NCBI GenBank assembly: GCA_964555585.1
Contig: CAZKSN010000001.1
Coordinates: 58,709-122,708, forward strand
DNA length: 64,000 nt
Reading direction: 5' to 3'
Source: an uncultured Muribaculaceae bacterium
GTDB lineage: Bacteria > Bacillota_I > Bacilli_A > RF39 > UBA660
The notes beneath the pieces are model-generated. The model did no database searches. It had not been told where the DNA came from and was given only the letters and a program-made list of their open reading frames with translations. The translations under genes were made by a program, and so were the position numbers. Shown one piece after another: positions 1 to 64,000 of the stretch (positions are counted from its first letter, which is position 1; every line of letters starts with the position of its first letter).

Positions 1-1622
1 ATTCCAGCACTTTCAAACTGAAAAACACCAACGGTTTCAACATCATTGAATAATTTGAGAGTTTTTTCATCATCCAGAGGAATATTATTAAGATTTATTA
101 TTTTGCCTTCCTCTTTTTCAATTAACTGCATTACATTGTCAATAATAGTTAAATTACTGATACTGAGAAAATCTATTTTTAATAGACCTAAGTCTTCTAA
201 ATAATTCATTGAATAGGAAGTAAGTAAATTATCTCCACTTTTATATAAAGGCATAATATTGGTTAATTCTTCACTGCTTAATACAACTCCAGCTGCATGT
301 ATACTTGTATGTCTTTTCAAATTTTCCAGTTTTTTAGATATTTGAAAAAGTTTAATGTATCTTTCATCACTTTTTATAAGTTTCATAAAATTACTATCTT
401 TTTCTATATCATTAAAAGTATCCCTGGTTTTTATTAATTTACAAATCCTATCTATTTCTGAAGAGTTTATATTTAATACTCTGCCTACATCTCTGATTAC
501 CTGCTTCGGCAGCAAAGTTCCATAGGTAATAATATTTGCCACTTTATCAACACCATATTTATTTCTTACATAATTTACTACTTCTTCTCTTCTGATATCA
601 GATAAATCAACATCTATGTCAGGCATTGATATTCGTTCCGGATTTAAAAATCTTTCAAAAATCAAATTAAATTTTATTGGATCTATATCAGTAATACCCA
701 ATACATAACTCACTAAACTACCCGCAGCACTTCCTCTTCCAGGACCAACATATATTTTATTTTTCTTTGCAAATAAAATAAAATCATATACGATTAAGAA
801 ATAATCAACAAATCCCATTTTTTCAATAACTTCTATCTCATATAATAACCTGTCTGAATAAATTTTTGAGACTCTTCCATTCAATCTTTTTATAATGCCT
901 TTTTTACATAAACTTTTTAACAATTCTGTTGAATTTTCACTGTATCTAGGTAAATTATATTTAAATTTTGGAAATTCTAAGTCTATTAATTCACTGAATT
1001 TATATGTGGTTTCCTCTTCAATCGCATTCACTTTGTAATCAAGATTGTTATACTCACATTTAAAAATAATGTCATCCTCAATTGTTTTTCCATCTCTGAT
1101 CATATAAAGATATTTCAGATATTCACTATCCTCTTCATTTAAATACAGTACTTCTCTTGAATAAACAATATTTTCAGAAATTATTAATGAATTTAATTTC
1201 TGTTCTTTTGTAGAATATGAAATGAATGAATCCTTAAAAACAGAAGACAATATTTTAAAGCTGTTAATATTTTCGTAACTGCATACAAGTATTAAATCCT
1301 TGCTGTATTTCTTTAAATAATCTAAACTTATATTTCCTATATTCTTTTCAGTCACCAATTTACATAAATTCTTATATCCGTTAAAATTTTTGGCATATAT
1401 TATAAAATTATATTCTTCAAATGAAAAGTCAACTCCAATTATCGGCTTAATATTATTCTTTTTACATGCATTATAGAATTCAATGCAGGAAAACATATTT
1501 GAATCAGTAATTCCAAGTGCCGGTATATTGTTCTTTAAGGCATAGGAAACTAAGTCATCTATTTTAATAAGACTGCTTAATAACTGATAATTAGTTTTAA
1601 TGTTTAACGGAACATATCGCAT
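1..1622 (-). CDS. dnaE: DNA polymerase III alpha subunit DnaE, N-terminal ~540 codons (gene continues past window start)
   Basis: Minus-strand ATG at 1622 gives MRYVPLNIKTNYQLL...NIPALGITDSNMFSCIEFY...IKPIIGVDF, a PHP-like N-terminus. Further in are VGPGRGSAAGSLVSYVLGITDIDP...ISMPDIDVDL and HAAGVVLS, the DnaE palm/fingers motifs. No stop before position 1. Missing from the ORF track because it is truncated. Confidence 0.8.
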   Translation of the reverse strand, partial: MRYVPLNIKTNYQLLSSLIKIDDLVSYALKNNIPALGITDSNMFSCIEFYNACKKNNIKPIIGVDFSFEEYNFIIYAKNFNGYKNLCKLVTEKNIGNISLDYLKKYSKDLILVCSYENINSFKILSSVFKDSFISYSTKEQKLNSLIISENIVYSREVLYLNEEDSEYLKYLYMIRDGKTIEDDIIFKCEYNNLDYKVNAIEEETTYKFSELIDLEFPKFKYNLPRYSENSTELLKSLCKKGIIKRLNGRVSKIYSDRLLYEIEVIEKMGFVDYFLIVYDFILFAKKNKIYVGPGRGSAAGSLVSYVLGITDIDPIKFNLIFERFLNPERISMPDIDVDLSDIRREEVVNYVRNKYGVDKVANIITYGTLLPKQVIRDVGRVLNINSSEIDRICKLIKTRDTFNDIEKDSNFMKLIKSDERYIKLFQISKKLENLKRHTSIHAAGVVLSSEELTNIMPLYKSGDNLLTSYSMNYLEDLGLLKIDFLSISNLTIIDNVMQLIEKEEGKIINLNNIPLDDEKTLKLFNDVETVGVFQFESAG

Positions 1623-1764
1623 ACTATCACACCACAGATATATTATAGCATTAAAATTAAATTAATTATAATTGATTTAATTTATTTATGATTACAACAT
1701 AAATTATTGACTTAATCAGTATAATATGTTAAATTATATAAAGATTTCAAGGAGGAATAAAAAA

Positions 1765-1932
1765 ATGGCTAGAAATGTATCAAGTAGAAAAAATATGAGT
1801 GGAAATAATAGACCTTTTTCTTTAAAGGCGACTAGAAAGACACAAAAAGTAAATTTACAGACAACAGTAGTTGACGGGAAAAAAGTTAGATTATCTACAA
1901 AAGAAATTAAAACAATAAAAAAGACTAAATAG
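1765..1932 (+). CDS. rpmB: 50S ribosomal protein L28
   Basis: MARNVSSRKNMSGNNRPFSLKATRKTQKVNLQ... matches the L28 pattern (SGNNRS, KxNLQ). GGAGG RBS at 1751-1755. The true start is the internal Met of the 1726 ORF. Confidence 0.7.
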   Translation: MARNVSSRKNMSGNNRPFSLKATRKTQKVNLQTTVVDGKKVRLSTKEIKTIKKTK

Positions 1933-1946
1933 TCTTTTTTTTAATA
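1921..1946. terminator. Bidirectional rho-independent terminator (AAGACTA-AAT-TAGTCTT + T-run; A-run on the other side)
   Basis: Perfect 7-bp inverted repeat overlapping the rpmB stop, followed by T8; it lies between convergent genes. Confidence 0.55.
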
Positions 1947-2429
1947 TATTAGTTCTTCCTTTATTTTTTCTATATCGTCCAAATAAAGTACATTCTTTCC
2001 ATTTTTTATTTTTATAAGAGTTGGTGACTTAATTAATAAATCTGCGGCTTTTTGAACTTTTTTATTTGATGATTCACTATTATATACAGCATTTACCTTT
2101 AAAAGCATATTTACTTTATATATGTGTAAGTCAGAACTTGTGTTATCTAATATATAATTTAGATATACATTATCTGAATTAAATTCATCAAAAACAACAT
2201 AATATTCTTTTTCCATTCTATTAAATGTAGATCCCGCCAAGATGTATTCATTGGAAATTTCTGCTTCTTTCTTTTCAGGAGCTTCATATCCTTTTTCAAA
2301 TATTCCCATCTTATCTAAAGCAAGCACAACTCCATACACAACTATAAACATTATAAATACTATAAAAACAGTTTTTAAATAATTTGAAGTATATTCAGTT
2401 TTAATAATTATTTCATTTTTCTTTTTCAT
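1941..2429 (-). CDS. hypothetical N-terminally membrane-anchored protein
   Basis: 162-aa ORF with one N-terminal TM helix (VFIVFIMFIVVYGVVLAL). No recognisable domain. Confidence 0.4.
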   Translation of the reverse strand: MKKKNEIIIKTEYTSNYLKTVFIVFIMFIVVYGVVLALDKMGIFEKGYEAPEKKEAEISNEYILAGSTFNRMEKEYYVVFDEFNSDNVYLNYILDNTSSDLHIYKVNMLLKVNAVYNSESSNKKVQKAADLLIKSPTLIKIKNGKNVLYLDDIEKIKEELIY

Positions 2430-2486
2430 AAATTCACCTATAAAAAATTATATCATGAAGTAAAAAAAATAGAAACATTTTTGTTT

Positions 2487-3476
2487 CTATTTAGTAAGTG
2501 CTACAGAACTTGCAGATGCTGCTATTTGTAAAATTTCCTCTTCAGTTAGATTTTGACCAATTATATAGTAATCTATTCCATTTTTTGTCCAATTAAGAGA
2601 TGTATCAGTAATTGAACCTAAAATATTTTCATAAAACACTAGATCACCTGATGAATTTATAACTTCATGGTCTTCAGAAACTGAAGCCACTTCTTCAATC
2701 ATTATAAATGGTTTTTCTCCAGTAAATGTAAGTATAACTCTTTCTGATGAATCCGTTTTTATCACTTCTTCATCTTTAAATGTTGTTCCGCTAGGTATAT
2801 ACATTGGATATATAACATCCTCTATCTCACTTGTAGCTTCATCTTCTTCACAGCAATCTTCATCTACATTATTGTCTAAACTAAAATAATCTTTTTCAAA
2901 TTCACTTTTATAATTGGAATCATTTACTACAAAAGTGATTTGAGCTATATTATCACTGTTAAAAACTTCTACTTTCTCTAATTCCATTTTATCATTGAAT
3001 GTCACTTTTTGATTTACTAAATTGCTGTTACTAGGATAATTTACTTTTGAAGTAAAAATATATTTATCATTTTTTTCTTCAAAACTTCTCTTAGAATCAT
3101 TCTTAAGATCATTTAAAATAGACTGAAGTATATAAGTTTGTGAACTGTTATTTGGCCATTCACTTTGAAATTTAAAGCTTTTATTAAGTGCTGGAGTAAT
3201 TACATATACACCATCTTCATTCTTTAGTATTATTTGTTCATGAGAGTTTTCTGCATTCACCAAACTTACTTTATAATAATCCCCTTCTTTATATGACACC
3301 TCTACATCATATAAATATTTTTCTTCATTACTTACTATTTCCATTGTTCCTTCTAAAGTATAAGCTTCATTATTTTCTATTTTATCATTAAACTTTTTCA
3401 ATGCTGAATCTGCATCAAATTTCTTACACCCTGCAAAAATAAGGCATAAACAAATTATCAATAATAATTTTTTCAA
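2487..3476 (-). CDS. lipoprotein, LolA-like/DUF4367-like (YdcC-type) domain
   Basis: Signal peptide with lipobox (LIFAGC). The C-terminal ...NWTKNGIDYYIIGQNLTEEEILQIAASA resembles DUF4367 sporulation lipoproteins. Confidence 0.45.
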   Translation of the reverse strand: MKKLLLIICLCLIFAGCKKFDADSALKKFNDKIENNEAYTLEGTMEIVSNEEKYLYDVEVSYKEGDYYKVSLVNAENSHEQIILKNEDGVYVITPALNKSFKFQSEWPNNSSQTYILQSILNDLKNDSKRSFEEKNDKYIFTSKVNYPSNSNLVNQKVTFNDKMELEKVEVFNSDNIAQITFVVNDSNYKSEFEKDYFSLDNNVDEDCCEEDEATSEIEDVIYPMYIPSGTTFKDEEVIKTDSSERVILTFTGEKPFIMIEEVASVSEDHEVINSSGDLVFYENILGSITDTSLNWTKNGIDYYIIGQNLTEEEILQIAASASSVALTK

Positions 3477-3577
3477 AAAATTCCTCCTTTTTTCTTCATT
3501 AAATTATATTGAATAAAAGTCTTATTTATGAATAAAACTATTAAAATTGTCTAAACTATTAATAATGAGGAGGATTT

Positions 3578-3784
3578 ATGGAAACTTTGCAAAAAATTGC
3601 TTTAACATTAACAATTATAGGAGCAATTAATTGGGGACTTGTCGGACTGTTTGACTTTGATATTGTACTAGCAATTTTTGGAGACGAATCAATAATATCC
3701 AATTTAATTTATTCTTTAATTGGACTGGCCGGAATTATTAATATTGGCCTATTATTATCTCCTATTCATAGACTGGAAAAATAG
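3578..3784 (+). CDS. DUF378-family small membrane protein
   Basis: 68 aa with two TM helices and the GAINWGLVGLF motif typical of DUF378/YuzA. RBS GAGGAGG sits upstream. Confidence 0.5.
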   Translation: METLQKIALTLTIIGAINWGLVGLFDFDIVLAIFGDESIISNLIYSLIGLAGIINIGLLLSPIHRLEK

Positions 3785-3810
3785 TATCGATTATCGATAC
3801 TATTTTATTT

Positions 3811-5184
3811 TTATTCTATTTTACTAATTATAACAGTAACTTTTTGAGTTTTTGCTAAATAACTTAATCTCAGATCTGATCCTGTTACAATCACAGGCAC
3901 TTCCCAAGTTCCTACTCCTAGATCTGACAAATCCACGTAGGCTCTAATATCAGATGATTTAAGAGATTCCAATATGCTTGAGACACCTTTTACAATTACT
4001 GATACTTTTGTATCATCTACAGTTGCACCGCCGGCTTTCAGTCCGGTAGCTAGATTTTCCTTTTCAATACTTATATCTGAAAATTCTTTAGAGGTTTCTT
4101 TTTCCATTTTTACAGTAATAGTGATCGTAGTTTCACTTATTGAACGTACTCCAGTAGGTTTTTTAATATCAGTCTGATATGTTTTATCTGCATTTAAACC
4201 ATTTACATCTATTTCTACTTCCAGATTATCAATATTGCTTAATACAGACTCTTCACCATATATTGTTACCTTTTTTATGCTTGTTGTGATATTGCTAATT
4301 GCACTTCCAGAGCTTACTTCACCTACAGGAATTACCTTGATTGGAACTTCTTTACTTGGAGAGGTTATTACTACAGTTGCAGTCACATTATCAGGTACTA
4401 TTTCAATATCTTTTATTTCTGTTCCCTCTTCATCATATGCTACTAATTTAACATTGTCTAAAGTGTAGGTTCCAGCAGAATTTGCATTCAATGCATTTAC
4501 ATCTACTATTGCCTTAACAGAGGCAACCGATTCCAACTTTTCTTTATAACTCTTTATTATTACTTCATCTCTATCCAATGTAACACTGCTTACAATAAGA
4601 ACATCATTCAACTTATCTTGATTCAGCACATCAATTGTCAAAGTTCTTACTTCACTGATCTTCGGATATATTATTACCGTCACAAAAGATGGATCTAGCT
4701 TATAATTTAATGTATTTATTGGATTATTATACTTTAAGTACACTTTATGAGTACCAGCCTTTAAATTGCCTAAATCCAATGTAACCTTATGATCAACCAG
4801 CTGTCCTGCTAAATATAAGTCACTTTTTCTTCCCATAAGCACTATATCAACAGACGTTGGTATACCTTCTACAACAAATGCCTCTTCATTATATTCAACT
4901 TCAACTTTCTGGTTGGTTAAAACTTTTGCTTCTGTTTCCACCAAAGATATAATTTTCTGATCAATTACCAAAAAAACTATAAAAGCACAAAATAGTGAAA
5001 TAAATAATAGATTATTCGGCTTACTCAGTATTTTTTCAAATTTATTGGGCTTTGTATTTATTTTATCAATTAAAAAATATACAAATTTACTTACTGGAAC
5101 TATTATGATTTTATCAATAAACTTATAAACAATTTTTCCAACTGCAACAAAGAATTTAGCGATACTATTAATTATCTTTTTCAT
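3811..5184 (-). CDS. cdaR: CdaA regulatory protein CdaR (YbbR-domain protein)
   Basis: N-terminal TM followed by repeated beta-rich YbbR-like modules. It lies immediately downstream of, and overlapping, cdaA, as in the Firmicute cdaA-cdaR-glmM arrangement. Start moved to MKKIINS (cdaA stop at 5168). Confidence 0.7.
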   Translation of the reverse strand: MKKIINSIAKFFVAVGKIVYKFIDKIIIVPVSKFVYFLIDKINTKPNKFEKILSKPNNLLFISLFCAFIVFLVIDQKIISLVETEAKVLTNQKVEVEYNEEAFVVEGIPTSVDIVLMGRKSDLYLAGQLVDHKVTLDLGNLKAGTHKVYLKYNNPINTLNYKLDPSFVTVIIYPKISEVRTLTIDVLNQDKLNDVLIVSSVTLDRDEVIIKSYKEKLESVASVKAIVDVNALNANSAGTYTLDNVKLVAYDEEGTEIKDIEIVPDNVTATVVITSPSKEVPIKVIPVGEVSSGSAISNITTSIKKVTIYGEESVLSNIDNLEVEIDVNGLNADKTYQTDIKKPTGVRSISETTITITVKMEKETSKEFSDISIEKENLATGLKAGGATVDDTKVSVIVKGVSSILESLKSSDIRAYVDLSDLGVGTWEVPVIVTGSDLRLSYLAKTQKVTVIISKIE

Positions 5185-6007
5185 CAGTATCACCACCTTC
5201 ACTTTCTTCCACACCTTCATCTGCATCATAAAACATTTCTTTTTTAGGCTGCAATTCTTCCATTAGCATCATTCTTGCATCATCTACTGACAAATTATAA
5301 TTTAATTCACTTGATACAGCAAGACTTATTCTTCCTGTTTCTTCAGAAACCATGATTGCTATTGCATCACTAACCTCAGATACACCCAATGCGGCTCTGT
5401 GTCTGGTTCCTAATCTTTTTGAAATTGAAGGATTTATACTTGTGGGAAACACTGCTCCGGCACAAGTTATTCTGTCACCTTGAATAATTACTCCGCCATC
5501 ATGTAATGGATTATTCGGAAAAAATATGGATATAATCAATTCACTGCTTATATCTGCATATAATTTAGTTGCAGGTTCTATATATTGATAAAGACTGTAA
5601 TCTCTTTCAATAACAATTAAAGCTCCTATTCTATTTTTCTTTAAATATTCAATAGACTGCATTATTTCATAAACCACTTTTTCTCTTTCATCAACTGTAA
5701 GAGTCTTATGTCTTCCAAGTAAATGACTTCTACCTAGATTTTCTAAAACAGTTCTAATTTCAGGTTGAAAAACAATAACCAATGCCAATGGTCCCCAGCT
5801 TACTATATATTCAATTAAAATACCCACGGTATTTAAATTCAAGAAACTGCTTAATAACTTTAAAACGATTATAATAACTACACCTTTGAAAATTAAAATT
5901 ATCTTTAAATTATTTCTTGCATATTTTAGCAAATAATAAAACATTATCCAAATAATGGCAATATCTAAAACCTTTGTAAATATGTTATATATATTAGTTA
6001 AAGTCAT
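5168..6007 (-). CDS. cdaA: diadenylate cyclase CdaA (DacA)
   Basis: Three N-terminal TM helices then a DAC domain: DGGVIIQGDRI...GTRHRAALGVSEVSDAIAIMVSEETGRISLA. AAAGGAG RBS precedes the MTLTN start. Confidence 0.85.
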   Translation of the reverse strand: MTLTNIYNIFTKVLDIAIIWIMFYYLLKYARNNLKIILIFKGVVIIIVLKLLSSFLNLNTVGILIEYIVSWGPLALVIVFQPEIRTVLENLGRSHLLGRHKTLTVDEREKVVYEIMQSIEYLKKNRIGALIVIERDYSLYQYIEPATKLYADISSELIISIFFPNNPLHDGGVIIQGDRITCAGAVFPTSINPSISKRLGTRHRAALGVSEVSDAIAIMVSEETGRISLAVSSELNYNLSVDDARMMLMEELQPKKEMFYDADEGVEESEGGDTDEKDN

Positions 6008-6096
6008 ATTTTTTATAAACTCCTTTTTATTGTCATACAAATAAATTATACAACAAAAAAGATATATTATCTATATCTTTTTATTCCCTATGTAAA

Positions 6097-6597
6097 CTAT
6101 TGTCCATTTCCTGGAGTAGTATTATTGTTCTGATTAATTTCAAACGTATTGCTTGCTGCAGGGTTTATATTTACTATCGGTTCATCTGGTGTTGCATTTA
6201 CAGCAGGTTGCACTGGCGTAGGCTCTATAGCTGGTGGTGTAGGTACAGTTGCAGTTGGTTGTACAGGCGTTACTGTAGGTGTTACAGGACTTGCTAAATC
6301 AATAGTTTCAGAAACCTGAGTTGGTGCAACTTCAGGTGTTACCACTGGTGCAGGTTCAGGTGCCACTGGAGCCTTAACTTCTTCAACTTTAGCCGGTTCA
6401 ACACTAGGAGTAGAAATTTCAGTTGGAGCTTCAGTCTTATTCACATCAACAGGTGTTTCTTCAACATTAACATTATCACCTTTCTTTTTCTTGTTTTTCC
6501 CACTAACTAAAAGACCAATTAATGCTAGAGTTAATACTCCCGCCGCTATTAAAAAATAAGTATAGTTATCAGTTATAAAATTTAAAAAACTTTCCAT
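6097..6597 (-). CDS. membrane-anchored protein with Pro/Thr/Val-rich low-complexity ectodomain
   Basis: N-terminal TM (FLIAAGVLTLALIGLLV) then (P/T/V/E/A)-rich repeats. The locally higher GC is driven by Pro/Ala/Thr codons. Confidence 0.45.
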   Translation of the reverse strand: MESFLNFITDNYTYFLIAAGVLTLALIGLLVSGKNKKKKGDNVNVEETPVDVNKTEAPTEISTPSVEPAKVEEVKAPVAPEPAPVVTPEVAPTQVSETIDLASPVTPTVTPVQPTATVPTPPAIEPTPVQPAVNATPDEPIVNINPAASNTFEINQNNNTTPGNGQ

Positions 6598-6752
6598 ATC
6601 ACAGCCTCCTTTATCTTTAATTTAATTTTAACATCATATTTTTATATTATCAAGTTTTTTTTTATTTCTCTATATTATATGCTACATAGTATTTCATTTA
6701 TTCATTTATAAATAAAGAAAAAACCCAGACAAGCTAGGTTTAATATTTTAAA

Positions 6753-6829
<77 letters not shown>

Positions 6830-6868
6830 AACTGAAATTACCTATAAATTATATAATAAATTTATAGA

Positions 6869-7834
6869 TTATTCAAGTGTTTTTAGTGTAGTCTCAGCAA
6901 TTTCTTCATTATTTACAATGAAAACTACCTCTTCAACATCATAATTTTCTTTTATGGACATACTTATAGTATACTTTACTTCTTCTAAAATACTTTTTGT
7001 ATTAAAATCACTAAATATCTTATCATTAAAAGATAAATGCATAGAATTTTCAATTATTTCAAAACTTTTCAATTCTGCAGCAGCACTTAAATAACTGCTT
7101 AAATTACTTTGATACACTAGAGAGCTTTTTAATTCATCTATAATAATCGTTATCTTTTCCCTATTATCATTTGTAACCTTTGTAACAGGCGTATAATAGA
7201 TTTCATCATTTATATCATTTATATAAAATACTGTAGTTTTAGTAATATCTGAAAGAGAATCAAAATCATATATTTTATTAATACCATAACTTCTATCTAA
7301 TATTTCCGGTAAAGCCTTTTTTGAATTTGGCAACTCACTTAACGCTTTTCCCTCAACTTTAATAATTATCTTATTTATTTCATCTATATCTGTTAAAGAG
7401 AATATTAAGGCTTCTATTGCTTTCTCTTCATCCTCAATAGATATATCTAACAATTCTTTTGAAAAATTAATTGACAAAACATCTTTTTCTAATTTCAAAT
7501 CCAGTATTTTTGTTTCTTCAGGAATTAAAGCCCTAAAGCCGTTTGGAACTCTATCACTTTTTGTACCGTTTATTTTTAAGTATTCTATTTTTTCTTTAAC
7601 TAATTCATATATTTTAACTTCTTCCAGAGACAACAGTACTTTAGATACATAATTATATTTATCTAAAAAATATATACTTTTAAAATTTTCTTCTTCCTGA
7701 TATGTAATTGTTTTTTCCAGTTCAATCTTATTATCAGTAGTTGGAAAAAAATAAAATAAAAATAAAATTAATAAAGCAAAAGTAGTAACGGTAATTTTCC
7801 TAATACTCATCCTTTTTAACATAATACACCTCAT
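6869..7834 (-). CDS. GerM-like (tandem GerMN-domain) membrane-anchored protein
   Basis: N-terminal TM then two repeats with GerMN-like patterns (SIYFLDKYNYVSKVLL...; TTVFYINDINDEIYYTPVTKV). Confidence 0.35.
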   Translation of the reverse strand: MRCIMLKRMSIRKITVTTFALLILFLFYFFPTTDNKIELEKTITYQEEENFKSIYFLDKYNYVSKVLLSLEEVKIYELVKEKIEYLKINGTKSDRVPNGFRALIPEETKILDLKLEKDVLSINFSKELLDISIEDEEKAIEALIFSLTDIDEINKIIIKVEGKALSELPNSKKALPEILDRSYGINKIYDFDSLSDITKTTVFYINDINDEIYYTPVTKVTNDNREKITIIIDELKSSLVYQSNLSSYLSAAAELKSFEIIENSMHLSFNDKIFSDFNTKSILEEVKYTISMSIKENYDVEEVVFIVNNEEIAETTLKTLE

Positions 7835-7881
7835 AAAATTATATTAAACATAATTTAAAAAAATGACTTTAAAAGTCATTT

Positions 7882-8088
7882 TTATAAACTTAACTCTCCT
7901 AATTTTAAAAGTTCAATAACTGCTCCTGCTCTTCCTTTAACACCTAGTTTTTGCATTGAATTAGATATGTGATTTCTAACAGTTTTTTCACTAATAAATA
8001 ATTCTTCCGCTATCTCTTTAGTAGATTTATTTAAAACTAAGAGTTCAAATACTTCTCTTTCTCTCTTTGTTAAAATATTTTTATTCAT
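7882..8088 (-). CDS. GerE/LuxR-family small HTH transcription regulator
   Basis: 68 aa. LTKREREVFELLVLNKSTKEIAEELFISEKTVRNHISN is a canonical LuxR-type HTH; the size matches GerE. Confidence 0.6.
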   Translation of the reverse strand: MNKNILTKREREVFELLVLNKSTKEIAEELFISEKTVRNHISNSMQKLGVKGRAGAVIELLKLGELSL

Positions 8089-8177
8089 CTTTCCTCACTT
8101 TCATAAACGCGGGTGACTTCATAACCATTCTAAAATAGTTTATGAAGAAAAAAATGAAAAGTGAGAATTAATGCCTA

Positions 8178-8672
8178 TTATGATTCAAATTTTATAGTAA
8201 TATACATTTTTTCTTTATATTCGCCCTGAATACTTCGCATAATGTTATTTGCTAAAGAGGCATCATGTTCCTTTGAATTGACCACTATTTTTATTTGATC
8301 ATTCTTAATTTCCACAAAAGATTTAATATTGAATTCCTTAAGAATCTTGTCTTCCAATTTTTGTTCTTTACCTTTTGTTAAATTTAATAATTTTAATTCT
8401 TCAAAAGCATTATTCTTTTCTTCACTAGTTGAATCTACTGAAATTAAAACTTCCTGCAAAGCTTTCATAGAATCAGATATCTCTTCATCTCTTTCAACTC
8501 TTAATGCCACAAGCATATCACTCTCCGTTACATCAACAGTTACATCACCATTTACTTCTTCAAGTGTTTCTTCACTTTTTAATAGATCATTAGGCATTGT
8601 TACATAATATATTCCTAATATTAAAACTAAGCTAAATAGTGTTAAAAACCATAAACTTTGTTTATTAATCAC
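8178..8672 (-). CDS. spoIIIAH: stage III sporulation protein AH (SpoIIIAH)-like
   Basis: GTG start preceded by GGGAGG. The N-terminus MINKQSLWFLTLFSLVLILGIYYVTMP and the C-terminal KEQKLEDKILKEFNIKSFVEIKNDQIKIVVNSKEHD... parallel B. subtilis SpoIIIAH (as recalled from memory). Confidence 0.5.
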   Translation of the reverse strand: MINKQSLWFLTLFSLVLILGIYYVTMPNDLLKSEETLEEVNGDVTVDVTESDMLVALRVERDEEISDSMKALQEVLISVDSTSEEKNNAFEELKLLNLTKGKEQKLEDKILKEFNIKSFVEIKNDQIKIVVNSKEHDASLANNIMRSIQGEYKEKMYITIKFES

Positions 8673-8872
8673 ACAATATTCCTCCCTATACTAATAAATA
8701 TTATACAAGTAGTCCAAAGTTTATGAATATATTTATAAAAAAAATGAAACAATAAATGTTTCATTAAATTTAATCAGTTATCATATTATTGGTATTTAAA
8801 TCTAAATATGCTCCTTTCTTAATATTTTTTTATATCTTATTAATTTAATTATATCATTATACTATATTATAT

Positions 8873-8903
8873 TCAAATAAAAAAATATAACACTAGTTAT
8901 ATT
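8873..8903 (-). terminator. rho-independent terminator after efp
   Basis: AATATAAC-ACTA-GTTATATT hairpin, then a U-tract on the minus-strand transcript. Confidence 0.5.
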
Positions 8904-8905
8904 TC

Positions 8906-9463
8906 TTAAGCTTTTGAAAAATATTTTCCATCACGAGTTGTAACAATTATTTCATCATTTTCTTTTATAAATAAAGGTACTTTTAAAGTTAAACCTGTTT
9001 CAATAGTAACATCTTTCATCGCTCCACTTGTAGTATTTCCTTTTACAGCTTCTTCAGCATTTATTACCTTATATGAAACTTTTTCTGGTAAACTAATACC
9101 TATAACTTCACCGTCATAATTCATTATTTCTACGTTTAAATTTTCTTTTAAAAATTTAATTTCATATTCTAACTTTGAAGCTGGTATTTCAATTTGTTCA
9201 TAAGTACTATTATCCATAAATACATACATATTACTTAAACTATATAAATATAATAAATCTTTCTTTTCAACATTTGCTTTTTCAATCTTAATACCTGCTG
9301 GAAAAGTAATTTCTTGAGTAGAATCAGTTTTTAAATTTTTTAATTTTGTTCTTACAAAAGCACTACCTTTTCCAGGTTTTACATGTTGAAATTCAACTAC
9401 TTGATAAACATTTTCTTCATATTTTATAGTCATTCCATTTTTTATGTCATTAATATTTATCAT
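8906..9463 (-). CDS. efp: elongation factor P
   Basis: 185 aa. VKPGKGSAFVRTKLKNLKTD, the EF-P KOW/OB pattern with the conserved Lys loop. Confidence 0.9.
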   Translation of the reverse strand: MININDIKNGMTIKYEENVYQVVEFQHVKPGKGSAFVRTKLKNLKTDSTQEITFPAGIKIEKANVEKKDLLYLYSLSNMYVFMDNSTYEQIEIPASKLEYEIKFLKENLNVEIMNYDGEVIGISLPEKVSYKVINAEEAVKGNTTSGAMKDVTIETGLTLKVPLFIKENDEIIVTTRDGKYFSKA

Positions 9464-9465
9464 AA

Positions 9466-9636
9466 TTAGTTAACCTTTCTTTCATTATGTATAGTTGATT
9501 TATTACATTTTTTGCAGAATTTCTTTATTTGAAGTTTTTCTGTAGTATTCTTTTTATTTTTACTTGTTAAATAACCTATTTCATTACATACAGTGCATCT
9601 TAAAGCTACACCTTCTCTATTTTCTTTTTTTGCCAT
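9466..9636 (-). CDS. rpmG: 50S ribosomal protein L33
   Basis: Not in the ORF track (56 aa): MAKKENREGVALRCTVCNEIGYLTSKNKKNTTEKLQIKKFCKKCNKSTIHNERKVN. It has the Zn-ribbon CxxC...CxxC and the KKNKxN...ELKKFC...H.E.K signature of L33. GGAGGTG RBS. Its stop lies 2 nt from the efp start. Confidence 0.75.
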   Translation of the reverse strand: MAKKENREGVALRCTVCNEIGYLTSKNKKNTTEKLQIKKFCKKCNKSTIHNERKVN

Positions 9637-9700
9637 TTTTGCACCTCCTTAAATAACTTTAGTAATTATATCATATTAATTATAATTTTTAAAGTAAATT

Positions 9701-10171
9701 TTATTTAATTTCTTTTGCATATATAAGTCCTATATCATTTGAAGCTAATTTTATCTCCTTTAGTAAACTAGATAAAGATTTATACATTTTTAAAATATAT
9801 TCTTCTACTTTCATTTCTTCCATCTCTTCATATGTGAACCATCCTGTACGATTACCTTCATTATTTTTTAGATTTATATTTGAAGATTTTGGCTTTCCAT
9901 AATATTGATAATCTATCATTTCACCAATTTTTGTATTAAAAGTTTTAATTGCTACTGGCTTTGGAACTGCATTATTATAAAAATCAATTATTTCAATTTC
10001 TAAACCTGTTTCAGTAAAACATTCTCTTATTGCACATTCATGATGTAATTCATCATTTTCAAGGTGCCCTCCAGGCTGCAACCATTTTTCTAATTTTCTA
10101 TTAAACATAAGTAAAAATTTATCATTATCTTCATCAATTACAAAAACAGATGCTGTTTTTTGACTTTTCAT
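9701..10171 (-). CDS. NUDIX hydrolase
   Basis: NUDIX box GGHLENDELHHECAIRECFTETGL (GX5EX7REUXEEXGU). Confidence 0.7.
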   Translation of the reverse strand: MKSQKTASVFVIDEDNDKFLLMFNRKLEKWLQPGGHLENDELHHECAIRECFTETGLEIEIIDFYNNAVPKPVAIKTFNTKIGEMIDYQYYGKPKSSNINLKNNEGNRTGWFTYEEMEEMKVEEYILKMYKSLSSLLKEIKLASNDIGLIYAKEIK

Positions 10172-10201
10172 AAAAATTCACCTCAAACAAAGTATAACAT
10201 A

Positions 10202-12235
10202 TTACCTATAACTTTTGAAGTATAAATCACTAACTAACCTAGTTATTCTTTTATTTATACTTGATGTAAAATTTGTTTTACCTGAACTTATATTCGGAGA
10301 TATTACAACAATACTAAAAGTTGGGTTTTCATAAGAAGCATACCCACCAAATGTTGTAGTTATTGTTTCAGTATCTATTTTTCCATCTAAATTTGTATCT
10401 ATAAAACTTTGTGCTGTTCCAGTTTTTCCCGAAGGTTTATATTTTGAATTTATATAACCATATCCAGTTCCTCCACTTTCTAAAACCATTTTTAAACCTA
10501 ATTTTACTCTATTTATATATTCTTCTTTTATATTAACTTTATTTAATTCTTTTATTTCATATTCATATATATAATTATTTCCTTTAATAGTTTTCATGAA
10601 ATGAGGAGCTATTCTTTTTCCAGTTGTTGCAACAGTATTTATATATTGTAATAATTGCATTGGCGTATAAGTATCATATTGTCCAATAGGAAAATCTAGG
10701 ATACTACCTGTATTTTTATCATTACCAATATATCCTATACTTTCATAAGGTAAATCTATTTCTGTTTTTACTCCTAATCCAAATTGATTATAAATATCTC
10801 TATATATTTTAAATGCAGAAGGATCTAATACTAATGAAGAATTATAATAATATAAACCTTTTCCAATTTTAATAGCAATCAGAAATTGATAATAATTTGA
10901 AGAATATTTTAATGCTTTTAAATCATCTACTTTACCAAGTTTTTTCCATGAACATTTTAAAGGAGTATTTTTTATTTTTATACAAGAATCATTTACTGTA
11001 TATCCAAACTTTATGGCTTTATTTTCATATCCCACTAAATGAGAAGCAGCTTTTACAATTGATCCTGGAGTAACAGACATAGTGGTTAAATCTGTTAAAT
11101 AATCTATTTCTTCATATTTATTATTTTTTTCAATAATCCCTTTTCCAACAGCAGCCAATATTTCACCATTTTGAGGATTACTTATTATTACATAACTTCT
11201 ATTATAATATTTAGTATTAGCTTGTTTTTTTGCTTTTTTAACATTTTCTAATACTATTTTTTCTACATCCTTTTGTAAATTAATATCTATAGATAAAATT
11301 ATATCTTTTCCAGGTGAAGCATTTGAAATTATTTTTTTTTCACCATTAGCTGTAATAATATATGTTTCATTTGTACCTTTTAAATATTCTTCATATTGTT
11401 TCTCTATATAACTAATTCCAACTATATCATTCCTATTGTAGCCTTCTTTTAATTTTTCTTCTAATTCTTCCTCAGGTATAGCTCCAATGCTACCTAAATA
11501 ACTCCTAAATGTATTACCATATGGATAATATCTTTCATATTTTATTGATATTTCAAAACCAATCAAACTATCCTTATTATTTTCTATATATTCATATTCT
11601 TTATCAGATACATCTTCTGACTTTATTATTTTTTTAGAATACTTGTATCCTTCATTCATTAATTTATATACATATCCTACTTTTTTATCTTCTTCACTTA
11701 AACTTAAAATATCTTTTTCAGTAATAATTTCATATAATTGATTAATATATTCTTCTTTAGAAATCTCTCTATTTTTATATTTATTCTTAATACTATTATC
11801 TATTTTTTTTTCTAATTCGTCTTCATATTTTATTAAATATATTTTTTTTAAATCTATTTCTTCAACTTTATCATAATCTAAATCAATATTATTAACAATA
11901 TTTTTTGCATATGTTAATTCTTCTTCAATAGTTACATCAGATTCCTTATTATAAGTAATAATATTTATTTCTTTATTACCTACTAATAGTTTACCATTCC
12001 TATCATAAATCTTTCCTCTTTCTCCTATTTTAGATACATATACTTTACTAATTTCTTTTTCTAATAATTCTTTATATTTTTTATTTTGTATTATATTTAT
12101 ATTGTAGATGTATATTAAAATAAAAATAAAATAAATAATAATAAATATAAATATTATAAAATATCTTTTTTGAATTACTCTGTTTATATAATTTATTGTT
12201 CTCATATAAATAGTATAATCATTTTTTATTTTCAT
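10202..12235 (-). CDS. class B penicillin-binding protein (transpeptidase)
   Basis: N-terminal TM, dimerisation domain, then transpeptidase motifs TPGSIVKAAS (SxxK), SSN and KTGTAQ. Start codon uncertain (no clear RBS). Confidence 0.75.
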   Translation of the reverse strand: MKIKNDYTIYMRTINYINRVIQKRYFIIFIFIIIYFIFILIYIYNINIIQNKKYKELLEKEISKVYVSKIGERGKIYDRNGKLLVGNKEINIITYNKESDVTIEEELTYAKNIVNNIDLDYDKVEEIDLKKIYLIKYEDELEKKIDNSIKNKYKNREISKEEYINQLYEIITEKDILSLSEEDKKVGYVYKLMNEGYKYSKKIIKSEDVSDKEYEYIENNKDSLIGFEISIKYERYYPYGNTFRSYLGSIGAIPEEELEEKLKEGYNRNDIVGISYIEKQYEEYLKGTNETYIITANGEKKIISNASPGKDIILSIDINLQKDVEKIVLENVKKAKKQANTKYYNRSYVIISNPQNGEILAAVGKGIIEKNNKYEEIDYLTDLTTMSVTPGSIVKAASHLVGYENKAIKFGYTVNDSCIKIKNTPLKCSWKKLGKVDDLKALKYSSNYYQFLIAIKIGKGLYYYNSSLVLDPSAFKIYRDIYNQFGLGVKTEIDLPYESIGYIGNDKNTGSILDFPIGQYDTYTPMQLLQYINTVATTGKRIAPHFMKTIKGNNYIYEYEIKELNKVNIKEEYINRVKLGLKMVLESGGTGYGYINSKYKPSGKTGTAQSFIDTNLDGKIDTETITTTFGGYASYENPTFSIVVISPNISSGKTNFTSSINKRITRLVSDLYFKSYR

Positions 12236-12256
12236 AAACTTATATAGGAGGAATTT

Positions 12257-12511
12257 ATGAATAAAAATTTAATAAAAAATTATATATCAAAAATAGATAA
12301 AAAGGATATTATTGATTTTGCTAATAAAGAAAAAGTTTTTATTTCTGATTATGAAATTAATTTAATTTTAGATTTAATAAAAAAAGATACCGATATTATT
12401 TTATCAGATCAGTTTTTAAATTATTTAGAAAATTATAAAAATGAATTCAGTGAAGAAATATATAATTTAATAATAGAAAAATATAATAAATATAAAAGTT
12501 TTATTTTATAA
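12257..12511 (+). CDS. small hypothetical protein (possibly DUF2624-like)
   Basis: 84-aa ORF with RBS AGGAGG 7 nt upstream. Weak resemblance to small Bacillus DUF2624 proteins. Confidence 0.35.
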   Translation: MNKNLIKNYISKIDKKDIIDFANKEKVFISDYEINLILDLIKKDTDIILSDQFLNYLENYKNEFSEEIYNLIIEKYNKYKSFIL

Positions 12512-13385
12512 AATCTATAAATTTTCTATTTTTAATTGATTCAATTTCATATTTATAAGGAGGATAAATATTATTATCTTTTTTTACATATGGAGTTTCT
12601 AATATTTTAGGAATATTTTCTAATCTTTTGTTATAAATAATATCAATTAATGTATTAAATCCAATTAATCCATATCCAAAATTAGCATGTCTGTCCTTCT
12701 TGGTTCCTATAAAATTATAACTATCATTTATATGAATACATTTAATTTTTTCAATACCTATTTTCTGATCAAATTCATCTAGAAAACCATCAAAATTTTT
12801 TAAATCTATTCCGGCATCATTCATATGACAGGTATCTAAACAAAAGAATACTTGTTCTTTTTTATCTATTAAATCATAAATACTTTTAAGTTCATCAATT
12901 GTACTCCCGACTTCAGATCCTTTACCACTCAAAAACTCAAGCAAAATATATTTATCGGTATCTTTTAAAGCCTGATTAATTCCATAGGCAATGTTTACTA
13001 TTGCCTGTTCTAAACTCAAAGATACCTTACTACCGGGATGCAGTACTAAATTATCAAGATTTAATAATTCTAATCTTTTTAATTCTTGTTTTAAAAAATT
13101 TATATAAAAGTCATATTTTCTAGAATCAAGATTATTTGCTAAATTTATAATAAATGGAGAATGAACTATTATATTTTCTTTATCAATACCATTTTCCTTC
13201 ATTAACTTGTGGGCTTCTTTCACAAGATTGTCTTCTATTGAAAAACGTATTGTATTACTTTGATTCCCAGTATATATCATAAAAGTGTTTGCTCCATAAC
13301 TCAAAGCTTCTTTAACACTTCCAACTAACTCAGTTTCATTATAAAATGAAACATGAGAACCTATAATCAAACTCATATAACTCAC
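12501..13385 (-). CDS. nfo: endonuclease IV (AP endonuclease family 2)
   Basis: TIM-barrel AP endonuclease 2 pattern: HVSFYNE...GANTFMIYTGNQ...HSPFIINLAN...LHPGS...HINDS. Confidence 0.75.
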   Translation of the reverse strand: MSYMSLIIGSHVSFYNETELVGSVKEALSYGANTFMIYTGNQSNTIRFSIEDNLVKEAHKLMKENGIDKENIIVHSPFIINLANNLDSRKYDFYINFLKQELKRLELLNLDNLVLHPGSKVSLSLEQAIVNIAYGINQALKDTDKYILLEFLSGKGSEVGSTIDELKSIYDLIDKKEQVFFCLDTCHMNDAGIDLKNFDGFLDEFDQKIGIEKIKCIHINDSYNFIGTKKDRHANFGYGLIGFNTLIDIIYNKRLENIPKILETPYVKKDNNIYPPYKYEIESIKNRKFIDFIK

Positions 13386-13478
13386 CTATCTATATAAAAT
13401 TATAGCATTATAAATTAATTTCGGTCAAATAAAAAAGTTCTAATAGAATTAGAACTTTATTTAATATATTTCTATTTT

Positions 13479-13901
13479 TTAGTCATCACAGTCAATATCG
13501 CCTTCAAAAGAACCAATTACTACTGTAGCAGCACCAATACCATCAATTGTTGGAGATGCAGCTAAATTAACTCCATAAGCCGAATCTGATACAGCAAATG
13601 TTGCAATAGAATCACTTGTAAAAGTTATTTCATATTTAACAGTTTGTGAACCTGACAAATCTAAAGTATTTGCGCCAGCAGCACCATCAAAACAATAGCT
13701 TGCAACTGTTGTTCCTCCAATTTGATCACTGATATATTGTTGTTCAGCAGCTTTAAATATTTCTTGAGCTTGAGTAACAAAAGTATTTTTCTTTGCATCC
13801 TGGAATAATTGTAATACTGTTGGAACTGCTATAACCACCAATATTGCTAATATTGCTATTACAGCTAATAGCTCTATTAAAGTGAACCCAGTTTTTTTCA
13901 T
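13479..13901 (-). CDS. type IV prepilin / competence pseudopilin (ComGC-like)
   Basis: Class III signal peptide MKKTGFTLIELLAVIAILAILVV (cleavage after G, then F, conserved E+5). C-terminal Cys pair. Confidence 0.65.
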   Translation of the reverse strand: MKKTGFTLIELLAVIAILAILVVIAVPTVLQLFQDAKKNTFVTQAQEIFKAAEQQYISDQIGGTTVASYCFDGAAGANTLDLSGSQTVKYEITFTSDSIATFAVSDSAYGVNLAASPTIDGIGAATVVIGSFEGDIDCDD

Positions 13902-14051
13902 TTTATCATTCCTTTCTTTAGATATATTGAGTATTTATAATACCTTTATACCCTTGATTATATGAAAATTATATCATTATAAATTTTTAATGTCAATGAA
14001 TTATCAATTTTTATTTTATATTGTACAAAAAAATACAAATTATATAAAATA

Positions 14052-16118
14052 TCAATTAATTTTAAATTTAATTGTATTATCTTTAATTGTATTAAATATC
14101 TCAATATTATAATGTTCTAGCAAATTAACAACCCTTTCACTAGGATGATTAAATTTATTGTTTTTACCAACGGATATAACAGCTTTTTTAGGTCTTATAT
14201 AATCTAAAAATTCTTTACTTGTACTAGAATCACTTCCATGATGTCCTACTTTTAATATATCAATATTTTTAATATTTATGTTATCTATAATATCTTTTTC
14301 AACTTTAATACTTGCATCTCCCATTAATAATATTTTGTAATCTTCAATTTTAATTAAAAAAACTAAACTATTATCATTTTCATTATTATAAATTTTATTG
14401 TTTAATGAGTATATAGATAATTTTTCTATAATTATAGATTTTTCTTTAAAAATATTAGCATTAATAATATCTTTTTCTAAAGTATTAATATTTCCTTGAT
14501 TTATAAATATTTTATCTACTTTAAAATTATTTATTAATTCTTTAGCATTACCTATATGATCATAATCTCCATGAGTAAAAAATAAATAATCTATATTTTT
14601 TATTCCAATACTATTTAAAAAAGGGATAATACTACTTTTAACTATTGAGAATTTCTTATTTTTTTCTTTCCATTTTTCATAATCATATGATACTGTTCCT
14701 CCAACATCAATCATAATAACATTTTTTAAATGAGGTGTTGTAATTAATATGCTATCCCCCTGTCCTACATCTAAAAAATAAATATAATAATTATTTTCTA
14801 AATAAGGAATAAAATAGTTTATAATTAAAATTAATAACATACAAAATTTATATTTTTTATTTTTTTTGGTTATTATAAATATTAGAAAAAAATAGTAAAA
14901 TAAAATAAATATTATACTTACTTTAGGATAATTAAAACTACATATATTTAAATTATTAATAAAGATTGATACTTTTTCCATTATTAAAATTACATATATA
15001 AAAATATTATTAAATATTGGAAATATAAAAACTATTAAAGAAAACGGGAAAACTATCAAAGAAACATAAGGAACATAAAAAATATTGTTAATTATACTCA
15101 TAAAATTTATATAATAGAAGTTATAAATTATTATTGGTAATGAAGATAAAAAAGAAATAATACTTATAAAACATAAATTTTTAAAATATTTTTTTGAATT
15201 TAAAAATTTATTGCTTAATATTAAGAAAAAAGTCACAATAAAAGATAACTGAAAACCTAAATCATATATAATAAATGGATTTATTAACACTAAAATAAAA
15301 TAAGTTAATAATAAAATATTAATAGTTTTTATATGAAAATAGAATATTCTATTTAATCCATATAAGAAAAAAAATACTGTTGCCCTCAACATTGAAGGGC
15401 AAAAATTTGTAATAAAGTTTACAAATATTAAAAATATAAAGATAATTAAGTGTGTTTTAAGTTCTGATACTTTAAATTTTTTTAATACATAACTTATTAA
15501 TAAAGCAATTAAAGATACATTTGTGCCTGATAAAGCAAATAAATGTGTTACTCCATTCTTTCTATAAGTTTCATTTATCTCATTATCTATGTAAAAAGTT
15601 TCTCCTAATACAAAAGCATAAATATATTCATTATTTTTAATATTTTTTATTCTATTTAGTATTTTATTTTTTAAAATAATTAAAATATTTTTATTTTTTC
15701 TTAATAATTTATATTCTTCTATATTTAAAATATAAAAAATCTTATTATTATATAAATATTTTTTATAATTAAATGTATTTGGTATAGAATTACTTTCAGG
15801 TAATTCTAGATTCCCCGTTATTTTTAATTTATCACCAAGATTAATATTATTAGAAAAATAATTTAATTCTTCTTCAGTTTTAAAGTAATAAATACATTTT
15901 AATTTTTCTTTACTAAAAAATTCAATACTTAATTTATTTCCATCAATATTATATTCTTGGATAATTCCAATAAATTCTTTTTCATTTCCATTATAATCAG
16001 ACTTAAAAATATAATAATTTGTAAGTAATAAAGAATAAATTGTTACTATTATAAAAAGAAAAAGATATATTTTATTAGAGAGTAATAAAATCCTTAATTT
16101 TAGAATATGTTGATTCAC
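14052..16118 (-). CDS. comEC: DNA internalisation competence protein ComEC/Rec2
   Basis: Polytopic membrane competence domain plus C-terminal metallo-beta-lactamase domain (LDVGQGDSILI...HGDYDHIG). Confidence 0.8.
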   Translation of the reverse strand: MNQHILKLRILLLSNKIYLFLFIIVTIYSLLLTNYYIFKSDYNGNEKEFIGIIQEYNIDGNKLSIEFFSKEKLKCIYYFKTEEELNYFSNNINLGDKLKITGNLELPESNSIPNTFNYKKYLYNNKIFYILNIEEYKLLRKNKNILIILKNKILNRIKNIKNNEYIYAFVLGETFYIDNEINETYRKNGVTHLFALSGTNVSLIALLISYVLKKFKVSELKTHLIIFIFLIFVNFITNFCPSMLRATVFFFLYGLNRIFYFHIKTINILLLTYFILVLINPFIIYDLGFQLSFIVTFFLILSNKFLNSKKYFKNLCFISIISFLSSLPIIIYNFYYINFMSIINNIFYVPYVSLIVFPFSLIVFIFPIFNNIFIYVILIMEKVSIFINNLNICSFNYPKVSIIFILFYYFFLIFIITKKNKKYKFCMLLILIINYFIPYLENNYYIYFLDVGQGDSILITTPHLKNVIMIDVGGTVSYDYEKWKEKNKKFSIVKSSIIPFLNSIGIKNIDYLFFTHGDYDHIGNAKELINNFKVDKIFINQGNINTLEKDIINANIFKEKSIIIEKLSIYSLNNKIYNNENDNSLVFLIKIEDYKILLMGDASIKVEKDIIDNINIKNIDILKVGHHGSDSSTSKEFLDYIRPKKAVISVGKNNKFNHPSERVVNLLEHYNIEIFNTIKDNTIKFKIN

Positions 16119-16779
16119 TTATCCCATTTACTTCCATTAACTCTTCAATATTTTTAAAAATACCTATTGAACTTCTATAATCTATTATTGCTTGAGCTTT
16201 TACTTCTCCTATTCCAACTAAAGTCATTAATTCTTCTAATGAAGCTTCATTAATATTTATTAAATTATTTTCATTAATTTCTTCAGTTTCCTCACTTATT
16301 TCTTCAATACATGAATCATTAACTACTTCTTCACAAATACATGAAAATTCTTCTTCTTCTTTTAATTTTAAATCTTCTATTTCTTTATTAGTATAAATTA
16401 TAATTACCATTTCATCTTCTATTTTTTTAGACATATTTATATATCTCGTATTTGCTTCTTTAGTTAAGCCTCCAGCCAATTTTATTACATCATTTACTCT
16501 TTTGTTTGCATCAATCAAATAAACTCCAGGATTATTAATTGCTCCTTTTATATCTACATAATATTTATCTATTTCTTCTATGTTATTTTCTTCTACTATT
16601 TCTTCTTGAGATAATAATTTATTTTCATTTTCAAATGATTTTATTTTTTTATTATTAAATCTATATATTAATATTAAAGAAATAATAAAGATTAATATAA
16701 TAATAAAATAAGAAGATATTAAAATTATTATTTTATTATGATCTTTTAAAAATATTTTTAATTTATTTAAAATTTCCAT
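16075..16779 (-). CDS. comEA: competence protein ComEA (DNA receptor)
   Basis: N-terminal TM, SLBB-like domain (GAINNPGVYLID...) and C-terminal tandem HhH (ININEASLEELMTLVGIGEVKAQAIIDYR). Confidence 0.75.
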   Translation of the reverse strand: MEILNKLKIFLKDHNKIIILISSYFIIILIFIISLILIYRFNNKKIKSFENENKLLSQEEIVEENNIEEIDKYYVDIKGAINNPGVYLIDANKRVNDVIKLAGGLTKEANTRYINMSKKIEDEMVIIIYTNKEIEDLKLKEEEEFSCICEEVVNDSCIEEISEETEEINENNLININEASLEELMTLVGIGEVKAQAIIDYRSSIGIFKNIEELMEVNGISESTYSKIKDFITL

Positions 16780-16856
16780 TTTTTCCTCCTAATAATATTA
16801 TTACTATAAAAAAATTAAACTCTTTTTTATAATAAAAAAATAAGTAATTTTATTAC

Positions 16857-18020
16857 TTATTTTGAAATGTTTGATATCTCTATATTTCTTTGAGTTATTT
16901 TATTTTCAATAGCTATTCTTTGTACAATAAATGTCGATATAACAAGATTTATAGTAAAACTTCCTCCATAACTTAAGAAAGGAACTGGAACTCCTGTTAA
17001 TGGTAATAGTGCAAGAATACCACAAAAATTTATTATTAAGTGAGTTAAAATATATATCATTACACCATAGCAAATTATTGAATTTCTTAAATTATAACTA
17101 CTTTTTGAAATTTTAATTATTCTTAATAAAATAAATAAATAACCTAAAATTAATACTATTCCAAATATTACTCCTAATTCTTCAACAGCAATAGGAAAGA
17201 TGAAATCAGTATGAGCTTCTGGTAAATATAAATATTTTTGAGTAGATTTTCCAATTCCTTTACCAAAAAGTCCTCCACCATTCATTGCAATAAATCCATT
17301 ACAAGCTTGATAACCTGTTTCTTCAGTATACCTAGTACAAGGTTCTTTAAAAACAAATCTACTTTTCTGCATATCAGTTAAAAAAGGAGTATCCGTTAAT
17401 ATAAATACTGTAAATACTATTGCAACTGCTCCTGCACCAATTTTCATTATAGTTGCAGCATTATTTTCTCTCATAGGAATACTTAAAAATGTAAAAAAAA
17501 CTATAAAAGCTATTATACTTGCAGTACCTAAATCAGGCTGTAAAGCAATTAAAATAAATATAATAATACTTAATGTTAATGGTATTAAAAATGAATATTT
17601 ACCACTTTTCTTATGTTCCATATCTCCAAAAAAAATACCTAAATATAAAATTAAAGCTATTTTAATAAATTCACTTGGCTGAAAAGAAAATTTTCCAAAA
17701 TCAATCCAACTTTTTGCATTATTAGTAATTTGACCATACATTAGTAGACCTACAAGAATTATAATTAATACTATTAAATAAGGAAACACTAGTTTTTTAT
17801 AATGTTTAGTTGGAAATTTTAAAACAAATATAAATCCTACAGCAAATGCAAATATATAAAATATAAATTGTCTAAAGAAAAAATAATATGGATTTACATC
17901 AAATTTAAGTACTGCAGCTACACTTGAAGCAGATAAAACTAATAATACCCCTATAGCTGAATATATTATTGTAAAAATTAATAATGGTTTATCTAGTTTA
18001 TTAAATATACTATTTTTCAT
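16857..18020 (-). CDS. SEDS-family peptidoglycan glycosyltransferase (FtsW/RodA/SpoVE)
   Basis: ~10 TM helices with SEDS motifs (FQPSEFIKIALILYLG; PDLGTASII). Confidence 0.8.
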   Translation of the reverse strand: MKNSIFNKLDKPLLIFTIIYSAIGVLLVLSASSVAAVLKFDVNPYYFFFRQFIFYIFAFAVGFIFVLKFPTKHYKKLVFPYLIVLIIILVGLLMYGQITNNAKSWIDFGKFSFQPSEFIKIALILYLGIFFGDMEHKKSGKYSFLIPLTLSIIIFILIALQPDLGTASIIAFIVFFTFLSIPMRENNAATIMKIGAGAVAIVFTVFILTDTPFLTDMQKSRFVFKEPCTRYTEETGYQACNGFIAMNGGGLFGKGIGKSTQKYLYLPEAHTDFIFPIAVEELGVIFGIVLILGYLFILLRIIKISKSSYNLRNSIICYGVMIYILTHLIINFCGILALLPLTGVPVPFLSYGGSFTINLVISTFIVQRIAIENKITQRNIEISNISK

Positions 18021-18151
18021 AAATCCTCTAGAGTAATTTTAACATATTTAGTAAACTTATAAAACTTTTTTTAAAAAACTAGGTATTTTTAATGTCAAAA
18101 ACACATACTTCTGCGTAAATTATTATAGGTAGTTAAAGGAGGTTAAAAAAT

Positions 18152-18316
18152 ATGTATTATTATGGATATAGTGGTGGATATGGTTCTCCATGCTATGGAT
18201 ACGGTGGATATCCTCATGGTGGCTGTGGCTACGGATATGGCGCTGCTATAATATTAGTATTATTTATTCTTTTAGTTGTAGTATTTGGAGCAGGATTCCT
18301 AAACTACAATAATTAA
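18152..18316 (+). CDS. YjcZ-family-like tiny Gly/Tyr-rich transmembrane sporulation peptide
   Basis: Not in the ORF track (54 aa): [65 protein letters not shown] 8 nt upstream. A Gly/Tyr/Cys head plus a single TM is the hallmark of YjcZ-type peptides. Confidence 0.45.
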
Positions 18317-18318
18317 AA

Positions 18319-18347
18319 AGGAAGCTTTAAAACTTCCTTTTTCTTTT
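18319..18347. terminator. bidirectional rho-independent terminator
   Basis: AGGAAG-CTTTAAAA-CTTCCT hairpin, flanked by an A-run upstream and a T-run downstream, between convergent genes. Confidence 0.5.
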
Positions 18348-19539
18348 ATATTTTTCTTTTTAAATTAATTCCTTCTTTAAAAGCACATTGATTTGAACAA
18401 GTAAAGTCTGAAAAAGTACATCTGGCTCCTTTTGAATGTTCTAATGCAGTTTGTAATAAAGGATGTTTAGATTTTTTATAAGCTATAATCATTTTATTTA
18501 AAGTCTCTTTTGTTTGGTTGCAAATCTCAAGTTGAGCAGCTGAACATAATCTTTCTTTAGTTTTTAATATAAATTTATCAAAAGTTCCTGATTCATTTAT
18601 TGAAATCAATTCTCCTTGAGGAAAAATATGAGCTACAGACTTCATATCATTTATCCACTCATTAATTAATATCTGATCATCTTCTAAAATAGGTGGAACA
18701 AAAAATTCTGTTTCTTCTAATAGTCTCATACTATATTCAAGAGTTCTATGTCTGTGAGCCTGAGCCAATTGAGCAAATGATCCTTTATAATTTGCTGAAT
18801 AAGAATAATCAAAAGAATCTTCTACATCATACTGACTAAATAAAGATAATTTTCTGTTTTTTCTATTAGTTTGCATTCTTGAATCCAGACAATTTAATTT
18901 TTCAAAACAATCAATGAATTCTAATAAATATGGAGATAGTCTTTTTTCAAAATCATTTTTATCTGCTTTATTTGTCAAATCTCTCATAAATCCGCAAATA
19001 CGGTTGAGTTGAATTAAAGGTAAGGTATGAATCATTTTTGTTGACATAAATACAGTAACCAAATATCTACTGTTTTCCTGTGCCAATTTTGTTATTTTCT
19101 TATCATCAAAAATATTACCGTACTTCTCTTTGATCTTTACTTTAAATATTTCCATCCATTTATTGTACAAATTTTCCTCTTCAGTTGTAATGGCAGGATC
19201 TGCAGCTCCATCAACAGGAGTATATCTTGAAGATTTTTCTGAAGTAGAGCACTGTCTTTCATTATTTAAAATCATTGCAACTATTTTTGGAATATTAACT
19301 ATTTCAAAACCTATATTAATATGTTCATAAGGTGTTTGATGTTCATTATTTAAAGTCATACTTTCTCTTTTTTCTGTTTTTTCAAAAGGTTCATCTTTTA
19401 ATTTTTCCCAACCTAAAGGCTCATAACATTCTCCAGCTATTTTTGCAGAATAATCTAAAGCTTTCTTTAAATCTAAAGTACCATCTTTCTTTAAAAACGG
19501 TGTATGAGGTAACAATGTCACCTGAATATTATTTGACAT
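18346..19539 (-). CDS. ThyX-family (flavin-dependent thymidylate synthase)-like protein, extended and with a degenerate RHR motif
   Basis: HQTPYEHINIGFEIVNIPKIVAMILNNERQCSTSEKSSRY parallels the ThyX core HETPFEH...[21 protein letters not shown], with RHR replaced by NER. ~397 aa versus ~220-250 for typical ThyX. Confidence 0.45.
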   Translation of the reverse strand: MSNNIQVTLLPHTPFLKKDGTLDLKKALDYSAKIAGECYEPLGWEKLKDEPFEKTEKRESMTLNNEHQTPYEHINIGFEIVNIPKIVAMILNNERQCSTSEKSSRYTPVDGAADPAITTEEENLYNKWMEIFKVKIKEKYGNIFDDKKITKLAQENSRYLVTVFMSTKMIHTLPLIQLNRICGFMRDLTNKADKNDFEKRLSPYLLEFIDCFEKLNCLDSRMQTNRKNRKLSLFSQYDVEDSFDYSYSANYKGSFAQLAQAHRHRTLEYSMRLLEETEFFVPPILEDDQILINEWINDMKSVAHIFPQGELISINESGTFDKFILKTKERLCSAAQLEICNQTKETLNKMIIAYKKSKHPLLQTALEHSKGARCTFSDFTCSNQCAFKEGINLKRKI

Positions 19540-19545
19540 ACTATT

Positions 19546-20442
19546 TCACTCCTTCTCTAAAAATCTTGTCATTCGTTTTTTATCAGTAATTTTATCAATT
19601 ACTATTTTATATATTTCTTCAGATATTTCCTCTGGTGTCTTTAAGTCTTCCAGTAACTGGTAATCTTCAACCTTTGAACTGTAAATATATTCCCAATTAT
19701 ATTTTTTAACCAGATCTAGATATGATTTTTCTGCCTCAATCAAATGTGCTTCATTTCTTTCATGTTCGTCCAGCTCATTTCTACCTTCCAGCAATTTCAA
19801 TATAGCTTTTCTAGGCATATGCAGAAATATTGTTATATCAGGTCTTGGTATCTCCATAATTTCATATTCCAAATCAATTATTTTTTCATATAAATTATTT
19901 CTTTTTTCTTCATTTTTTGCTTTTCCGCCCTGATGTCCTAAGTTTGAAGTGGTATATCTGTCTAAAATAATAACATCATTCTTGTACATTTCCTGCTCTA
20001 TTTCTTCTAAAAAACAATATCTTCTATCTGCAGCATAGTATACGCTCGCCACTAGAGGATCAACATTTACAGCACCTTCTTTAAAAAAAGATGTTGTGTT
20101 GTTTCTTAAAAAATTTAGTCCCTTTTTTAATAAATTTAAATAATTGAATGAATTATCACTTTCTTTTGCTTGTTTCTTTAATAAATTTCTCATTTCCCTT
20201 TTATTGAGCAGTTTCAATAAAATGTCTATTTCTTCTTTCGTTAAATTGTTTTTATTCCATTTTCCCAAGTAACATTCTCCGATTATTCTTCCTGTTGGTA
20301 ATTCATAATTTGGAAAAGAATATCGTTTAACTTTATATCCCGCAGCCTGCAGATTTTTAAATAAGCCTTTTGATTGAGTTTCTTTTCCAGAACAGTCAGT
20401 ACCTTCGATTGTAATAATCTTCGCACTTCTTTCTACACTCAT
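19546..20442 (-). CDS. thymidylate kinase (Tmk)-family protein with atypical P-loop
   Basis: IIGECYLGKW...DRYTTSNLGHQG...PDITIFLHMP parallels the Tmk DRF..S.LAYQG / PDLT.. regions. The P-loop is EGTDCSGKETQ (GK-E, not GK-[ST]). ~60-aa insertion and a C-terminal extension. Confidence 0.45.
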   Translation of the reverse strand: MSVERSAKIITIEGTDCSGKETQSKGLFKNLQAAGYKVKRYSFPNYELPTGRIIGECYLGKWNKNNLTKEEIDILLKLLNKREMRNLLKKQAKESDNSFNYLNLLKKGLNFLRNNTTSFFKEGAVNVDPLVASVYYAADRRYCFLEEIEQEMYKNDVIILDRYTTSNLGHQGGKAKNEEKRNNLYEKIIDLEYEIMEIPRPDITIFLHMPRKAILKLLEGRNELDEHERNEAHLIEAEKSYLDLVKKYNWEYIYSSKVEDYQLLEDLKTPEEISEEIYKIVIDKITDKKRMTRFLEKE

Positions 20443-20463
20443 ATTATTTACCTCACTAACTTA

Positions 20464-20516
20464 ATTAAAACAATTTTAAAAATAATTGTCAATAAATTCA
20501 AAGAAAAATATATAAT
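20464..20516. promoter_or_regulatory. overlapping divergent sigma-A-type promoters (tmk-like operon on -, def on +)
   Basis: Minus: TTGACA-17-TTTAAT (20492..20464). Plus: TTGTCA-17-TATATA (20486..20514). Positioned upstream of the respective start codons. Confidence 0.4.
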
Positions 20517-20572
20517 ATTTGAAATTTTTCTTTTTTTTTGATAAAATAATACAAGTATTAAGGGGTGCTTAT

Positions 20573-21121
20573 ATGTTAAAACAATCACAAATTTTAACTG
20601 AGGAAAACAAAATTTTAAGATCAAAAAGTAAAGAGGTCTCTTTTCCTTTAGATGAGGAAGATAAAAAACTTATTGAAGATATAACCAATTATTTAAGATT
20701 AAGTCAGGATGAAGAATATGCTGCTATACATGACATCAGAGCTGGCATGGGGCTGGCATTAATTCAGCTTGGCATTCCCAAAAGAATATTTGTAATATCT
20801 TATAAAAGAGATGATGGTTCTTTTGAGGAATATGCTGTTATTAATCCAAAAATAATTAGTCATTCTGAAGAACTGATTTACGTTGAAGAAGGCGAAGGCT
20901 GCTTAAGTGTTTCAAAGAATATAGATGGAATTGTTCCCAGATTTGCAAGATGTAGCATTGAATATTACGATATAGATGGAAACATTAAAAATGTAAGAGT
21001 CAGAGAGGAAATAGCTGTAGCTTTTCAGCATGAGATAGATCACCTAAATGGAATATTATTTATTGATAAAATTAATTTAAAAAATCCTTATAAAAATAAA
21101 GATTTGATGAGAGCAATATAA
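20573..21121 (+). CDS. def: peptide deformylase
   Basis: Motifs GMGLALIQLG (GxGxAAxQ), EGCLS and QHEIDHLNG (HExxH). Start moved to MLKQSQ, preceded by an AGGGG RBS. Confidence 0.85.
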   Translation: MLKQSQILTEENKILRSKSKEVSFPLDEEDKKLIEDITNYLRLSQDEEYAAIHDIRAGMGLALIQLGIPKRIFVISYKRDDGSFEEYAVINPKIISHSEELIYVEEGEGCLSVSKNIDGIVPRFARCSIEYYDIDGNIKNVRVREEIAVAFQHEIDHLNGILFIDKINLKNPYKNKDLMRAI

Positions 21122-21180
21122 AAAACTCTTTTAAAATCTTTTTTTTTAGTTTATAATTTATAATAGGAGGAAAAAAGAAT

Positions 21181-22086
21181 ATGAAAAATAATAAAATTAG
21201 AGTTCTAATTTGGATTGTTTTACTTGTAATAACCCTTGGAATTGGAACTACTGGTTTAATACTTAGTGGTGATTTGAAAAATATTGGTTTCCTTAAACAT
21301 TTTTATAAAGTTGAAAATAAAATAAATTTGAATTTTGTTGCTCAGGAATTAAATAATTATTTGGATGAGTATTTTATAAATACTGATACTGTGGCAGCCG
21401 CAAGCGCTTTAGATAACATATTAAGTGTTACAATTAATAATGATGAAAATATAAATTTTGAATTCATATTAAATGATGACATATTATCAGGTGAATTTGG
21501 TACTGAAGATTCTACAATAGGAACAGATCTTTTTAATAGAATTACAGCAATTGTTCAGAATAAATATTTTGATGTTGAGATTGAAAATACTCTTACTACT
21601 CTATCAAGTGCAAATTCAGAATCATTTACAATTAAAAATGACGGATATGAAAAGAGAGAAGAAAATAATAATGTATTATGCAAATTAAATGTTAGTAAAA
21701 AAATAACTATAATTAATTTAAGTGACAGTTATATAAAAACTTCAGATTTAGTAAATGAAACTGAGTTTATTAAAGAAAATGATACATATCAGAAGAGTTT
21801 AAATAATATTATTATTGAAAAAACTGTATTAAATAATAAAATTATAATTTCAGTATATGAAAAAGATAATCTTACAGAAAACACTTATAAATCTTTAATA
21901 TCTTTCCTAACAATACTCTTTGATGAAAATGAGGCAACCAGCTTCACCAATCAATATCCAGTTATTTCTACAGATACTAATTTTGATAAATATACAGTTG
22001 AAATAAATCCGGAACCCTCTGAAAAGGAAAGCTTAATAACAGCAAATGGATATCAGTTTATTAGAGTAACTATAAATAATGAATAA
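21181..22086 (+). CDS. hypothetical N-terminally membrane-anchored protein, Asn/Thr-rich ectodomain
   Basis: 301-aa ORF. RBS AGGAGG 10 nt upstream. One TM (VLIWIVLLVITLGIGTTGLIL). No recognisable domain. Confidence 0.4.
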   Translation: MKNNKIRVLIWIVLLVITLGIGTTGLILSGDLKNIGFLKHFYKVENKINLNFVAQELNNYLDEYFINTDTVAAASALDNILSVTINNDENINFEFILNDDILSGEFGTEDSTIGTDLFNRITAIVQNKYFDVEIENTLTTLSSANSESFTIKNDGYEKREENNNVLCKLNVSKKITIINLSDSYIKTSDLVNETEFIKENDTYQKSLNNIIIEKTVLNNKIIISVYEKDNLTENTYKSLISFLTILFDENEATSFTNQYPVISTDTNFDKYTVEINPEPSEKESLITANGYQFIRVTINNE

Positions 22087-22092
22087 AATTAA

Positions 22093-22123
22093 AAACAAAC
22101 AATGATATTGTTTGTTTTTTTTC
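22093..22123. terminator. bidirectional rho-independent terminator
   Basis: AAACAAACAAT-GAT-ATTGTTTGTTT hairpin then T7 (A-run on the other side), between convergent genes. Confidence 0.6.
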
Positions 22124-22136
22124 TTATTAACTATTT

Positions 22137-22709
22137 TTAATTATAAGCTTTTGCTTTTAAAGTTTTTTCCATTTCTTCTATTCTTTCAAAAATATTTTTT
22201 ATATAAGTTAAAATAAATACATGTGGCTGTTTCAAAAGATTAATTATATTAAATTTAAAGTTTTTTGATAACAGTGAATATTTTATGCTCAATCCTTCAT
22301 CTATTAAAATGGGAATAAAGGATAAAGTTATGGTAATGATTAAATTTATTTGATTTAAATCAATTCTAAATATTTTTAGTGGAAACAGTAAATCACTTAT
22401 AGCTTTAGATAAATTTATCGGAGTTAATATATATGAAATAATATAAGTTATGTTACATACAATCAGGAGTCTAATACCGATTATTAAAGAATTTGATATA
22501 TTAGAAAACATAATATTTACAAATATAATAAATAACATATAGGGAAGTAATTTATTTATATTATGAATTATATTTAATAAGCTTACCTTTATAAACAGTG
22601 CCAGTATTATTTGAAATATAAATAATACAGTTAGCAAATAATAATTACTTAAACTGAATAATATTAATGTATAAATTATAAAAGACAGCAGTATAACTGA
22701 ATATTTCAT
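22137..22709 (-). CDS. ECF transporter transmembrane (T) component
   Basis: 190-aa polytopic membrane protein, translationally coupled (overlap) to the upstream ABC ATPase, in an S-A-T order. Confidence 0.5.
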   Translation of the reverse strand: MKYSVILLSFIIYTLILFSLSNYYLLTVLFIFQIILALFIKVSLLNIIHNINKLLPYMLFIIFVNIMFSNISNSLIIGIRLLIVCNITYIISYILTPINLSKAISDLLFPLKIFRIDLNQINLIITITLSFIPILIDEGLSIKYSLLSKNFKFNIINLLKQPHVFILTYIKNIFERIEEMEKTLKAKAYN

Positions 22710-23515
22710 TCAATTTCATACAATAATCTAAGAATATTATCTTGATTATACTCTTCTATTATAATATTTTTAGATTTTAAATAAATAATTATTTTAACTA
22801 TAAAAGGTATTATGAAATTTAATTTAGTTAAATAATCAATATTATTTAATAAATCTTTTTTTAAGAATTCTTTAACAATTTCTCCATTGTCTATAACTAC
22901 TATTCTATCCGCTATTAAGAGTTCCTCCAGATTATTCGTAACAAATACTACTCCTATATTCTCTTTTACTAAATTTTTTATTAAATCATATATATCTTTT
23001 TTGCTTGAAGAGTCAAGCATTGAAGTTGATTCATCAAACACTATATACTTTGGTTTTATTGCCAAAATATTAGCTACAGCTATTTTTTGCCTCTGACCAA
23101 GTGACAATTCAAACGGATTACTATAAATATAGTCTGACATCCCTACTTTTTTCAAACTTTCTTTTATTATTTCACCAATTTTATCTTTTTCAAATTTTAA
23201 ATTATTTAAAGTGAAGGCAATATCATCATAAACTCTGTTAAAGATTATTTGATTGCTTGGATTCTGAAATACAATATTTACTTTTTTTCTAATATCAATT
23301 GATTTAGTATATTTATTTATTTCAAGTTCATCTATGGAAATATTTCCTTTAGTACATTCAAATATATTTGATATCACATTTGCCAAAGTGGATTTTCCGC
23401 TTCCGTTTCTACCAATTATTAATGTTGTTTCTCCCGATTTAATTTTTAAATTTATATTCTTTAATGCATTATTGCCATTATTATAGGTATAATAAACTTC
23501 TTTTAATTTAATCAT
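22706..23515 (-). CDS. ECF/ABC transporter ATP-binding (A) component
   Basis: Walker A GRNGSGKST, signature LSLGQRQKIAVA, Walker B IVFDESTSMLD. Single ATPase gene in the module. Confidence 0.8.
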   Translation of the reverse strand: MIKLKEVYYTYNNGNNALKNINLKIKSGETTLIIGRNGSGKSTLANVISNIFECTKGNISIDELEINKYTKSIDIRKKVNIVFQNPSNQIIFNRVYDDIAFTLNNLKFEKDKIGEIIKESLKKVGMSDYIYSNPFELSLGQRQKIAVANILAIKPKYIVFDESTSMLDSSSKKDIYDLIKNLVKENIGVVFVTNNLEELLIADRIVVIDNGEIVKEFLKKDLLNNIDYLTKLNFIIPFIVKIIIYLKSKNIIIEEYNQDNILRLLYEIE

Positions 23516-24041
23516 TAGTATTCTTTTTAAATTTATTTATTACAGGCTCTAATGCTTTCAATAGGAATATCATTGTAGTAATAATTATTGGAGTCATTAT
23601 TAATTGTTTTACAATTCTAAGTGGAATAATTATATTGGCGGCATTTTTAGTAATCATAATAACCCAAATTGTATTTAATATCCCATCTACAAACAATGTT
23701 ACCAGAACGACACTTAAAATTAATTTTAAAATTAATCTCTTATCTACTTTAAACATACCTTTTTTATATAGAATTAATCCATATATTCCTCCCGTTAATA
23801 AACCACTTAATGTAAAGCCTGGAAAATACGCTCCTATTGGGAATAACAATGCTCCTATTAGATCACTAAGCATACCAACCAAAGCTCCATATTTGTAACC
23901 TAGAAGAATAGATACTAAAATTAAAGGAACAAAACTGAAACCTATACTGACAATAGGTGTTCTTATTGATAAAAGCCTGCCTAAAATAATACAAATAGCT
24001 AACAAGAAAGAACTTATTAAAATCTTTTTTATCTTATCCAT
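23508..24041 (-). CDS. ECF transporter substrate-specific (S) component, substrate unknown
   Basis: 177 aa with ~6 TM helices and Gly-rich helices (LLTGGIYGLI). It is the first gene of the S-A-T module. Confidence 0.45.
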   Translation of the reverse strand: MDKIKKILISSFLLAICIILGRLLSIRTPIVSIGFSFVPLILVSILLGYKYGALVGMLSDLIGALLFPIGAYFPGFTLSGLLTGGIYGLILYKKGMFKVDKRLILKLILSVVLVTLFVDGILNTIWVIMITKNAANIIIPLRIVKQLIMTPIIITTMIFLLKALEPVINKFKKNTND

Positions 24042-24181
24042 AAAATCCTTTCTTATTTATAAATTATTTTATGAAAAGATTAATGGAATTTTAAAAGATT
24101 GAAAATCAAACATATACATTTACGCATTTCAATCACATCCTATAACAGTATTATATAATAAATTTTAAAAAAAGACTAGTC

Positions 24182-27127
24182 TTATTTAATTTCTTCTAGT
24201 CTTACACTAACTAATTTACTTACTCCACTCTCCTGCATGGTTATTCCATAAAGCAAATCTACATATTCCATAGTTTTTTTCTTATGAGTAATAATTAATA
24301 ATTGAGTTTTATTTCTATAATGCTGCAAATATTCACCAAATTTTTCTGAATTATAATCATCCAAAGCTGATTCCACTTCATCTAAAATAGCAAATGGAAC
24401 ATTTCTTAAATTCATTATTGCAAATAATAAACTAATTGCAGTTAATGTCTTTTCACCGCCCGAAAGTAATGAAATCGGCTTTAATGTTTTCCCATTTGGA
24501 ATAGCAACTATTCCAATTCCAGTTTCCAGTATATTCTCTGGATCAGTTAGTTTTAAATGTGCTTCTCCACCATTGAATAAATCATGAAATACCTTATTGA
24601 ATTCTTTATTAATATTGTGAAATGCTTCTTCAAACTTATCTTTCATCACTTCATCCATAGAATTGATTATTTCTAATAAATCTTTTTCACTATTTAATAA
24701 ATCTTCCTTTTGATCTGATAAAAATGTATATCTTTTATTTATTCTTTCATATTCCTCTATACTTCCAAGATTTACTTCCCCTAAAGATTTCAATATTTTC
24801 TTAAATTCATATGTCTTATTTCTTGCTTCTTCCTCATCAATTTCCAAAGTATAATTATTAATTGCTTTTTCATAGGTTAAGTTGTATTCCTCATTCAAGC
24901 GATTCAATAAGTTATCTAATGTTAAGTTGACTCTAACAGTATTTATTTCTATCTCATTTAATCTATTTTTCAATATACCTGATTTACTGTTCAGCTTTTT
25001 CACTGAATTTTCAATATCCTCAATGATTTCTTTTAACTCTTTTCTCTTATATGTTAAATTTTCAATATTCTTATTAATTTCAAGTTTTTCTTTCTCAAGT
25101 TTATAATATTGATCCATTATATCCTTAATTTCTTTATCTATCTTTTCTTTACTGTTTGAAGATAAAGTTTTTATTTCTGACACCAATAAATCATAATTCA
25201 TGTTTAATTTACTGTAACTGTTATTTTTAATCTGAATATTTTCTCTTATATTTAATAATTCTACATTCTTTTTATAAATACTTTCCTTTACAACATTAAT
25301 ATTATAATCTATTTCTTTAATTTTCTTATCAAAATCTTCTAGTTTTTCCTTAATATGATTAATTAAAGTCTTTAATCTGATTAATTCAAATTTATCACCC
25401 ATGGAACTGTTTACCTCTTTAGAACTTCCACCTGTTACAGAACCTCCAACATGCAGTATTTCGCCATCAAGTGTAACCACTCTGTATCTGTAGTTAATCT
25501 CCTTACTAATATTTTGAGCACTTTCCAGATTAAGAGCGACTATTATATTTCCAAGTTGATTCATAATAATATTATAATATTTTTTATCATAATTTATTAA
25601 TTCAGAAACAACTCCTACATATCCATTACATTTTTTAGCAATGCTTAACACATTAGGATCTATACTTCTTGGCTGTATAATGTTTAAAGGAAAAAAAGTT
25701 ACTCTTCCCTTATTGTTTTCCTTTAAGTAATTTATAGCTTCTTTAACAGCTTTTTCATTTTCAACTATGACAAAATTACTTGAAGAACCTAAAGCAACAT
25801 CCAACATCAATGAATATTTTTCTTCCACTTCAATTACATTTCCGATAGTATCTTCTATTCCATTTAGAGTCTTGCTATTTAAAACAGCTTTTACACTATA
25901 AGGAATTTTTTCCATATTTAATATTCTATTTTCTAATAATTCTATTTTATTTACTGTTTCAAATTCTTCTCTTTTTTTCAATTCAAAATCATTAGAAAAT
26001 AAATTTCTTTTCTTTGATAAATCATTTAAATCATTTGATAATAAAGTTAATTTTCCACTGATATCTTTTTCATTTTCATTTAATATATTTAAATCTATCT
26101 CTATTCCATTTAATTCATTTTTTGATTTAAGTTCTTTTTCTTTAAGAATAATTAAATTATTCATAATACTTTCTGACTTTATATCATATTTACTTCTTTC
26201 TTCTATTAAAGCCTTTTTTGAAGTCAATTCACCTAACTCACTATTTAAAGAAATTAATCTATTTTGATAGTTTGAAATTTCCTCTTCTATCTTAATAAAT
26301 GAAAGTTTGCTTTTTTCAAGTTCCACATTGTCTTTTGTCTGATTTGTATTTTCTAATTCTATTTCATTTTCTAATTTTTCTTTTTCTTCTTTTAAATGTA
26401 CCAATGATTCATTGCTGGTGGTAACATCCTTTGTAATTAAAGCTATTTCAATATTTTCAAGCTTACTTTTACACTCTTTGTATTCCTTTGCTTTTCTCGC
26501 AGCATCCTTTAAAGGCAGCAGCTGTTCTTCCAGTTCAGTTATTATAAGATTAATTCTATCTATATTTTCATGAGTATTACTCAGTTTTCTTAAACTTTCC
26601 TCTTTCCTCTTTTTATATTTTAATACTCCAGCAGCTTCTTCCAGAATCATTCTTCTGTCTTCAGGTTTTTCAGAAAGGATCTCCTCTATTTTTCCCTGTG
26701 GAATAATATTAAATGATTCCTTGGATGAAAAAGAGTCAATAAATAAATCGGTGATGTCCTTTAATCTGCATTTTTCATTATTTAAATAATATTCATTTTC
26801 ACCAGTTTTATAAACTACCCTTTTAACTGAAACTTCGTTAAAATCAATTGGCAGTGTTTTACAGGAATTATCAAATACAATATTAACTGAAGCATGAGTT
26901 GAACCCTGTCTGCTTTTTGAACCATTAAAAATAACATCAGTCATATTTAATGAACCTCTTAAAGATTTAACTGACTGTTCACCCAATACCCATTTTATTG
27001 CATCTACAATATTACTTTTACCACTTCCATTAGGACCTACAATACCTGTAAAAGAAGGAGTAAGAGTTATATTAATTCTATCTGCAAAACTCTTGAAACC
27101 ATTTATTATTATTTCTTTAATATACAT
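24182..27127 (-). CDS. smc: chromosome segregation protein SMC
   Basis: N-terminal Walker A FTGIVGPNGSGKSNIVDAIKWVLGEQS, long coiled coils, a hinge, and C-terminal LSGGEKTLTAISLLFA...ILDEVESALDD. Follows rnc, as in rnc-smc-ftsY synteny. Confidence 0.8.
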   Translation of the reverse strand: MYIKEIIINGFKSFADRINITLTPSFTGIVGPNGSGKSNIVDAIKWVLGEQSVKSLRGSLNMTDVIFNGSKSRQGSTHASVNIVFDNSCKTLPIDFNEVSVKRVVYKTGENEYYLNNEKCRLKDITDLFIDSFSSKESFNIIPQGKIEEILSEKPEDRRMILEEAAGVLKYKKRKEESLRKLSNTHENIDRINLIITELEEQLLPLKDAARKAKEYKECKSKLENIEIALITKDVTTSNESLVHLKEEKEKLENEIELENTNQTKDNVELEKSKLSFIKIEEEISNYQNRLISLNSELGELTSKKALIEERSKYDIKSESIMNNLIILKEKELKSKNELNGIEIDLNILNENEKDISGKLTLLSNDLNDLSKKRNLFSNDFELKKREEFETVNKIELLENRILNMEKIPYSVKAVLNSKTLNGIEDTIGNVIEVEEKYSLMLDVALGSSSNFVIVENEKAVKEAINYLKENNKGRVTFFPLNIIQPRSIDPNVLSIAKKCNGYVGVVSELINYDKKYYNIIMNQLGNIIVALNLESAQNISKEINYRYRVVTLDGEILHVGGSVTGGSSKEVNSSMGDKFELIRLKTLINHIKEKLEDFDKKIKEIDYNINVVKESIYKKNVELLNIRENIQIKNNSYSKLNMNYDLLVSEIKTLSSNSKEKIDKEIKDIMDQYYKLEKEKLEINKNIENLTYKRKELKEIIEDIENSVKKLNSKSGILKNRLNEIEINTVRVNLTLDNLLNRLNEEYNLTYEKAINNYTLEIDEEEARNKTYEFKKILKSLGEVNLGSIEEYERINKRYTFLSDQKEDLLNSEKDLLEIINSMDEVMKDKFEEAFHNINKEFNKVFHDLFNGGEAHLKLTDPENILETGIGIVAIPNGKTLKPISLLSGGEKTLTAISLLFAIMNLRNVPFAILDEVESALDDYNSEKFGEYLQHYRNKTQLLIITHKKKTMEYVDLLYGITMQESGVSKLVSVRLEEIK

Positions 27128-27135
27128 AAGTACTC

Positions 27136-27789
27136 CTATTTTGCCTGTTTAGAAAATGCATCCTTTGCAGCATTCTGTTCTGCTTCCTTTTTACTTTTTC
27201 CTATTCCCGTTCCATAACATATTCCATCAATGTTAACTGATACTTTAAAACTCTTGTCATGAGACGGACCTCTTTCACTAATTACCTTATATTCAATGGA
27301 TTTCTTTTCTGTCTGAACCTGTTCCTGAAGCAGACTTTTGTAGTCGCTTAAAAAATCTATGTCCTTTAAAATGTAAGGCACTATCAGCTTATTGAACAGT
27401 GATTTCACCTTATTTAACCCAAATTCTAAATATATAACTCCTATCACAGCTTCAAATACATCTGCCACAACAGTTTTATTGGCTTTTTTAATTCCGTTTC
27501 CCAATTTAATATAAATACCTAGATTTATTCTCTTAGCATATTCATATAATGCATTTTCACATACATATAAACTTCTGACTCTGCTCATTTCCCCTTCTTG
27601 CAATGAAGTATTCTTAAATATATATTCACTTGAAACCAATTCAAGCACAGCATCACCTAAGTATTCCAAACGTTCATAGGATATGGTATTATGCTCATTA
27701 GCGTAAGAAGTATGAGTTAAAGCTGTATCTATTAACTTACTCTGACTTAAATCTATATCATATTTTTTTAACAGGTCCATATCATTCAC
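27136..27789 (-). CDS. rnc: ribonuclease III
   Basis: RNase III signature ERLEYLGDAVLEL plus a C-terminal dsRBD (GPSHDKSFKVSV...GKSKKEAEQNAA). Confidence 0.9.
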   Translation of the reverse strand: MNDMDLLKKYDIDLSQSKLIDTALTHTSYANEHNTISYERLEYLGDAVLELVSSEYIFKNTSLQEGEMSRVRSLYVCENALYEYAKRINLGIYIKLGNGIKKANKTVVADVFEAVIGVIYLEFGLNKVKSLFNKLIVPYILKDIDFLSDYKSLLQEQVQTEKKSIEYKVISERGPSHDKSFKVSVNIDGICYGTGIGKSKKEAEQNAAKDAFSKQAK

Positions 27790-27912
27790 CTAAATAATTA
27801 TAACATAGAAATTGCTAAAAAAGAATTTAAAAATTATATTTTAAACATTTTTTAAAATTGACAATGTAAATATTTTGGAATATAATAACAGTTATAAAAA
27901 AAGAGGCTTAAT

Positions 27913-28470
27913 ATGGAACAAAAAGATTATTATAAAGTACTGGGAATAAATAAAAATGCTACTGACGAAGAAATAAGGTCTGCTTATAGAAAGCTTGCAA
28001 AAAAATATCATCCGGATGTAAATAAAACTCCAGATTCTGAAGAAAAGTTTAAAGAGATAGAAAATGCTTATTCTATTTTATCTGATAAAAGAAAAAGATT
28101 TGATTATGATTATTTATTTGATCACAATATGTTTACTGATGAAATAAAGAGAATGTTTGAAGAGGCAATAGAACATATAGATAAAAAGCTTAAAGAAAAA
28201 TCAGATTTAGAAAATGAAACTAAAAATGATATTCGTGATTTGAAAAATTATATTAATGATTATAAAATAGACAATAAAAAGTTTTCAAAGAGATTTAAAA
28301 TAATGCTGATAATCATTGCTTCAATAATTCTTGCAGAAATTTCTTTATTGGCAATACTATTGGTATTAAAAAACAGAGGAAAAGAAAATATTAATGAAAA
28401 ACCTTTAAAGGAAGTTTCTTATTCTTTTGAAGATTATGATATGAAATTAATAAAAAAAATACAGCAGTAA
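27913..28470 (+). CDS. J-domain (DnaJ-like) membrane protein
   Basis: [33 protein letters not shown] contains the HPD motif. C-terminal TM ([23 protein letters not shown]). Confidence 0.6.
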
Positions 28471-28483
28471 TATTGTATTTTTT

Positions 28484-28708
28484 TTATTCATTAGTTACTT
28501 TAAATATCTTTGATACTAAATCAACACTATCTAAAACATTGCTTATTCTATCAGTGGTTCTTAGATGATATCTTTTTTTCATTTCGTTTACCATTTCATC
28601 AAATCTATCTGGATTTCTATTAAGTATTTTATACCATTCAGAATTTTCTCTTATAAATTTTATATAAAGTGGATTATTCTTTATTTTCATTTGAATGTCA
28701 AATCTCAT
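28484..28708 (-). CDS. YlbE-like small protein
   Basis: MRFDIQMKIKNNPLYIKFIRENSEWYKILNRNPDRFDEMV... parallels B. subtilis YlbE (..EWYRRLSRNP..). Adjacent to a YlbD-like gene, as in Bacillus. Confidence 0.4.
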   Translation of the reverse strand: MRFDIQMKIKNNPLYIKFIRENSEWYKILNRNPDRFDEMVNEMKKRYHLRTTDRISNVLDSVDLVSKIFKVTNE

Positions 28709-29067
28709 CAGTCACTATAAAACCTATCCATGGGATCAAGTTCACTCTTTTTATTTTTATTTTTATTCTCTTTCTTTTTATCAGAATCACGAGTTAAATC
28801 CTCTAAAAATCCTACAGCTTTCTGCAGACTTGATATATTACTTTGAAATGATTCCAAGTTTATTCCCTTTAAACTGCTTAATAAATTTTTTATATTGAAA
28901 GAAGATTCACTTTTTTCCTTTTCTCTATATTCATCCCATATTTTATTGTCTTCACCATACATATCATACAGTTCATACATTTTTTGCCAAGAAATCTTTC
29001 CACCATTGACACTTTTAGCAAATTCCGGATTTTTAGATATAAAACTCTTAAAACTTTCCTTTGACAT
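28708..29067 (-). CDS. YlbD-like putative spore-coat protein
   Basis: FKSFISKNPEFAKSVNGGKISWQKMYELYDMYGEDNKIW parallels YlbD (FKEFVKKHPKVIEEVRAGNLTWQELYEEWYLLGEDDPKW). Confidence 0.4.
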   Translation of the reverse strand: MSKESFKSFISKNPEFAKSVNGGKISWQKMYELYDMYGEDNKIWDEYREKEKSESSFNIKNLLSSLKGINLESFQSNISSLQKAVGFLEDLTRDSDKKKENKNKNKKSELDPMDRFYSD

Positions 29068-29128
29068 TAAAAACCACCTAATACATTTTATGCGAATTAT
29101 TAACTTAAATGTACAAAGTGGCTTTTAT

Positions 29129-31642
29129 TTAAATTTTAAACTCTTCAAAGAAATCACTCATAGTAAGATTTTCTGTGACTTTATCCTCCTGTTTATCCTC
29201 CTGAACTTCTTTTTCATTTATACTACTCAACACTTTCAGTTTTGATGATTTAAATACAGCAGTTATATATTTTTTACTAATGTTGCTTCCAACACTATTT
29301 TTTTCCATAATATTTATATCACTTGCCTTCACATATTTAATATCATCAGTAACAATTCCGAAATTTGTTTTGGAAGTTGAAGAATATGCAAATATTATTT
29401 TGTATTCCTTTGACTTAGGACTTTTTATAATTAAACTTCCCTTTTTAGCCCTTGAAGTTTTTACAATTTCATCCATTTTAATTCTTTTGGCAGTATTTTG
29501 ATCAGTAAATACTGTTAAATGTTCATTGTTTAAACTATAAACAAATCCATTTACTACATAATCTCCTTCAGTTAGTTTAACAGCTTTCACACCACTTGTT
29601 TTTAAACCAACTACTGGGATTTCTTCTGTATTGAATTTTAAAGCATACCCCTTTTTAGTTATTAATAATGTTTCATCACTATTATTTTTGCTAACATTTA
29701 TCAGTTCATCATTTTCCCTTAATTTAAACATGGAAATAGGTTTGGTATATCTGGATACCTGAAAGGAATTCAATGACATTCTTTTTACCATTCCCAGTTT
29801 TGTAAATGCGGTTAAATATGTTTCATCAAATTGATTAACAGCAATTGATCTGATTATTTTTTCTTCATCAGATACTGAAATAATATTACTGATGTGAGAA
29901 CCAATATCTTTATATTTAAATTCTTCTAGTTGATAAACAGGAAGATATAAATAATTTCCTAAATTAGTAAATAAAATTATTGTATTCAGATTATTAACTT
30001 TATAAATACCTTCAATGTAATCATTTTCTTTTAAACCAGTCTCTTCCTCATTTGAAGCATTATATGATTTAATAGATACTTTCTTGACATATCCGGATTT
30101 AGAAATTACAACTACATAGTCATCTTTGCTCACCATATCAATTTCATCTATTTTTATTTCACTGATATTTTCCTTGATTTCAGTTAATCTTGGTGTTGGG
30201 AACTCCTTTTTAATTTGTTTCAATTCCGCTTTAATAACATTTTTTAGCACTTCTTCACTACCTAGTATTTCTTTCAATAGATTTATTAATTTAATTAATC
30301 TGTCATACTCCTCTTTTAGTAGTGTTACATCAGTATTTGTCAATTTATAGAGCTGCATCATCACTATTGCTTCTGCCTGAGCTTTAGAAAATTCATATGT
30401 ATCAATTAAATTTTCAATTGCATTTGCCTTATCCTTACTCTTTCTGATTAATTTTACTATTTCATCCAAAATGTCAATGGCTTTTATAAAACCTTCAACT
30501 ATGTGTAAAGATGATTCTGCATGTTTTAAATCAAACTTACTTCTAGAAGTAACAACCTGTTTTTCATGTTCAATAAAAGCGTCAAGAATCTCCAGCAGAC
30601 CAAGAATTTTTGGTCTTCTATTAACAATGGCAACCATATTAAAATTATAATTCACCTGTAATTCAGTATTTTTAAGCAAATAATTTATTATTAGCTCCTG
30701 ATTGGCATCCTTTTTTAAATCTATAACAATTCTTAAATCATTATTCTTATCTGATTCATCTCTTACTTCTGTTATCCCATCTATTTTTTTATCAATTCTT
30801 ATTTCTTCTATCTTTTTAATAATATTACATTTCAATACATCATAGGGTATTTCTGTTATAACCAACTGATCTTTACCTTTATTCTTGATAAATTCATATT
30901 TTGATCTAACTATTACTTTTCCCTTACCAGTCTTATATGCATTTATTATTCCATCTTTTCCTTCTAAAACTGCCCCGGTTGGAAAGTCCGGTCCCTTTAT
31001 TATTTCCATTATTGTTTCAAGTCTGGAATTGGAAGAATCCAGTCTCTTTATTGTTGCATCAATTATTTCCTCTAAATTATGAGGTGGAATATTTGTCGCA
31101 TATCCAGCACTTATACCTGTTGAACCATTTACCAATAAATTAGGAAAATGAGCAGGCAATACTGTTGGTTCCAAAGAATAATCATCAAAAGTAGGCGCCA
31201 TTAATACTGATTCTTTTTCAATATCCTTTAATAATACATTACTTATTTTTGTAAGTCTGGCTTCTGTATAACGCATTGCAGCTGCAGGATCTCCATCAAT
31301 GGAGCCGTTGTTTCCCTGCATTTCAACAAGAGTAACCCTTTGTTTCCATTTTTGACTCATTCTCACCATGGCTTCATATACAGAAGTATCTCCGTGAGGA
31401 TGGTAGTTTCCTATTACATTTCCAACTGTCTTGGCACTTTTTCTGGTTTCTTTGTCAAAAGTGTTCTTATCTTTAAACATTGAATATAAGATTCTTCTTT
31501 GAACAGGTTTTAAGCCATCTCTTACATCTGGAAGAGCTCTATCCTGAATTATATATTTAGAATATCTTCCAAATCTTTCACCCATTATCTCTTCTAATGA
31601 ATATTCATGTATTTTTTCTACAATAGTTTTTTCTTTACTCAT
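29129..31642 (-). CDS. parC: DNA topoisomerase IV subunit A (ParC); GyrA not excluded
   Basis: GyrA/ParC N-terminal domain (RALPDVRDGLKPVQRRILY...NYHPHGD, active-site Tyr region AAMRYTEARL). No GyrA-box QRRGGKG in the C-terminal domain. Coupled to the upstream B subunit. Confidence 0.7.
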   Translation of the reverse strand: MSKEKTIVEKIHEYSLEEIMGERFGRYSKYIIQDRALPDVRDGLKPVQRRILYSMFKDKNTFDKETRKSAKTVGNVIGNYHPHGDTSVYEAMVRMSQKWKQRVTLVEMQGNNGSIDGDPAAAMRYTEARLTKISNVLLKDIEKESVLMAPTFDDYSLEPTVLPAHFPNLLVNGSTGISAGYATNIPPHNLEEIIDATIKRLDSSNSRLETIMEIIKGPDFPTGAVLEGKDGIINAYKTGKGKVIVRSKYEFIKNKGKDQLVITEIPYDVLKCNIIKKIEEIRIDKKIDGITEVRDESDKNNDLRIVIDLKKDANQELIINYLLKNTELQVNYNFNMVAIVNRRPKILGLLEILDAFIEHEKQVVTSRSKFDLKHAESSLHIVEGFIKAIDILDEIVKLIRKSKDKANAIENLIDTYEFSKAQAEAIVMMQLYKLTNTDVTLLKEEYDRLIKLINLLKEILGSEEVLKNVIKAELKQIKKEFPTPRLTEIKENISEIKIDEIDMVSKDDYVVVISKSGYVKKVSIKSYNASNEEETGLKENDYIEGIYKVNNLNTIILFTNLGNYLYLPVYQLEEFKYKDIGSHISNIISVSDEEKIIRSIAVNQFDETYLTAFTKLGMVKRMSLNSFQVSRYTKPISMFKLRENDELINVSKNNSDETLLITKKGYALKFNTEEIPVVGLKTSGVKAVKLTEGDYVVNGFVYSLNNEHLTVFTDQNTAKRIKMDEIVKTSRAKKGSLIIKSPKSKEYKIIFAYSSTSKTNFGIVTDDIKYVKASDINIMEKNSVGSNISKKYITAVFKSSKLKVLSSINEKEVQEDKQEDKVTENLTMSDFFEEFKI

Positions 31643-33552
31643 TTTTTCACCACTTTAAAACTGTCTTCCATTGAAAACTCCACATTTTCTTCTATCCATT
31701 CTTTTCTTACTTCAACATTATCTCCCATTAATACATTTACTCTTTTTTCCGCAAGTACTGCATCATTTATGGTGACTTTTATAATATTTCTTGTTTTAGG
31801 ATCCATTGTTGTCTCCCATAACTGATCTGCATTCATTTCACCCAGTCCTTTATATCTCTGAATAGTGAAATTCCCCTTAAATGAGTTCTTAAATTCATTT
31901 AATTCTTCATTTGAAGCTATATACTTTTTATCTTTTCCAAATCTTAATAAATATAATGGAGGCATTGCTATATAAAGCATACCATTTTCAATTAAAGGTT
32001 TCATATATCTATAAAAGAAAGTTAAAAGCAGTACCTGAATATGAGCTCCATCATCATCAGCATCCGTCATTATTACCACTTTGCCATAATTGGATTCACT
32101 TACTGTGCATTCATTTCCTATCCCGGTTCCAACTGCATGCACGATAGTATTTATTTCTTCATTTTTAAATAATTCTGCAATATTTGTTTTTTCAGAATTT
32201 ATTACTTTACCTCTCAATGGAAGAATTGCCTGAAAATGTTTATCTCTTCCACTCTTAGCTGTTCCACCTGCACTGTTTCCCTCAACCAAGAATAATTCAT
32301 TTATTTTTGAATCTTTACTTTGAGCTGGAGTAAGTTTTCCTAACAGCACTTTGGCCTTTTCCTTACTTCCTTTTCCCGCTCTGGCATCTGCTCTTGCTTT
32401 TCTAGCAGCTTCTCTGGCCAATTTACTTTTTAATATTTTATCTAATATTTTACTTGCACTTTCCTTATTTTCTTCTAAATAATAATTTAATTTTTCATAC
32501 ACAAGGCTTTCAACAATACTTCTTGCCAAAGGTGTTCCCAACTTTGCCTTAGTTTGACCTTCAAATTGTAAAAGGTTTTCAGGTATTTTTAAACTTAAAA
32601 CAGTAGTTAAGCCTTCTCTAACATCACTGCCTTCCAAAGAATTATCCTTGCCTTTCAATAAATTATTATTCTTTACATATTCATTGAATACTTTAGTCAG
32701 AGCGGTTTTAAATCCAACTTCATGAGAACCGCCGTCATGAGTTTTTATATTATTTACAAATGAAATAATATTTTCATTGTAACCTTCGGTATATTGAAGT
32801 GCTATATCAACAATTATTCCACTTTTCTCACCGTGAAAATTAACTACTTTATGAATTGTTTTTTTATTCTCATTAATATATTCAACAAAAGATATTAAAC
32901 CATTTTCATAATGAAATACTGTATTTCTTCCATCTTCCTCATCTTTCACTTCTATTGTTAACCCATCAACAAGATAAGCGCTTTCCTGCATATGTTCACA
33001 TATTGTGGTAAAACTGAATTTTATATTTTCAAATATTTCTTTATCTGGAATAAATGTAATTATAGTACCTGTTTTTTTAGTTATTCCAATTTCTTTTAAA
33101 GGTGAAGATAATTTTCCTCCAGCTTTAAATATTATTTCATTTATTTTTCCTTCTCTATGAACAATCACCTTAAAATAACTGCTTAAGGCATTTACTACAC
33201 TTCCACCAACACCATGAAGGCCTCCGCTTACTTTATATCCAGAAGTCTCAAACTTTCCTCCAGCATGTAAAACAGTATAAATAACCTCAGGAGTGCTTCT
33301 TCCACTTTCATGACGCCCAGTTGGAACTCCTCTTCCTTCATCCTCTATTGTAATACTTCCATCTTTATTTAAAGTGATTTTTATAAGGTTGCCAAAGCCA
33401 TTTATTACTTCATCTATACTGTTATCAACTATTTCCCAAACCAAATGATGTAAACCTCTTCTATCAGTACTTCCTATGTACATTCCCGGTCTTCTTCTAA
33501 CAGCTTCCAAACCCTCTAATATTTTAATTGATTTTTCATTATATTCTTGCAT
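31639..33552 (-). CDS. parE: DNA topoisomerase IV subunit B (ParE); GyrB not excluded
   Basis: GHKL ATPase (GLHHLVWEIVDNSIDE), TOPRIM (LVEGNSAGG...IMTDADDDGAHI). Compact at 637 aa. Confidence 0.7.
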   Translation of the reverse strand: MQEYNEKSIKILEGLEAVRRRPGMYIGSTDRRGLHHLVWEIVDNSIDEVINGFGNLIKITLNKDGSITIEDEGRGVPTGRHESGRSTPEVIYTVLHAGGKFETSGYKVSGGLHGVGGSVVNALSSYFKVIVHREGKINEIIFKAGGKLSSPLKEIGITKKTGTIITFIPDKEIFENIKFSFTTICEHMQESAYLVDGLTIEVKDEEDGRNTVFHYENGLISFVEYINENKKTIHKVVNFHGEKSGIIVDIALQYTEGYNENIISFVNNIKTHDGGSHEVGFKTALTKVFNEYVKNNNLLKGKDNSLEGSDVREGLTTVLSLKIPENLLQFEGQTKAKLGTPLARSIVESLVYEKLNYYLEENKESASKILDKILKSKLAREAARKARADARAGKGSKEKAKVLLGKLTPAQSKDSKINELFLVEGNSAGGTAKSGRDKHFQAILPLRGKVINSEKTNIAELFKNEEINTIVHAVGTGIGNECTVSESNYGKVVIMTDADDDGAHIQVLLLTFFYRYMKPLIENGMLYIAMPPLYLLRFGKDKKYIASNEELNEFKNSFKGNFTIQRYKGLGEMNADQLWETTMDPKTRNIIKVTINDAVLAEKRVNVLMGDNVEVRKEWIEENVEFSMEDSFKVVKK

Positions 33553-33606
33553 TAAACATCATCCTCACTATTTAATTATACCAAAAAATAAAAAAGACTG
33601 TAAAGT

Positions 33607-34296
33607 CTATAAATCTATTATTTCTACATTATCTTTTTCTTTCTTTTCGTTATCTATCTCTTTTATCGTCTCTTTTTCTATAATATCTTCTTCTGAAATA
33701 TTATTTCCATTACCATATATTTCCTTTATTTCATTTTTAGAGGCACTTGACGCTTTATATGGCGTTATATCTTCTTCCACTATTGCATCTGATTTAAATA
33801 TGCTGTCTATATCATTTACTTTTATTTCTTCATTATTCAATTTATTTATTTCTTCTTCACTCATGAGAATTGGAGAACTTTCAATTAATATCTTGTCTTC
33901 GGCCTCCTCCTTCTCTTTATCTAATCTATTTTTATATTTATATTTTCCAAAAGATAGCATTGGAATAAATATAAATGGCAAAAATATTAAACCAAAAAGA
34001 AACGGTAAAGAAGCTCCAAATATTTTATATAATTTATATTCAATATATATTATCAGCAATATATTTATTACCGGAAATAGGAATAATAAAAAATAAAATA
34101 TTGGTATTTCTGTTATTTGAATTAATACAAATAAATTATAAATCGGTATTATTGCATCACTTGTTCTTTTATTAGCCTTTTTATACAATTTGGAACCAAA
34201 CAACATAAAAAGAATTGAAAATGTTAAAGAATAAACAACAAATATCATATAAAAATTTAATACTGATTCAATAGTATTAAAGGATATATCAAACAT
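33607..34296 (-). CDS. hypothetical polytopic membrane protein with acidic C-terminal tail
   Basis: 229-aa ORF with four predicted TM helices, then a Glu/Lys/Asp-rich tail. Confidence 0.4.
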   Translation of the reverse strand: MFDISFNTIESVLNFYMIFVVYSLTFSILFMLFGSKLYKKANKRTSDAIIPIYNLFVLIQITEIPIFYFLLFLFPVINILLIIYIEYKLYKIFGASLPFLFGLIFLPFIFIPMLSFGKYKYKNRLDKEKEEAEDKILIESSPILMSEEEINKLNNEEIKVNDIDSIFKSDAIVEEDITPYKASSASKNEIKEIYGNGNNISEEDIIEKETIKEIDNEKKEKDNVEIIDL

Positions 34297-34428
34297 TATT
34301 TCAACTCCTCTACCCTTATAAAAATATGATACTATAATTAATTATTAAAATCAATTTATTTTAATAATTTAACGAAAATAGTTGCATAATACCAAAAAAT
34401 ATTATAAAATAATGTAGTATTTAAAAAC

Positions 34429-34505
34429 GGGCTTGTAGCTCAGTTGGTTAGAGCGTGCGTCTGATAAGCGCAAGGTCGATGGTTCAAGTCCATCCAGGCC
34501 CACCA
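34429..34505 (+). tRNA. tRNA-Ile (anticodon GAT)
   Basis: GGGCTTGTAGCTCAGTTGGTTAGAGCG...CTGATAA...GGTTCAAGTCC...GGCCCACCA. Cloverleaf with encoded CCA. Confidence 0.85.
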
Positions 34506-34514
34506 TTTTTTTAT

Positions 34515-34590
34515 GGCCCGTTGGTGAAACGGTTAACACACACGCCTTTCACGCGTGCATTCACGGGTTCAAATCCCGTACGGGTCACCA
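34515..34590 (+). tRNA. tRNA-Glu (anticodon TTC)
   Basis: GGCCCGTTGGTGAAACGGTTAACACACACGCCTTTCACGCGTG...GGTTCAAATCCCGTACGGGTCACCA. Anticodon stem CACGC/GCGTG, loop CTTTCAC. Confidence 0.8.
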
Positions 34591-34602
34591 TAATTTGAAT
34601 TT

Positions 34603-34630
34603 AATCACTAATAATTTAGTGATTTTTTTT
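34603..34630 (+). terminator. rho-independent terminator after the tRNA pair
   Basis: AATCACTA-ATAATT-TAGTGATT hairpin followed by T8. Confidence 0.6.
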
Positions 34631-34681
34631 AAAATTTGAAAAACTTGTGATAATATGCTATGCTTTAAGCAAGGAGAAAAT

Positions 34682-34906
34682 ATGAAAATTATACGTAATG
34701 GAAGAGAAAATAATAATGCCACTCAAGAAATAACTTGTCAAGAATGCAATTCAGTTCTAGAAATAACACCACAAGATTTAGGATCAGTAAATAGTGATCG
34801 TGATGGATCTTATTATAATATTACTTGTCCAGTTTGTCATAGATTATTATACATTAGTGTTAATGCTATAGATCAAGATATGAAAAAGAGTAGAAGAATT
34901 AGATAA
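34682..34906 (+). CDS. small zinc-ribbon protein
   Basis: RBS AAGGAGA. 74 aa with CxxC (CQEC) and CxxC (CPVC) pairs. Confidence 0.4.
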   Translation: MKIIRNGRENNNATQEITCQECNSVLEITPQDLGSVNSDRDGSYYNITCPVCHRLLYISVNAIDQDMKKSRRIR

Positions 34907-34967
34907 AAATTTTTTTATTATATTTATATAATTTAATTAACTTATCTAACTGATATCAAAACAAAAA

Positions 34968-35009
34968 AAAGATTAAGCAAGGTTTTTAACATATCGCTTA
35001 ATCTTTTTT
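34968..35009 (+). terminator. rho-independent terminator
   Basis: AAAGATTAAGC...GCTTAATCTTT stem (11 bp) with a 17-nt loop, then T5. Confidence 0.45.
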
Positions 35010-35390
35010 CGCAACAATAATTTATTCCTTTAAACAAATTATAATGAGTTTTTACTAACTTGATTAACCGCATTTATTTCAATTTGCTAATTCAATGACC
35101 ATAATGCATATAAATCTAGAATGATCATTAAAAAAGTTTATTGTTTTCAGCTACTAATTGTAAAAGGCAATTAGTCGTAATCACTTACAATTTAAGAGTT
35201 GTCTTTCTCTAACTATTCATAAGAATAGTCGCCTTATTAGTTTGTAAGGCATTTCAACAGTTAGACTATTGAGATATAAACTCTTTATCAGTTTACTCTT
35301 CTATTAAGGCACCTTAAGTATAACAGAATAAAAATATAAAATCAATACTTTTTTTAAATTTTTTTTCAAAATTTTACATTTTTTTACATT

Positions 35391-35864
35391 TTAATTATTA
35401 TATTCAGTTTTTAATTCTTCTTTTGTCTTATATTTTTGCTTAACTTTCATCATAAAATCAGTTATCTGAGTCTCTATTTCTATTAAAGCTTTTGGAGATA
35501 TATTTGATAAAGTAATAACCTCTTTTACAGTATCAATAATGATATTTCCCCAAAATAATCCTTTTCTCACTTGAATATCATTATATAGATCCGGAGTAAT
35601 GGAATAATAAAAATATCCAAATAATACTCTTTTTTGACCAATAATAATTCTTTTATTTGTAATTGCGACTACACATGTAGTTATTATATCAAAGGGATTA
35701 TCATTTTTTTGAGCTGCAAAAGCATATATAACTTCTTCATCAGGATTTATATGCATCTGAACTACCTCGGAATTCTTTTTAAGTCTCCAAGCAATCGTTG
35801 CAGGATATTTTTCTTTAAATTTTTTAACATAATCATAAACAGTCATAAAAAAATCATACTCCAT
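35391..35864 (-). CDS. bacterial PH-domain (bPH/YdbT-like) protein
   Basis: 157 aa. The EVIYAFAAQKND...ITNKRIIIGQKRVLFGYFYYSI pattern is typical of bacterial PH (DUF304-like) domains. Confidence 0.4.
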   Translation of the reverse strand: MEYDFFMTVYDYVKKFKEKYPATIAWRLKKNSEVVQMHINPDEEVIYAFAAQKNDNPFDIITTCVVAITNKRIIIGQKRVLFGYFYYSITPDLYNDIQVRKGLFWGNIIIDTVKEVITLSNISPKALIEIETQITDFMMKVKQKYKTKEELKTEYNN

Positions 35865-36009
35865 TCAGAGTAATTATATCATATTTTAAAAAATTTATAT
35901 ATATTCTGAATTATATTTTTAATTCTCTTTTTATACTTTTTTGTTCTATATTTAATATTTTTTCAATAGAATTTCTTTTTAAAATTATTCTATGACTTAA
36001 GAATTACAA

Positions 36010-37176
36010 TCAATATTTATTCTGCTGTTTGCTTATATTTAATATAATTCCAATAAACAATAAACTTGTCACTAAACTACTTCCTCCATAACTAATGAAT
36101 GGTAAGGTTACTCCGGTAATTGGAAGTATACCTACAACCACCATTAGATTCAATAAAGTTTGAAATATCAACATAAAAGAAAGTCCAAATGATAAATATT
36201 TAGCAAACAAGTCAGAAGTTGATAGACTGATTTTTATACATTTATAAAATATGGTTAAAAATAATATTGAAATCAATAATACTCCTAAAAAACCAAATTC
36301 TTCAGATATTATGGAAAAAATAAAATCTGTCTGAGGTTCAGGTAAATAAAAATGTTTTTGTCTGGAATTTAAAAAACCAAAGCCAAATAAACCTCCAGGT
36401 CCAATGGCATATAATGATTGAATAATTTGAAATCCACTTCCTAAAGGATCTTTCCATGGGTTAATAAATGAAGTGATTCTCTGTAATCTGTATGGTGCAA
36501 TTATAATTAATCCTATGATGCTTAATAATCCTAGTAAACCTAATTTAAAAAATACCTGAAGCTTTGCACCAGTAATAAAAATTAATCCAATTAAAGCACA
36601 AACAATTACCATTCCGGTTCCAAAATCCGGTTCTAACATAATTAATCCAAAGAAAAGAATAATAATGAATAATATTGGAAAAACAAATAACTTAACACTT
36701 CTTTTATCTTCATTATTTCTAGATAAAAATTTAGCAGTGAATATTACTAAACCAAGTTTAGCTATTTCACTTGGTTGTATTCCTAAATTTCCAATTCCAA
36801 ACCAGCTTCTTGAACCATTTCTAATTGAACCTATTCCAGGTATTAGGACAAGCACTAAAAGTAAAAAGCAAACCCCTAAAATGAGATTTGCTTTATTTTT
36901 ATATATATTATAGTTTATTTTTGACGCAATATACATTAGGAATATTCCAATTATCAAAAATATACTTTGACTAAAAACATATTTATATGCATTTTCATAC
37001 TTATACTCTGCCCATATATAACTTGAAGAATAAATCATTATTACTCCAAATATACATAAAAGAATAGTACAGATAAATAAAGTCCTATCAAATTTCACAT
37101 TTAACCCCCTTAGACTTTTTAAATCCAAACTGCGTAATAAATAGCGGCCATTCCAAGCATAAATCCTATTATCCAA
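36010..37176 (-). CDS. SEDS-family protein (SpoVE/FtsW-like) of the division/sporulation cell-wall cluster
   Basis: SEDS motifs (GIQPSEIAKLGLVIFTAKFL; PDFGTGMVI). Immediately downstream of mraY. Confidence 0.75.
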   Translation of the reverse strand: MDNRIYAWNGRYLLRSLDLKSLRGLNVKFDRTLFICTILLCIFGVIMIYSSSYIWAEYKYENAYKYVFSQSIFLIIGIFLMYIASKINYNIYKNKANLILGVCFLLLVLVLIPGIGSIRNGSRSWFGIGNLGIQPSEIAKLGLVIFTAKFLSRNNEDKRSVKLFVFPILFIIILFFGLIMLEPDFGTGMVIVCALIGLIFITGAKLQVFFKLGLLGLLSIIGLIIIAPYRLQRITSFINPWKDPLGSGFQIIQSLYAIGPGGLFGFGFLNSRQKHFYLPEPQTDFIFSIISEEFGFLGVLLISILFLTIFYKCIKISLSTSDLFAKYLSFGLSFMLIFQTLLNLMVVVGILPITGVTLPFISYGGSSLVTSLLFIGIILNISKQQNKY

Positions 37177-38111
37177 AATAATTTTACTATATCTGTCTCC
37201 TGCCAGCCCAGCTTTTCAAAATGATGATGAATAGGCGCCATTAAAAATACTTTCCTTTTAAATTTTCTAATTGCAGTTATCTGTATGATTGCTGATAATG
37301 CCTCAATGACAAATACGCCACCTATAACAGCCAGCAATAATTCATGTCTTGTTAAAATTGCAATTGCTGCAAGTGTTGCTCCAAGAGACAATGAACCGAC
37401 ATCTCCCATAAATACTTTTGCCGGATGAGTGTTAAATACTAAAAATCCTAATACTGAACCAACCAATATAAAGCAGAATATCGCCATTTCTTGATAACCT
37501 TCAACCCATGAGGTACCCCAGGTTATAATACCAAAACTTAAGAAAGCTATTGCAGAAAGTCCTCCTGCCAAGCCATCTAAACCATCTGTTAAATTTACAG
37601 CGTTTGAAGAACCGACTAGTAAGAATAATATAAAGACTCCATAAAACCAACCTAAATTAATTTTAATATTTAATGAAGAAATCCATACAGTAGGATCTCC
37701 TCCTCCTCTCATATGAATATAAAAGAACACTAAAGCGATTATTACCTGAATAATTAGTTTCTGAAGAATTGATAATCCTTTATTATTGCCTTCTTTTATC
37801 TTCTTTAAATCATCCACTAAACCTAAGACTGAATATGATACAAAAACAAATATTACTATCAATAGACTATGTGTAATTTCTAAACTTCCTCTTAAATATA
37901 AAAATATCATTGTTAAAAATGTCGGAACAATAAAGATTAAACCTCCTAAAGTTGGTGTTCCCTGTTTTTCTGAATGTCTGAATTCCAAGAATTTACTAAT
38001 GTTCTGTTTTAGTTTTAATCTTCTTAAAAAAGGTATTAAAAAATAACCTAAAATAACTGAAAGAAAAAATCCAATCATTAACCCTAAAATACTTTTAGCT
38101 AAAATAAGCAT
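37119..38111 (-). CDS. mraY: phospho-N-acetylmuramoyl-pentapeptide transferase
   Basis: MraY signatures NAVNLTDGLDGLAGG and the HHHFE region (PIHHHFEKLGW). Confidence 0.9.
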   Translation of the reverse strand: MLILAKSILGLMIGFFLSVILGYFLIPFLRRLKLKQNISKFLEFRHSEKQGTPTLGGLIFIVPTFLTMIFLYLRGSLEITHSLLIVIFVFVSYSVLGLVDDLKKIKEGNNKGLSILQKLIIQVIIALVFFYIHMRGGGDPTVWISSLNIKINLGWFYGVFILFLLVGSSNAVNLTDGLDGLAGGLSAIAFLSFGIITWGTSWVEGYQEMAIFCFILVGSVLGFLVFNTHPAKVFMGDVGSLSLGATLAAIAILTRHELLLAVIGGVFVIEALSAIIQITAIRKFKRKVFLMAPIHHHFEKLGWQETDIVKLFWIIGFMLGMAAIYYAVWI

Positions 38112-38179
38112 ATCATCACTTCCTATATATTATTATACAAAAAAAATTATATTTTACAAAATAAATACCATTATTAGTG

Positions 38180-40090
38180 TTAATTTAACATTATCTTTAC
38201 AACAGAATTTTCTTTCACTCTTGTTCCAGCTTTTGGAGAAATATCAATAACCTTATCTCCTGTTCCAGAGTATTCTACAGTTAATAATTTTAAAGCTTTT
38301 ACTGCTTCCTTTTTGCTCATATTAATCACATCAGGTATAGTTACATAGTTTTGCTCATACCATCTGTAAACTCTTGGAAGTCCTTCTTTATCCTCTTTTA
38401 AATCATATAAATTAATTATTTCTTTAAATACATTTTTTGCTATTGGAGCAGCTACAGTACCTCCATACTGTGTAACATTTCTAGCATGATCTATTGCAAT
38501 ATAAGTCACATATTCAGGATCATTTGCAGGCATAAAGCCAATAAAAGACAATATATAATTTCCTACCATGTATTGCCCATTAGCTCCAACCTTTTGAGCC
38601 GTTCCTGTTTTACCTCCAACTCTGTAGTTTTCAATATATGCATTTCTCCCTGTTCCATTAGCAACTACACTTTCTAAAACATATTTAACTAAAGAACTTG
38701 TTTCACTGCTGATTACATTTGAAACTTTTAATTTAGGGAATATTTCTTTAATCATCTGATCCGTTTCCGGTTCGCTTATTGAACTTACAATGTAAGGTGT
38801 ATACATATTTCCATCATTAATAATTGCGCTTACTGCCTGAACCTGCTGAATTGCAGTTACTGAAACTCCTTGTCCAAAAGCAGTTGTAGATAATTCTAAA
38901 AGTCCTATTTTATCAGTATCAAATATTATTCCAGTACTTTCTCCGTTTAAATCAACACCGGTTTTTTTTCCAAAGCCCAGTTTATCTATATAGCCGAACA
39001 ATTTTTCTTTTCCAAGTCTCTGTCCAAGAACTACAAAGCCTGGGTTACATGAATTTTCAACAACTTGCAGAAAAGTCTGTAAGCCATGCCCTCCATCTTT
39101 CCAGCAGTGAAGTTTAGCTCCACTTACACTGATACTTCCAGTATCATAATATGTATCTTCAAATACATTTACTACTTTTTCCTCAATTGCCGCCGCAATG
39201 GTTACTATTTTAAATGTTGATCCAGGTTCAAAATTAGACCAGATTGCTAAATTCCTATTAATTATTTCTGTGGAATAATTTTGATAATTTGATGGAGAAA
39301 AATTTGGTCTACTGCTCATTGCCAGTATTTCTCCTGTTTTTGGATTCATTACAATTCCAATTGCACCTTCAGCATTATATTTACTTACTGCATTGGATAA
39401 TTCTCTTTCCAATGATTTTTGAATATCCAAATCTATAGTTAAAGTTATATTCATTCCATCTTGGGGACTTTCATATACTTCAGCTAATTCAAGTTTATTC
39501 CCTTTTCCATCAGAGAAATACTTTATACTTCCATTTACACCGGTTAAATATTTATCATAAAGTAATTCCAATCCACTTAATCCCTGATTATCTATACCAA
39601 CATAACCTATTACATGAGATAGTAGATCATCTTCAGGATAATATCTTTTACTTTCTTTAACCAAATATACTCCATCAAAACCTAAAGAATCTATTTCATC
39701 CGCTATTTCATAACTCAGTCCTCTTCCCTCTGGATGTACTCTTTCTATCGATGTTCTTTTTGATACATGTTTATACATTTCTTCATATGATACTTCTAAT
39801 ATTTTTGCTAATTTTTCAGAAACCAATTCTTTGTTTTTTATTTGATTTGGTATTAATATTAAAGCTGCAGTCGTTACATTTCCAGCTATTAACTTGCCAT
39901 TTCTATCTAAAATCAAACCTCTATTGGCTTGTACAGGTAAATTTCTGCTCCATAAATTTTCTGCTAATTCATGTAACTTATTATATTCTATAACTTGTAT
40001 ATAAAAAACTTTAAAAATTATTAAAAAAAATAGTAGTAATACTATTAGGAATATTCTTTTAATTCTTTTATTTTGTGTGCTTTGAAACAT
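38180..40090 (-). CDS. class B penicillin-binding protein with C-terminal PASTA domain (SpoVD/FtsI/PBP2B-like)
   Basis: Transpeptidase motifs STFK (EPGSTFKIVT), SCN and KTGTAQ. C-terminal PASTA (VTIPDVINMSKKEAVKALKLLTVEYSGTGDKVIDISP). Upstream of mraY. Confidence 0.8.
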   Translation of the reverse strand: MFQSTQNKRIKRIFLIVLLLFFLIIFKVFYIQVIEYNKLHELAENLWSRNLPVQANRGLILDRNGKLIAGNVTTAALILIPNQIKNKELVSEKLAKILEVSYEEMYKHVSKRTSIERVHPEGRGLSYEIADEIDSLGFDGVYLVKESKRYYPEDDLLSHVIGYVGIDNQGLSGLELLYDKYLTGVNGSIKYFSDGKGNKLELAEVYESPQDGMNITLTIDLDIQKSLERELSNAVSKYNAEGAIGIVMNPKTGEILAMSSRPNFSPSNYQNYSTEIINRNLAIWSNFEPGSTFKIVTIAAAIEEKVVNVFEDTYYDTGSISVSGAKLHCWKDGGHGLQTFLQVVENSCNPGFVVLGQRLGKEKLFGYIDKLGFGKKTGVDLNGESTGIIFDTDKIGLLELSTTAFGQGVSVTAIQQVQAVSAIINDGNMYTPYIVSSISEPETDQMIKEIFPKLKVSNVISSETSSLVKYVLESVVANGTGRNAYIENYRVGGKTGTAQKVGANGQYMVGNYILSFIGFMPANDPEYVTYIAIDHARNVTQYGGTVAAPIAKNVFKEIINLYDLKEDKEGLPRVYRWYEQNYVTIPDVINMSKKEAVKALKLLTVEYSGTGDKVIDISPKAGTRVKENSVVKIMLN

Positions 40091-40152
40091 TATTTCACCT
40101 GAATAATTATATGAATTAATTATGAATTTTAGAAATTAAAAAAGTTATTAAT

Positions 40153-42105
40153 TTATTTTAATAACCTTTCTACTTTTCCAATTAATGTTTCATAATCTAA
40201 TTCAAATTTCTTAATTACATCTTCTGGCTTGCCACTCATTCCAAAACTGTTTAAATTTAATAAATATTTTCTTTTATATACAAACTCATTCCATTTTGTA
40301 TCATTGCTTGCTTCAATAACTACTATTTTTACTCCAACAGGCAGTAACTGTTCTTTATAATCATCCGGTTGCTTCTCAAATAATTCAATAGATGGAACGC
40401 TTATTAATCTAGTATATATACCTTTTCTATTTAAAGCTTCTCTTATTTTCATGGCCGTATGAACTTCAGTACCAGAAGACATTATTATTCCTTGTAATCT
40501 TCCAATTTCTTCTTTAATAATATATGCTCCTTTTGAAACATATTCAATATTACTTTCCTTTATTTGAGGAACCTTACTTTTAGAAATAATTAAAGAGGCT
40601 GGCACTTTATGATTTAAAATATAATCCCAAGAACCCACAATCTCTTTGATATCACAAGGTCTAAAAACTGTCATATTTGGTATACTTCTTAACATTCCTA
40701 ACTGTTCAATCGGTTGATGAGTAGATCCATCTTCTCCTACTGAAATTGAATCATGAGTAAATATATATGTAACTGGTAAATTCATTAAAGCTGATAATCT
40801 AATTGAAGCCTTCATATAATCACTAAAAGCTAAGAAGGTTCCAATAATTGGTCTTAATTTACATAAAGCCAAACCATTGGCAGAAGCCGCCATAATTGCT
40901 TCTCTTACTCCAAAATATATATTTTTTCCATATTCATTATTTATCTTAAATTCTTTTCCATTAACAATTTTAACTTTTGTGGAACTTGATAAATCTGCAT
41001 TTCCACACATAAATATTGGAGATAATTCACCAAATAAATTAATTAATTTTCCATTTGTTATTCTTAATTCTTCTTCATAATTTTCTTCAAAGTTTATCTT
41101 AATCTTTTTTAAGTCTATATTAAATATGCCTTTTTCGATACTTGTTAATGTCTTATTTATTACATTATCATTTGCTTTAAATTCATTATACTTTTCTACC
41201 CAATTGTTATAATAAGCTTCATTTCTTTTTTCTATAGTTTCTCTAAAATAAGTTACTGCATCTTTTGAAATGTGAAAAGGTACCTTGCTTACTTCTAATT
41301 TTGTTTTTAGATTTTCTAAATCCTGTTCAGTTAAAGGTTTTCCATGAACTTCACTTCTGCCTTGAAGTTCACTTCCATTACCAATAATAGTTTTAATTTC
41401 AATTATTGTTGGCTTATCAGAATGTTTAGCTTTAGTAATTGCCTTATCAATTGCCAAAATATCTTCTCCATTAGAGACTATTTCTGTGTGCCAGCCACAG
41501 GCTTCAAAAAGCTTTGATATATTATCATTAAACACTCCGGAAATATTTCTATCCAGACTTACATTATTTGAATCATATAGTACTATTAATTTATTTAATT
41601 TCAATGTTCCAGCAAGAGATGCAGCTTCATAGCTAATACCTTCCATTAAGTCACCATCACCTACTAAAACATAAGTATAATGATCTATTATGTTCTTATT
41701 TATATTATTTCTTAAATATTCTTCCGCTATTGCAATGCCTATAGAGGTTGCAAAACCCTGACCTAAAGCTCCTGTAGTACATTCAATTCCTATATTTTGA
41801 TTTAATTCTGGAAGCCCTGACATTCTGCTTCCCAATTGTCTAAAATTCTTTAACTCTTCTAATTCTATTGGATAACCAGCATAAAACAATGTACTGTAAA
41901 ATAATGCACTTCCATGACCTGCACTCATAATAAACCTGTCTCTATTTATCCAATTTCCATCTTCTTTATTAAATCGTAAATGATTTAAAAACAAAGTATA
42001 AATAATGGGAGCTGCAGAAAGACAAATACCAGGATGACCACTTCCGGCATTATTAATCATATCTAAACTTAAACTTTTTATACAATTTATAACTTTTTTA
42101 TCCAT
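40153..42105 (-). CDS. tkt: transketolase
   Basis: TPP-binding N-terminus (NAGSGHPGICLSAAP), GDGDLMEG, and the pyrimidine-binding domain GEDGSTHQPIEQL. Confidence 0.9.
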   Translation of the reverse strand: MDKKVINCIKSLSLDMINNAGSGHPGICLSAAPIIYTLFLNHLRFNKEDGNWINRDRFIMSAGHGSALFYSTLFYAGYPIELEELKNFRQLGSRMSGLPELNQNIGIECTTGALGQGFATSIGIAIAEEYLRNNINKNIIDHYTYVLVGDGDLMEGISYEAASLAGTLKLNKLIVLYDSNNVSLDRNISGVFNDNISKLFEACGWHTEIVSNGEDILAIDKAITKAKHSDKPTIIEIKTIIGNGSELQGRSEVHGKPLTEQDLENLKTKLEVSKVPFHISKDAVTYFRETIEKRNEAYYNNWVEKYNEFKANDNVINKTLTSIEKGIFNIDLKKIKINFEENYEEELRITNGKLINLFGELSPIFMCGNADLSSSTKVKIVNGKEFKINNEYGKNIYFGVREAIMAASANGLALCKLRPIIGTFLAFSDYMKASIRLSALMNLPVTYIFTHDSISVGEDGSTHQPIEQLGMLRSIPNMTVFRPCDIKEIVGSWDYILNHKVPASLIISKSKVPQIKESNIEYVSKGAYIIKEEIGRLQGIIMSSGTEVHTAMKIREALNRKGIYTRLISVPSIELFEKQPDDYKEQLLPVGVKIVVIEASNDTKWNEFVYKRKYLLNLNSFGMSGKPEDVIKKFELDYETLIGKVERLLK

Positions 42106-42234
42106 ACTAATACTCCTGTATTAGTTTCATTATAGCATATCAATATTTTTTTTAAAATAAAAATACCTTAAATATAACAAAATATATTGATATAAATAAA
42201 TTAAAGTATTAATATAAAAGTTAAAGGTGATATT

Positions 42235-42408
42235 ATGTTTAAAAATAATGATAATTTTCAAGAGGAAATAATTATTGCACAATATGAAAACTGTAATTTT
42301 GACTATTATTATAGTTATATATTATACAGATTTTTAAATCCTTATATTACATATAAAGATTATTGTGATATGTTTGATTTATATCCAAACAATACTCTAA
42401 AATTATAA
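42235..42408 (+). CDS. small hypothetical Tyr/Cys-rich protein (speculative)
   Basis: 57-aa ORF (MFKNNDNFQEEIIIAQYENCNFDYYYSYILYRF...) with RBS AAAGGTGA 6 nt upstream. Missing from the track because <60 aa. Confidence 0.2.
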   Translation: MFKNNDNFQEEIIIAQYENCNFDYYYSYILYRFLNPYITYKDYCDMFDLYPNNTLKL

Positions 42409-42567
42409 TTATTCATTTAGATAAGCACAATAAACGTGATTATCATTAATATTTGATTTTTCAATTCTATTCAAAGAATTGATTCTTATCACATATATAA
42501 ATGACAAAATAAATACAACTAAATAAAATAATGCTACTCCTTTATAACTATTAAATAATTTTTCCAT
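42409..42567 (-). CDS. small single-TM peptide divergent from lexA
   Basis: 52-aa ORF MEKLFNSYKGVALFYLVVFILSFIYVIRINSLNRIEKSNINDNHVYCAYLNE. RBS GGGAGAG 7 nt upstream. Driven by a consensus sigma-A promoter. Confidence 0.35.
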   Translation of the reverse strand: MEKLFNSYKGVALFYLVVFILSFIYVIRINSLNRIEKSNINDNHVYCAYLNE

Positions 42568-42596
42568 AAAATTCACTCTCCCTTTTTTATACTCTA

Positions 42597-42625
42597 ATTA
42601 TAAAACGTATATTTGTTTGTGTCAA
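42597..42625 (-). promoter_or_regulatory. consensus sigma-A promoter (TTGACA-N17-TATAAT) for the small TM peptide gene
   Basis: Minus-strand sequence TTGACAcaaacaaatatacgtttTATAAT, ~25 nt upstream of the RBS/ATG at 42567. Confidence 0.5.
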
Positions 42626-42670
42626 TATAATAATAGTACATTTGTTTGTTATTTACAAAGTAATTGACAC

Positions 42671-42682
42671 GAACACTAGTTT
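42671..42682. promoter_or_regulatory. LexA operator (Cheo/SOS box, GAAC-N4-GTTT) overlapping the lexA promoter
   Basis: GAACACTAGTTT immediately 3' of a TTGACA hexamer (42664-42669) and ~36 nt upstream of the lexA GTG start. Matches the Firmicute GAAC-N4-GTT(C/T) consensus. Confidence 0.5.
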
Positions 42683-42717
42683 ATGTTATTCTAATTATAT
42701 AAAAGGAGGTTAAATTA

Positions 42718-43335
42718 GTGGATAAATTAACCAAGAAACAAGAAGAAATACTAACTATTGTTAAAAAATATATTGCAAAAAACGGATATTCACCTACTGT
42801 TAGGGAAATATGTAAGGAAATTGGATTAAATAGTACTGCTACTGTATTTGTACATTTACAGCATTTAATTAGAAAAGGATATATTTCTCAAGAAAATTCA
42901 AAATTTAGAACATTAGAGGTTTTAGTGCCTAATGAATACGTTGAAAAAAATGAAGATGTCATTAATGTTCCTCTATTAGGAAAAGTTGCTGCTGGTAATC
43001 CAATAGAAGCGATTGAACATCCAAATGAATATTTTGCTTTACCAATTTATATGTTACCTAAACAAAAGGAAGTATTTACTTTAACTGTAAATGGTGAAAG
43101 TATGCAAAATATAGGAATATATGATAATGATACAGTAATTGTAGAAAAAACAAATATAGCAAAAAATGGAGACATTGTAGTTGCTTTAACTGAAAATAAT
43201 GAAGTAACATTGAAAAGATTCTTCAAAGAAAATGGGTATATTAGATTACAACCTGAAAATGATTTTATGAGTCCAATCATATTAAAAGATGTCACAATAC
43301 TTGGTAAGGCAATTGGACTTTACAGAAAATTTTAA
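42718..43335 (+). CDS. lexA: LexA repressor
   Basis: N-terminal winged HTH. Cleavage-site region VAAGNPIEA. S24 peptidase with Ser (GESMQ) and Lys (TLKRF) catalytic residues. GTG start with AAGGAGG RBS. Confidence 0.85.
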   Translation: MDKLTKKQEEILTIVKKYIAKNGYSPTVREICKEIGLNSTATVFVHLQHLIRKGYISQENSKFRTLEVLVPNEYVEKNEDVINVPLLGKVAAGNPIEAIEHPNEYFALPIYMLPKQKEVFTLTVNGESMQNIGIYDNDTVIVEKTNIAKNGDIVVALTENNEVTLKRFFKENGYIRLQPENDFMSPIILKDVTILGKAIGLYRKF

Positions 43336-43362
43336 ATAAAAAACAAGATTTATAATCTTGTT

Positions 43363-44538
43363 TTATTTTATCATTAACATATATGTTAGAAAGACAGTCA
43401 TTAACATTAGAACAATTACTCCATTAATTCTATCTGCTTTTCTATTTTTTTCTTCAACTCCCACTACTAAAGAAATTAAAATTCCACCAACTAAACCGCC
43501 AATGTGAGCTGAAATATCAACATTAGGAAGTAAGAATCCTAATATTAAATTAATAATAATTGTTGGTAAAATTGAACTTTTTAAAAAATTATTTAAAGTA
43601 GCTCTATATTTATATGTAAAATACGCCAAACTTCCAAATAAACCAAATATTGCTCCAGAAGCTCCAATACTTAAAGAATAAGATTGCATAAATACGCATG
43701 AGAACAGACTTCCTAAAATTCCACTAACTAAGTAAATAATTATAAACTTAAACTTTCCATAATATTTTTCTACCTGAGGTCCGATTATATATAATGCATA
43801 CATATTGAAAAATATATGATATATATTAGCATGAATAAAAATAGAAGTTAAAAGTCTGTAAAAACCACCAGATTGAACAAATAAATAATTATTTGCACCC
43901 ATATGCATAAAAAAAGTATAAATTCCAGGTAATGTCATTAATAAAAATAGAAATAAATTTATACCAATTAATGAATAAGTAACTATTGGTTTTTTATTTT
44001 TAAATATTTTATTTAATTTTTTTTCATCTTTTTTTGTTTTTTCATTCATTTGTTCTGTTAATTTTATAAATTCATAAGGATCAGTTTTATCAATCTTAAA
44101 ACCATCTTTTATTTTAGGAAAAAAAGATTTAACTGTATCATTCTTTTTCAAATCAGATACTTTTAATACTTTAATCGTTTCTATATTCTTTTCATTTATA
44201 TTTAAATTTACATTTTCTCCAAGATCAATTAGAATGTTTAATAAATTCATACTAAAAGATAGAGTTTTTCTTTTAATGTTTTTCATAATATGTGTAGCTT
44301 TCTTAAGATCAACATCTAATTGTTCATTGTTATGTATATAATTAATATTTATTCTAATTAATTTTAAATCTTTATCTAAATTTTCTAACCAAATTTCATT
44401 TTTTATGCCAGTTAATATTATAGGTTTATAATTTTCTTCAGTTATAAAATAATGTAATATTCTCATTATAATTTGATCTTTTGTATTTACTATTACTTTT
44501 TGCATAAATTCTCCTTCTCTATTAATAATATAATACAC
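43363..44538 (-). CDS. rhomboid-family intramembrane serine protease with N-terminal cytoplasmic domain (GluP/YqgP-like)
   Basis: C-terminal rhomboid core with GASGAIFGLFG (catalytic Ser) and AHIGGLVGG (catalytic His). Confidence 0.7.
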   Translation of the reverse strand: MYYIINREGEFMQKVIVNTKDQIIMRILHYFITEENYKPIILTGIKNEIWLENLDKDLKLIRININYIHNNEQLDVDLKKATHIMKNIKRKTLSFSMNLLNILIDLGENVNLNINEKNIETIKVLKVSDLKKNDTVKSFFPKIKDGFKIDKTDPYEFIKLTEQMNEKTKKDEKKLNKIFKNKKPIVTYSLIGINLFLFLLMTLPGIYTFFMHMGANNYLFVQSGGFYRLLTSIFIHANIYHIFFNMYALYIIGPQVEKYYGKFKFIIIYLVSGILGSLFSCVFMQSYSLSIGASGAIFGLFGSLAYFTYKYRATLNNFLKSSILPTIIINLILGFLLPNVDISAHIGGLVGGILISLVVGVEEKNRKADRINGVIVLMLMTVFLTYMLMIK

Positions 44539-44561
44539 TTTTTCATAGAATTAGTAAAGGG

Positions 44562-45038
44562 GTGTTAAAGTTGAAAGAAATAATAAAAAATTTATTAATT
44601 ATATTTATAATTTTGTTTATTTGGCTGTTAGGCGACTTGATTTTTCAATTTGATGAAGTCTACTATAATTTATTAAATATTCCTAGTTTTGCTATGAGTC
44701 CAGAAAATATGAGTATATCAATGTTTATAGTTTATTTCATATTATCAATAAGTATTCTATTAACAATCAAAACAACAAATATTTTTAAACAATACGATTA
44801 TCTATATGTTTTAATAACAAACTATCTTGCCAGTCAATTTTATCCATTTATGTTTTATACACTAAAAAGTCCATTCTTCGGATTTATAATGGCATCAATA
44901 ATATTTATTAGTTCAATATTCTTGTATATTGAAACAAAAAAGATAAACTTAAAAGCTTCATATTTTGTAATTCCATATATAATATTTAATTTATATTTAC
45001 TAATAATATCTATTTCAATATATACTATGAATTTTTAA
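44562..45038 (+). CDS. hypothetical polytopic membrane protein
   Basis: 158 aa, ~5 TM helices. No recognisable motif. Confidence 0.4.
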   Translation: MLKLKEIIKNLLIIFIILFIWLLGDLIFQFDEVYYNLLNIPSFAMSPENMSISMFIVYFILSISILLTIKTTNIFKQYDYLYVLITNYLASQFYPFMFYTLKSPFFGFIMASIIFISSIFLYIETKKINLKASYFVIPYIIFNLYLLIISISIYTMNF

Positions 45039-45921
45039 ATTTATCTAATATTTCCAAAAATTTTGATTCTAAAGGTGCATTAAATTCAAGAAACTTGTTA
45101 GTTATAGGATGATTAAAACCTAAATATACCGCATGAAGCATTTGGCCGTAGTTGTCTATATTTTTATCTTTTGAATATACATCATCATTTATAATTGGAT
45201 GGTTTATGAATGCCATATGAACTCTTATTTGATGAGTTCTACCTGTTTCTAATTCCAATTCTAAAAGTGTTGCATTTTTATATCTTTCTAATACAGTAAA
45301 ATTAGTAATAGCTTTTTTACTGTTTTTTTCCATTACTTTCATCTTTTTCCTATCAACATCACTTCTACCAATAGGAGCTGAAACTTTACCCTTGTTTTCA
45401 TTAATGACACCTTTAACAAGTGCTATATATTTTCTCTTTATTGTTTTATTTTTAAATCCTTCAGCTAATATATTGTGAACTTTATTAGTCTTTGATATTA
45501 ACAATAACCCACTGGTATCCTTATCTATTCTATGAACTATTCCTGGTCTATTTTCTCCATTTATGTCACTTAAGCTATTGGTATGATAAATAAGTGCATT
45601 TACCAAAGTATGAGAATAATTACCTGCTGCTGGATGAACAACCATTCCACTAGGTTTATTTACCACCATTAAATACTCATCTTCATAATATATATCTAAT
45701 GGTATATTTTCAGCTTTTACAGAGGTATCTTCCTTTAATTCTTTTATTAAAATAACATCATTCTCTTTTAACAGATAACCTGATTTAATATTGTTATTAT
45801 TTACTAAAATATTATGATTATCTATATGTTTTTTAATAAAACTTCTATTTTCATTTAATACTTCAATCAAGTATTTATCTAATCTTGTATTTATATATTC
45901 TTTACTTACTCTTACTTCCAT
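45025..45921 (-). CDS. rluD: 23S rRNA pseudouridine synthase, RluA/RluD family
   Basis: N-terminal S4 domain, RluA-family catalytic motif RPGIVHRIDKDTSGLLL. Confidence 0.8.
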   Translation of the reverse strand: MEVRVSKEYINTRLDKYLIEVLNENRSFIKKHIDNHNILVNNNNIKSGYLLKENDVILIKELKEDTSVKAENIPLDIYYEDEYLMVVNKPSGMVVHPAAGNYSHTLVNALIYHTNSLSDINGENRPGIVHRIDKDTSGLLLISKTNKVHNILAEGFKNKTIKRKYIALVKGVINENKGKVSAPIGRSDVDRKKMKVMEKNSKKAITNFTVLERYKNATLLELELETGRTHQIRVHMAFINHPIINDDVYSKDKNIDNYGQMLHAVYLGFNHPITNKFLEFNAPLESKFLEILDKFKNS

Positions 45922-46408
45922 TTCTTTCCTCCATAATTATAAAAACAATTAATAAAGATACACCTATTGTTATGAATGTATCACTAATATTAAATACTGC
46001 AAAATTAAAATAACAAAAATCTATAAAATCCCTTACATAGCCTAAAAATATTCTATCAATTAGGTTTCCAAGTAATCCTCCAATCAGAATACTAAAAGAA
46101 TAAAATATTTTTTTATTATTAATATTATTCTTCATTTCATAAATTAAATAAAATAATACAAGCGAAGATACAATTATTAAAAATAAAATATTACCATGCA
46201 AAATTCCAAAAGCGGCTCCAGAATTTTTATATAAAGATAAATTAAGAAAGTTATGTATTATTTCTACACTTTCTCCTTCAATCAAATATTTATTCATTAT
46301 AAACTTTGAAATTTGATCTAAGAACAATATACTAATTATTATTATACTTGCTATTAAATATTTTCTTTTCATATTTATTATAATACACAAATTTGAAGGT
46401 TTATTCAA
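45902..46408 (-). CDS. lspA: lipoprotein signal peptidase II
   Basis: Four TM helices with conserved NSGAAFG and FNISD (catalytic Asp) boxes. Confidence 0.8.
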   Translation of the reverse strand: MNKPSNLCIIINMKRKYLIASIIIISILFLDQISKFIMNKYLIEGESVEIIHNFLNLSLYKNSGAAFGILHGNILFLIIVSSLVLFYLIYEMKNNINNKKIFYSFSILIGGLLGNLIDRIFLGYVRDFIDFCYFNFAVFNISDTFITIGVSLLIVFIIMEERNGSKSK

Positions 46409-46644
46409 GTTAAATCAATTAAAATTACATCTTCACCCATTTTTTTGATTTGATCAAACTTTACTAAAACATCAGTTTCACCATTAAAAAAATTTCTAAA
46501 ATATCTATTCTTTTCTATTATTAAATTTACTAAACTGCCATCGGTAGTATTTATTTCAATATCAATAATTCTACCTATTTTTTTACCATTATTTAAATTG
46601 ACAATATCTTTTCTTTGTAAATCAGATAACTTCATATTTACCAC
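46405..46644 (-). CDS. ylmC: YlmC/YmxH-family PRC-barrel sporulation protein
   Basis: LSDLQRKDIVNLNNGKKIGRIIDIEINTTDGSLVNLII parallels B. subtilis YlmC (LSELSGKEIVDLNKGERLG...DLEIDAETGKIQALLI). Downstream of sigG, as in Bacillus. Confidence 0.6.
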   Translation of the reverse strand: MVNMKLSDLQRKDIVNLNNGKKIGRIIDIEINTTDGSLVNLIIEKNRYFRNFFNGETDVLVKFDQIKKMGEDVILIDLT

Positions 46645-46667
46645 CTAAGAAATTATATGAGAGTAAA

Positions 46668-47441
46668 TTACTTTATAAACCTTTTTAAACTTTTAATTGC
46701 ATTTTTTTCCAATCTAGAAACTTGTGCTTGAGATATGCCAACTTCAACTGCTATTTCCATTTGAGTTTTACCATATATATATCTCCATAATAAAATATTT
46801 CTTTCTCTCTCTTTTATTTTATATAAAGCTTTCCTCATACTAATTAAATCATCTAATTCCTTTTTTTCTTTTACATCCTCTATTTGATCTAATAAGTAAA
46901 TTGTATCTCCACCATCATTATAAATAGGCTCAAATATACTCATAGGTTGTTTTAAAGACATAGTTGCATTAGACACTTCATATTCAGTAATTCCTAAATA
47001 TTTAGATATTTCCTCAGTAGTTGGTTCTTTCCCATATTCATTTAAATAATCATCTCTGTATTTTATAATTTTATAAGCATTATCTTTAATTCCTCTACTT
47101 ATCCTAATTGAATTATTATCTCTTATATATCTTTTTATTTCACCTAATATCATTGGAACAGCATATGTTGAAAATTTTACTTGATGCTTTAAATCAAAAT
47201 TATCAATTGCTTTAATTAATCCAACTACCCCTATTTGAAATAAATCATCCATATTTTCAGCACGATTTTGAAACTTCTTTAATATACTTAATATAAGTCT
47301 TAAATTTCCATTAATTAATTGTTCTTTAGCCTCAATATTTCCAGCTTGATACTGTTTAAATAATTCTTCCATTTCTTTTGATTTTATAACAGGAATTTTA
47401 CTTGTATTTAATCCGGTAATTTCTACTTTATTTTTTGACAT
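46668..47441 (-). CDS. sigG: sporulation sigma factor sigma-G
   Basis: MSKNKVEITGLNTSKIPVIKSKEMEELF parallels B. subtilis SigG MSRNKVEICGVDTSKLPVLKNEEMRKLF. Sigma-70 regions 2-4 present. AAAGGAG RBS before this ATG (the track's longer ORF begins inside the RBS). Confidence 0.8.
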   Translation of the reverse strand: MSKNKVEITGLNTSKIPVIKSKEMEELFKQYQAGNIEAKEQLINGNLRLILSILKKFQNRAENMDDLFQIGVVGLIKAIDNFDLKHQVKFSTYAVPMILGEIKRYIRDNNSIRISRGIKDNAYKIIKYRDDYLNEYGKEPTTEEISKYLGITEYEVSNATMSLKQPMSIFEPIYNDGGDTIYLLDQIEDVKEKKELDDLISMRKALYKIKERERNILLWRYIYGKTQMEIAVEVGISQAQVSRLEKNAIKSLKRFIK

Positions 47442-47496
47442 ATAATAAAAAACTCCTTTCATATCTATATTGATATAATAGGAATTTTTTTATTCA

Positions 47497-47745
47497 TTAT
47501 TCTTCAGGTACTTCTACATTTTCTAGTATTGTCTTTATAATTTCCGCATCTTTCACTATTTTAATTGATTCTTGCCCTTCATACTTCAATTGTTCCAATA
47601 CTACTAAGTCTTCCTTTAAATTTTCTCTATCTTTCTCTAGTTCGAAAGCAAGATAGAAAGTTCTTCCCTGATATAAGATATGTCTATAAATTGCATATTC
47701 TCTGCCATCTTGAAGAATAACTATTTTATTTGTATTATTTTCCAT
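47497..47745 (-). CDS. small protein, DUF1292-like
   Basis: 82 aa. KIVILQDGREYAIYRHILYQGRTFYLAFEL resembles the DUF1292 family pattern. Confidence 0.35.
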   Translation of the reverse strand: MENNTNKIVILQDGREYAIYRHILYQGRTFYLAFELEKDRENLKEDLVVLEQLKYEGQESIKIVKDAEIIKTILENVEVPEE

Positions 47746-47776
47746 AATTTCCTCCTATACTTTTTTCCAAAATATA

Positions 47777-50293
47777 TTACCTTCCTCCAATAGAGGGTTC
47801 ATCTTCACCTGAAATTACCTGAGTACCGTCTGTTCCATTAATTAAATCTTCATAATCTTCAAATGCTTTATCTGCTGCACCTCCTGCATTAGCAGCTTCG
47901 CCAGGAGTTATTACTTCATCTTCAATTAATTCGGGTATATCTGCCTCAGTTACTTCATCACCTGTAGATGGTAAAGGTTCAGTTACTGCTCTTGCATTTT
48001 CAATTTCAGCTTCAATTTTAGCATAATCAATATTTGTAATATTTATTGTACCATTAGTATTTTGAGATACAGTAGCCACATTGCTTATTTTTAAAGTATC
48101 TCCGTCTAAATCCATATATGCACTTCCTGTGCCATCAACATAACCTCTAACTCCTGCAACTGTTACAATAACAGATTCACTTGTAGGAATTTCAGATATC
48201 TCTGGATTTGTTATTGTTTGATCTGGTGTAACAATATATTGACCTGGTGTTACTACTGGTTGTTCTGGCTCCTCAGGCTGTTCTGGCTCTTCAGGATTTT
48301 CTGGTTGCTCAGGTTCTTCTGGCTGATCTGGTTGCTGTGGTCTGTCAGGTCTATCTGGTCTTTCTGGTGTTGAAGGAGTTACTATTTCTACTTCTCCCTC
48401 TTCTTCTGGAACTTCTGTAGTAATCGGCAAATCATCTTTTGGCTGTTCTTCAATAGTTTGAGTTTGTGCTGGAGGTATATTATCAGGAACTACTTGAGTC
48501 TTTGGCTTAATAAAAGTTAAACCCACTACCGCAGTCGCTGCAGCTAACGCAATATAAAATATTGCTCGTAATTTTTTATTATTTTTTAATTTATCAAATA
48601 ATTTTTTTGCACCATCTACAAATCTAGCAATTGGTGTGGGCTTTTCTTCTGGATCATCATCTTTAGGCTCAAGTTCTTTAGCTTTTTTCTTAGCTTTTTC
48701 CTGATCTTCTAATGACAATCCTGCAAGAACTCTTTTGTATATTTCTTTTTGTTCTTCAGTTAACTCATTATCTTTTTCTTCACTCTTTGGTAATTTATTT
48801 ATTATTTGATTAAATCTATCTGCTATAGAAAGTTTTAAATATTGTTCTCTTAATTTTAAAGCATTTAATTCCCTTTTTTTATTTGAAACTATATTTTCTT
48901 CAAATCTTCTATCAGATCTATTTATTTTTGATTTTAAATTAATATTTTTAATTAATTCTTCAAATCTTTCTCTTTTACTAACTCTTGATTCGATTCCTAA
49001 ATCAATATTTTTATTTTCTGCATCTAAAGCTGTATTATTATGTTTTAATTCATTAATATTTGACTTAATAGCTTTATTTTCTGTTTTTAAATCAGTTAAT
49101 GATTTCTTTTGCTTGTTTGTTAAGTTTTCTTTAGATTCAAGTTTTTTAATTTCATTATCGTTTAAAGTTAATTTTTCTTTTGCAGACTTAATTGTTGCAT
49201 TATTATTTTTTATTTGAACATTATTTTGAACTTTCTTTTGTTCTGCATTATAATCTTCTACATCAAGATCTCTAATATATTTATTACATCTTGCTTTTTG
49301 AGATTCTTCTATTTCATATTGATTAATTAATTCTCCATCTGGATTTTTTGGATCTTTTATTAATCCTAAATTTTTAATATTTTCTTCATGTTCTTTTATT
49401 TCTAATTCTAGCTGCTCTTTCATAGATGCAATTTCTTCTATTTCTTTTTCACGAGATTCCTGATCAATCTTGGTTATACTTAAAGCTGCTCTTAGAGGTT
49501 CTAATCTTCTTCTAACCTCAGCTTCATCTATTAAATCTCTTTCAAAATCTCTAATAATATATTGCATTTCTAAAATAGGATCAATGGTTAAATCAATATA
49601 TGCCTGTTGTAAAGCTGCTAATTTATTTTTTAATTCATTATTTCTTCTAATATCATCAAGATAAAAGTTATCAGAATTTTCTCTTCTGAAATTATCTAAA
49701 GCTTCTTTTAAAGCCTCAACTTCTGCTCTACGATTGTTTAGTGTTTCTTCAAATCTTCTTAAAGTTACTTTTTTCTTTTCAAGATTTGCGTTCTTTCTTC
49801 TTATTCTATCTTCTATTTTAGCTATATTTTCTTCTCTTTTTATTCTATTTAATCTGATACCATCAAGTCTTACTCTATAAAACCTAGCTGTTTCAGGATT
49901 AGATGAATTTGCTTTTGATTCATAATCTCTAATAGTTTGATCATATTTTGCATTAATTTCTGATTCTCTTTCCAATAAAGCTTTATCTTTTTCAATATCA
50001 CTTTCATAACCATTAATTGAAGATTGAAGAGATTCAAATTTTTCTTCACTTTTTGCTAAGTTTTCTTCAGCTTCTTCCAATTCAAGTTCTTTCATACTTA
50101 AATCAAAAGTAGGAGTTTCATCAATTCCATCTAATTTATCTTGAAGAGAATGTAATTCTTCTTCAGTACTTGAAATTAATTTACTAATTTCAAAAGACTG
50201 AGTCATTCTTTGATATGCATCCTTTTTAGCAACATCTGATGGTATTGATATCACTAAATTATTTAATTCCATTAATAATTCATCTTTATTCAT
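47777..50293 (-). CDS. large bitopic protein: ~570-aa cytoplasmic coiled-coil region, one TM, PE-repeat linker and C-terminal extracellular domain
   Basis: Long Glu/Lys/Asn/Leu-rich heptad-like region. TM LRAIFYIALAAATAVVGLTFI. Then PDRPDRPQQPDQPEEPEQPENPEEPEQPEEPEQP and a Gly/Thr/Val-rich C-terminal domain. Confidence 0.6.
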   Translation of the reverse strand: MNKDELLMELNNLVISIPSDVAKKDAYQRMTQSFEISKLISSTEEELHSLQDKLDGIDETPTFDLSMKELELEEAEENLAKSEEKFESLQSSINGYESDIEKDKALLERESEINAKYDQTIRDYESKANSSNPETARFYRVRLDGIRLNRIKREENIAKIEDRIRRKNANLEKKKVTLRRFEETLNNRRAEVEALKEALDNFRRENSDNFYLDDIRRNNELKNKLAALQQAYIDLTIDPILEMQYIIRDFERDLIDEAEVRRRLEPLRAALSITKIDQESREKEIEEIASMKEQLELEIKEHEENIKNLGLIKDPKNPDGELINQYEIEESQKARCNKYIRDLDVEDYNAEQKKVQNNVQIKNNNATIKSAKEKLTLNDNEIKKLESKENLTNKQKKSLTDLKTENKAIKSNINELKHNNTALDAENKNIDLGIESRVSKRERFEELIKNINLKSKINRSDRRFEENIVSNKKRELNALKLREQYLKLSIADRFNQIINKLPKSEEKDNELTEEQKEIYKRVLAGLSLEDQEKAKKKAKELEPKDDDPEEKPTPIARFVDGAKKLFDKLKNNKKLRAIFYIALAAATAVVGLTFIKPKTQVVPDNIPPAQTQTIEEQPKDDLPITTEVPEEEGEVEIVTPSTPERPDRPDRPQQPDQPEEPEQPENPEEPEQPEEPEQPVVTPGQYIVTPDQTITNPEISEIPTSESVIVTVAGVRGYVDGTGSAYMDLDGDTLKISNVATVSQNTNGTINITNIDYAKIEAEIENARAVTEPLPSTGDEVTEADIPELIEDEVITPGEAANAGGAADKAFEDYEDLINGTDGTQVISGEDEPSIGGR
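48255..48366 (-). repeat. in-frame tandem nucleotide repeats encoding (P-E-E/Q/N-P-E-Q)n linker
   Basis: Plus-strand ttctggctcctcagg / ttctggctcttcagg / ttctggttgctcagg / ttctggctgatctgg: ~18-nt units inside the 838-aa ORF. Confidence 0.6.
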
Positions 50294-50298
50294 AATTT

Positions 50299-52008
50299 CT
50301 ACTCCTTATTCCTGTAAAATAACTTTAATGCGTATTTTATATCACCACTTGCATTTATGTCTGATAATGTATTTACAGGATATCCCAATTCTTTAAATTT
50401 ACTGATCATTTCAGATTCCTGTTGATAATTTGTAAATATGCTTAACCAGTTTTCTTCTGAAATACTGTCTACATTCTGTAATTTCACTTTCTGTTTTGAT
50501 TGTATTTCCCTATATGAGGAACTCTTAGGTTTTGTACTTGACCAGTCTGTCCATGAAGTCCATCTGTAATTAGTGGTTCTTGTCGCATTTTCATCCGGAG
50601 CTTCCACTGAATATCCACTTACCTGTCCGGATACTAATTTGTACCATTTATATGCTGTGGTTTCAGTTGTCATATCCTTTAATGCGCCAGTAACCGGAGC
50701 TGTTTTATAAAATACCTTTTCATTTGTTACATTGCTTTGTCCGCTTGGATAATAACTTCTTATCTCATCAGTAAATCTGTACCATTGATATACAGTTATT
50801 GATACAGTTTTACAAATATCAGATCCTCCAGTACATGGAGTTGAAGTAAAGCTTGACCAAGCACTGTAGGTTCCACAAGCTGAATTATCTGCTTTTAATG
50901 TACCACTTTCACATCTATAACAAGTTGATGTTTCTGATGTTTCAGTCAATCCATTATCACAAGTATAAAAATCATCAACATAAATTGTATGAGTTGGATT
51001 ATTTATATTTTCACTACAAGTAACATATGAAGTTACATTGTTTGGATCTGTTGCACTTGCACATTCCCACATATGAGTTGAACTTGTTGTAGTTGGGGTT
51101 CCAGTTGTAGTCCAGGTTCTTGTAGTATATCTTGTATACTGTATTCCATTTGCATAATAATTGAATTCATCGTTTGGTTGAGTCGCACTATAAAGCCTGT
51201 CTCCATTTTCATCTTCCCAATATACTCTTTCATCTCCACCGGTTGCAGTATACCATTTGGCAACAGTAGTAGCATTGTCATATTTATCATAACCAGTCTT
51301 TGGTGATGAAGTGTAATATTCTTTTACATCTGAGGCTTTTGTTTTATCTCCAGTACTTGTATAGTAATATTTCTCATTTAAATTCCAAATATATTCTTTA
51401 TCTCTATAAATATAATAGTTTGTTATTGATAGTGTTTTATAATTTGTATAAGGAATGTCTTCTTTCCAATATTCTTCAACTTTTCCTAAATTTGCATTTT
51501 CTAAATCTAAATACTTTCCTAAAAATGTAAATTTAATGTCAGATTCATCAGCGATTAAATCTGCTTCTGTTCCTTCCTTCCATTCTCCATAATAATCATC
51601 TGATTTATAGTCATCACAAACCAATAAAGGTACCCATTGTAATTTTTTACTTTCAAGCATACATACTTTTACATATGTTGTTTCATCATCACAATTACTA
51701 TATTTGTCAGGATTTAATAAGCCAAAATCAGATAGTATTTTTAATGAAACTGTAGAACATTCACCAGCTGAAGTTGGCAGTAAATATTCATTGTTTTCAT
51801 AATATTCTTTTCCAGCTTCCAGTAACGTTGTCTCTAATTCATTTTTTGGTTCTTCAGTTTTATTACATCCTTTAAACAGAAAAACAATTACAATTACTCC
51901 AAGAATAACTAATAATGCAATTCCTATTCTTTTTAAATTCATTAATTTTCTTTCTCTATTTTCTTCTTCTGCTGAATAATATTCATCATCATTATAATCT
52001 TTATTCAA
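50299..52008 (-). CDS. membrane-anchored protein with large Cys/Tyr/Thr/Trp-rich ectodomain
   Basis: TTG start with AGGAGG RBS 8 nt upstream. Short acidic cytoplasmic N-terminus, one TM (IGIALLVILGVIVIVFLF). Ectodomain with many Cys and YxT/WT repeats. No recognisable domain. Six nt upstream of the 838-aa gene. Confidence 0.55.
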   Translation of the reverse strand: MNKDYNDDEYYSAEEENRERKLMNLKRIGIALLVILGVIVIVFLFKGCNKTEEPKNELETTLLEAGKEYYENNEYLLPTSAGECSTVSLKILSDFGLLNPDKYSNCDDETTYVKVCMLESKKLQWVPLLVCDDYKSDDYYGEWKEGTEADLIADESDIKFTFLGKYLDLENANLGKVEEYWKEDIPYTNYKTLSITNYYIYRDKEYIWNLNEKYYYTSTGDKTKASDVKEYYTSSPKTGYDKYDNATTVAKWYTATGGDERVYWEDENGDRLYSATQPNDEFNYYANGIQYTRYTTRTWTTTGTPTTTSSTHMWECASATDPNNVTSYVTCSENINNPTHTIYVDDFYTCDNGLTETSETSTCYRCESGTLKADNSACGTYSAWSSFTSTPCTGGSDICKTVSITVYQWYRFTDEIRSYYPSGQSNVTNEKVFYKTAPVTGALKDMTTETTAYKWYKLVSGQVSGYSVEAPDENATRTTNYRWTSWTDWSSTKPKSSSYREIQSKQKVKLQNVDSISEENWLSIFTNYQQESEMISKFKELGYPVNTLSDINASGDIKYALKLFYRNKE

Positions 52009-52090
52009 ATTAAAAGACCTCCTATTTATACTAAGAACATTGTATCATTATTCAACATAAAATGCAATTGATAAGTAAAAAAAAGTGATA

Positions 52091-52774
52091 TTAAACTTTC
52101 ATTAAATTTTTAAGTTTTTTTATCACTTTTTTCTCAATTCTGGAAATATAAGACTGACTTATTTTTAACTTGTCTGCAACTTCTTTTTGAGTATATTCTT
52201 TTCTGTTTAACAATCCATATCTCATAATAATTATTTCTTTATCTCTTTCATTTAATTTATTTATTTCTTCCAACAGAATACTTTTATCAACAGAGTTTTC
52301 ATATTCTTTTTCCACTATATTAATATCTGTGCCAAGAACATCTTCCAGATGAAGCTCATTACCTTCACCATCCAAGTTAATGGAATCTTCAAAACTCACT
52401 TCCACTTTTTTTCTTTTATTCTTTCTTAAAAACATTAAAATCTCATTATCTATGCATCTTGAAGCATAAGTTGCCAGTTTAATATTTTTATCCAATTTAT
52501 ATGTTGTAACTCCCTTTATTAGTCCAATAGTGCCTATGCTCACTAAATCTTCCAAATCATATGAAGTATTATCATACTTCTTTGCTAAAAATACAACTAA
52601 TCTTAGATTATGTTCAATTAAATAATTTCTTGCATTAATATCTCCGTTATTATATGCCTTAACATAATATTCTTCCTTCTTTTTAGTTAATGGGGGAGGC
52701 AGTATATCAGTACTTCCTAAATAAAATATATTATTTTTATATTTAAATATCTTCCTTAATAATTCTTTAATCAC
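52091..52774 (-). CDS. sigE: sporulation sigma factor pro-sigma-E
   Basis: FYLGSTDILPPPLTKKKEE...NGDINARNYLIEHNLRLVVFLAKKY...IKLATYASRCIDNEILMFLR...ISQSYISRIEKK closely parallels B. subtilis pro-SigE (YIGGSEALPPPLSKDEE...ERNLRLVVYIARKF...KLATYASRCIENEILMYLR). Confidence 0.85.
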   Translation of the reverse strand: MIKELLRKIFKYKNNIFYLGSTDILPPPLTKKKEEYYVKAYNNGDINARNYLIEHNLRLVVFLAKKYDNTSYDLEDLVSIGTIGLIKGVTTYKLDKNIKLATYASRCIDNEILMFLRKNKRKKVEVSFEDSINLDGEGNELHLEDVLGTDINIVEKEYENSVDKSILLEEINKLNERDKEIIIMRYGLLNRKEYTQKEVADKLKISQSYISRIEKKVIKKLKNLMKV

Positions 52775-53567
52775 TATTTCCCTCCAATAATAAATTATTT
52801 AATATACAGTTTACACCATCCATCTTAAAGTCATTTGAAGAAATTCCTACTACTATATTGTTCATTAAACCGATACCTTTTATGTATACTTTTTTAGGTA
52901 TAATACATTTCAATATACCATGAGAATCAACAGTATCATAAGGAACCAATATGAAGTTTTCCTGAGTTATTTCCTTTATTAATTTTTTATCATTCACTAT
53001 TATTACAGCTCTTTGCTTATACGGTTCTGTTAAATTATTGGCTGTATCCAAATAACCGTTTAAATTATATATTTTTCCGTTTTTTAAATATAAATCCACT
53101 TTATAGTTTAATGAATATACATTTTTAAATCTTTTTGCCTGCTTTGTATAGATATATAAAATAAGAGGACTCACTGTCAATAAAAATATATAATTTATAC
53201 TTAATCCTTTATTGTAGAAAACTAAACCAATGTTTCTATAACTAAATTCTACATTTAAATAATATAAAAAACCTCCAAGAATTATGCTTACAGAATAAAA
53301 ATAAAGTAAATTATTTATTAAATATTTTATATCTTTATAACCAAATGTAACAAGAATTATTATCACACTTAAAATTAATTTATAAAAAAATAAAATCAGA
53401 TTGCTTACATCAATAAATAATACAAGTATACTTAAACTGCCAATTATACTTGCCAGTATTATTCTTCTCATTTTTATATTTCTCTTTAATATTATACATA
53501 CTGTCAACAGAATTAAGAAATCTATTAAAAAGTTTAAAAGAAACAATAGATCCAAATATATAGTCAT
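52767..53567 (-). CDS. spoIIGA: sigma-E processing peptidase SpoIIGA
   Basis: MTIYLDLLFLLNFLIDFLILLTVCIILKR parallels B. subtilis SpoIIGA MKIYLDVIWLLNFCFDALLLLLTAFILKR. Five TM helices plus a C-terminal protease domain. Overlaps sigE by 8 nt. Confidence 0.75.
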   Translation of the reverse strand: MTIYLDLLFLLNFLIDFLILLTVCIILKRNIKMRRIILASIIGSLSILVLFIDVSNLILFFYKLILSVIIILVTFGYKDIKYLINNLLYFYSVSIILGGFLYYLNVEFSYRNIGLVFYNKGLSINYIFLLTVSPLILYIYTKQAKRFKNVYSLNYKVDLYLKNGKIYNLNGYLDTANNLTEPYKQRAVIIVNDKKLIKEITQENFILVPYDTVDSHGILKCIIPKKVYIKGIGLMNNIVVGISSNDFKMDGVNCILNNLLLEGNSD

Positions 53568-53622
53568 CTCTTCACCTTCTAACAGTATAAAAAAAACGAC
53601 ATAAGTATTTTGTCGTTTTATA

Positions 53623-54429
53623 TTATAATTCCATTTTTAATTGAAATGGTTCTTCAGGTTTGCTCTTTGGATCAAAAAGTACATTTAATGATTCCAAGTC
53701 TTTTAGTGTATCTTCTAACTTTTGATTCTCCTCCTGTATTTTATTTAATCTGTCTACTTCTTCTTTTAGAGAAATCCCAAAAGTTCTGAAGCGCTTATAT
53801 TGTATAGTTTTACCATCTCCGGAATGCAACTGAAGAATTAAATTATAAACTCCACTTTTAAAATCTGTTTTTCCATTTTCAGGTATTTTATTATAGGACA
53901 ACAGCATTTCATAAAGGTCATCTCTCATATCCTTCATTGAATCTATCTTATTTTGTCTGCAGAATTTAAATATGTTAAATTGAGGATTTTCTAATAACGG
54001 AAGTAACTTTTCATACAAAGATTCCGCGTCTTTTACATAATCAAATTCTCCAGGTTTTAACAAATCTAAAAACATAATTTGACCTTTATATTTATAAGCG
54101 ATACTAAAACTAGATAAATGTTCTACTAACTGATTTAATTCTGCAGGTTTAACTGTCTGATATCTATTCTTAACAGCTTCATCTATTGTTTTCAGAGTTG
54201 TTAGTCTTGAATCTATCTTATATCTGATGAAAGATAAATTAACCTGACCATACCTTTTTTTATGTCTCTTGAAATTACTGTATACATATTGCCTTTTTAC
54301 TGAATTTGACATTTCTTCAATCAGAGAATCTTTTATTTTTGATGCCTCAGAATCAGATTCACATGCAATTTTATGTTTTTCTCCCTGCTTTTGAACAATA
54401 ATATACCTTTTTTCACCTAAATCATTCAT
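53623..54429 (-). CDS. hypothetical soluble protein
   Basis: 268-aa ORF from MNDLGEKRY (GGGGG RBS 8 nt upstream). No TM. No recognisable motif. Confidence 0.4.
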   Translation of the reverse strand: MNDLGEKRYIIVQKQGEKHKIACESDSEASKIKDSLIEEMSNSVKRQYVYSNFKRHKKRYGQVNLSFIRYKIDSRLTTLKTIDEAVKNRYQTVKPAELNQLVEHLSSFSIAYKYKGQIMFLDLLKPGEFDYVKDAESLYEKLLPLLENPQFNIFKFCRQNKIDSMKDMRDDLYEMLLSYNKIPENGKTDFKSGVYNLILQLHSGDGKTIQYKRFRTFGISLKEEVDRLNKIQEENQKLEDTLKDLESLNVLFDPKSKPEEPFQLKMEL

Positions 54430-54521
54430 ACTAAAACCCCCATTAACAAGCATATATTATATCAAAATAATGTTTAAAAGTCAAAAAAGCACTACATTTC
54501 TATAGTGTTTTTTAATTTTAT

Positions 54522-57500
54522 TTATTCTGCTTTAGATAAGAATTTTTCTTCTAAAATTTCACTTGCATCATCACTTAAGAATTCATTTTCTAATATATAT
54601 TCTATATCAGAATATTCTTTAGCACCAGTTCCTGCTGGTATTAATTTACCAATTATTACATTTTCTTTTAGTCCATGCAATGTATCAATTTTACCTCTAA
54701 CAGAAGCATCTGTTAAGATTCTTGTTGTTTCCTGGAATGACGCAGCTGATAGGAATGAATCTGTTTCCAGAGATGCCTTGGTAATTCCCAAAAGCATTGG
54801 TTTTCCGGTAGCTGGAACCTTACCTTCTAAGATAACAGGTTTATTTCCTTCTGCAAATTCATTTATTGAAACCGAAGTACCTTCAAAGAATGAAGTATCT
54901 CCCGGATCAACAATTTTTATTTTAGATAGCATTCTTCTTACTACCAGTTCAATATGTTTATCTGAAACATCAACACCCTGAGATTTGTAAACCTTCTGAA
55001 TTTCTTTCAATATATATTCCTGAACTGTTATCGGATCGGTTACTGCCAATAATTCTTTAGGAGCAATAGATCCTTCAGTTAATGCCTGACCAGCAACAAC
55101 TGCATCTTTTAATTCTACAGTTAATCTTGTATTATACATAGTAATATGTTCTCTGGTTTCAACATCATTTGTAATATATATTTTATATTTACCTTTTTCT
55201 TCAGTGATTTTAGTTACTTTACCGTTTATTTCAGCAATAGTAGCCTTTGCCTTTGGAGTTCTAGCTTCAAATAACTCTTCAACTCTTGGAAGACCTTGAG
55301 TAATATCTCCTTCACCTGCAACACCACCGGTATGGAACGTTCTCATTGTAAGCTGTGTACCAGGTTCTCCAATACTTTGAGCTGCCATGATACCAACTGC
55401 TTCACCAATTTCAACAACATTACCTGTTGCAAGGTTATTTCCATAGCACTTGCGACAAATTCCGTTTTTAGTTTTACAGGTTAGAGTACTCTTTATCTCT
55501 AATTTTGTTATTCCAGCTTTTACTATTTTATCAACAACAGTTCCGGTGATTAATTCATTTTTATCAAGAATTAATTCCTTTGTTTCCGGATGAACAATTT
55601 TTTGATTAGTAAATCTTCCCAAAATTCTTTCCTTAAAGCTTTCAAGTACAGCTCCACTCTTTTCATCTATGAAGGCACTTACCTCAAGTCCTTGAATTGT
55701 TCCACAATCATCTTCTCTAACGATTAAATCTTGTACAACATCAACAAGTCTACGAGTTAAGTATCCTGCATCTGCAGTCTTTAAGGCTGTATCCGCAGTA
55801 CCTTTTCTACTACCGTGAGTACTTAGGAAGAATTCCTGAACATCCAGACCTTCTTTAAATGAAGCCAGGATTGGAATTTCAACGCTTTCTCCATTAGGCT
55901 TAGCCATGATTCCACGAATACCGGCCAACTGAGTCAACTGACTGAACTTTCCTCTGGCTCCTGAATTGATAATCATATACAGAGGATTATCAGCATTGGA
56001 TTTTGCCAATACTTCCAAATCTTTCTGAACCTCATCTTTTGCAGTTGCCCATAAGTTTATTACTTTTGAATGTCTTTCATCATCAGTAATTAAACCTCTT
56101 TTATATTGTTTCTGCAACTGATCTACAGTCTTCTGAGTTTCCTCTATAATTTTTGGTTTATTTAAACTTGATTCAACATCACTTAAAGCAAATGTTATAC
56201 CAGATCTTGTAGAATACTTAAATCCTAAATCCTTTAATTTATCCAGCATAATTGAAGTTTCTGTTGTTTTATATCTTTTATACACCTGAGCAATAATAGA
56301 ACTTAAGTTTTTATTACTGAATGCATTTATTAAAGGCTTCTTAGCAACTTCCTCTGTCAAATTCATTCCTCTATCAATAAAGAATTTACTTGGAGTCAGA
56401 TTTTCTATATTTTCCTGTGAAGGTTCATTCACATATGGATAAGTATCAGGTAAAATTTCATTAAATATCAATTTACCTGGTGTAGTTACTAAATATTTTT
56501 CTTTTTGTTCTTCAGTAAATATTTTATATTTAAAACTTTTTGTAGGTATGCAAATTCTTGTATGAAGAGTAATGTCACGTCTTTCATAAGCCATTAGAGC
56601 TTCATTGGAATTCTTATATACCTTTCCTTCATTTGGAAGTCCTGCCTCTTCTATAGTTAGGTAATAGTTGCCTAATACCATATCTTGAGAAGGTGCAACA
56701 ATCGGCATTCCATCTTTAGGATTGAGAATGTTTCCTGCTCCCAGCATTAATATTCTGGCTTCAGCTTGTGCTTCCTCAGAAAGAGGTACATGCACTGCCA
56801 TTTGATCTCCATCAAAGTCTGCATTAAATCCTGTACAAACAAGTGGATGAAGTCTCAACGCCTTACCTCCAACAAGTTTTGGTTCAAATGCCTGAATACC
56901 AAGCCTATGAAGTGTAGGTGCACGGTTTAACAATACCGGATGTTCTCTAATAACATCTTCCACGATATCCCATACTCTCTCATCCTGAGAATCTATTATT
57001 TTTTTAGCCCCTTTGATATTATGAGCTAAATCTCTTTTTGTAATTTCATGTATTACATGCGGTTTAAACAATTCCAAAGCCATTTCCTTAGGAATACCAC
57101 ATTGATGCATTTTTAAATCAGGTCCGACTACGATAACACTACGTCCACTATAGTCAACACGCTTACCTAATAAGTTTTGACGGAAACGTCCCTGTTTTCC
57201 TTTTAACATACTTGACAAACTCTTAAGAGGTCTGTTTCCTACACCCTGAACACTACGTCCACGTCTGCCGTTGTCAATCAAGGCATCTACTGCTTCTTGA
57301 AGCATACGTTTTTCATTTTGAACAATAATTGTAGGAGCTCCAAGTTCTATTAATTTCTTTAAACGATTATTTCTATTAATTATTCTTCTGTATAAGTCAT
57401 TTAAATCACTTGTAGCAAATCTTCCTCCGGGAAGTTGAATCATAGGTCTCAATTCCGGTGGAATAACAGGAAGAGCACGTATAATCATCCAATGAGGTTT

Positions 57501-58163
57501 ATTTCCACTGTCAATAAATGAATTAATACAGTCTAATCTCTTAATTAATCTGATTTTCTTCTGACCCTGTGATTTTTCTACTTCATTTTTTAAATTTTCT
57601 GATTCCTTTTCAAGATCCACTTCACTTAGTAATTTTTCAATTGCTTCAGCTCCCATGCCAACAGTAAAACCATTGCCATATTTCTCATAATAAAGTCTAT
57701 ACTCTTTATCTGATAATGTTTGTTTTTTCTCTAAAGGCGCAATTCCAGGATCCAATACTACATAACTTACAAAGTATAGTACCTCTTCCAAATCTCTTGG
57801 AGACATATCTAATATTTGTCCGATTTTTGGAGGTACTCCTTTTGCAAACCAAATGTGACTAACAGGAGAGGCAAGCTCTATATGTCCCATTCTTTCACGT
57901 CTTACCTTAGCACGAGTTACCTCTACTCCACATCTGTCACAAATGACATTTTTATATCTTAATCTTTTAAATTTACCGCAAGAACATTCATAGTCCTTAG
58001 TAGGTCCAAATATTTTTTCACAAAATAATCCGTCTCTTTCAGGTTTTAATGTTCTATAGTTTATGGTTTCAGGTTTTTTAACTTCACCATAAGACAATGA
58101 GCGTATTTTTTCTGGGGATGCTATTCCAATTCTTATTCCTTCGAATAAATTAACTTCCATCAT
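54522..58163 (-). CDS. rpoC: DNA-directed RNA polymerase subunit beta'
   Basis: Zn-finger [23 protein letters not shown], catalytic [12 protein letters not shown], trigger loop/bridge helix regions. 1213 aa. Confidence 0.95.
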
Positions 58164-61100
58164 TATTCTTCACTCCCCTCATAAAGATCATTATCATTCT
58201 CCTCATCAAAGTCATCCTGAAGTTCTTCTTCCTTTATTTCTTCTTCAATTGAATCAATGACTTCATCCTTTACAATATCCAATTCATCTATTGTAACCGG
58301 AATATCTTCCTTTTCCTCTTCTAGTTCTAATTCCTTAAACTCCTTGAGTTTTCCGCCTTTAGTAAGCACAGAAATATCCAGTCCCAAAGCTTGGAATTCT
58401 TTAATCAGAACTCTAAATGATTCAGGTACTCCAGCTTGATCTACTGATTTTCCCTTTACCAATGATTCGTATACTTTTACACGACCAATCACATCATCTG
58501 ATTTAATTGTCAATACTTCTTGAAGAATATGAGCAGCACCATATGCATAAAGTGCCCAAACTTCCATTTCACCAAATCTTTGACCACCAAATTGTGCTTT
58601 ACCTCCTAAAGGTTGCTGAGTTACCAGTGAATAAGGTCCTGTAGCTCTTGCGTGAAGTTTATCATCAACCATATGTATAAGTTTTATCATATACATGACA
58701 CCAACAGATACTCTCTTATCAAACTTTTCTCCAGTTCTTCCATCATAAAGATCTGTCTTGTAATCTTCAGAAAGCCCTGCTTCTTTAGTAATTGAAGCAA
58801 TATCTTCTGATGAAGCACTGTCAAAAATCGGAGTTGCAATATGACAATTCAATGTCTTTGCAGCCATACCTAAGTGCAATTCAAGAATTTGACCTAAATT
58901 CATACGAGAAGGAACACCCAAAGGATTTAACAAAATGTCTACCGGTCTTCCATCTGGCAAATATGGCATATCTTCTTGAGGTAATATTAAGGATACAACA
59001 CCTTTGTTACCATGACGTCCTGCCATTTTATCTCCAATTTGCATTTTTCTTTTCTTAATTATATAAACTCTAACCATTTTGATGACTCCAGCTGCAAGTT
59101 CGTCAGAATTTTCTTTAGTAAATACTTGAACATCATGAACTATTCCAGAACTTCCATGAGAAACTCTTTTAGAAGTATCTCTTACTTCTCTGGTTTTTTC
59201 ACCGAATATTGCATGTAATAGTTTCTCTTCACTAGATAATTCCTGAACACCTTTTGGAGTAACCTTGCCTACTAAAATATCGTTTTCCTTTACTTCAGTA
59301 CCAATTCTTACAATTCCGTCTTCTCCAAGATTTTTTCTAGCTTCTTCACTTACATTCGGAATATCTCTTGTAAATTCTTCAGGTCCAAGTTTTGTATCTC
59401 TACATTCTACTTCTTCCATTTCTATATGAATAGAAGTTAAAACGTCATCTTTTACTATTCTTTCATTTAAAATAACAGCATCTTCATAGTTATAACCATT
59501 AAAAGTCATGAATGCCACTAATAAGTTTTTACCTAAAGCCAATTCTCCCATATCAGTAGAAGGTCCATCTGCAATAACAGTTCCCTTAGAAACTTTATCA
59601 CCCTTTTTAACAATAGGTCTTTGATTATAACAGGTTTCCCCGTTGCTTCTCTGATAATTCATTAATTCATAAGGCTGTTTATCTTTTGAGCCTTTAATAA
59701 TTATCTTTTTAGCATCTACATATTCAACTTCTCCAGCTTCTTTTGCAAGTAAAACTGCGCCTGTATCTCTTACAGCCATATATTCAACACCAGTTCCAAC
59801 AATTGGAGCTTCTGTTTTTAATAGAGGTACTGCCTGACGCTGCATGTTTGCACCCATAAGTGTTCTGTTAGCATCATCATGTTCCAAGAAAGGAATCATA
59901 CTGGTAGTAACAGATACAATTTGAGATGGACTTACATCAATAAAGTTAACTTTTTCAGCTAAAATTAATAAGTTATCTCCATCATATCTGGCTGGTACTA
60001 TCTCCTGAGTTATTTCATTTTTACCATTTACTTCAACAGTGGCCTGAGAAATATAATAATCCTCTTCTTCATCTGCTGTTAAATATGCTATTTCATCAGT
60101 TATCTTTCTGTTAACCACTTTCCTGTATGGAGTCATAATAAATCCATATTCATTAACTTTAGCATAACTTGACAATGAAGTTATAAGTCCGATATTTTGT
60201 CCCTCTGGAGTTTCAATAGGACATATTCTTCCATAGTGAGAACTATTAACGTCTCTAACTTCCATTCCGGCTCTATCTCTTGATAATCCTCCTGGACCTA
60301 GGGCACTTAATCTTCTCTTATCATTTAATTCTGCAAGTGGATTAACTTGTTCCATAAATTTAGATAATTGACTGCTTCCAAAGAATTCTTTTAAAGCCGC
60401 TGTTACCGGTCTAATATTTATTAAACTCTTTGGTGTAACCGCATCTATTTCCTGAGTACTCATTCTTTCTCTGATAACTCTTTCCATACGTGCTATACCA
60501 ATCTTGAATTGATTCTGAATCAATTCTCCACTTTGTCTTATCCTTCTATTTCCTAAATGATCTATTTCATCATAGTTACCAACACCATAATGTAAATTAA
60601 TGTAATATGAAATAGAAGCATATATATCAGATATGGTAAGTCTCTTTATATCAATATTTTGATCATTACCTACAACTTTCAATACTCTTTCAGAGTCATC
60701 ATTGGAATAAACTAAAATTTCTTGAATTTTATTGAATTCATCAAGTTCTTCATTTATTTTAACTTCCTTAACTCCATAACCATTCTCAAATATAGGTTTA
60801 ATATTTTCCAATATTTCCTTTGTTATTAAAGTTCCTTTTTTAACAATTACTTCTTTTCCAGCTTTGATATCCTGAGCGATTCTGTTATTTAAAAGTCTGT
60901 CTAAAACATTTAACTTTTTATTAAACTTATAACGTCCCACTTTAGCCAAATCATATCTGAATTTATCAAAGAATCTTGTGATTAATTGGTTTTTAGAACT
61001 GTCTAAAGTAGCTGGTTCCCCAGGTCTTAATTTTTCATATATTTCTATTAAAGCTTCATCAGTATTCTTAGTAAAATCTTTATCTAGAGTATTTTGTAGA

Positions 61101-61747
61101 TATTCATCTTCACCAAATAAATTTATAATTTCTTCATTAGAAGATAAACCTAAGGCTCTTAGGAAAGTAGTAATAGTAACTTTTCTTGTTCTATCAATTC
61201 TAACATAAAAAACACCACGAGCATCAAGTTCGTATTCCAAATATGTTCCTTTATTAGGAATTACTTCACTAGTAATTACGTTTCTTCCGTTTTTATCAAT
61301 TTCTCTTTTATAATAAATACTAGGAGAACGTACTAACTGAGAGTTAATTACTCTTTCAACACCATTAATTATAAATGATCCTGTTTCAGTCATTAAAGGC
61401 ATGTCGCCTAAATAAACTTCCTGTTCCTTTACCTCTCCAGTTTCGTTGATAAACAGTCTTGTTTGAACTCTTAAAGGAGAAGCGTAAGTTACCCTTCTGT
61501 TTTTACTTTCTTTTACTGAATATCTTGGCTCATCCAATATATAGCTTCCAAATTCAAGTGATAATGAACCAGAAAAACTTTCAACTGGTGAAACGTCATT
61601 AAGAACCTCTTTTATTCCTTCATTTAAAAATGTATCAAACGAATCTTTCTGTATTTCAAGTAGATTACTTAGTTCCATCTTGTTGCGCATTTTAGAGAAA
61701 TTTCTTCTTTCTCTATGGTCTCCAAATTTTTCAATTTTGTACGACAC
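58163..61747 (-). CDS. rpoB: DNA-directed RNA polymerase subunit beta
   Basis: N-terminus [20 protein letters not shown]...[15 protein letters not shown] parallels the Firmicute RpoB start. Conserved [19 protein letters not shown] region. 1194 aa. Confidence 0.95.
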
Positions 61748-62013
61748 TATTTCACCCCAATCCTATATTTTAAAAGAACACATTTTTATAATTAAAAACA
61801 CGTATTGCAATTTATAATATTATCAAACATAATACAAGTTGTCAACGTTTATTTATATAATATAAATGTTCTTCTTAGTATTTTTTTGAATATTTGAATA
61901 ACTAAATATTATAAATCATAATAAAACCTTAAAGTACGTATTTATACTTAAAGCTTTATTATAAAATTAATAATATCTTTTCTATCCATTAATTTCCCCT
62001 TAATTAAACTCAA

Positions 62014-62037
62014 AAAAGCCTTTTATTTTAAAGGCCT
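62014..62037 (-). terminator. rplL-rpoB intergenic attenuator hairpin
   Basis: On the minus-strand transcript GCCTTT-AAAATA-AAAGGC is followed by U6, 7 nt after the rplL stop. Partial terminators at this position are a known feature of the rplKAJL-rpoBC operon. Confidence 0.5.
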
Positions 62038-62043
62038 ATATAA

Positions 62044-62409
62044 TTATACTAATTCTACAGTTGCGCCAGCTTCTTCAAACTTAGCTTTAATGTCATTTGC
62101 TTCATCAATTGAAGAATTTTCTTTAACAGTTCCTCCAGCATCAGCAATATCTTTAGCTTCTTTTAAGCCTAATCCAGTTAATTCTCTGATAATTTTAATT
62201 ACCTGTAATTTATTGGCTCCTGCTTCTTTTAATACAATATTCTTTGTACCACTTTCTTCTTCAGCTACTACTGCAACAGGTGCTGCCATTGCTACTGCAG
62301 ATGGATCAACTCCTAATTCCTCTTTCATTAAGTCTACTAATTCTTTTACTTCAAGAACAGTTTTTTCCTTAATACTTTCAATTATTTCTTTGTTTGACAA
62401 TTTTGCCAT
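62044..62409 (-). CDS. rplL: 50S ribosomal protein L7/L12
   Basis: MAKLSNKEIIESIKEKTVLEV...AAAPVAV...IKIIRELTGLGLKEAKD...EAGATVEL. Confidence 0.9.
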   Translation of the reverse strand: MAKLSNKEIIESIKEKTVLEVKELVDLMKEELGVDPSAVAMAAPVAVVAEEESGTKNIVLKEAGANKLQVIKIIRELTGLGLKEAKDIADAGGTVKENSSIDEANDIKAKFEEAGATVELV

Positions 62410-62912
62410 TATTCATTTCCTCCCTTTTCTAATTTTTCAGCGTATAAATTTAACGCTATACTTAATTTTTTCACATGTTCCATTAAACCACTAGCAAACA
62501 TTGTAAGTAATCCTTCCATACTTGGAATAGTAGCATAATCATTGATAACTTTTTTATCAATCACTTCATTATCCACATAACCTACTCTTATTTCAAGTGC
62601 TGGATGATCCTTAGCAAATTCACTTACCATTTTAATTGGTTCTAAGATTTCATTTGAAAACAAATAAGCATTTGGACCAGCCATATAATCATTTAAGTCT
62701 ATATTTTTATCTTTTAATGCTAAATCCATTAAAGTATTCTTATAGATCTTGATATCTGTTCCACGGCTTCTCAAACTTCTTCTTAAAGCATCAATTTCAC
62801 TAACAGACAGTCCTTGATAGTTTAACAATAAGAATGTTTTTGAATTATCAAGTTTCTGCTTAATTTCTTCTACTGTTGCTTTTTTAAGTTCAAGACTTTT
62901 CTCACTTGCCAT
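62409..62912 (-). CDS. rplJ: 50S ribosomal protein L10
   Basis: 167 aa, typical L10 N-terminal domain. Positioned between rplA and rplL. AAAGGAGG RBS. Confidence 0.9.
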   Translation of the reverse strand: MASEKSLELKKATVEEIKQKLDNSKTFLLLNYQGLSVSEIDALRRSLRSRGTDIKIYKNTLMDLALKDKNIDLNDYMAGPNAYLFSNEILEPIKMVSEFAKDHPALEIRVGYVDNEVIDKKVINDYATIPSMEGLLTMFASGLMEHVKKLSIALNLYAEKLEKGGNE

Positions 62913-63056
62913 TAACTCATCCTCCTTTTATTATTTTAAAAAAGCTTCCCAGACGGGAAGCTTACAAAATTATATTTTATAAGTTCCTCGGTAGGATTTA
63001 CTTACCACCTACTGTCTTTGGTACTCACTTCATTAACAATTATTATATTATAGTTT
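62913..63056 (-). ncRNA. ribosomal protein L10 leader (autoregulatory 5'-UTR of rplJL) with terminator-like hairpin
   Basis: 144-nt untranslated region between rplA and rplJ containing AAGCTTCCC-GTCT-GGGAAGCTT, followed by a T-run directly before the rplJ RBS. Confidence 0.45.
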
Positions 63057-63755
63057 TTAATTTTTGTCAAAAGAATTTTTATCAATTCTTACACTTGGAC
63101 TCATAGTTGAAGAAATACTTATATTTTTAATAAACATTCCCTTAACTCCATTTGGTTTATTTTTTATTATTTCATTTATAAAAGCATTTAAATTTTCTAA
63201 TAAATCATCTTCTTTAAATGAAAGTTTACCAATTGGTGCATGTACATTTCCAAAAGTATCATTTTTGTATTCAATCATACCTTTTTTAATATTTGATACA
63301 GCAGTTGCTACATTAGTAGTAACAGTTCCAAGTTTAGGATTAGGCATTAATCCCTTAGGCCCTAGTACTTTTCCTATTTTTCCTAATGCAGGCATCATTT
63401 CAGGTGAAGCTACTATTGAATCAAAATCAAACCATTGTTCTTTTTCAATCTTTTCAATCATATCTTCAGCACCTATAAAATCAGCTCCGGCTTTTTTTGC
63501 ATCTTCAACATTGTTTTTTGTTATTACCAATACTCTTTTTGTCTTACCTATACCTTTAGGCAATACTATTGAACTTCTCAAGTTCATTTCAGCTTTTTTA
63601 GTATCAATATTTAATCTTAAAGCAATTTCAACTGTTTCATCAAATTTTCTGGTTTTGATACTCTTAAGAATTTTAATCGCTTCTTGAGCTGTATAAGATT
63701 TATCCTTATCAACTAACTTTGAAGCTTCCACATACATCTTACTGTGTTTTTTCAT
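63057..63755 (-). CDS. rplA: 50S ribosomal protein L1
   Basis: MKKHSKMYVEASKLVDKDKSYTAQEAIKIL matches the L1 N-terminus. AGGAGGG RBS 6 nt upstream of this ATG (the track ORF starts inside the RBS). Confidence 0.9.
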   Translation of the reverse strand: MKKHSKMYVEASKLVDKDKSYTAQEAIKILKSIKTRKFDETVEIALRLNIDTKKAEMNLRSSIVLPKGIGKTKRVLVITKNNVEDAKKAGADFIGAEDMIEKIEKEQWFDFDSIVASPEMMPALGKIGKVLGPKGLMPNPKLGTVTTNVATAVSNIKKGMIEYKNDTFGNVHAPIGKLSFKEDDLLENLNAFINEIIKNKPNGVKGMFIKNISISSTMSPSVRIDKNSFDKN

Positions 63756-63800
63756 TTTTACCCTCCTCATGTGGTCTTTGGATTATATTTTATTACTCAC

Positions 63801-64000
63801 TTATTCTTTTTCTTCTGTAGTTTCTTGAGCTTCATCAGAAGTACTTTGTTCTGTAGATTCTACTTCAGGAACAACAGCTTCTGCCATAGATTTAGCTTCT
63901 GCTTCCATCTCTTCTAATTCGCTTTCAAGTTTAGCCATAGCTTCTTCTTCTTTTTTAGCTTCTGCTGCTTGTTCTGCAAGTTCAGCATCGTTAACACCTT
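63801..64000 (-). CDS. 3' end of an unidentified gene ending in a Glu/Ala-rich acidic tail (not recognisable as L11)
   Basis: Only one minus-strand frame is open to the window edge: ...VNDAELAEQAAEAKKEEEAMAKLESELEEMEAEAKSMAEAVVPEVESTEQSTSDEAQETTEEKE*. Confidence 0.35.
   Translation of the reverse strand, partial: GVNDAELAEQAAEAKKEEEAMAKLESELEEMEAEAKSMAEAVVPEVESTEQSTSDEAQETTEEKE

Follow-up and report, generated by a model that had tools for sequence, protein, structure and literature searches.

Background

To our knowledge, the ThyX enzymes that have been solved or characterised so far are all single-domain homotetramers, with the possible exception of the Chlamydia enzyme, which is a tandem form of ~530 aa. 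ThyX is an antibacterial target that has no human counterpart. The thymidylate kinase (TMPK) of M. tuberculosis is catalytically active. In M. tuberculosis ThyX, the dUMP site is formed by Arg95 and Arg199 of chain A together with Arg87, Ser105, Arg107 and Tyr108 of chain C (PMC6514825). The ThyX fold is also found in PolB (PDB 4p5a), a single-domain UMP/dUMP C5-methylase of polyoxin biosynthesis that is encoded in an antibiotic gene cluster.

In the window, by which we mean the whole 64-kb stretch of DNA that was analysed, a Tmk-like protein is encoded beside a ThyX-like protein of unusual length, the long ThyX. An initial annotation had taken both proteins to carry degenerate catalytic motifs. 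This premise was wrong, because the ThyX set appears to be complete when it is read over two repeats of the same chain, and the Tmk P-loop is as in the M. tuberculosis TMPK. It is likely that tmk and long thyX form a housekeeping operon for the final steps of dTTP synthesis, in which the ThyX would be a single-chain pseudo-dimer.

Locus organisation

The two open reading frames are co-directional on the minus strand and 6 bp apart. The first encodes 298 aa (19546..20442) and the second 397 aa (18346..19539), as had been annotated, and the peptides quoted for them (GTDCSGKET, DRYTTSNLGHQG, PDITIFLHMP, TPYEH, NNERQ and SEKSSRY) were all found in the sequence. A sigma-A-like promoter had also been proposed for the pair. 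The string TTGACA-17-TTTAAT does exist (20464..20492, minus strand), preceded by TGT and with GAGG located 8 nt ahead of the ATG; however, it is not statistically distinctive, because the scan found promoter-like sites no more often than chance would give in this DNA of 25% G+C (17 observed versus 17.4 expected), and we therefore did not use it as evidence. The site was also absent from the promoter scanner's output for the DNA. A bidirectional intrinsic terminator hairpin, found on both strands, is located 3 nt past the thyX stop (18315..18342); the scan gave 2 such terminator sites where 0.7 were expected.

The Tmk-like protein

The 298-aa protein belongs to the dTMP-kinase family, in a subtype with the P-loop GTD[CG]SGKxT (PF02223, 76 bits versus a cutoff of 27). 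Its family profile matched 28 thymidylate kinases in the PDB at E<1e-5, the best match (E 1e-16) being the M. tuberculosis TMPK (1g3u/4unp). A total of 4673 homologues were retrieved, and the usual length in the family is 242-244 aa. The scores against the curated equivalog models were below their cutoffs, with 67.4 versus 83.25 bits for TIGR00041 and 79.2 versus 193 bits for NF005923, which is the best NCBIfam match.

The P-loop G14-T-D-C-S-G-K20-E21-T22 (20377..20403, minus strand) aligns to GVDGAGKRT of 1g3u. It does not match the Walker A pattern GxxxxGK[ST], for it reads GTDCSGKE, with Glu in the place of Ser/Thr and an invariant Thr one residue further on. The Cys in place of Gly and the Glu after Lys had been regarded as signs of degeneration, but both positions vary across the family: position 17 is C, G or S (C or G in alignment A2), and position 21 is E, A, Q or N in alignment A2 and E, Q, A, S, T, N, R or G across the loci. 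Furthermore, the M. tuberculosis TMPK itself deviates from the pattern (GKRT). The residues G14, D16, G19, K20 and T22 are invariant in alignment A2. Judged by these alignments, GTDCSGKET is a P-loop typical of its Tmk family.

The DRY motif (D161-R162-Y163; 19954..19962, minus strand) is likewise invariant in alignment A2 and aligns with DRY of the M. tuberculosis TMPK, as do the invariant F43-P44, R140-R141, S166-N167 and R221 and the nearly invariant (>=90%) Y46. About 55 positions besides the P-loop Lys and DRY are invariant in this alignment. The window protein thus resembles the M. tuberculosis type in its FPxY and DRY motifs and in a P-loop of the form GxDGxGK-x-T without Ser/Thr after the Lys. 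It differs in having a Glu, at a variable position, rather than Arg after the Lys, in a LID region with a single invariant Arg, in its score of 79 bits against the NF005923 cutoff of 193, and in a lineage-specific insertion. This insertion, annotated as ~60 aa, is real and comprises ~54 aa (residues ~62-115; 20098..20259, minus strand); apart from the window protein, P0122 alone, its closest homologue, has it, and the other 14 aligned homologues are gapped here. The 298-aa protein is predicted to be a dTMP kinase, which would convert the dTMP product of its neighbour to dTDP.

Architecture of the long ThyX

The 397-aa protein is an internally duplicated member of the ThyX family, whose Pfam match exceeds its cutoff, and each half alone matches ThyX structures. 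Repeat 1 (aa 1-215; 18895..19539, minus strand) is full and aligns with positions 1-214 of canonical ThyX by hhalign (probability 98%, E 2e-14). Repeat 2 (aa ~236-372; 18424..18834, minus strand) is C-terminal and truncated, as ~58 residues at the start of the fold and one of its long helices are missing, and aligns with canonical ThyX at E 3.7e-6, with R263-H-R265 falling on RHR78-80 and R330 on R174. When the N-half of the family was compared with its own C-half by hhalign, the self-similarity was not significant (E 0.28). The age of the duplication precludes its direct detection, and it was instead established through the canonical ThyX profiles and structure. A phmmer search of the PDB with the full protein gave spurious matches only (a NUDIX protein, E 0.014).

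The long ThyX scored 38.8 bits against the NCBIfam ThyX equivalog model TIGR02170, under the cutoff of 87.9, while 93-204 bits were reached by further relatives in neighbouring loci, both tandem and single-domain. By curated standards of sequence scoring, neither the Tmk nor the long ThyX is a certified equivalog. The long ThyX family comprises ~2500 clusters at 90% identity, and its hosts are abundant uncultured gut Bacilli. A characterised member of this 400-aa family was not found in the literature searched, nor did anything relevant turn up there on an Fe-S form of ThyX, on ThyX-like or tandem proteins, on the ThyX of RF39 or on how long the Chlamydia enzyme is.

Catalytic residues over two repeats

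Residue conservation was scored in 127 family representatives clustered at 50% identity. In repeat 1, the former RHR is the degenerate N93-E94-R95 (19255..19263, minus strand; aligned to R78-H79-R80 of T. maritima), and its positions are free to vary among the representatives (N/S, E/L/Q/T/V and K/G/R/Q/H). The statement in the initial annotation that RHR is replaced by NER therefore holds for this repeat. It does not hold for the protein, since repeat 2 carries an intact R263-H264-R265 (18745..18753, minus strand), aligned to the same T. maritima triad, invariant in alignment A1 and kept in 125, 122 and 124 of the 127 representatives, respectively. This second triad had been overlooked, and so had R330, in the motif R330-L-C332 (KERLCxAAQLEI; 18544..18552, minus strand), which aligns to LRADSHAQWEI of T. 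maritima and is the equivalent of the Arg174 motif. R330, C332 and E338 are each conserved in 126 of 127 representatives and Q336 in 122.

Repeat 1 is without both RHR and the Arg174 motif, and retains H73, K85, E101, S103, R105, Y106 and R158, with conservation in 122-126 of the 127 representatives. Its substrate loop, S100-E-K-S103-S-R105-Y106 (19222..19242, minus strand), aligns to E86, S88, R90 and Y91 of T. maritima and is kept in 122-126 of the 127 representatives; it corresponds to Ser105, Arg107 and Tyr108 of the M. tuberculosis dUMP site (PMC6514825). A contiguous RHRX7-8S is accordingly not present in the long ThyX. Repeat 1 reads NERQCSTSEKS, in which the Ser is kept and RHR is gone, while repeat 2 reads RHRTLEYSMRLL, in which RHR is present and the Ser/Arg loop is shortened, so that both halves of the motif exist on different repeats.

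When the contacts of the reference enzymes were used (Arg95, Arg199, Arg87, Ser105, Arg107 and Tyr108 of M. tuberculosis; His53, Gln75 and Arg147 of T. maritima), the full dUMP/FAD-contact set was found by alignment in the long ThyX as R263 and R330, as K85, S103, R105 and Y106, and as H73, Q260 and R158, each conserved in 115-126 of the 127 representatives. All catalytic residues compared with canonical ThyX (PF02511/TIGR02170; solved for T. maritima, M. tuberculosis, H. pylori and PBCV-1) have equivalents, including His53, Glu86, Ser88, Arg90, Tyr91, Arg147, Gln75, RHR and Arg174 of T. maritima. Judged by alignment, the complementarity of the two repeats matches the published ThyX structures. 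In contrast to the canonical enzymes of 190-260 aa, however, the long ThyX has ~400 aa and two repeats per chain, and its split motif has Ser, Arg and Tyr on the first repeat and RHR on the second.

The cysteine cluster

The long ThyX ends in a cysteine tail, C374-x6-C381-x3-C385 (18385..18420, minus strand), which with C332 (and C38) is a candidate metal site. The three tail residues are kept in 104-110 of the 127 representatives, and all five Cys occur together with RHR and R330 in 90 of these diverse sequences. The T. maritima ThyX used for alignment does not share the five conserved Cys, and we know of no characterised ThyX enzyme that has them. The tail had low pLDDT in a full-length apo model. 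The five near-invariant Cys probably bind metal next to the active site, either as a structural Zn site or as an Fe-S cluster. A more specific reading, which we consider rather doubtful, is that four to five of them hold an Fe-S cluster by the flavin, so that the tandem ThyX would be reduced by ferredoxin or flavodoxin rather than by NAD(P)H.

A similar cluster is found in single-domain clostridial ThyX (e.g., L168, 262 aa), which, unlike the long ThyX, is a clear equivalog (TIGR02170, 204 bits) with a contiguous RHR...S. These enzymes share with the long ThyX a Cys right after the Arg174 equivalent (LRCCxRAQWEI versus KERLCxAAQLEI) and a three-Cys C-terminal tail, both of which occur in all of the 120 best homologues, but the spacing of the tail is CX4CX6C rather than CX6CX3C.

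Genomic context

Related uncultured Bacilli have, between tmk (or NT5C) and ftsW, a slot that contains either thyA-folA or long thyX. The gene order is rnhB|tmk-NT5C-thyA-folA-ftsW-rplS-lepB in L088 and L093, rnhB|tmk-thyXlong-ftsW-rplS-lepB in L090, def|tmk-NT5C-thyXlong...ftsW in L020, and def|tmk-thyXlong-ftsW in the window. Long thyX thus replaces thyA and folA at this slot and, like canonical thyX, shows linkage with tmk, folD and glyA. Among 88 long-thyX loci, Tmk is the sole strongly conserved neighbour (38 loci), about half of the loci have no adjoining tmk, and the next pathway-relevant neighbours are FolD and GlyA (5-6 loci). ThyA or DHFR was found within 10 kb of long thyX in none of the 88 loci, and the window contains no second Tmk, second ThyX, ThyA or DHFR.

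The Tmk type is in turn coupled to dTMP synthesis. Out of 83 loci of this type, ThyA and/or DHFR adjoined it in 27, long ThyX in 7 and other ThyX forms in 4, of which two were single-domain and two were tandem forms of 476-488 aa (L104 and L151). In addition, a Tmk::tandem-ThyX fusion of 763 aa is present in L158 and L159. These other tandem forms, which lie beside this Tmk type or form one chain with it, resemble the long ThyX in having two repeats with RHR in repeat 2 alone, but both of their repeats are full-length and they pass the equivalog cutoff (93-107 bits). When the profile of the 400-aa family was compared with that of the 476-aa form, only ~57 residues aligned, and for this reason we do not claim that the two forms share one duplication event.

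A phage origin or a hypermodification pathway was considered and rejected, as tblastn against 50,697 phage records found nothing and the ThyX-like protein had no hit among the PHROGs.

Discussion

The suggestion that these are divergent dTMP-synthesis enzymes is supported, in that one Tmk family adjoins thyA-folA, canonical thyX or long thyX and the slot is shared. The 397-aa protein would be a flavin- and methylene-tetrahydrofolate-dependent thymidylate synthase that converts dUMP to dTMP. In the proposed scenario, duplication of an ancestral thyX gave two copies that became fused, and each of them went on to lose the half of the active site that the other kept. The substrate-loop side (K85, E101, S103, R105 and the Y106 "lid", with H73 and R158) would come from repeat 1, and the FAD/dUMP side (Q260, R263-H264-R265, R330, Q336 and E338) from repeat 2. 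Since canonical homotetramers draw these two residue sets from two different subunits, one composite site per long ThyX chain is possible, and two such chains together would resemble the tetramer but have half as many sites.

The operon could alternatively be functional and yet redundant, with the long ThyX serving as a condition-specific second synthase, e.g., under anaerobic or low-NADPH conditions. Precedents exist, as Mycobacterium and Bacillus anthracis are among the bacteria in which thyA and thyX coexist (PMC6514825), and our view of the source genome covers 64 kb and that of the related loci 10 kb on either side. Nevertheless, no second synthase, kinase or DHFR was seen within that view, the syntenic slot shows one or the other and never both, and redundancy is less likely in small genomes (one closed MAG has 1.31 Mb), which makes this explanation unlikely. 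The initial annotation had also raised the possibility of two paralogues that were retooled to serve another pyrimidine-nucleotide reaction. Conceivable cases are a PolB-like UMP methylation, a dCMP/dUMP hydroxymethylation or a modified-base pathway, in each of which the unusual product would be phosphorylated by the kinase. Scores under the equivalog cutoffs for both proteins would agree with this, and the altered architecture and the extra Cys cluster could accompany an altered chemistry. However, long thyX occupies the exact thyA-folA place of related genomes beside the same Tmk orthologue, its setting, unlike that of PolB, is housekeeping (ftsW, def and rplS) rather than biosynthetic or phage-derived, FolD and GlyA are linked at some loci, and there is near-invariance in the residues that contact dUMP, among them the Tyr "lid" and the Arg174 equivalent. 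We found no support for retooling and regard it as quite improbable.

It is extremely unlikely that one or both proteins are catalytically dead relics with a structural or regulatory role. The loss of RHR from repeat 1, the lack of Ser/Thr after the P-loop Lys, and a family member (P0263) that has lost RHR, R330 and two Cys all together could be taken in this sense, but the composite catalytic set is near-invariant over at least 127 clusters at 50% identity or less, the invariant positions of the Tmk include the P-loop Lys and DRY, and its P-loop variant aligns with that of the M. tuberculosis TMPK.

With the housekeeping operon as the preferred reading, the answer to the question raised by the initial annotation is mostly ordinary, namely an operon for dTMP synthesis and phosphorylation. 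What appears new is the enzyme: the long ThyX is most likely a new architectural variant, possibly metal-binding, with an active site that would be assembled from two non-identical fused repeats. If so, the single-chain pseudo-dimer would be a natural "half-of-the-sites" ThyX, and the complementary loss of motifs would be a clean natural case of subfunctionalisation following domain duplication, which would settle the cis or trans role of the residues. The Cys cluster, which is common to thousands of clostridial ThyX, points to a metal site, so far unstudied, by which the reductant or the oxygen sensitivity of the enzyme could be altered. If the Fe-S reading were true, it would extend to a very large, uncharacterised clade of Cys-tail ThyX in anaerobic Firmicutes and would represent a third mechanistic flavour of thymidylate synthesis. 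Furthermore, because rules based on RHRX7-8S and the NCBIfam equivalog model under-call the long ThyX, metabolic reconstructions of its hosts could wrongly infer thymidine auxotrophy.

Organization of the tmk-long thyX unit

The tmk-long thyX unit is most likely a housekeeping operon, in which the tandem ThyX would convert dUMP to dTMP and the Tmk would then convert dTMP to dTDP. Both ORFs were found where the initial annotation had placed them, on the minus strand and 6 bp apart, the Tmk-like ORF (298 aa) at 19546-20442 and the ThyX-like ORF (397 aa) at 18346-19539, with all of the cited peptides present. Upstream of the unit are a GAGG ribosome-binding site and the TTGACA-17-TTTAAT string that had been proposed as a sigma-A-like promoter; the string exists but is without statistical weight, because promoter-like sites number 17 where shuffling predicts 17.4. 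A bidirectional hairpin terminator (18315-18342, both strands) lies 3 nt past the thyX stop codon. This terminator is shared with a convergent gene (18152-18316, plus strand) for a 54-aa protein that is rich in Gly, Tyr and Cys, has a single transmembrane segment and weakly matches the tiny sporulation proteins of the YjcZ type (TIGR01732, 17.8 bits, just under the cutoff of 21.35).

The window, with a G+C content of about 25%, is a chromosome segment containing comEC, comEA, ftsW, def, ECF transporter genes, smc, rnc, rpoB/C and genes for SpoIIIAH, a Germane-domain protein and YlbD, and its host, one of the Bacilli, forms spores and has a cell wall. The ECF transporter genes (22137-24041, minus strand), 2-4 kb from the operon, encode an ATPase, a T component of the CbiQ type and an S component whose match is to PF07155, the riboflavin-type ECF family; FAD is made from riboflavin. 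There are two FtsW/RodA-family paralogues (16857-18020 and 36010-37176, minus strand). In related genomes the slot for thyA-folA or thyX is anchored by a syntenic ftsW, to which the paralogue adjoining thyX corresponds. ORFs of 301, 162, 329 and 166 aa at 21181-22086 (plus), 1941-3476 (minus) and 6097-6597 (minus) had no Pfam match at E<=1e-5, and the 301-aa ORF had no NCBIfam match as well.

Divergence of the Tmk-like protein

The Tmk and ThyX fold assignments held when HMM scoring was run: both proteins are above the Pfam cutoffs and below the NCBIfam equivalog cutoffs, and both are divergent. The 298-aa protein scored 76 bits against PF02223 (cutoff 27) and 67 bits against TIGR00041 (cutoff 83), and the top structure match of its family profile was the M. 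tuberculosis TMPK (E 1e-16). The family (4673 matches, typical length 242-244 aa) has the P-loop EGTD[CG]SGKxTQ, in which G14, D16, G19, K20 and T22 are invariant, as are F43-P44, R140-R141, D161-R162-Y163 and R221, with Y46 nearly so (>=90%). The Walker A had been considered degenerate for its Glu after Lys and its Cys for Gly, a view that we do not share, since both positions vary within the family; the residue after Lys is E/A/Q/N in the alignment and E/Q/A/S/T/N/R/G in a wider sample. In the M. tuberculosis TMPK, the nearest PDB relative, GVDGAGKRT aligns to this P-loop, and because that enzyme is catalytically active, a missing Ser/Thr after the Lys is no evidence of degeneracy. The insertion reported as about 60 aa is present (about 54 aa, residues ~62-115) and is confined to this protein and P0122, a homolog 78% identical to it.

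Internal duplication of the long ThyX

The long ThyX belongs to a large family of uniform length, which forms 2508 clusters at 90% identity and, at 50%, has at least 388 representatives with E<1e-30, nearly all 380-460 aa. Its members are from MAGs of uncultured Bacilli of the gut and rumen, labeled Bacilli, Erysipelotrichaceae, Tenericutes or 'Acholeplasma sp. CAG:878'; no match was found in phage records. Profile alignments show that the protein is internally duplicated and that its two halves have lost complementary motifs. Residues 5-209 aligned to canonical ThyX positions 1-214 (probability 98%, E 2e-14) and residues 244-372 to positions 59-212 (probability 87%, E 3.7e-6). The second alignment pairs RHR263-265 with RHR78-80 of T. 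maritima, 'FFVPP' with 'FYIPSP' and R330 with R174; in family alignments R263-H264-R265 is invariant and a KERLCxAAQLEI motif resembles the Arg174 motif, both in the C-terminal half. The reference alignment comprised the T. maritima sequence and four canonical sequences from fetched loci. Similarity between the halves compared directly was below significance, and the duplication is therefore ancient.

Residue conservation was counted over 127 representatives sharing at most 50% identity. Repeat 1 keeps H73 (124), K85 (126), E101 (124), S103 (126), R105 (126), Y106 (122) and R158 (126), and its old RHR position is variable (N/S, E/L/Q/T/V, K/G/R/Q/H). Repeat 2 keeps Q260 (115), R263 (125), H264 (122), R265 (124), R330 (126), Q336 (122) and E338 (126), and is missing the Ser/Arg loop and the N-terminal portion of the fold. 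The replacement of RHR by NER thus applies to repeat 1 but not to repeat 2, where the triad is intact. In the M. tuberculosis enzyme, the dUMP site is formed by Arg95 and Arg199 of chain A and by Arg87, Ser105, Arg107 and the Tyr108 'lid' of chain C (PMC6514825). By alignment and spacing, repeat 2 (R263, R330) is equivalent to chain A and repeat 1 (K85, S103, R105, Y106) to chain C, which argues that each fused chain would retain exactly one composite active site with all of its parts.

Another tandem form of ThyX (L104:4532-5998 and L151:4563-5993; 476-488 aa) adjoins the same Tmk type, lacks RHR in repeat 1 and has it in repeat 2, and is above the ThyX equivalog cutoff (107 bits); only about 57 of its residues align with the 400-aa family. 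The ThyX of Chlamydia is also double-length, and is active.

A conserved cysteine cluster

Five Cys residues are near-invariant in the long ThyX (C38; C332, two residues past R330; C374; C381; C385), and all five together with RHR and R330 are present in 90 of the 127 representatives, the exceptions being mostly C-terminal gaps. The cluster likely binds Zn or an Fe-S center, and to give it a redox role is speculative. In the apo model of the full-length protein, confidence for the tail is low. The T. maritima sequence used in the alignment is without these Cys and, to our knowledge, so are the other solved ThyX structures; no metal site in ThyX was found described in the literature searched. 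Similar features occur in repeat 2 of the 476-488-aa proteins (RxC(C)xKAQ and a CX5CX6C tail) and in a very large clostridial clade of single-domain ThyX (L167:1497-2267, L168:2086-2874; P0415-P0534), of which L168, above the equivalog cutoff at 204 bits, has LRCCxRAQWEI and a C-terminal CX4CX6C. Among the best 120 of at least 8000 matches to this type, the tail occurs in all 120 and a Cys pair directly following the Arg174 equivalent in 115, which looks like a candidate unstudied metal site in an otherwise canonical ThyX. In one family representative, P0263 (395 aa), RHR is changed to KHG, R330 to N and C332 to S, and C38 and C385 are lost together with them; this copy may have decayed or be a pseudo-enzyme, and the joint loss hints at a functional coupling of the catalytic residues to the Cys cluster.

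Gene neighborhood and displacement of thyA-folA

Synteny is the decisive evidence for function. The only strongly conserved neighbor of long thyX is the Tmk gene (38 of 88 loci, or 43 by a looser count), usually 0-3 bp away, upstream or downstream; by sequence, its products are of a GKET-like type or a canonical GK[ST]T type. In 5-6 loci the methylene-THF suppliers FolD and GlyA were near, and neither ThyA nor DHFR was found within 10 kb of long thyX in any of the 88, the window included. In related genomes the order following rnhB is tmk-NT5C-thyA-folA-ftsW-rplS-lepB (L088, L093), tmk-thyA-folA-ftsW-rplS-lepB (L091) or tmk-long thyX-ftsW-rplS-lepB (L090); following def it is tmk-NT5C-long thyX, with ftsW further on (L020), or tmk-long thyX-ftsW (the window). 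In a metagenome sample of 83 loci with the window Tmk subtype, ThyA and/or DHFR was adjacent in 27, long ThyX in 7 and other ThyX forms in 4 (two single-domain and two of the 476-488-aa tandem kind), the remainder being mostly cut contigs. Because ThyX yields tetrahydrofolate and DHFR is no longer needed, the joint exchange of thyA and folA for thyX is the expected signature of displacement of ThyA by ThyX. Furthermore, a 763-aa single ORF (L158:5950-8241, L159:2733-5024), in which a GTDCSGKST-type Tmk is fused to a tandem ThyX, is a Rosetta-stone link between the two; it has the same asymmetry (NRL...EKSTRY in repeat 1, RHR in repeat 2) and at 93 bits, in two stretches, is above NCBIfam's cutoff for thyX. 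It was also observed that a gene of the 5'(3')-deoxyribonucleotidase family (NT5C, PF06941) repeatedly separates tmk from the thymidylate synthase gene, thyA or long thyX alike (L088:8735-9304, L093:6726-7295, L020:9433-9999, L073, L075, L083), which suggests a conserved dNMP-homeostasis module.

The alternative that these are paralogues retooled for another pyrimidine reaction found no positive support, and the dTMP pathway is ordinary. No description of a single-chain pseudo-dimer ThyX that has a Cys cluster and has lost motifs in a complementary manner was found in the literature, and it is this architecture variant, the pseudo-dimer with its Cys cluster, that the curated models under-call.

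Follow-up and report, generated by a model that had tools for sequence, protein, structure and literature searches.

Does a pair of large genes located between sigE and sigG, inside a cluster of sporulation sigma factor genes, belong to the sporulation machinery? The question is raised by a 64,000-nt stretch of DNA from an uncultured bacterium (hereafter, the window), in which the minus-strand gene order is spoIIGA, sigE, A, B, C, sigG, and ylmC; all features described below are on this strand. The first-pass annotation had placed two large genes between sigE and sigG, and the open reading frames lie exactly where it put them, encoding protein A (50299 to 52008, 569 aa) and protein B (47777 to 50293, 838 aa). 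They are followed by the gene of the 82-aa protein C (47497 to 47745). Pfam and NCBIfam searches confirmed the flanks: spoIIGA (52767 to 53567), encoding the pro–sigma-E processing protease (Peptidase_U4 PF03419, 1.6e-42; TIGR02854, 1.1e-36); sigE (52091 to 52774), whose top NCBIfam matches are SigE models (1.6e-91) at 306 bits, just below the SigE equivalog cut-off of 339; sigG (46668 to 47441), whose top NCBIfam match is SigG (3.9e-108) at 361 bits, below the cut-off of 372; and ylmC/ymxH (46405 to 46644), encoding a PRC-barrel sporulation protein (TIGR02888, 1.4e-21). GerM-like and SpoVE-type proteins are encoded in the window as well. The view that A and B belong to no nameable family was borne out, since neither matches Pfam, NCBIfam, PHROGs, or PADLOC; no curated family was matched by C either. 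In the window, A and B are separated by 5 nt, with the B ribosome binding site (RBS), AAGGAG, lying within the final codons of A; relatives show a 1-nt overlap instead.

Because of their position, A and B had been proposed to be co-transcribed with sigE, and mapping of sigma-E– or sigma-F–type promoters upstream of position 52008 had been suggested. Alignments of the upstream regions point elsewhere. A predicted sigma-A–type extended −10 promoter (TTGCAT-17-TGaTACAAT) is located at 52039 to 52067, and the pattern TTGnnn-17/18-TGnTAnnnT precedes A at a distance of 40 to 70 nt in 36 of 45 related loci as well as in the window, all promoters named here being consensus matches supported by conservation alone. 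The pattern is retained where the three genes lie far from sigE; after smpB, it is near consensus (TTGAAA-17-TGnTATAAT), and a second copy is found in one locus (L010) where a 7-kb T7SS has been inserted. No conserved sigma-E, sigma-F/G, or sigma-K motif or Spo0A box was detected in the aligned regions before A, while the same approach recovered a sigma-F/G motif before sigG and a 0A box before spoIIGA. In the latter case, the 0A box of relatives is a perfect TTCGACA; the corresponding spoIIG promoter region of the window (53584 to 53617) comprises a hairpin with degenerate Spo0A-box–like sequences (AACGACA/TGTCGTT), a T-run, and a TATACT −10 element.

In most relatives, sigE is followed by a 12-bp hairpin and a T-run, with hairpin energies of −8.5 to −8.7 kcal/mol in L001 and L016. 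The terminator-like hairpin with a T-run at the sigE stop in the window (52077 to 52099) is much weaker (−2 kcal/mol, z 0.3), no better than shuffled sequence, and it is also weak in the closest relative, L004. Co-transcription with sigE is therefore plausible in the window genome; across the group, the conserved promoter of A and the terminator after sigE argue against it.

On the other side of the operon, the most likely start of sigG is the ATG at 47441 (MSKNK...) rather than 47462; sigG orthologues start with MAKNK or MSKNK after an equivalent RBS. A predicted sigma-F/G–type promoter of sigG (GAATA-18-CAATATA, 47466 to 47495) overlaps the end of C, and the pattern GHATR-18-CAnnnTA precedes sigG in 26 of 31 distinct upstream regions. 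The sigG RBS, GAAAGGAG at 47460-47453, is paired by a predicted hairpin followed by a U-run (47447 to 47490; −17.2 kcal/mol, z −4.4). Such an RBS-pairing hairpin, of 11 to 17 bp plus a U-run, is present in 29 of 31 relatives. Judging by its structure, it looks like it doubles as the terminator of the A-B-C operon.

This arrangement resembles the Bacillus subtilis spoIIGA-sigE-sigG locus, where transcripts from the spoIIG promoter have been documented to run on into the next gene and a hairpin that blocks read-through provides a precedent for pairing of the sigG RBS (PMC5942855). The two loci share a Spo0A-box promoter before spoIIGA, a sigma-F/G promoter of sigG, and a hairpin that would pair the sigG RBS on upstream-derived transcripts only, its 5′ arm preceding the point where sigG transcription likely starts. 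They differ in that, in the window, sigE and sigG lie 4.5 kb apart, with an operon between them that apparently has its own promoter.

At least 40 species of gut Bacilli, uncultured and low in GC, carry the conserved A-B-C trio. As anticipated, A and B are lineage-specific; they are also always paired, and the pair is in fact a trio with C: a single large open reading frame (492 to 1139 aa) lies between A and C in all 36 loci having both. The trio sits between sigE and sigG in most carriers (about 33 species-level genomes) but not in all; in relatives, the trio also occurs after smpB, after valS, and after htrA. Gene order and the architecture of B and C are the same in all four genomic contexts. 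Every carrier whose neighborhood could be judged has sporulation genes, either spoIIGA/sigE/sigG or, near L048, spoIVA and spoVIF. Thus, of the observation that had been named in advance as speaking against a sporulation role, the pair at unrelated loci in non-sporulating relatives, the unrelated loci were found, but the carriers judged all had sporulation genes.

The TTG start of A (52008-52006) is real: AGGAGG (52023-52018) lies 9 nt upstream, and the N termini of homologs agree. The N terminus, MNKDYNDDEYYSAEEENRERKLMNLKR, is a charged stretch of 27 residues; it is predicted to be cytoplasmic, as had been claimed, and contains both acidic and basic residues. It is followed by one transmembrane (TM) helix (about residues 28 to 45) and by Cys48, which is kept in 44 of 45 A sequences, with K or R usually at position −2; the classic lipobox pattern [LVI][ASTVI][GAS]C is fitted by only 4 of the 45. 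Charge distribution supports a predicted N-in topology of both A and B. The ectodomain is indeed rich in Cys, Tyr, Thr, and Trp (2.3, 9.4, 12.9, and 2.9%, respectively). In an AF2 model (pLDDT 87.5), helices at 13 to 48 and 55 to 72 are seen, and the ectodomain consists of a pilin-head–like domain (57 to 136), two repeated long β-hairpin modules (about 183 to 262 and 396 to 468; internal repeat probability 97.5%), a Cys-rich insert (316 to 399), and a small C-terminal α/β domain (521 to 566). A has more than 130 homologs; its ectodomain shows 35 to 45% identity across genera and 16 invariant columns.

By profile comparison, the first domain of the ectodomain is a homolog of type IV pilin heads. 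Residues 57 to 136 aligned with N_methyl pilins at an hhalign probability of 97.4% (E 9.6e-12) in an alignment of 80 columns that leaves out the TM helix, and profile searches with A reached pilin-like proteins at E of about 1e-11 to 1e-13. The remaining 430 residues matched nothing in these comparisons, and no counterpart of the elongated β-rich region was found among solved structures. With type IV pilins and pseudopilins, including Firmicutes PF07963 proteins with large C-terminal parts, A thus shares a hydrophobic helix and a homologous head. In contrast to them, A has no N_methyl (PF07963) match at E ≤ 0.1 and no prepilin cleavage/methylation motif G/FTLxE, its family consensus lacks Gly-Phe...Glu5, and the charged N terminus replaces the short leader. 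Nor are an assembly ATPase, a platform protein, or a peptidase encoded near A; no pilus assembly genes were found within 10 kb of the trio in the window or in related loci. The prepilin motif is present in remote A homologs (P0224, P0243, P0244, P0250, and P0263). Paralogue-like proteins with an A-type head bear Bact_surface_Ig-like domains, and in L043 and L044, their genes cluster with those of a sortase-like protein, RcpC/CpaB, and a T2SSE ATPase.

B had been described as ~570 aa of coiled coil followed by a TM helix, a linker, and an extracellular domain of ~200 aa. The architecture stood, with helices spanning ~540 residues, but the size of that domain did not: the outer part comprises roughly 245 residues, only about 65 to 110 of which are predicted to fold. 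In the model, a cytoplasmic antiparallel coiled coil (about 1 to 540) and a basic juxtamembrane stretch lead to the TM helix (573 to 593; +6 charge on its N side), a disordered linker (594 to 705; 22% Pro and 19% Glu), a small β domain (708 to 753), and helices up to residue 818. Across relatives, the length of the cytoplasmic part varies from about 300 to 820 aa. The weak matches of B were to a phage tape-measure family (E 2.6e-4) and PD-T4-6 (E 1.3e-3); matches of this sort are common among coiled coils.

Several known proteins resemble B in layout. MapZ/LocZ of streptococci, which binds FtsZ and peptidoglycan, extends from a cytoplasmic N-terminal domain through one TM helix and a flexible linker to a small domain outside the cell; B is alike in topology only, without a sequence or family match, and its cytoplasmic part is a coiled coil of 300 to 820 aa. 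Streptococcal MapZ is not known to have A-like or C-like partners encoded beside it. Like EzrA, with its cytoplasmic spectrin-like repeats, B joins a long helical domain in the cytoplasm to a single TM helix, but the TM helix of EzrA is N-terminal and no outer domain follows; B has no EzrA Pfam match. The MldA-MldB-MldC system of Clostridioides difficile, a lineage-restricted three-gene cluster that functions at the division site and encodes a bitopic coiled-coil protein and small cytoplasmic proteins, resembles A-B-C in lineage restriction, gene number, and the bitopic coiled coil. MldA ends in a SPOR domain, which B lacks; the cluster has no counterpart of A, and no sequence relationship was found.

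C is small and well conserved across the clade, with no predicted TM segment or signal sequence. The label “DUF1292-like” fits weakly: sub-threshold matches were obtained for 9 of 24 orthologs (best E 1.6e-4), but C of the window has no Pfam match at E ≤ 10. C resembles DUF1292 proteins (PF06949; B. subtilis YrzB type) in size and strand-rich pattern. The usual DUF1292 neighbors, ruvX and ireB, are absent beside C, and no related solved structure turned up.

Overall, we consider an envelope-spanning complex of A, B, and C somewhat probable, encoded by an autonomous operon apart from the spoIIG and sigG units. The operon would be read from its own sigma-A–type extended −10 promoter, and because of this promoter, it is probably expressed vegetatively, in growing cells; in the window genome, transcripts running on from the Spo0A-dependent spoIIG promoter may provide extra expression. 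sigG would be insulated by its own sigma-F/G promoter and by the strong hairpin and U-run, which would either end upstream transcripts or pair the sigG RBS on read-through RNA. A would be anchored N-in, with a type IV pilin–like head that has lost pilin processing, followed by an elongated, disulfide-capable β rod. B would reach from its cytoplasmic antiparallel coiled coil through a single membrane crossing and the disordered Pro/Glu linker outward to the small β domain, and C would be a small cytoplasmic partner. The analysis itself establishes the trio, the layout of its proteins, the conservation of promoters and hairpins, and the varying genomic location; beyond this, we infer that the three proteins bind one another and that the complex is a cell-envelope scaffold (for division, for cell shape, or for a surface structure) and not a device specific to sporulation; the scaffold role is read from architecture, since no homolog has a known function. 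If such a complex is formed, this large group of gut Bacilli, uncultured and poorly understood, would possess a new machine that spans the envelope, with a fold that has no solved relative and a pilin head put to new use as a permanent anchor in the membrane. The locus is also a natural experiment for sporulation biology: over long evolution, sigE and sigG have accommodated a probably constitutive operon between them, apparently because sigG is shielded by the hairpin through termination and RBS pairing.

That A and B instead constitute a sporulation-specific septum or engulfment system, produced in the sporulating cell through co-transcription with spoIIGA-sigE from the Spo0A-activated promoter or from an unrecognized sporulation promoter, seems unlikely to us. 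Such a role had been suggested in part by position, and that position is stable in the sigE-sigG carriers. It carries little weight for such a role, since the trio stands on its own behind a promoter of the ordinary housekeeping type, which is conserved even at loci away from sigE, and since it follows smpB, valS, or htrA in other lineages. The lack of a conserved sporulation-sigma or 0A-box motif before A and the terminator after sigE in most relatives also speak against it. In favor of a role in sporulation are the sporulation genes of all judged carriers and the weak sigE terminator of the window and of L004; the spoIIG read-through of B. subtilis (PMC5942855) and the GerM-like and SpoVE-type proteins of the window would fit as well. 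A related proposal, which we regard as quite unlikely, is a previously unrecognized trans-envelope apparatus, confined to small-genome, spore-forming gut Bacilli and acting at the division or sporulation septum, its expression boosted when sporulation begins by read-through from the Spo0A-dependent spoIIG promoter, with a sigE-sigG position that is functional and not accidental; unprocessed, pilin-derived A would serve as a new β rod coupled via the B coiled coil and C to the cytoplasm. Within a sporulation sigma cluster, function should not be read off position alone.

Alternatively, A could act at the surface or be related to pili, for example as an adhesin, a fibril that crosses the wall, or an accessory of a type IV/Tad-like pilus, with B and C as anchor or export helpers and a function in host or surface interaction, not cell division. 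The homology of its head to N_methyl pilin-like proteins, the paralogue-like proteins with surface Ig-like domains and their gene clusters, and a β rod and Pro/Glu-rich linker typical of wall-spanning surface proteins agree with this. We nevertheless find it improbable: A has no prepilin motif, pilus assembly genes are missing beside the trio in every context, the conservation of the A ectodomain is unlike that of fast-evolving adhesins, and the large cytoplasmic coiled coil and conserved C are hard to fit with a simple adhesin. Chance reading frames or mobile or phage remnants, to which the weak matches of B could be taken to point, are effectively ruled out by conservation, given the number of A homologs, the spread of the trio over species, and the high-confidence fold; no integrase, repeats, or compositional bias pointed to a mobile element. 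The GC content of parts of A and B is slightly raised (0.33 to 0.38 versus about 0.25), in step with the regions that code for Pro-, Glu-, and Thr-rich sequence.

The genes between sigE and sigG form part of a minus-strand series in the window, in which spoIIGA (52767–53567) and sigE (52091–52774), both assigned with Pfam and NCBIfam, are followed by three ORFs: A (569 aa; 50299–52008), B (838 aa; 47777–50293), and C (82 aa; 47497–47745). sigG and ylmC/ymxH (46405–46644) come next, and lspA and then rluD end the series. For the two sigma genes, SigE and SigG were the clear top-scoring models, each slightly under strict equivalog cutoffs. The mechanical sigG ORF (46668–47462) begins at 47462 (MKGVFYYMSKNK); its ribosome-binding site and orthologues indicate that the true start is probably the ATG at 47441 (MSKNK...). 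The G+C content of the region is ~25%, with a local rise to 33 to 38% where A and B encode Thr/Pro/Glu-rich stretches. As described in the first-pass annotation, A starts with TTG preceded by AGGAGG, A and B nearly abut, and each protein has a single hydrophobic segment. The AGGAGG lies 9 nt upstream of the TTG, the gap between A and B is 5 nt, and the AAGGAG of B falls within the last codons of A. The charge distribution favors an N-in topology for both. A, B, and C gave only noise-level matches in Pfam, NCBIfam, PHROGs, and PADLOC. Searches of PHROGs, PADLOC, and Rfam returned no relevant match, and phage, defence, and riboregulator readings were therefore rejected.

More than 130 homologues of A were found, all without a name or annotated as hypothetical, in gut metagenomes and metagenome-assembled genomes (MAGs) labelled Bacilli, Mollicutes, Mycoplasmatota, or Clostridium sp. 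Scanning one genome per species with a 7-sequence alignment as the query yielded 41 loci. A single large ORF of 492 to 1139 aa spans the gap between A and C in 36 of 36 loci that have both; A, B, and C are one conserved cassette. The order spoIIGA-sigE-A-B-C-sigG-ylmC-lspA-rluD is found in ~33 species-level loci. Loci with a shorter A subfamily (486 to 493 aa) keep the A-B-C order at a site after rnr-smpB and before ysxC/der. In locus L006, the trio follows valS and precedes a GGDEF gene and ftsI-mraY-ftsW, and in L038, its neighbors are htrA on one side and a P-type ATPase gene on the other. Given these other positions in relatives, the cassette is a unit that has moved, and the sigE/sigG site is one of at least four. 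In L048, spoVIF and spoIVA lie 5 to 8 kb downstream of the trio, so this lineage is also likely a spore-former. L010 has an insertion of a 7-kb type VII secretion cluster (L010 2850–10001) that separates sigE from A. The products of this insert, judged by eye, include a YukD-like protein, an FHA/FtsK-type EssC, and WXG100 proteins; a predicted sigma-A-type promoter lies both ahead of the insert and ahead of A. No publication was found on this organism group or on genes located between sigE and sigG in the clade.

Transcription signals were predicted by comparing intergenic regions across loci and are thus sequence-level assignments backed by conservation. Upstream of spoIIGA, relatives carry a hairpin with a perfect TTCGACA Spo0A box in it, followed by a T-run and a TATAAT-like −10; degenerate versions occur in the window. 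A 12-bp AU-rich hairpin with a T-run (−8.5 kcal/mol) follows sigE in most relatives; in the window and in L004, its closest relative, the corresponding hairpin reaches −2 kcal/mol, no better than shuffled sequence. In 36 of 45 loci, a TTGnnn-17/18-TGnTAnnnT element is located 40 to 70 nt upstream of the A start codon. The window version is TTGCAT-17-TGaTACAAT (52067–52039), and where the trio follows smpB, the element is near-consensus (TTGAAA-17-TGnTATAAT). Neither a 0A box nor a pattern for sigma-E, F, G, or K is conserved upstream of A across the compared loci. A sigma-E reading of the window −10 (GATACAAT) was rejected because relatives have TG-n-TAAAAT at this place together with a TTG −35 at 17 to 18 nt. 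The leader between the predicted −10 and the A ribosome-binding site contains a conserved motif, TAGTATATGACATAAAAGGAATTGGAGG, in L001 (7960–7990) and many other relatives (L014, L016, L027, and L040); the motif is not conserved in the window and matched neither an Rfam family nor a sporulation promoter pattern.

The sigma-F/G consensus is GHATR-18-CATxHTA, which is also shown in a paper on the B. subtilis spoIIG/sigG hairpin arrangement (PMC5942855). GAATA-18-CAATATA upstream of sigG fits this consensus, and 26 of 31 distinct upstream regions have such a promoter pattern. In 29 of the 31 regions, a hairpin of 11 to 17 bp with a U-run pairs the sigG ribosome-binding site. The predicted promoter and the hairpin together occupy 47447–47495 (minus strand) in the window, where the hairpin has a folding energy of −17.2 kcal/mol (z −4.4). 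Since its 5′ arm, at 47473–47490, overlaps the predicted −10 of sigG, a transcript from the sigG promoter would be free of this arm. The hairpin and U-run would end transcription of the upstream operon and also keep sigG silent on read-through RNA. The logic is that of the large hairpin which, in B. subtilis, stops translation of spoIIG read-through transcripts (PMC5942855). For that species, a 5-bp hairpin at the ribosome-binding site is described, far weaker than the window element.

An AlphaFold2 model of A, built from a 45-sequence alignment, was confident but elongated (pLDDT 87.5, pTM 0.51). It comprises a transmembrane helix, a short flexible tether past Cys48, a helix (55–72) with a small sheet, long beta hairpins, a Cys-rich insert (316–399), and a small C-terminal alpha/beta domain. 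This confidently predicted fold has no solved relative. The family alignment has 16 invariant columns, 7 of which are Cys, and residues ~183–262 and 396–468 are duplicates of each other (hhalign, 97.5%). When 1.84 billion representatives were searched with a profile, the matches were ~67 clusters at E ≤ 1e-30, largely the A family as full-length sequences and fragments, and roughly a thousand proteins matching only A residues ~20–140. Several of the latter have an N_methyl prepilin motif, and others have surface Ig-like domains. Profile-sequence alignment (97.4%, 31% identity) placed the similarity to pilin-like proteins at residues 57–136, outside the membrane helix, and the prepilin motif is absent from A itself; A thus has a pilin-type head on a permanent anchor, and the remaining ectodomain is new. 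Cys48 (window 51865–51867), at the outer end of the transmembrane helix, is kept in 44 of 45 aligned sequences. Its context, [LIVFM]-[K/R]-[G/S/A]-C followed by the low-complexity tether, is lipobox-like but non-canonical, and classification of A as a classic lipoprotein is not supported, with 4 of 45 sequences fitting the classic lipobox rule. K-G/S-C directly after the transmembrane helix also occurs in 3 of 33 B orthologues. An interchain disulfide or acylation at Cys48 is conceivable.

B orthologues combine low sequence conservation with a constant plan: a charged, helical N-terminal part of ~300 to 820 aa, a basic Trp-containing juxtamembrane motif, one hydrophobic segment, a low-complexity Pro/Glu/Thr/Asp linker, and ~110 C-terminal residues with a few conserved motifs. 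The full-length search was dominated by low-complexity words and returned a single homologous protein, P0121. C-terminal domains of 23 orthologues used as queries found no homologue at E ≤ 1e-3, and the B model is therefore based on two sequences. This model (pLDDT 66) has helices of up to 75 residues, with local pLDDT of 85 to 95 over residues 1–540, a transmembrane helix (573–593), disorder (594–705), six short strands (708–753), and helices to 818. Conservation of C is high, with a mean column identity of 53%, and no related solved structure was found. Its earlier description as DUF1292-like stands as a lead rather than a finding: window C had no Pfam match at E ≤ 10, and 9 of 24 orthologues matched below threshold (best E, 1.6e-4). 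The literature search found no description of a DUF1292 function.

The evidence best supports A-B-C as an autonomous operon that is read from a housekeeping-type promoter and whose three proteins would work together across the membrane. In one lineage, the cassette would have taken up a position between sigE and sigG, where sigG may stay protected by its own promoter and by the strong hairpin, acting as a terminator and pairing the ribosome-binding site. The conserved ectodomain rod, the long, length-variable cytoplasmic coiled coil, and the conserved small cytoplasmic partner speak more for a structural or scaffolding function in the envelope than for a plain adhesin. The B. subtilis map runs ftsAZ-bpr-spoIIGA-sigE-sigG-ylmA...ylmC...sepF...divIVA-ileS-lspA-rluD, and the order around the window trio is a compressed tail of this division and cell-wall cluster; such neighbors are a weak hint at an envelope role.

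The first-pass annotation had instead proposed a sporulation or septum system. The feature is real and conserved, and A, B, and C are uncharacterised; the link to the sporulation sigma cascade is probably positional rather than regulatory. A function of A-B-C in sporulation keeps some probability, with spoIIG read-through plausible in the window genome, the sigE/sigG position stable in many species, and no carrier without sporulation genes found, but position, the evidence first offered for it, does not by itself support this reading.

Directly upstream of spoIIGA is a gene for a protein of 276 to 284 aa with no family match (window ORF 53623–54453, minus strand, 276 aa; L001 5591–6445; L004 5918–6739); the window and L004 proteins share 33% identity. 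The Spo0A box of the spoIIG promoter sits in a hairpin at the 3′ end of this gene. In the window, rpoC (54522–58163) lies directly upstream of this gene and the spoIIG cluster, with an L10 leader further on (62928–63039); relatives have rpmB and murB at the place of rpoC, so this boundary of the cluster differs between the window and its relatives. Elsewhere in the window are genes for a GerM-like (Germane) protein, ComEC, CdaA with a YbbR-domain protein, and two bPBP/SEDS pairs, one of them PBP2B(PASTA)-MraY-FtsW/SpoVE (6869–7834, 10202–12235, 14052–16118, 16857–18020, and 36010–40090). This set fits an organism that has a cell wall and probably forms spores, even though its G+C content is low and its relatives have a small genome. 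In L036 (CP091739.1, a 1.53-Mb MAG chromosome), spoIIGA, sigE, A, sigG, lspA, and rluD are each split into several ORFs, which suggests sequencing errors in homopolymers and not pseudogenes; split B genes also occur in L006, L032, L037, and L004. Proteins of 584 to 613 aa that have only the pilin-like head in common with A carry a surface Ig-like domain (L043 5836–16114, L044 315–10252, and L042 9624–15288). Their clusters, which also encode a sortase-like protein, a ~1000-aa protein, DUF5411, RcpC/CpaB, and a T2SSE ATPase, look like a Tad-like pilus locus.
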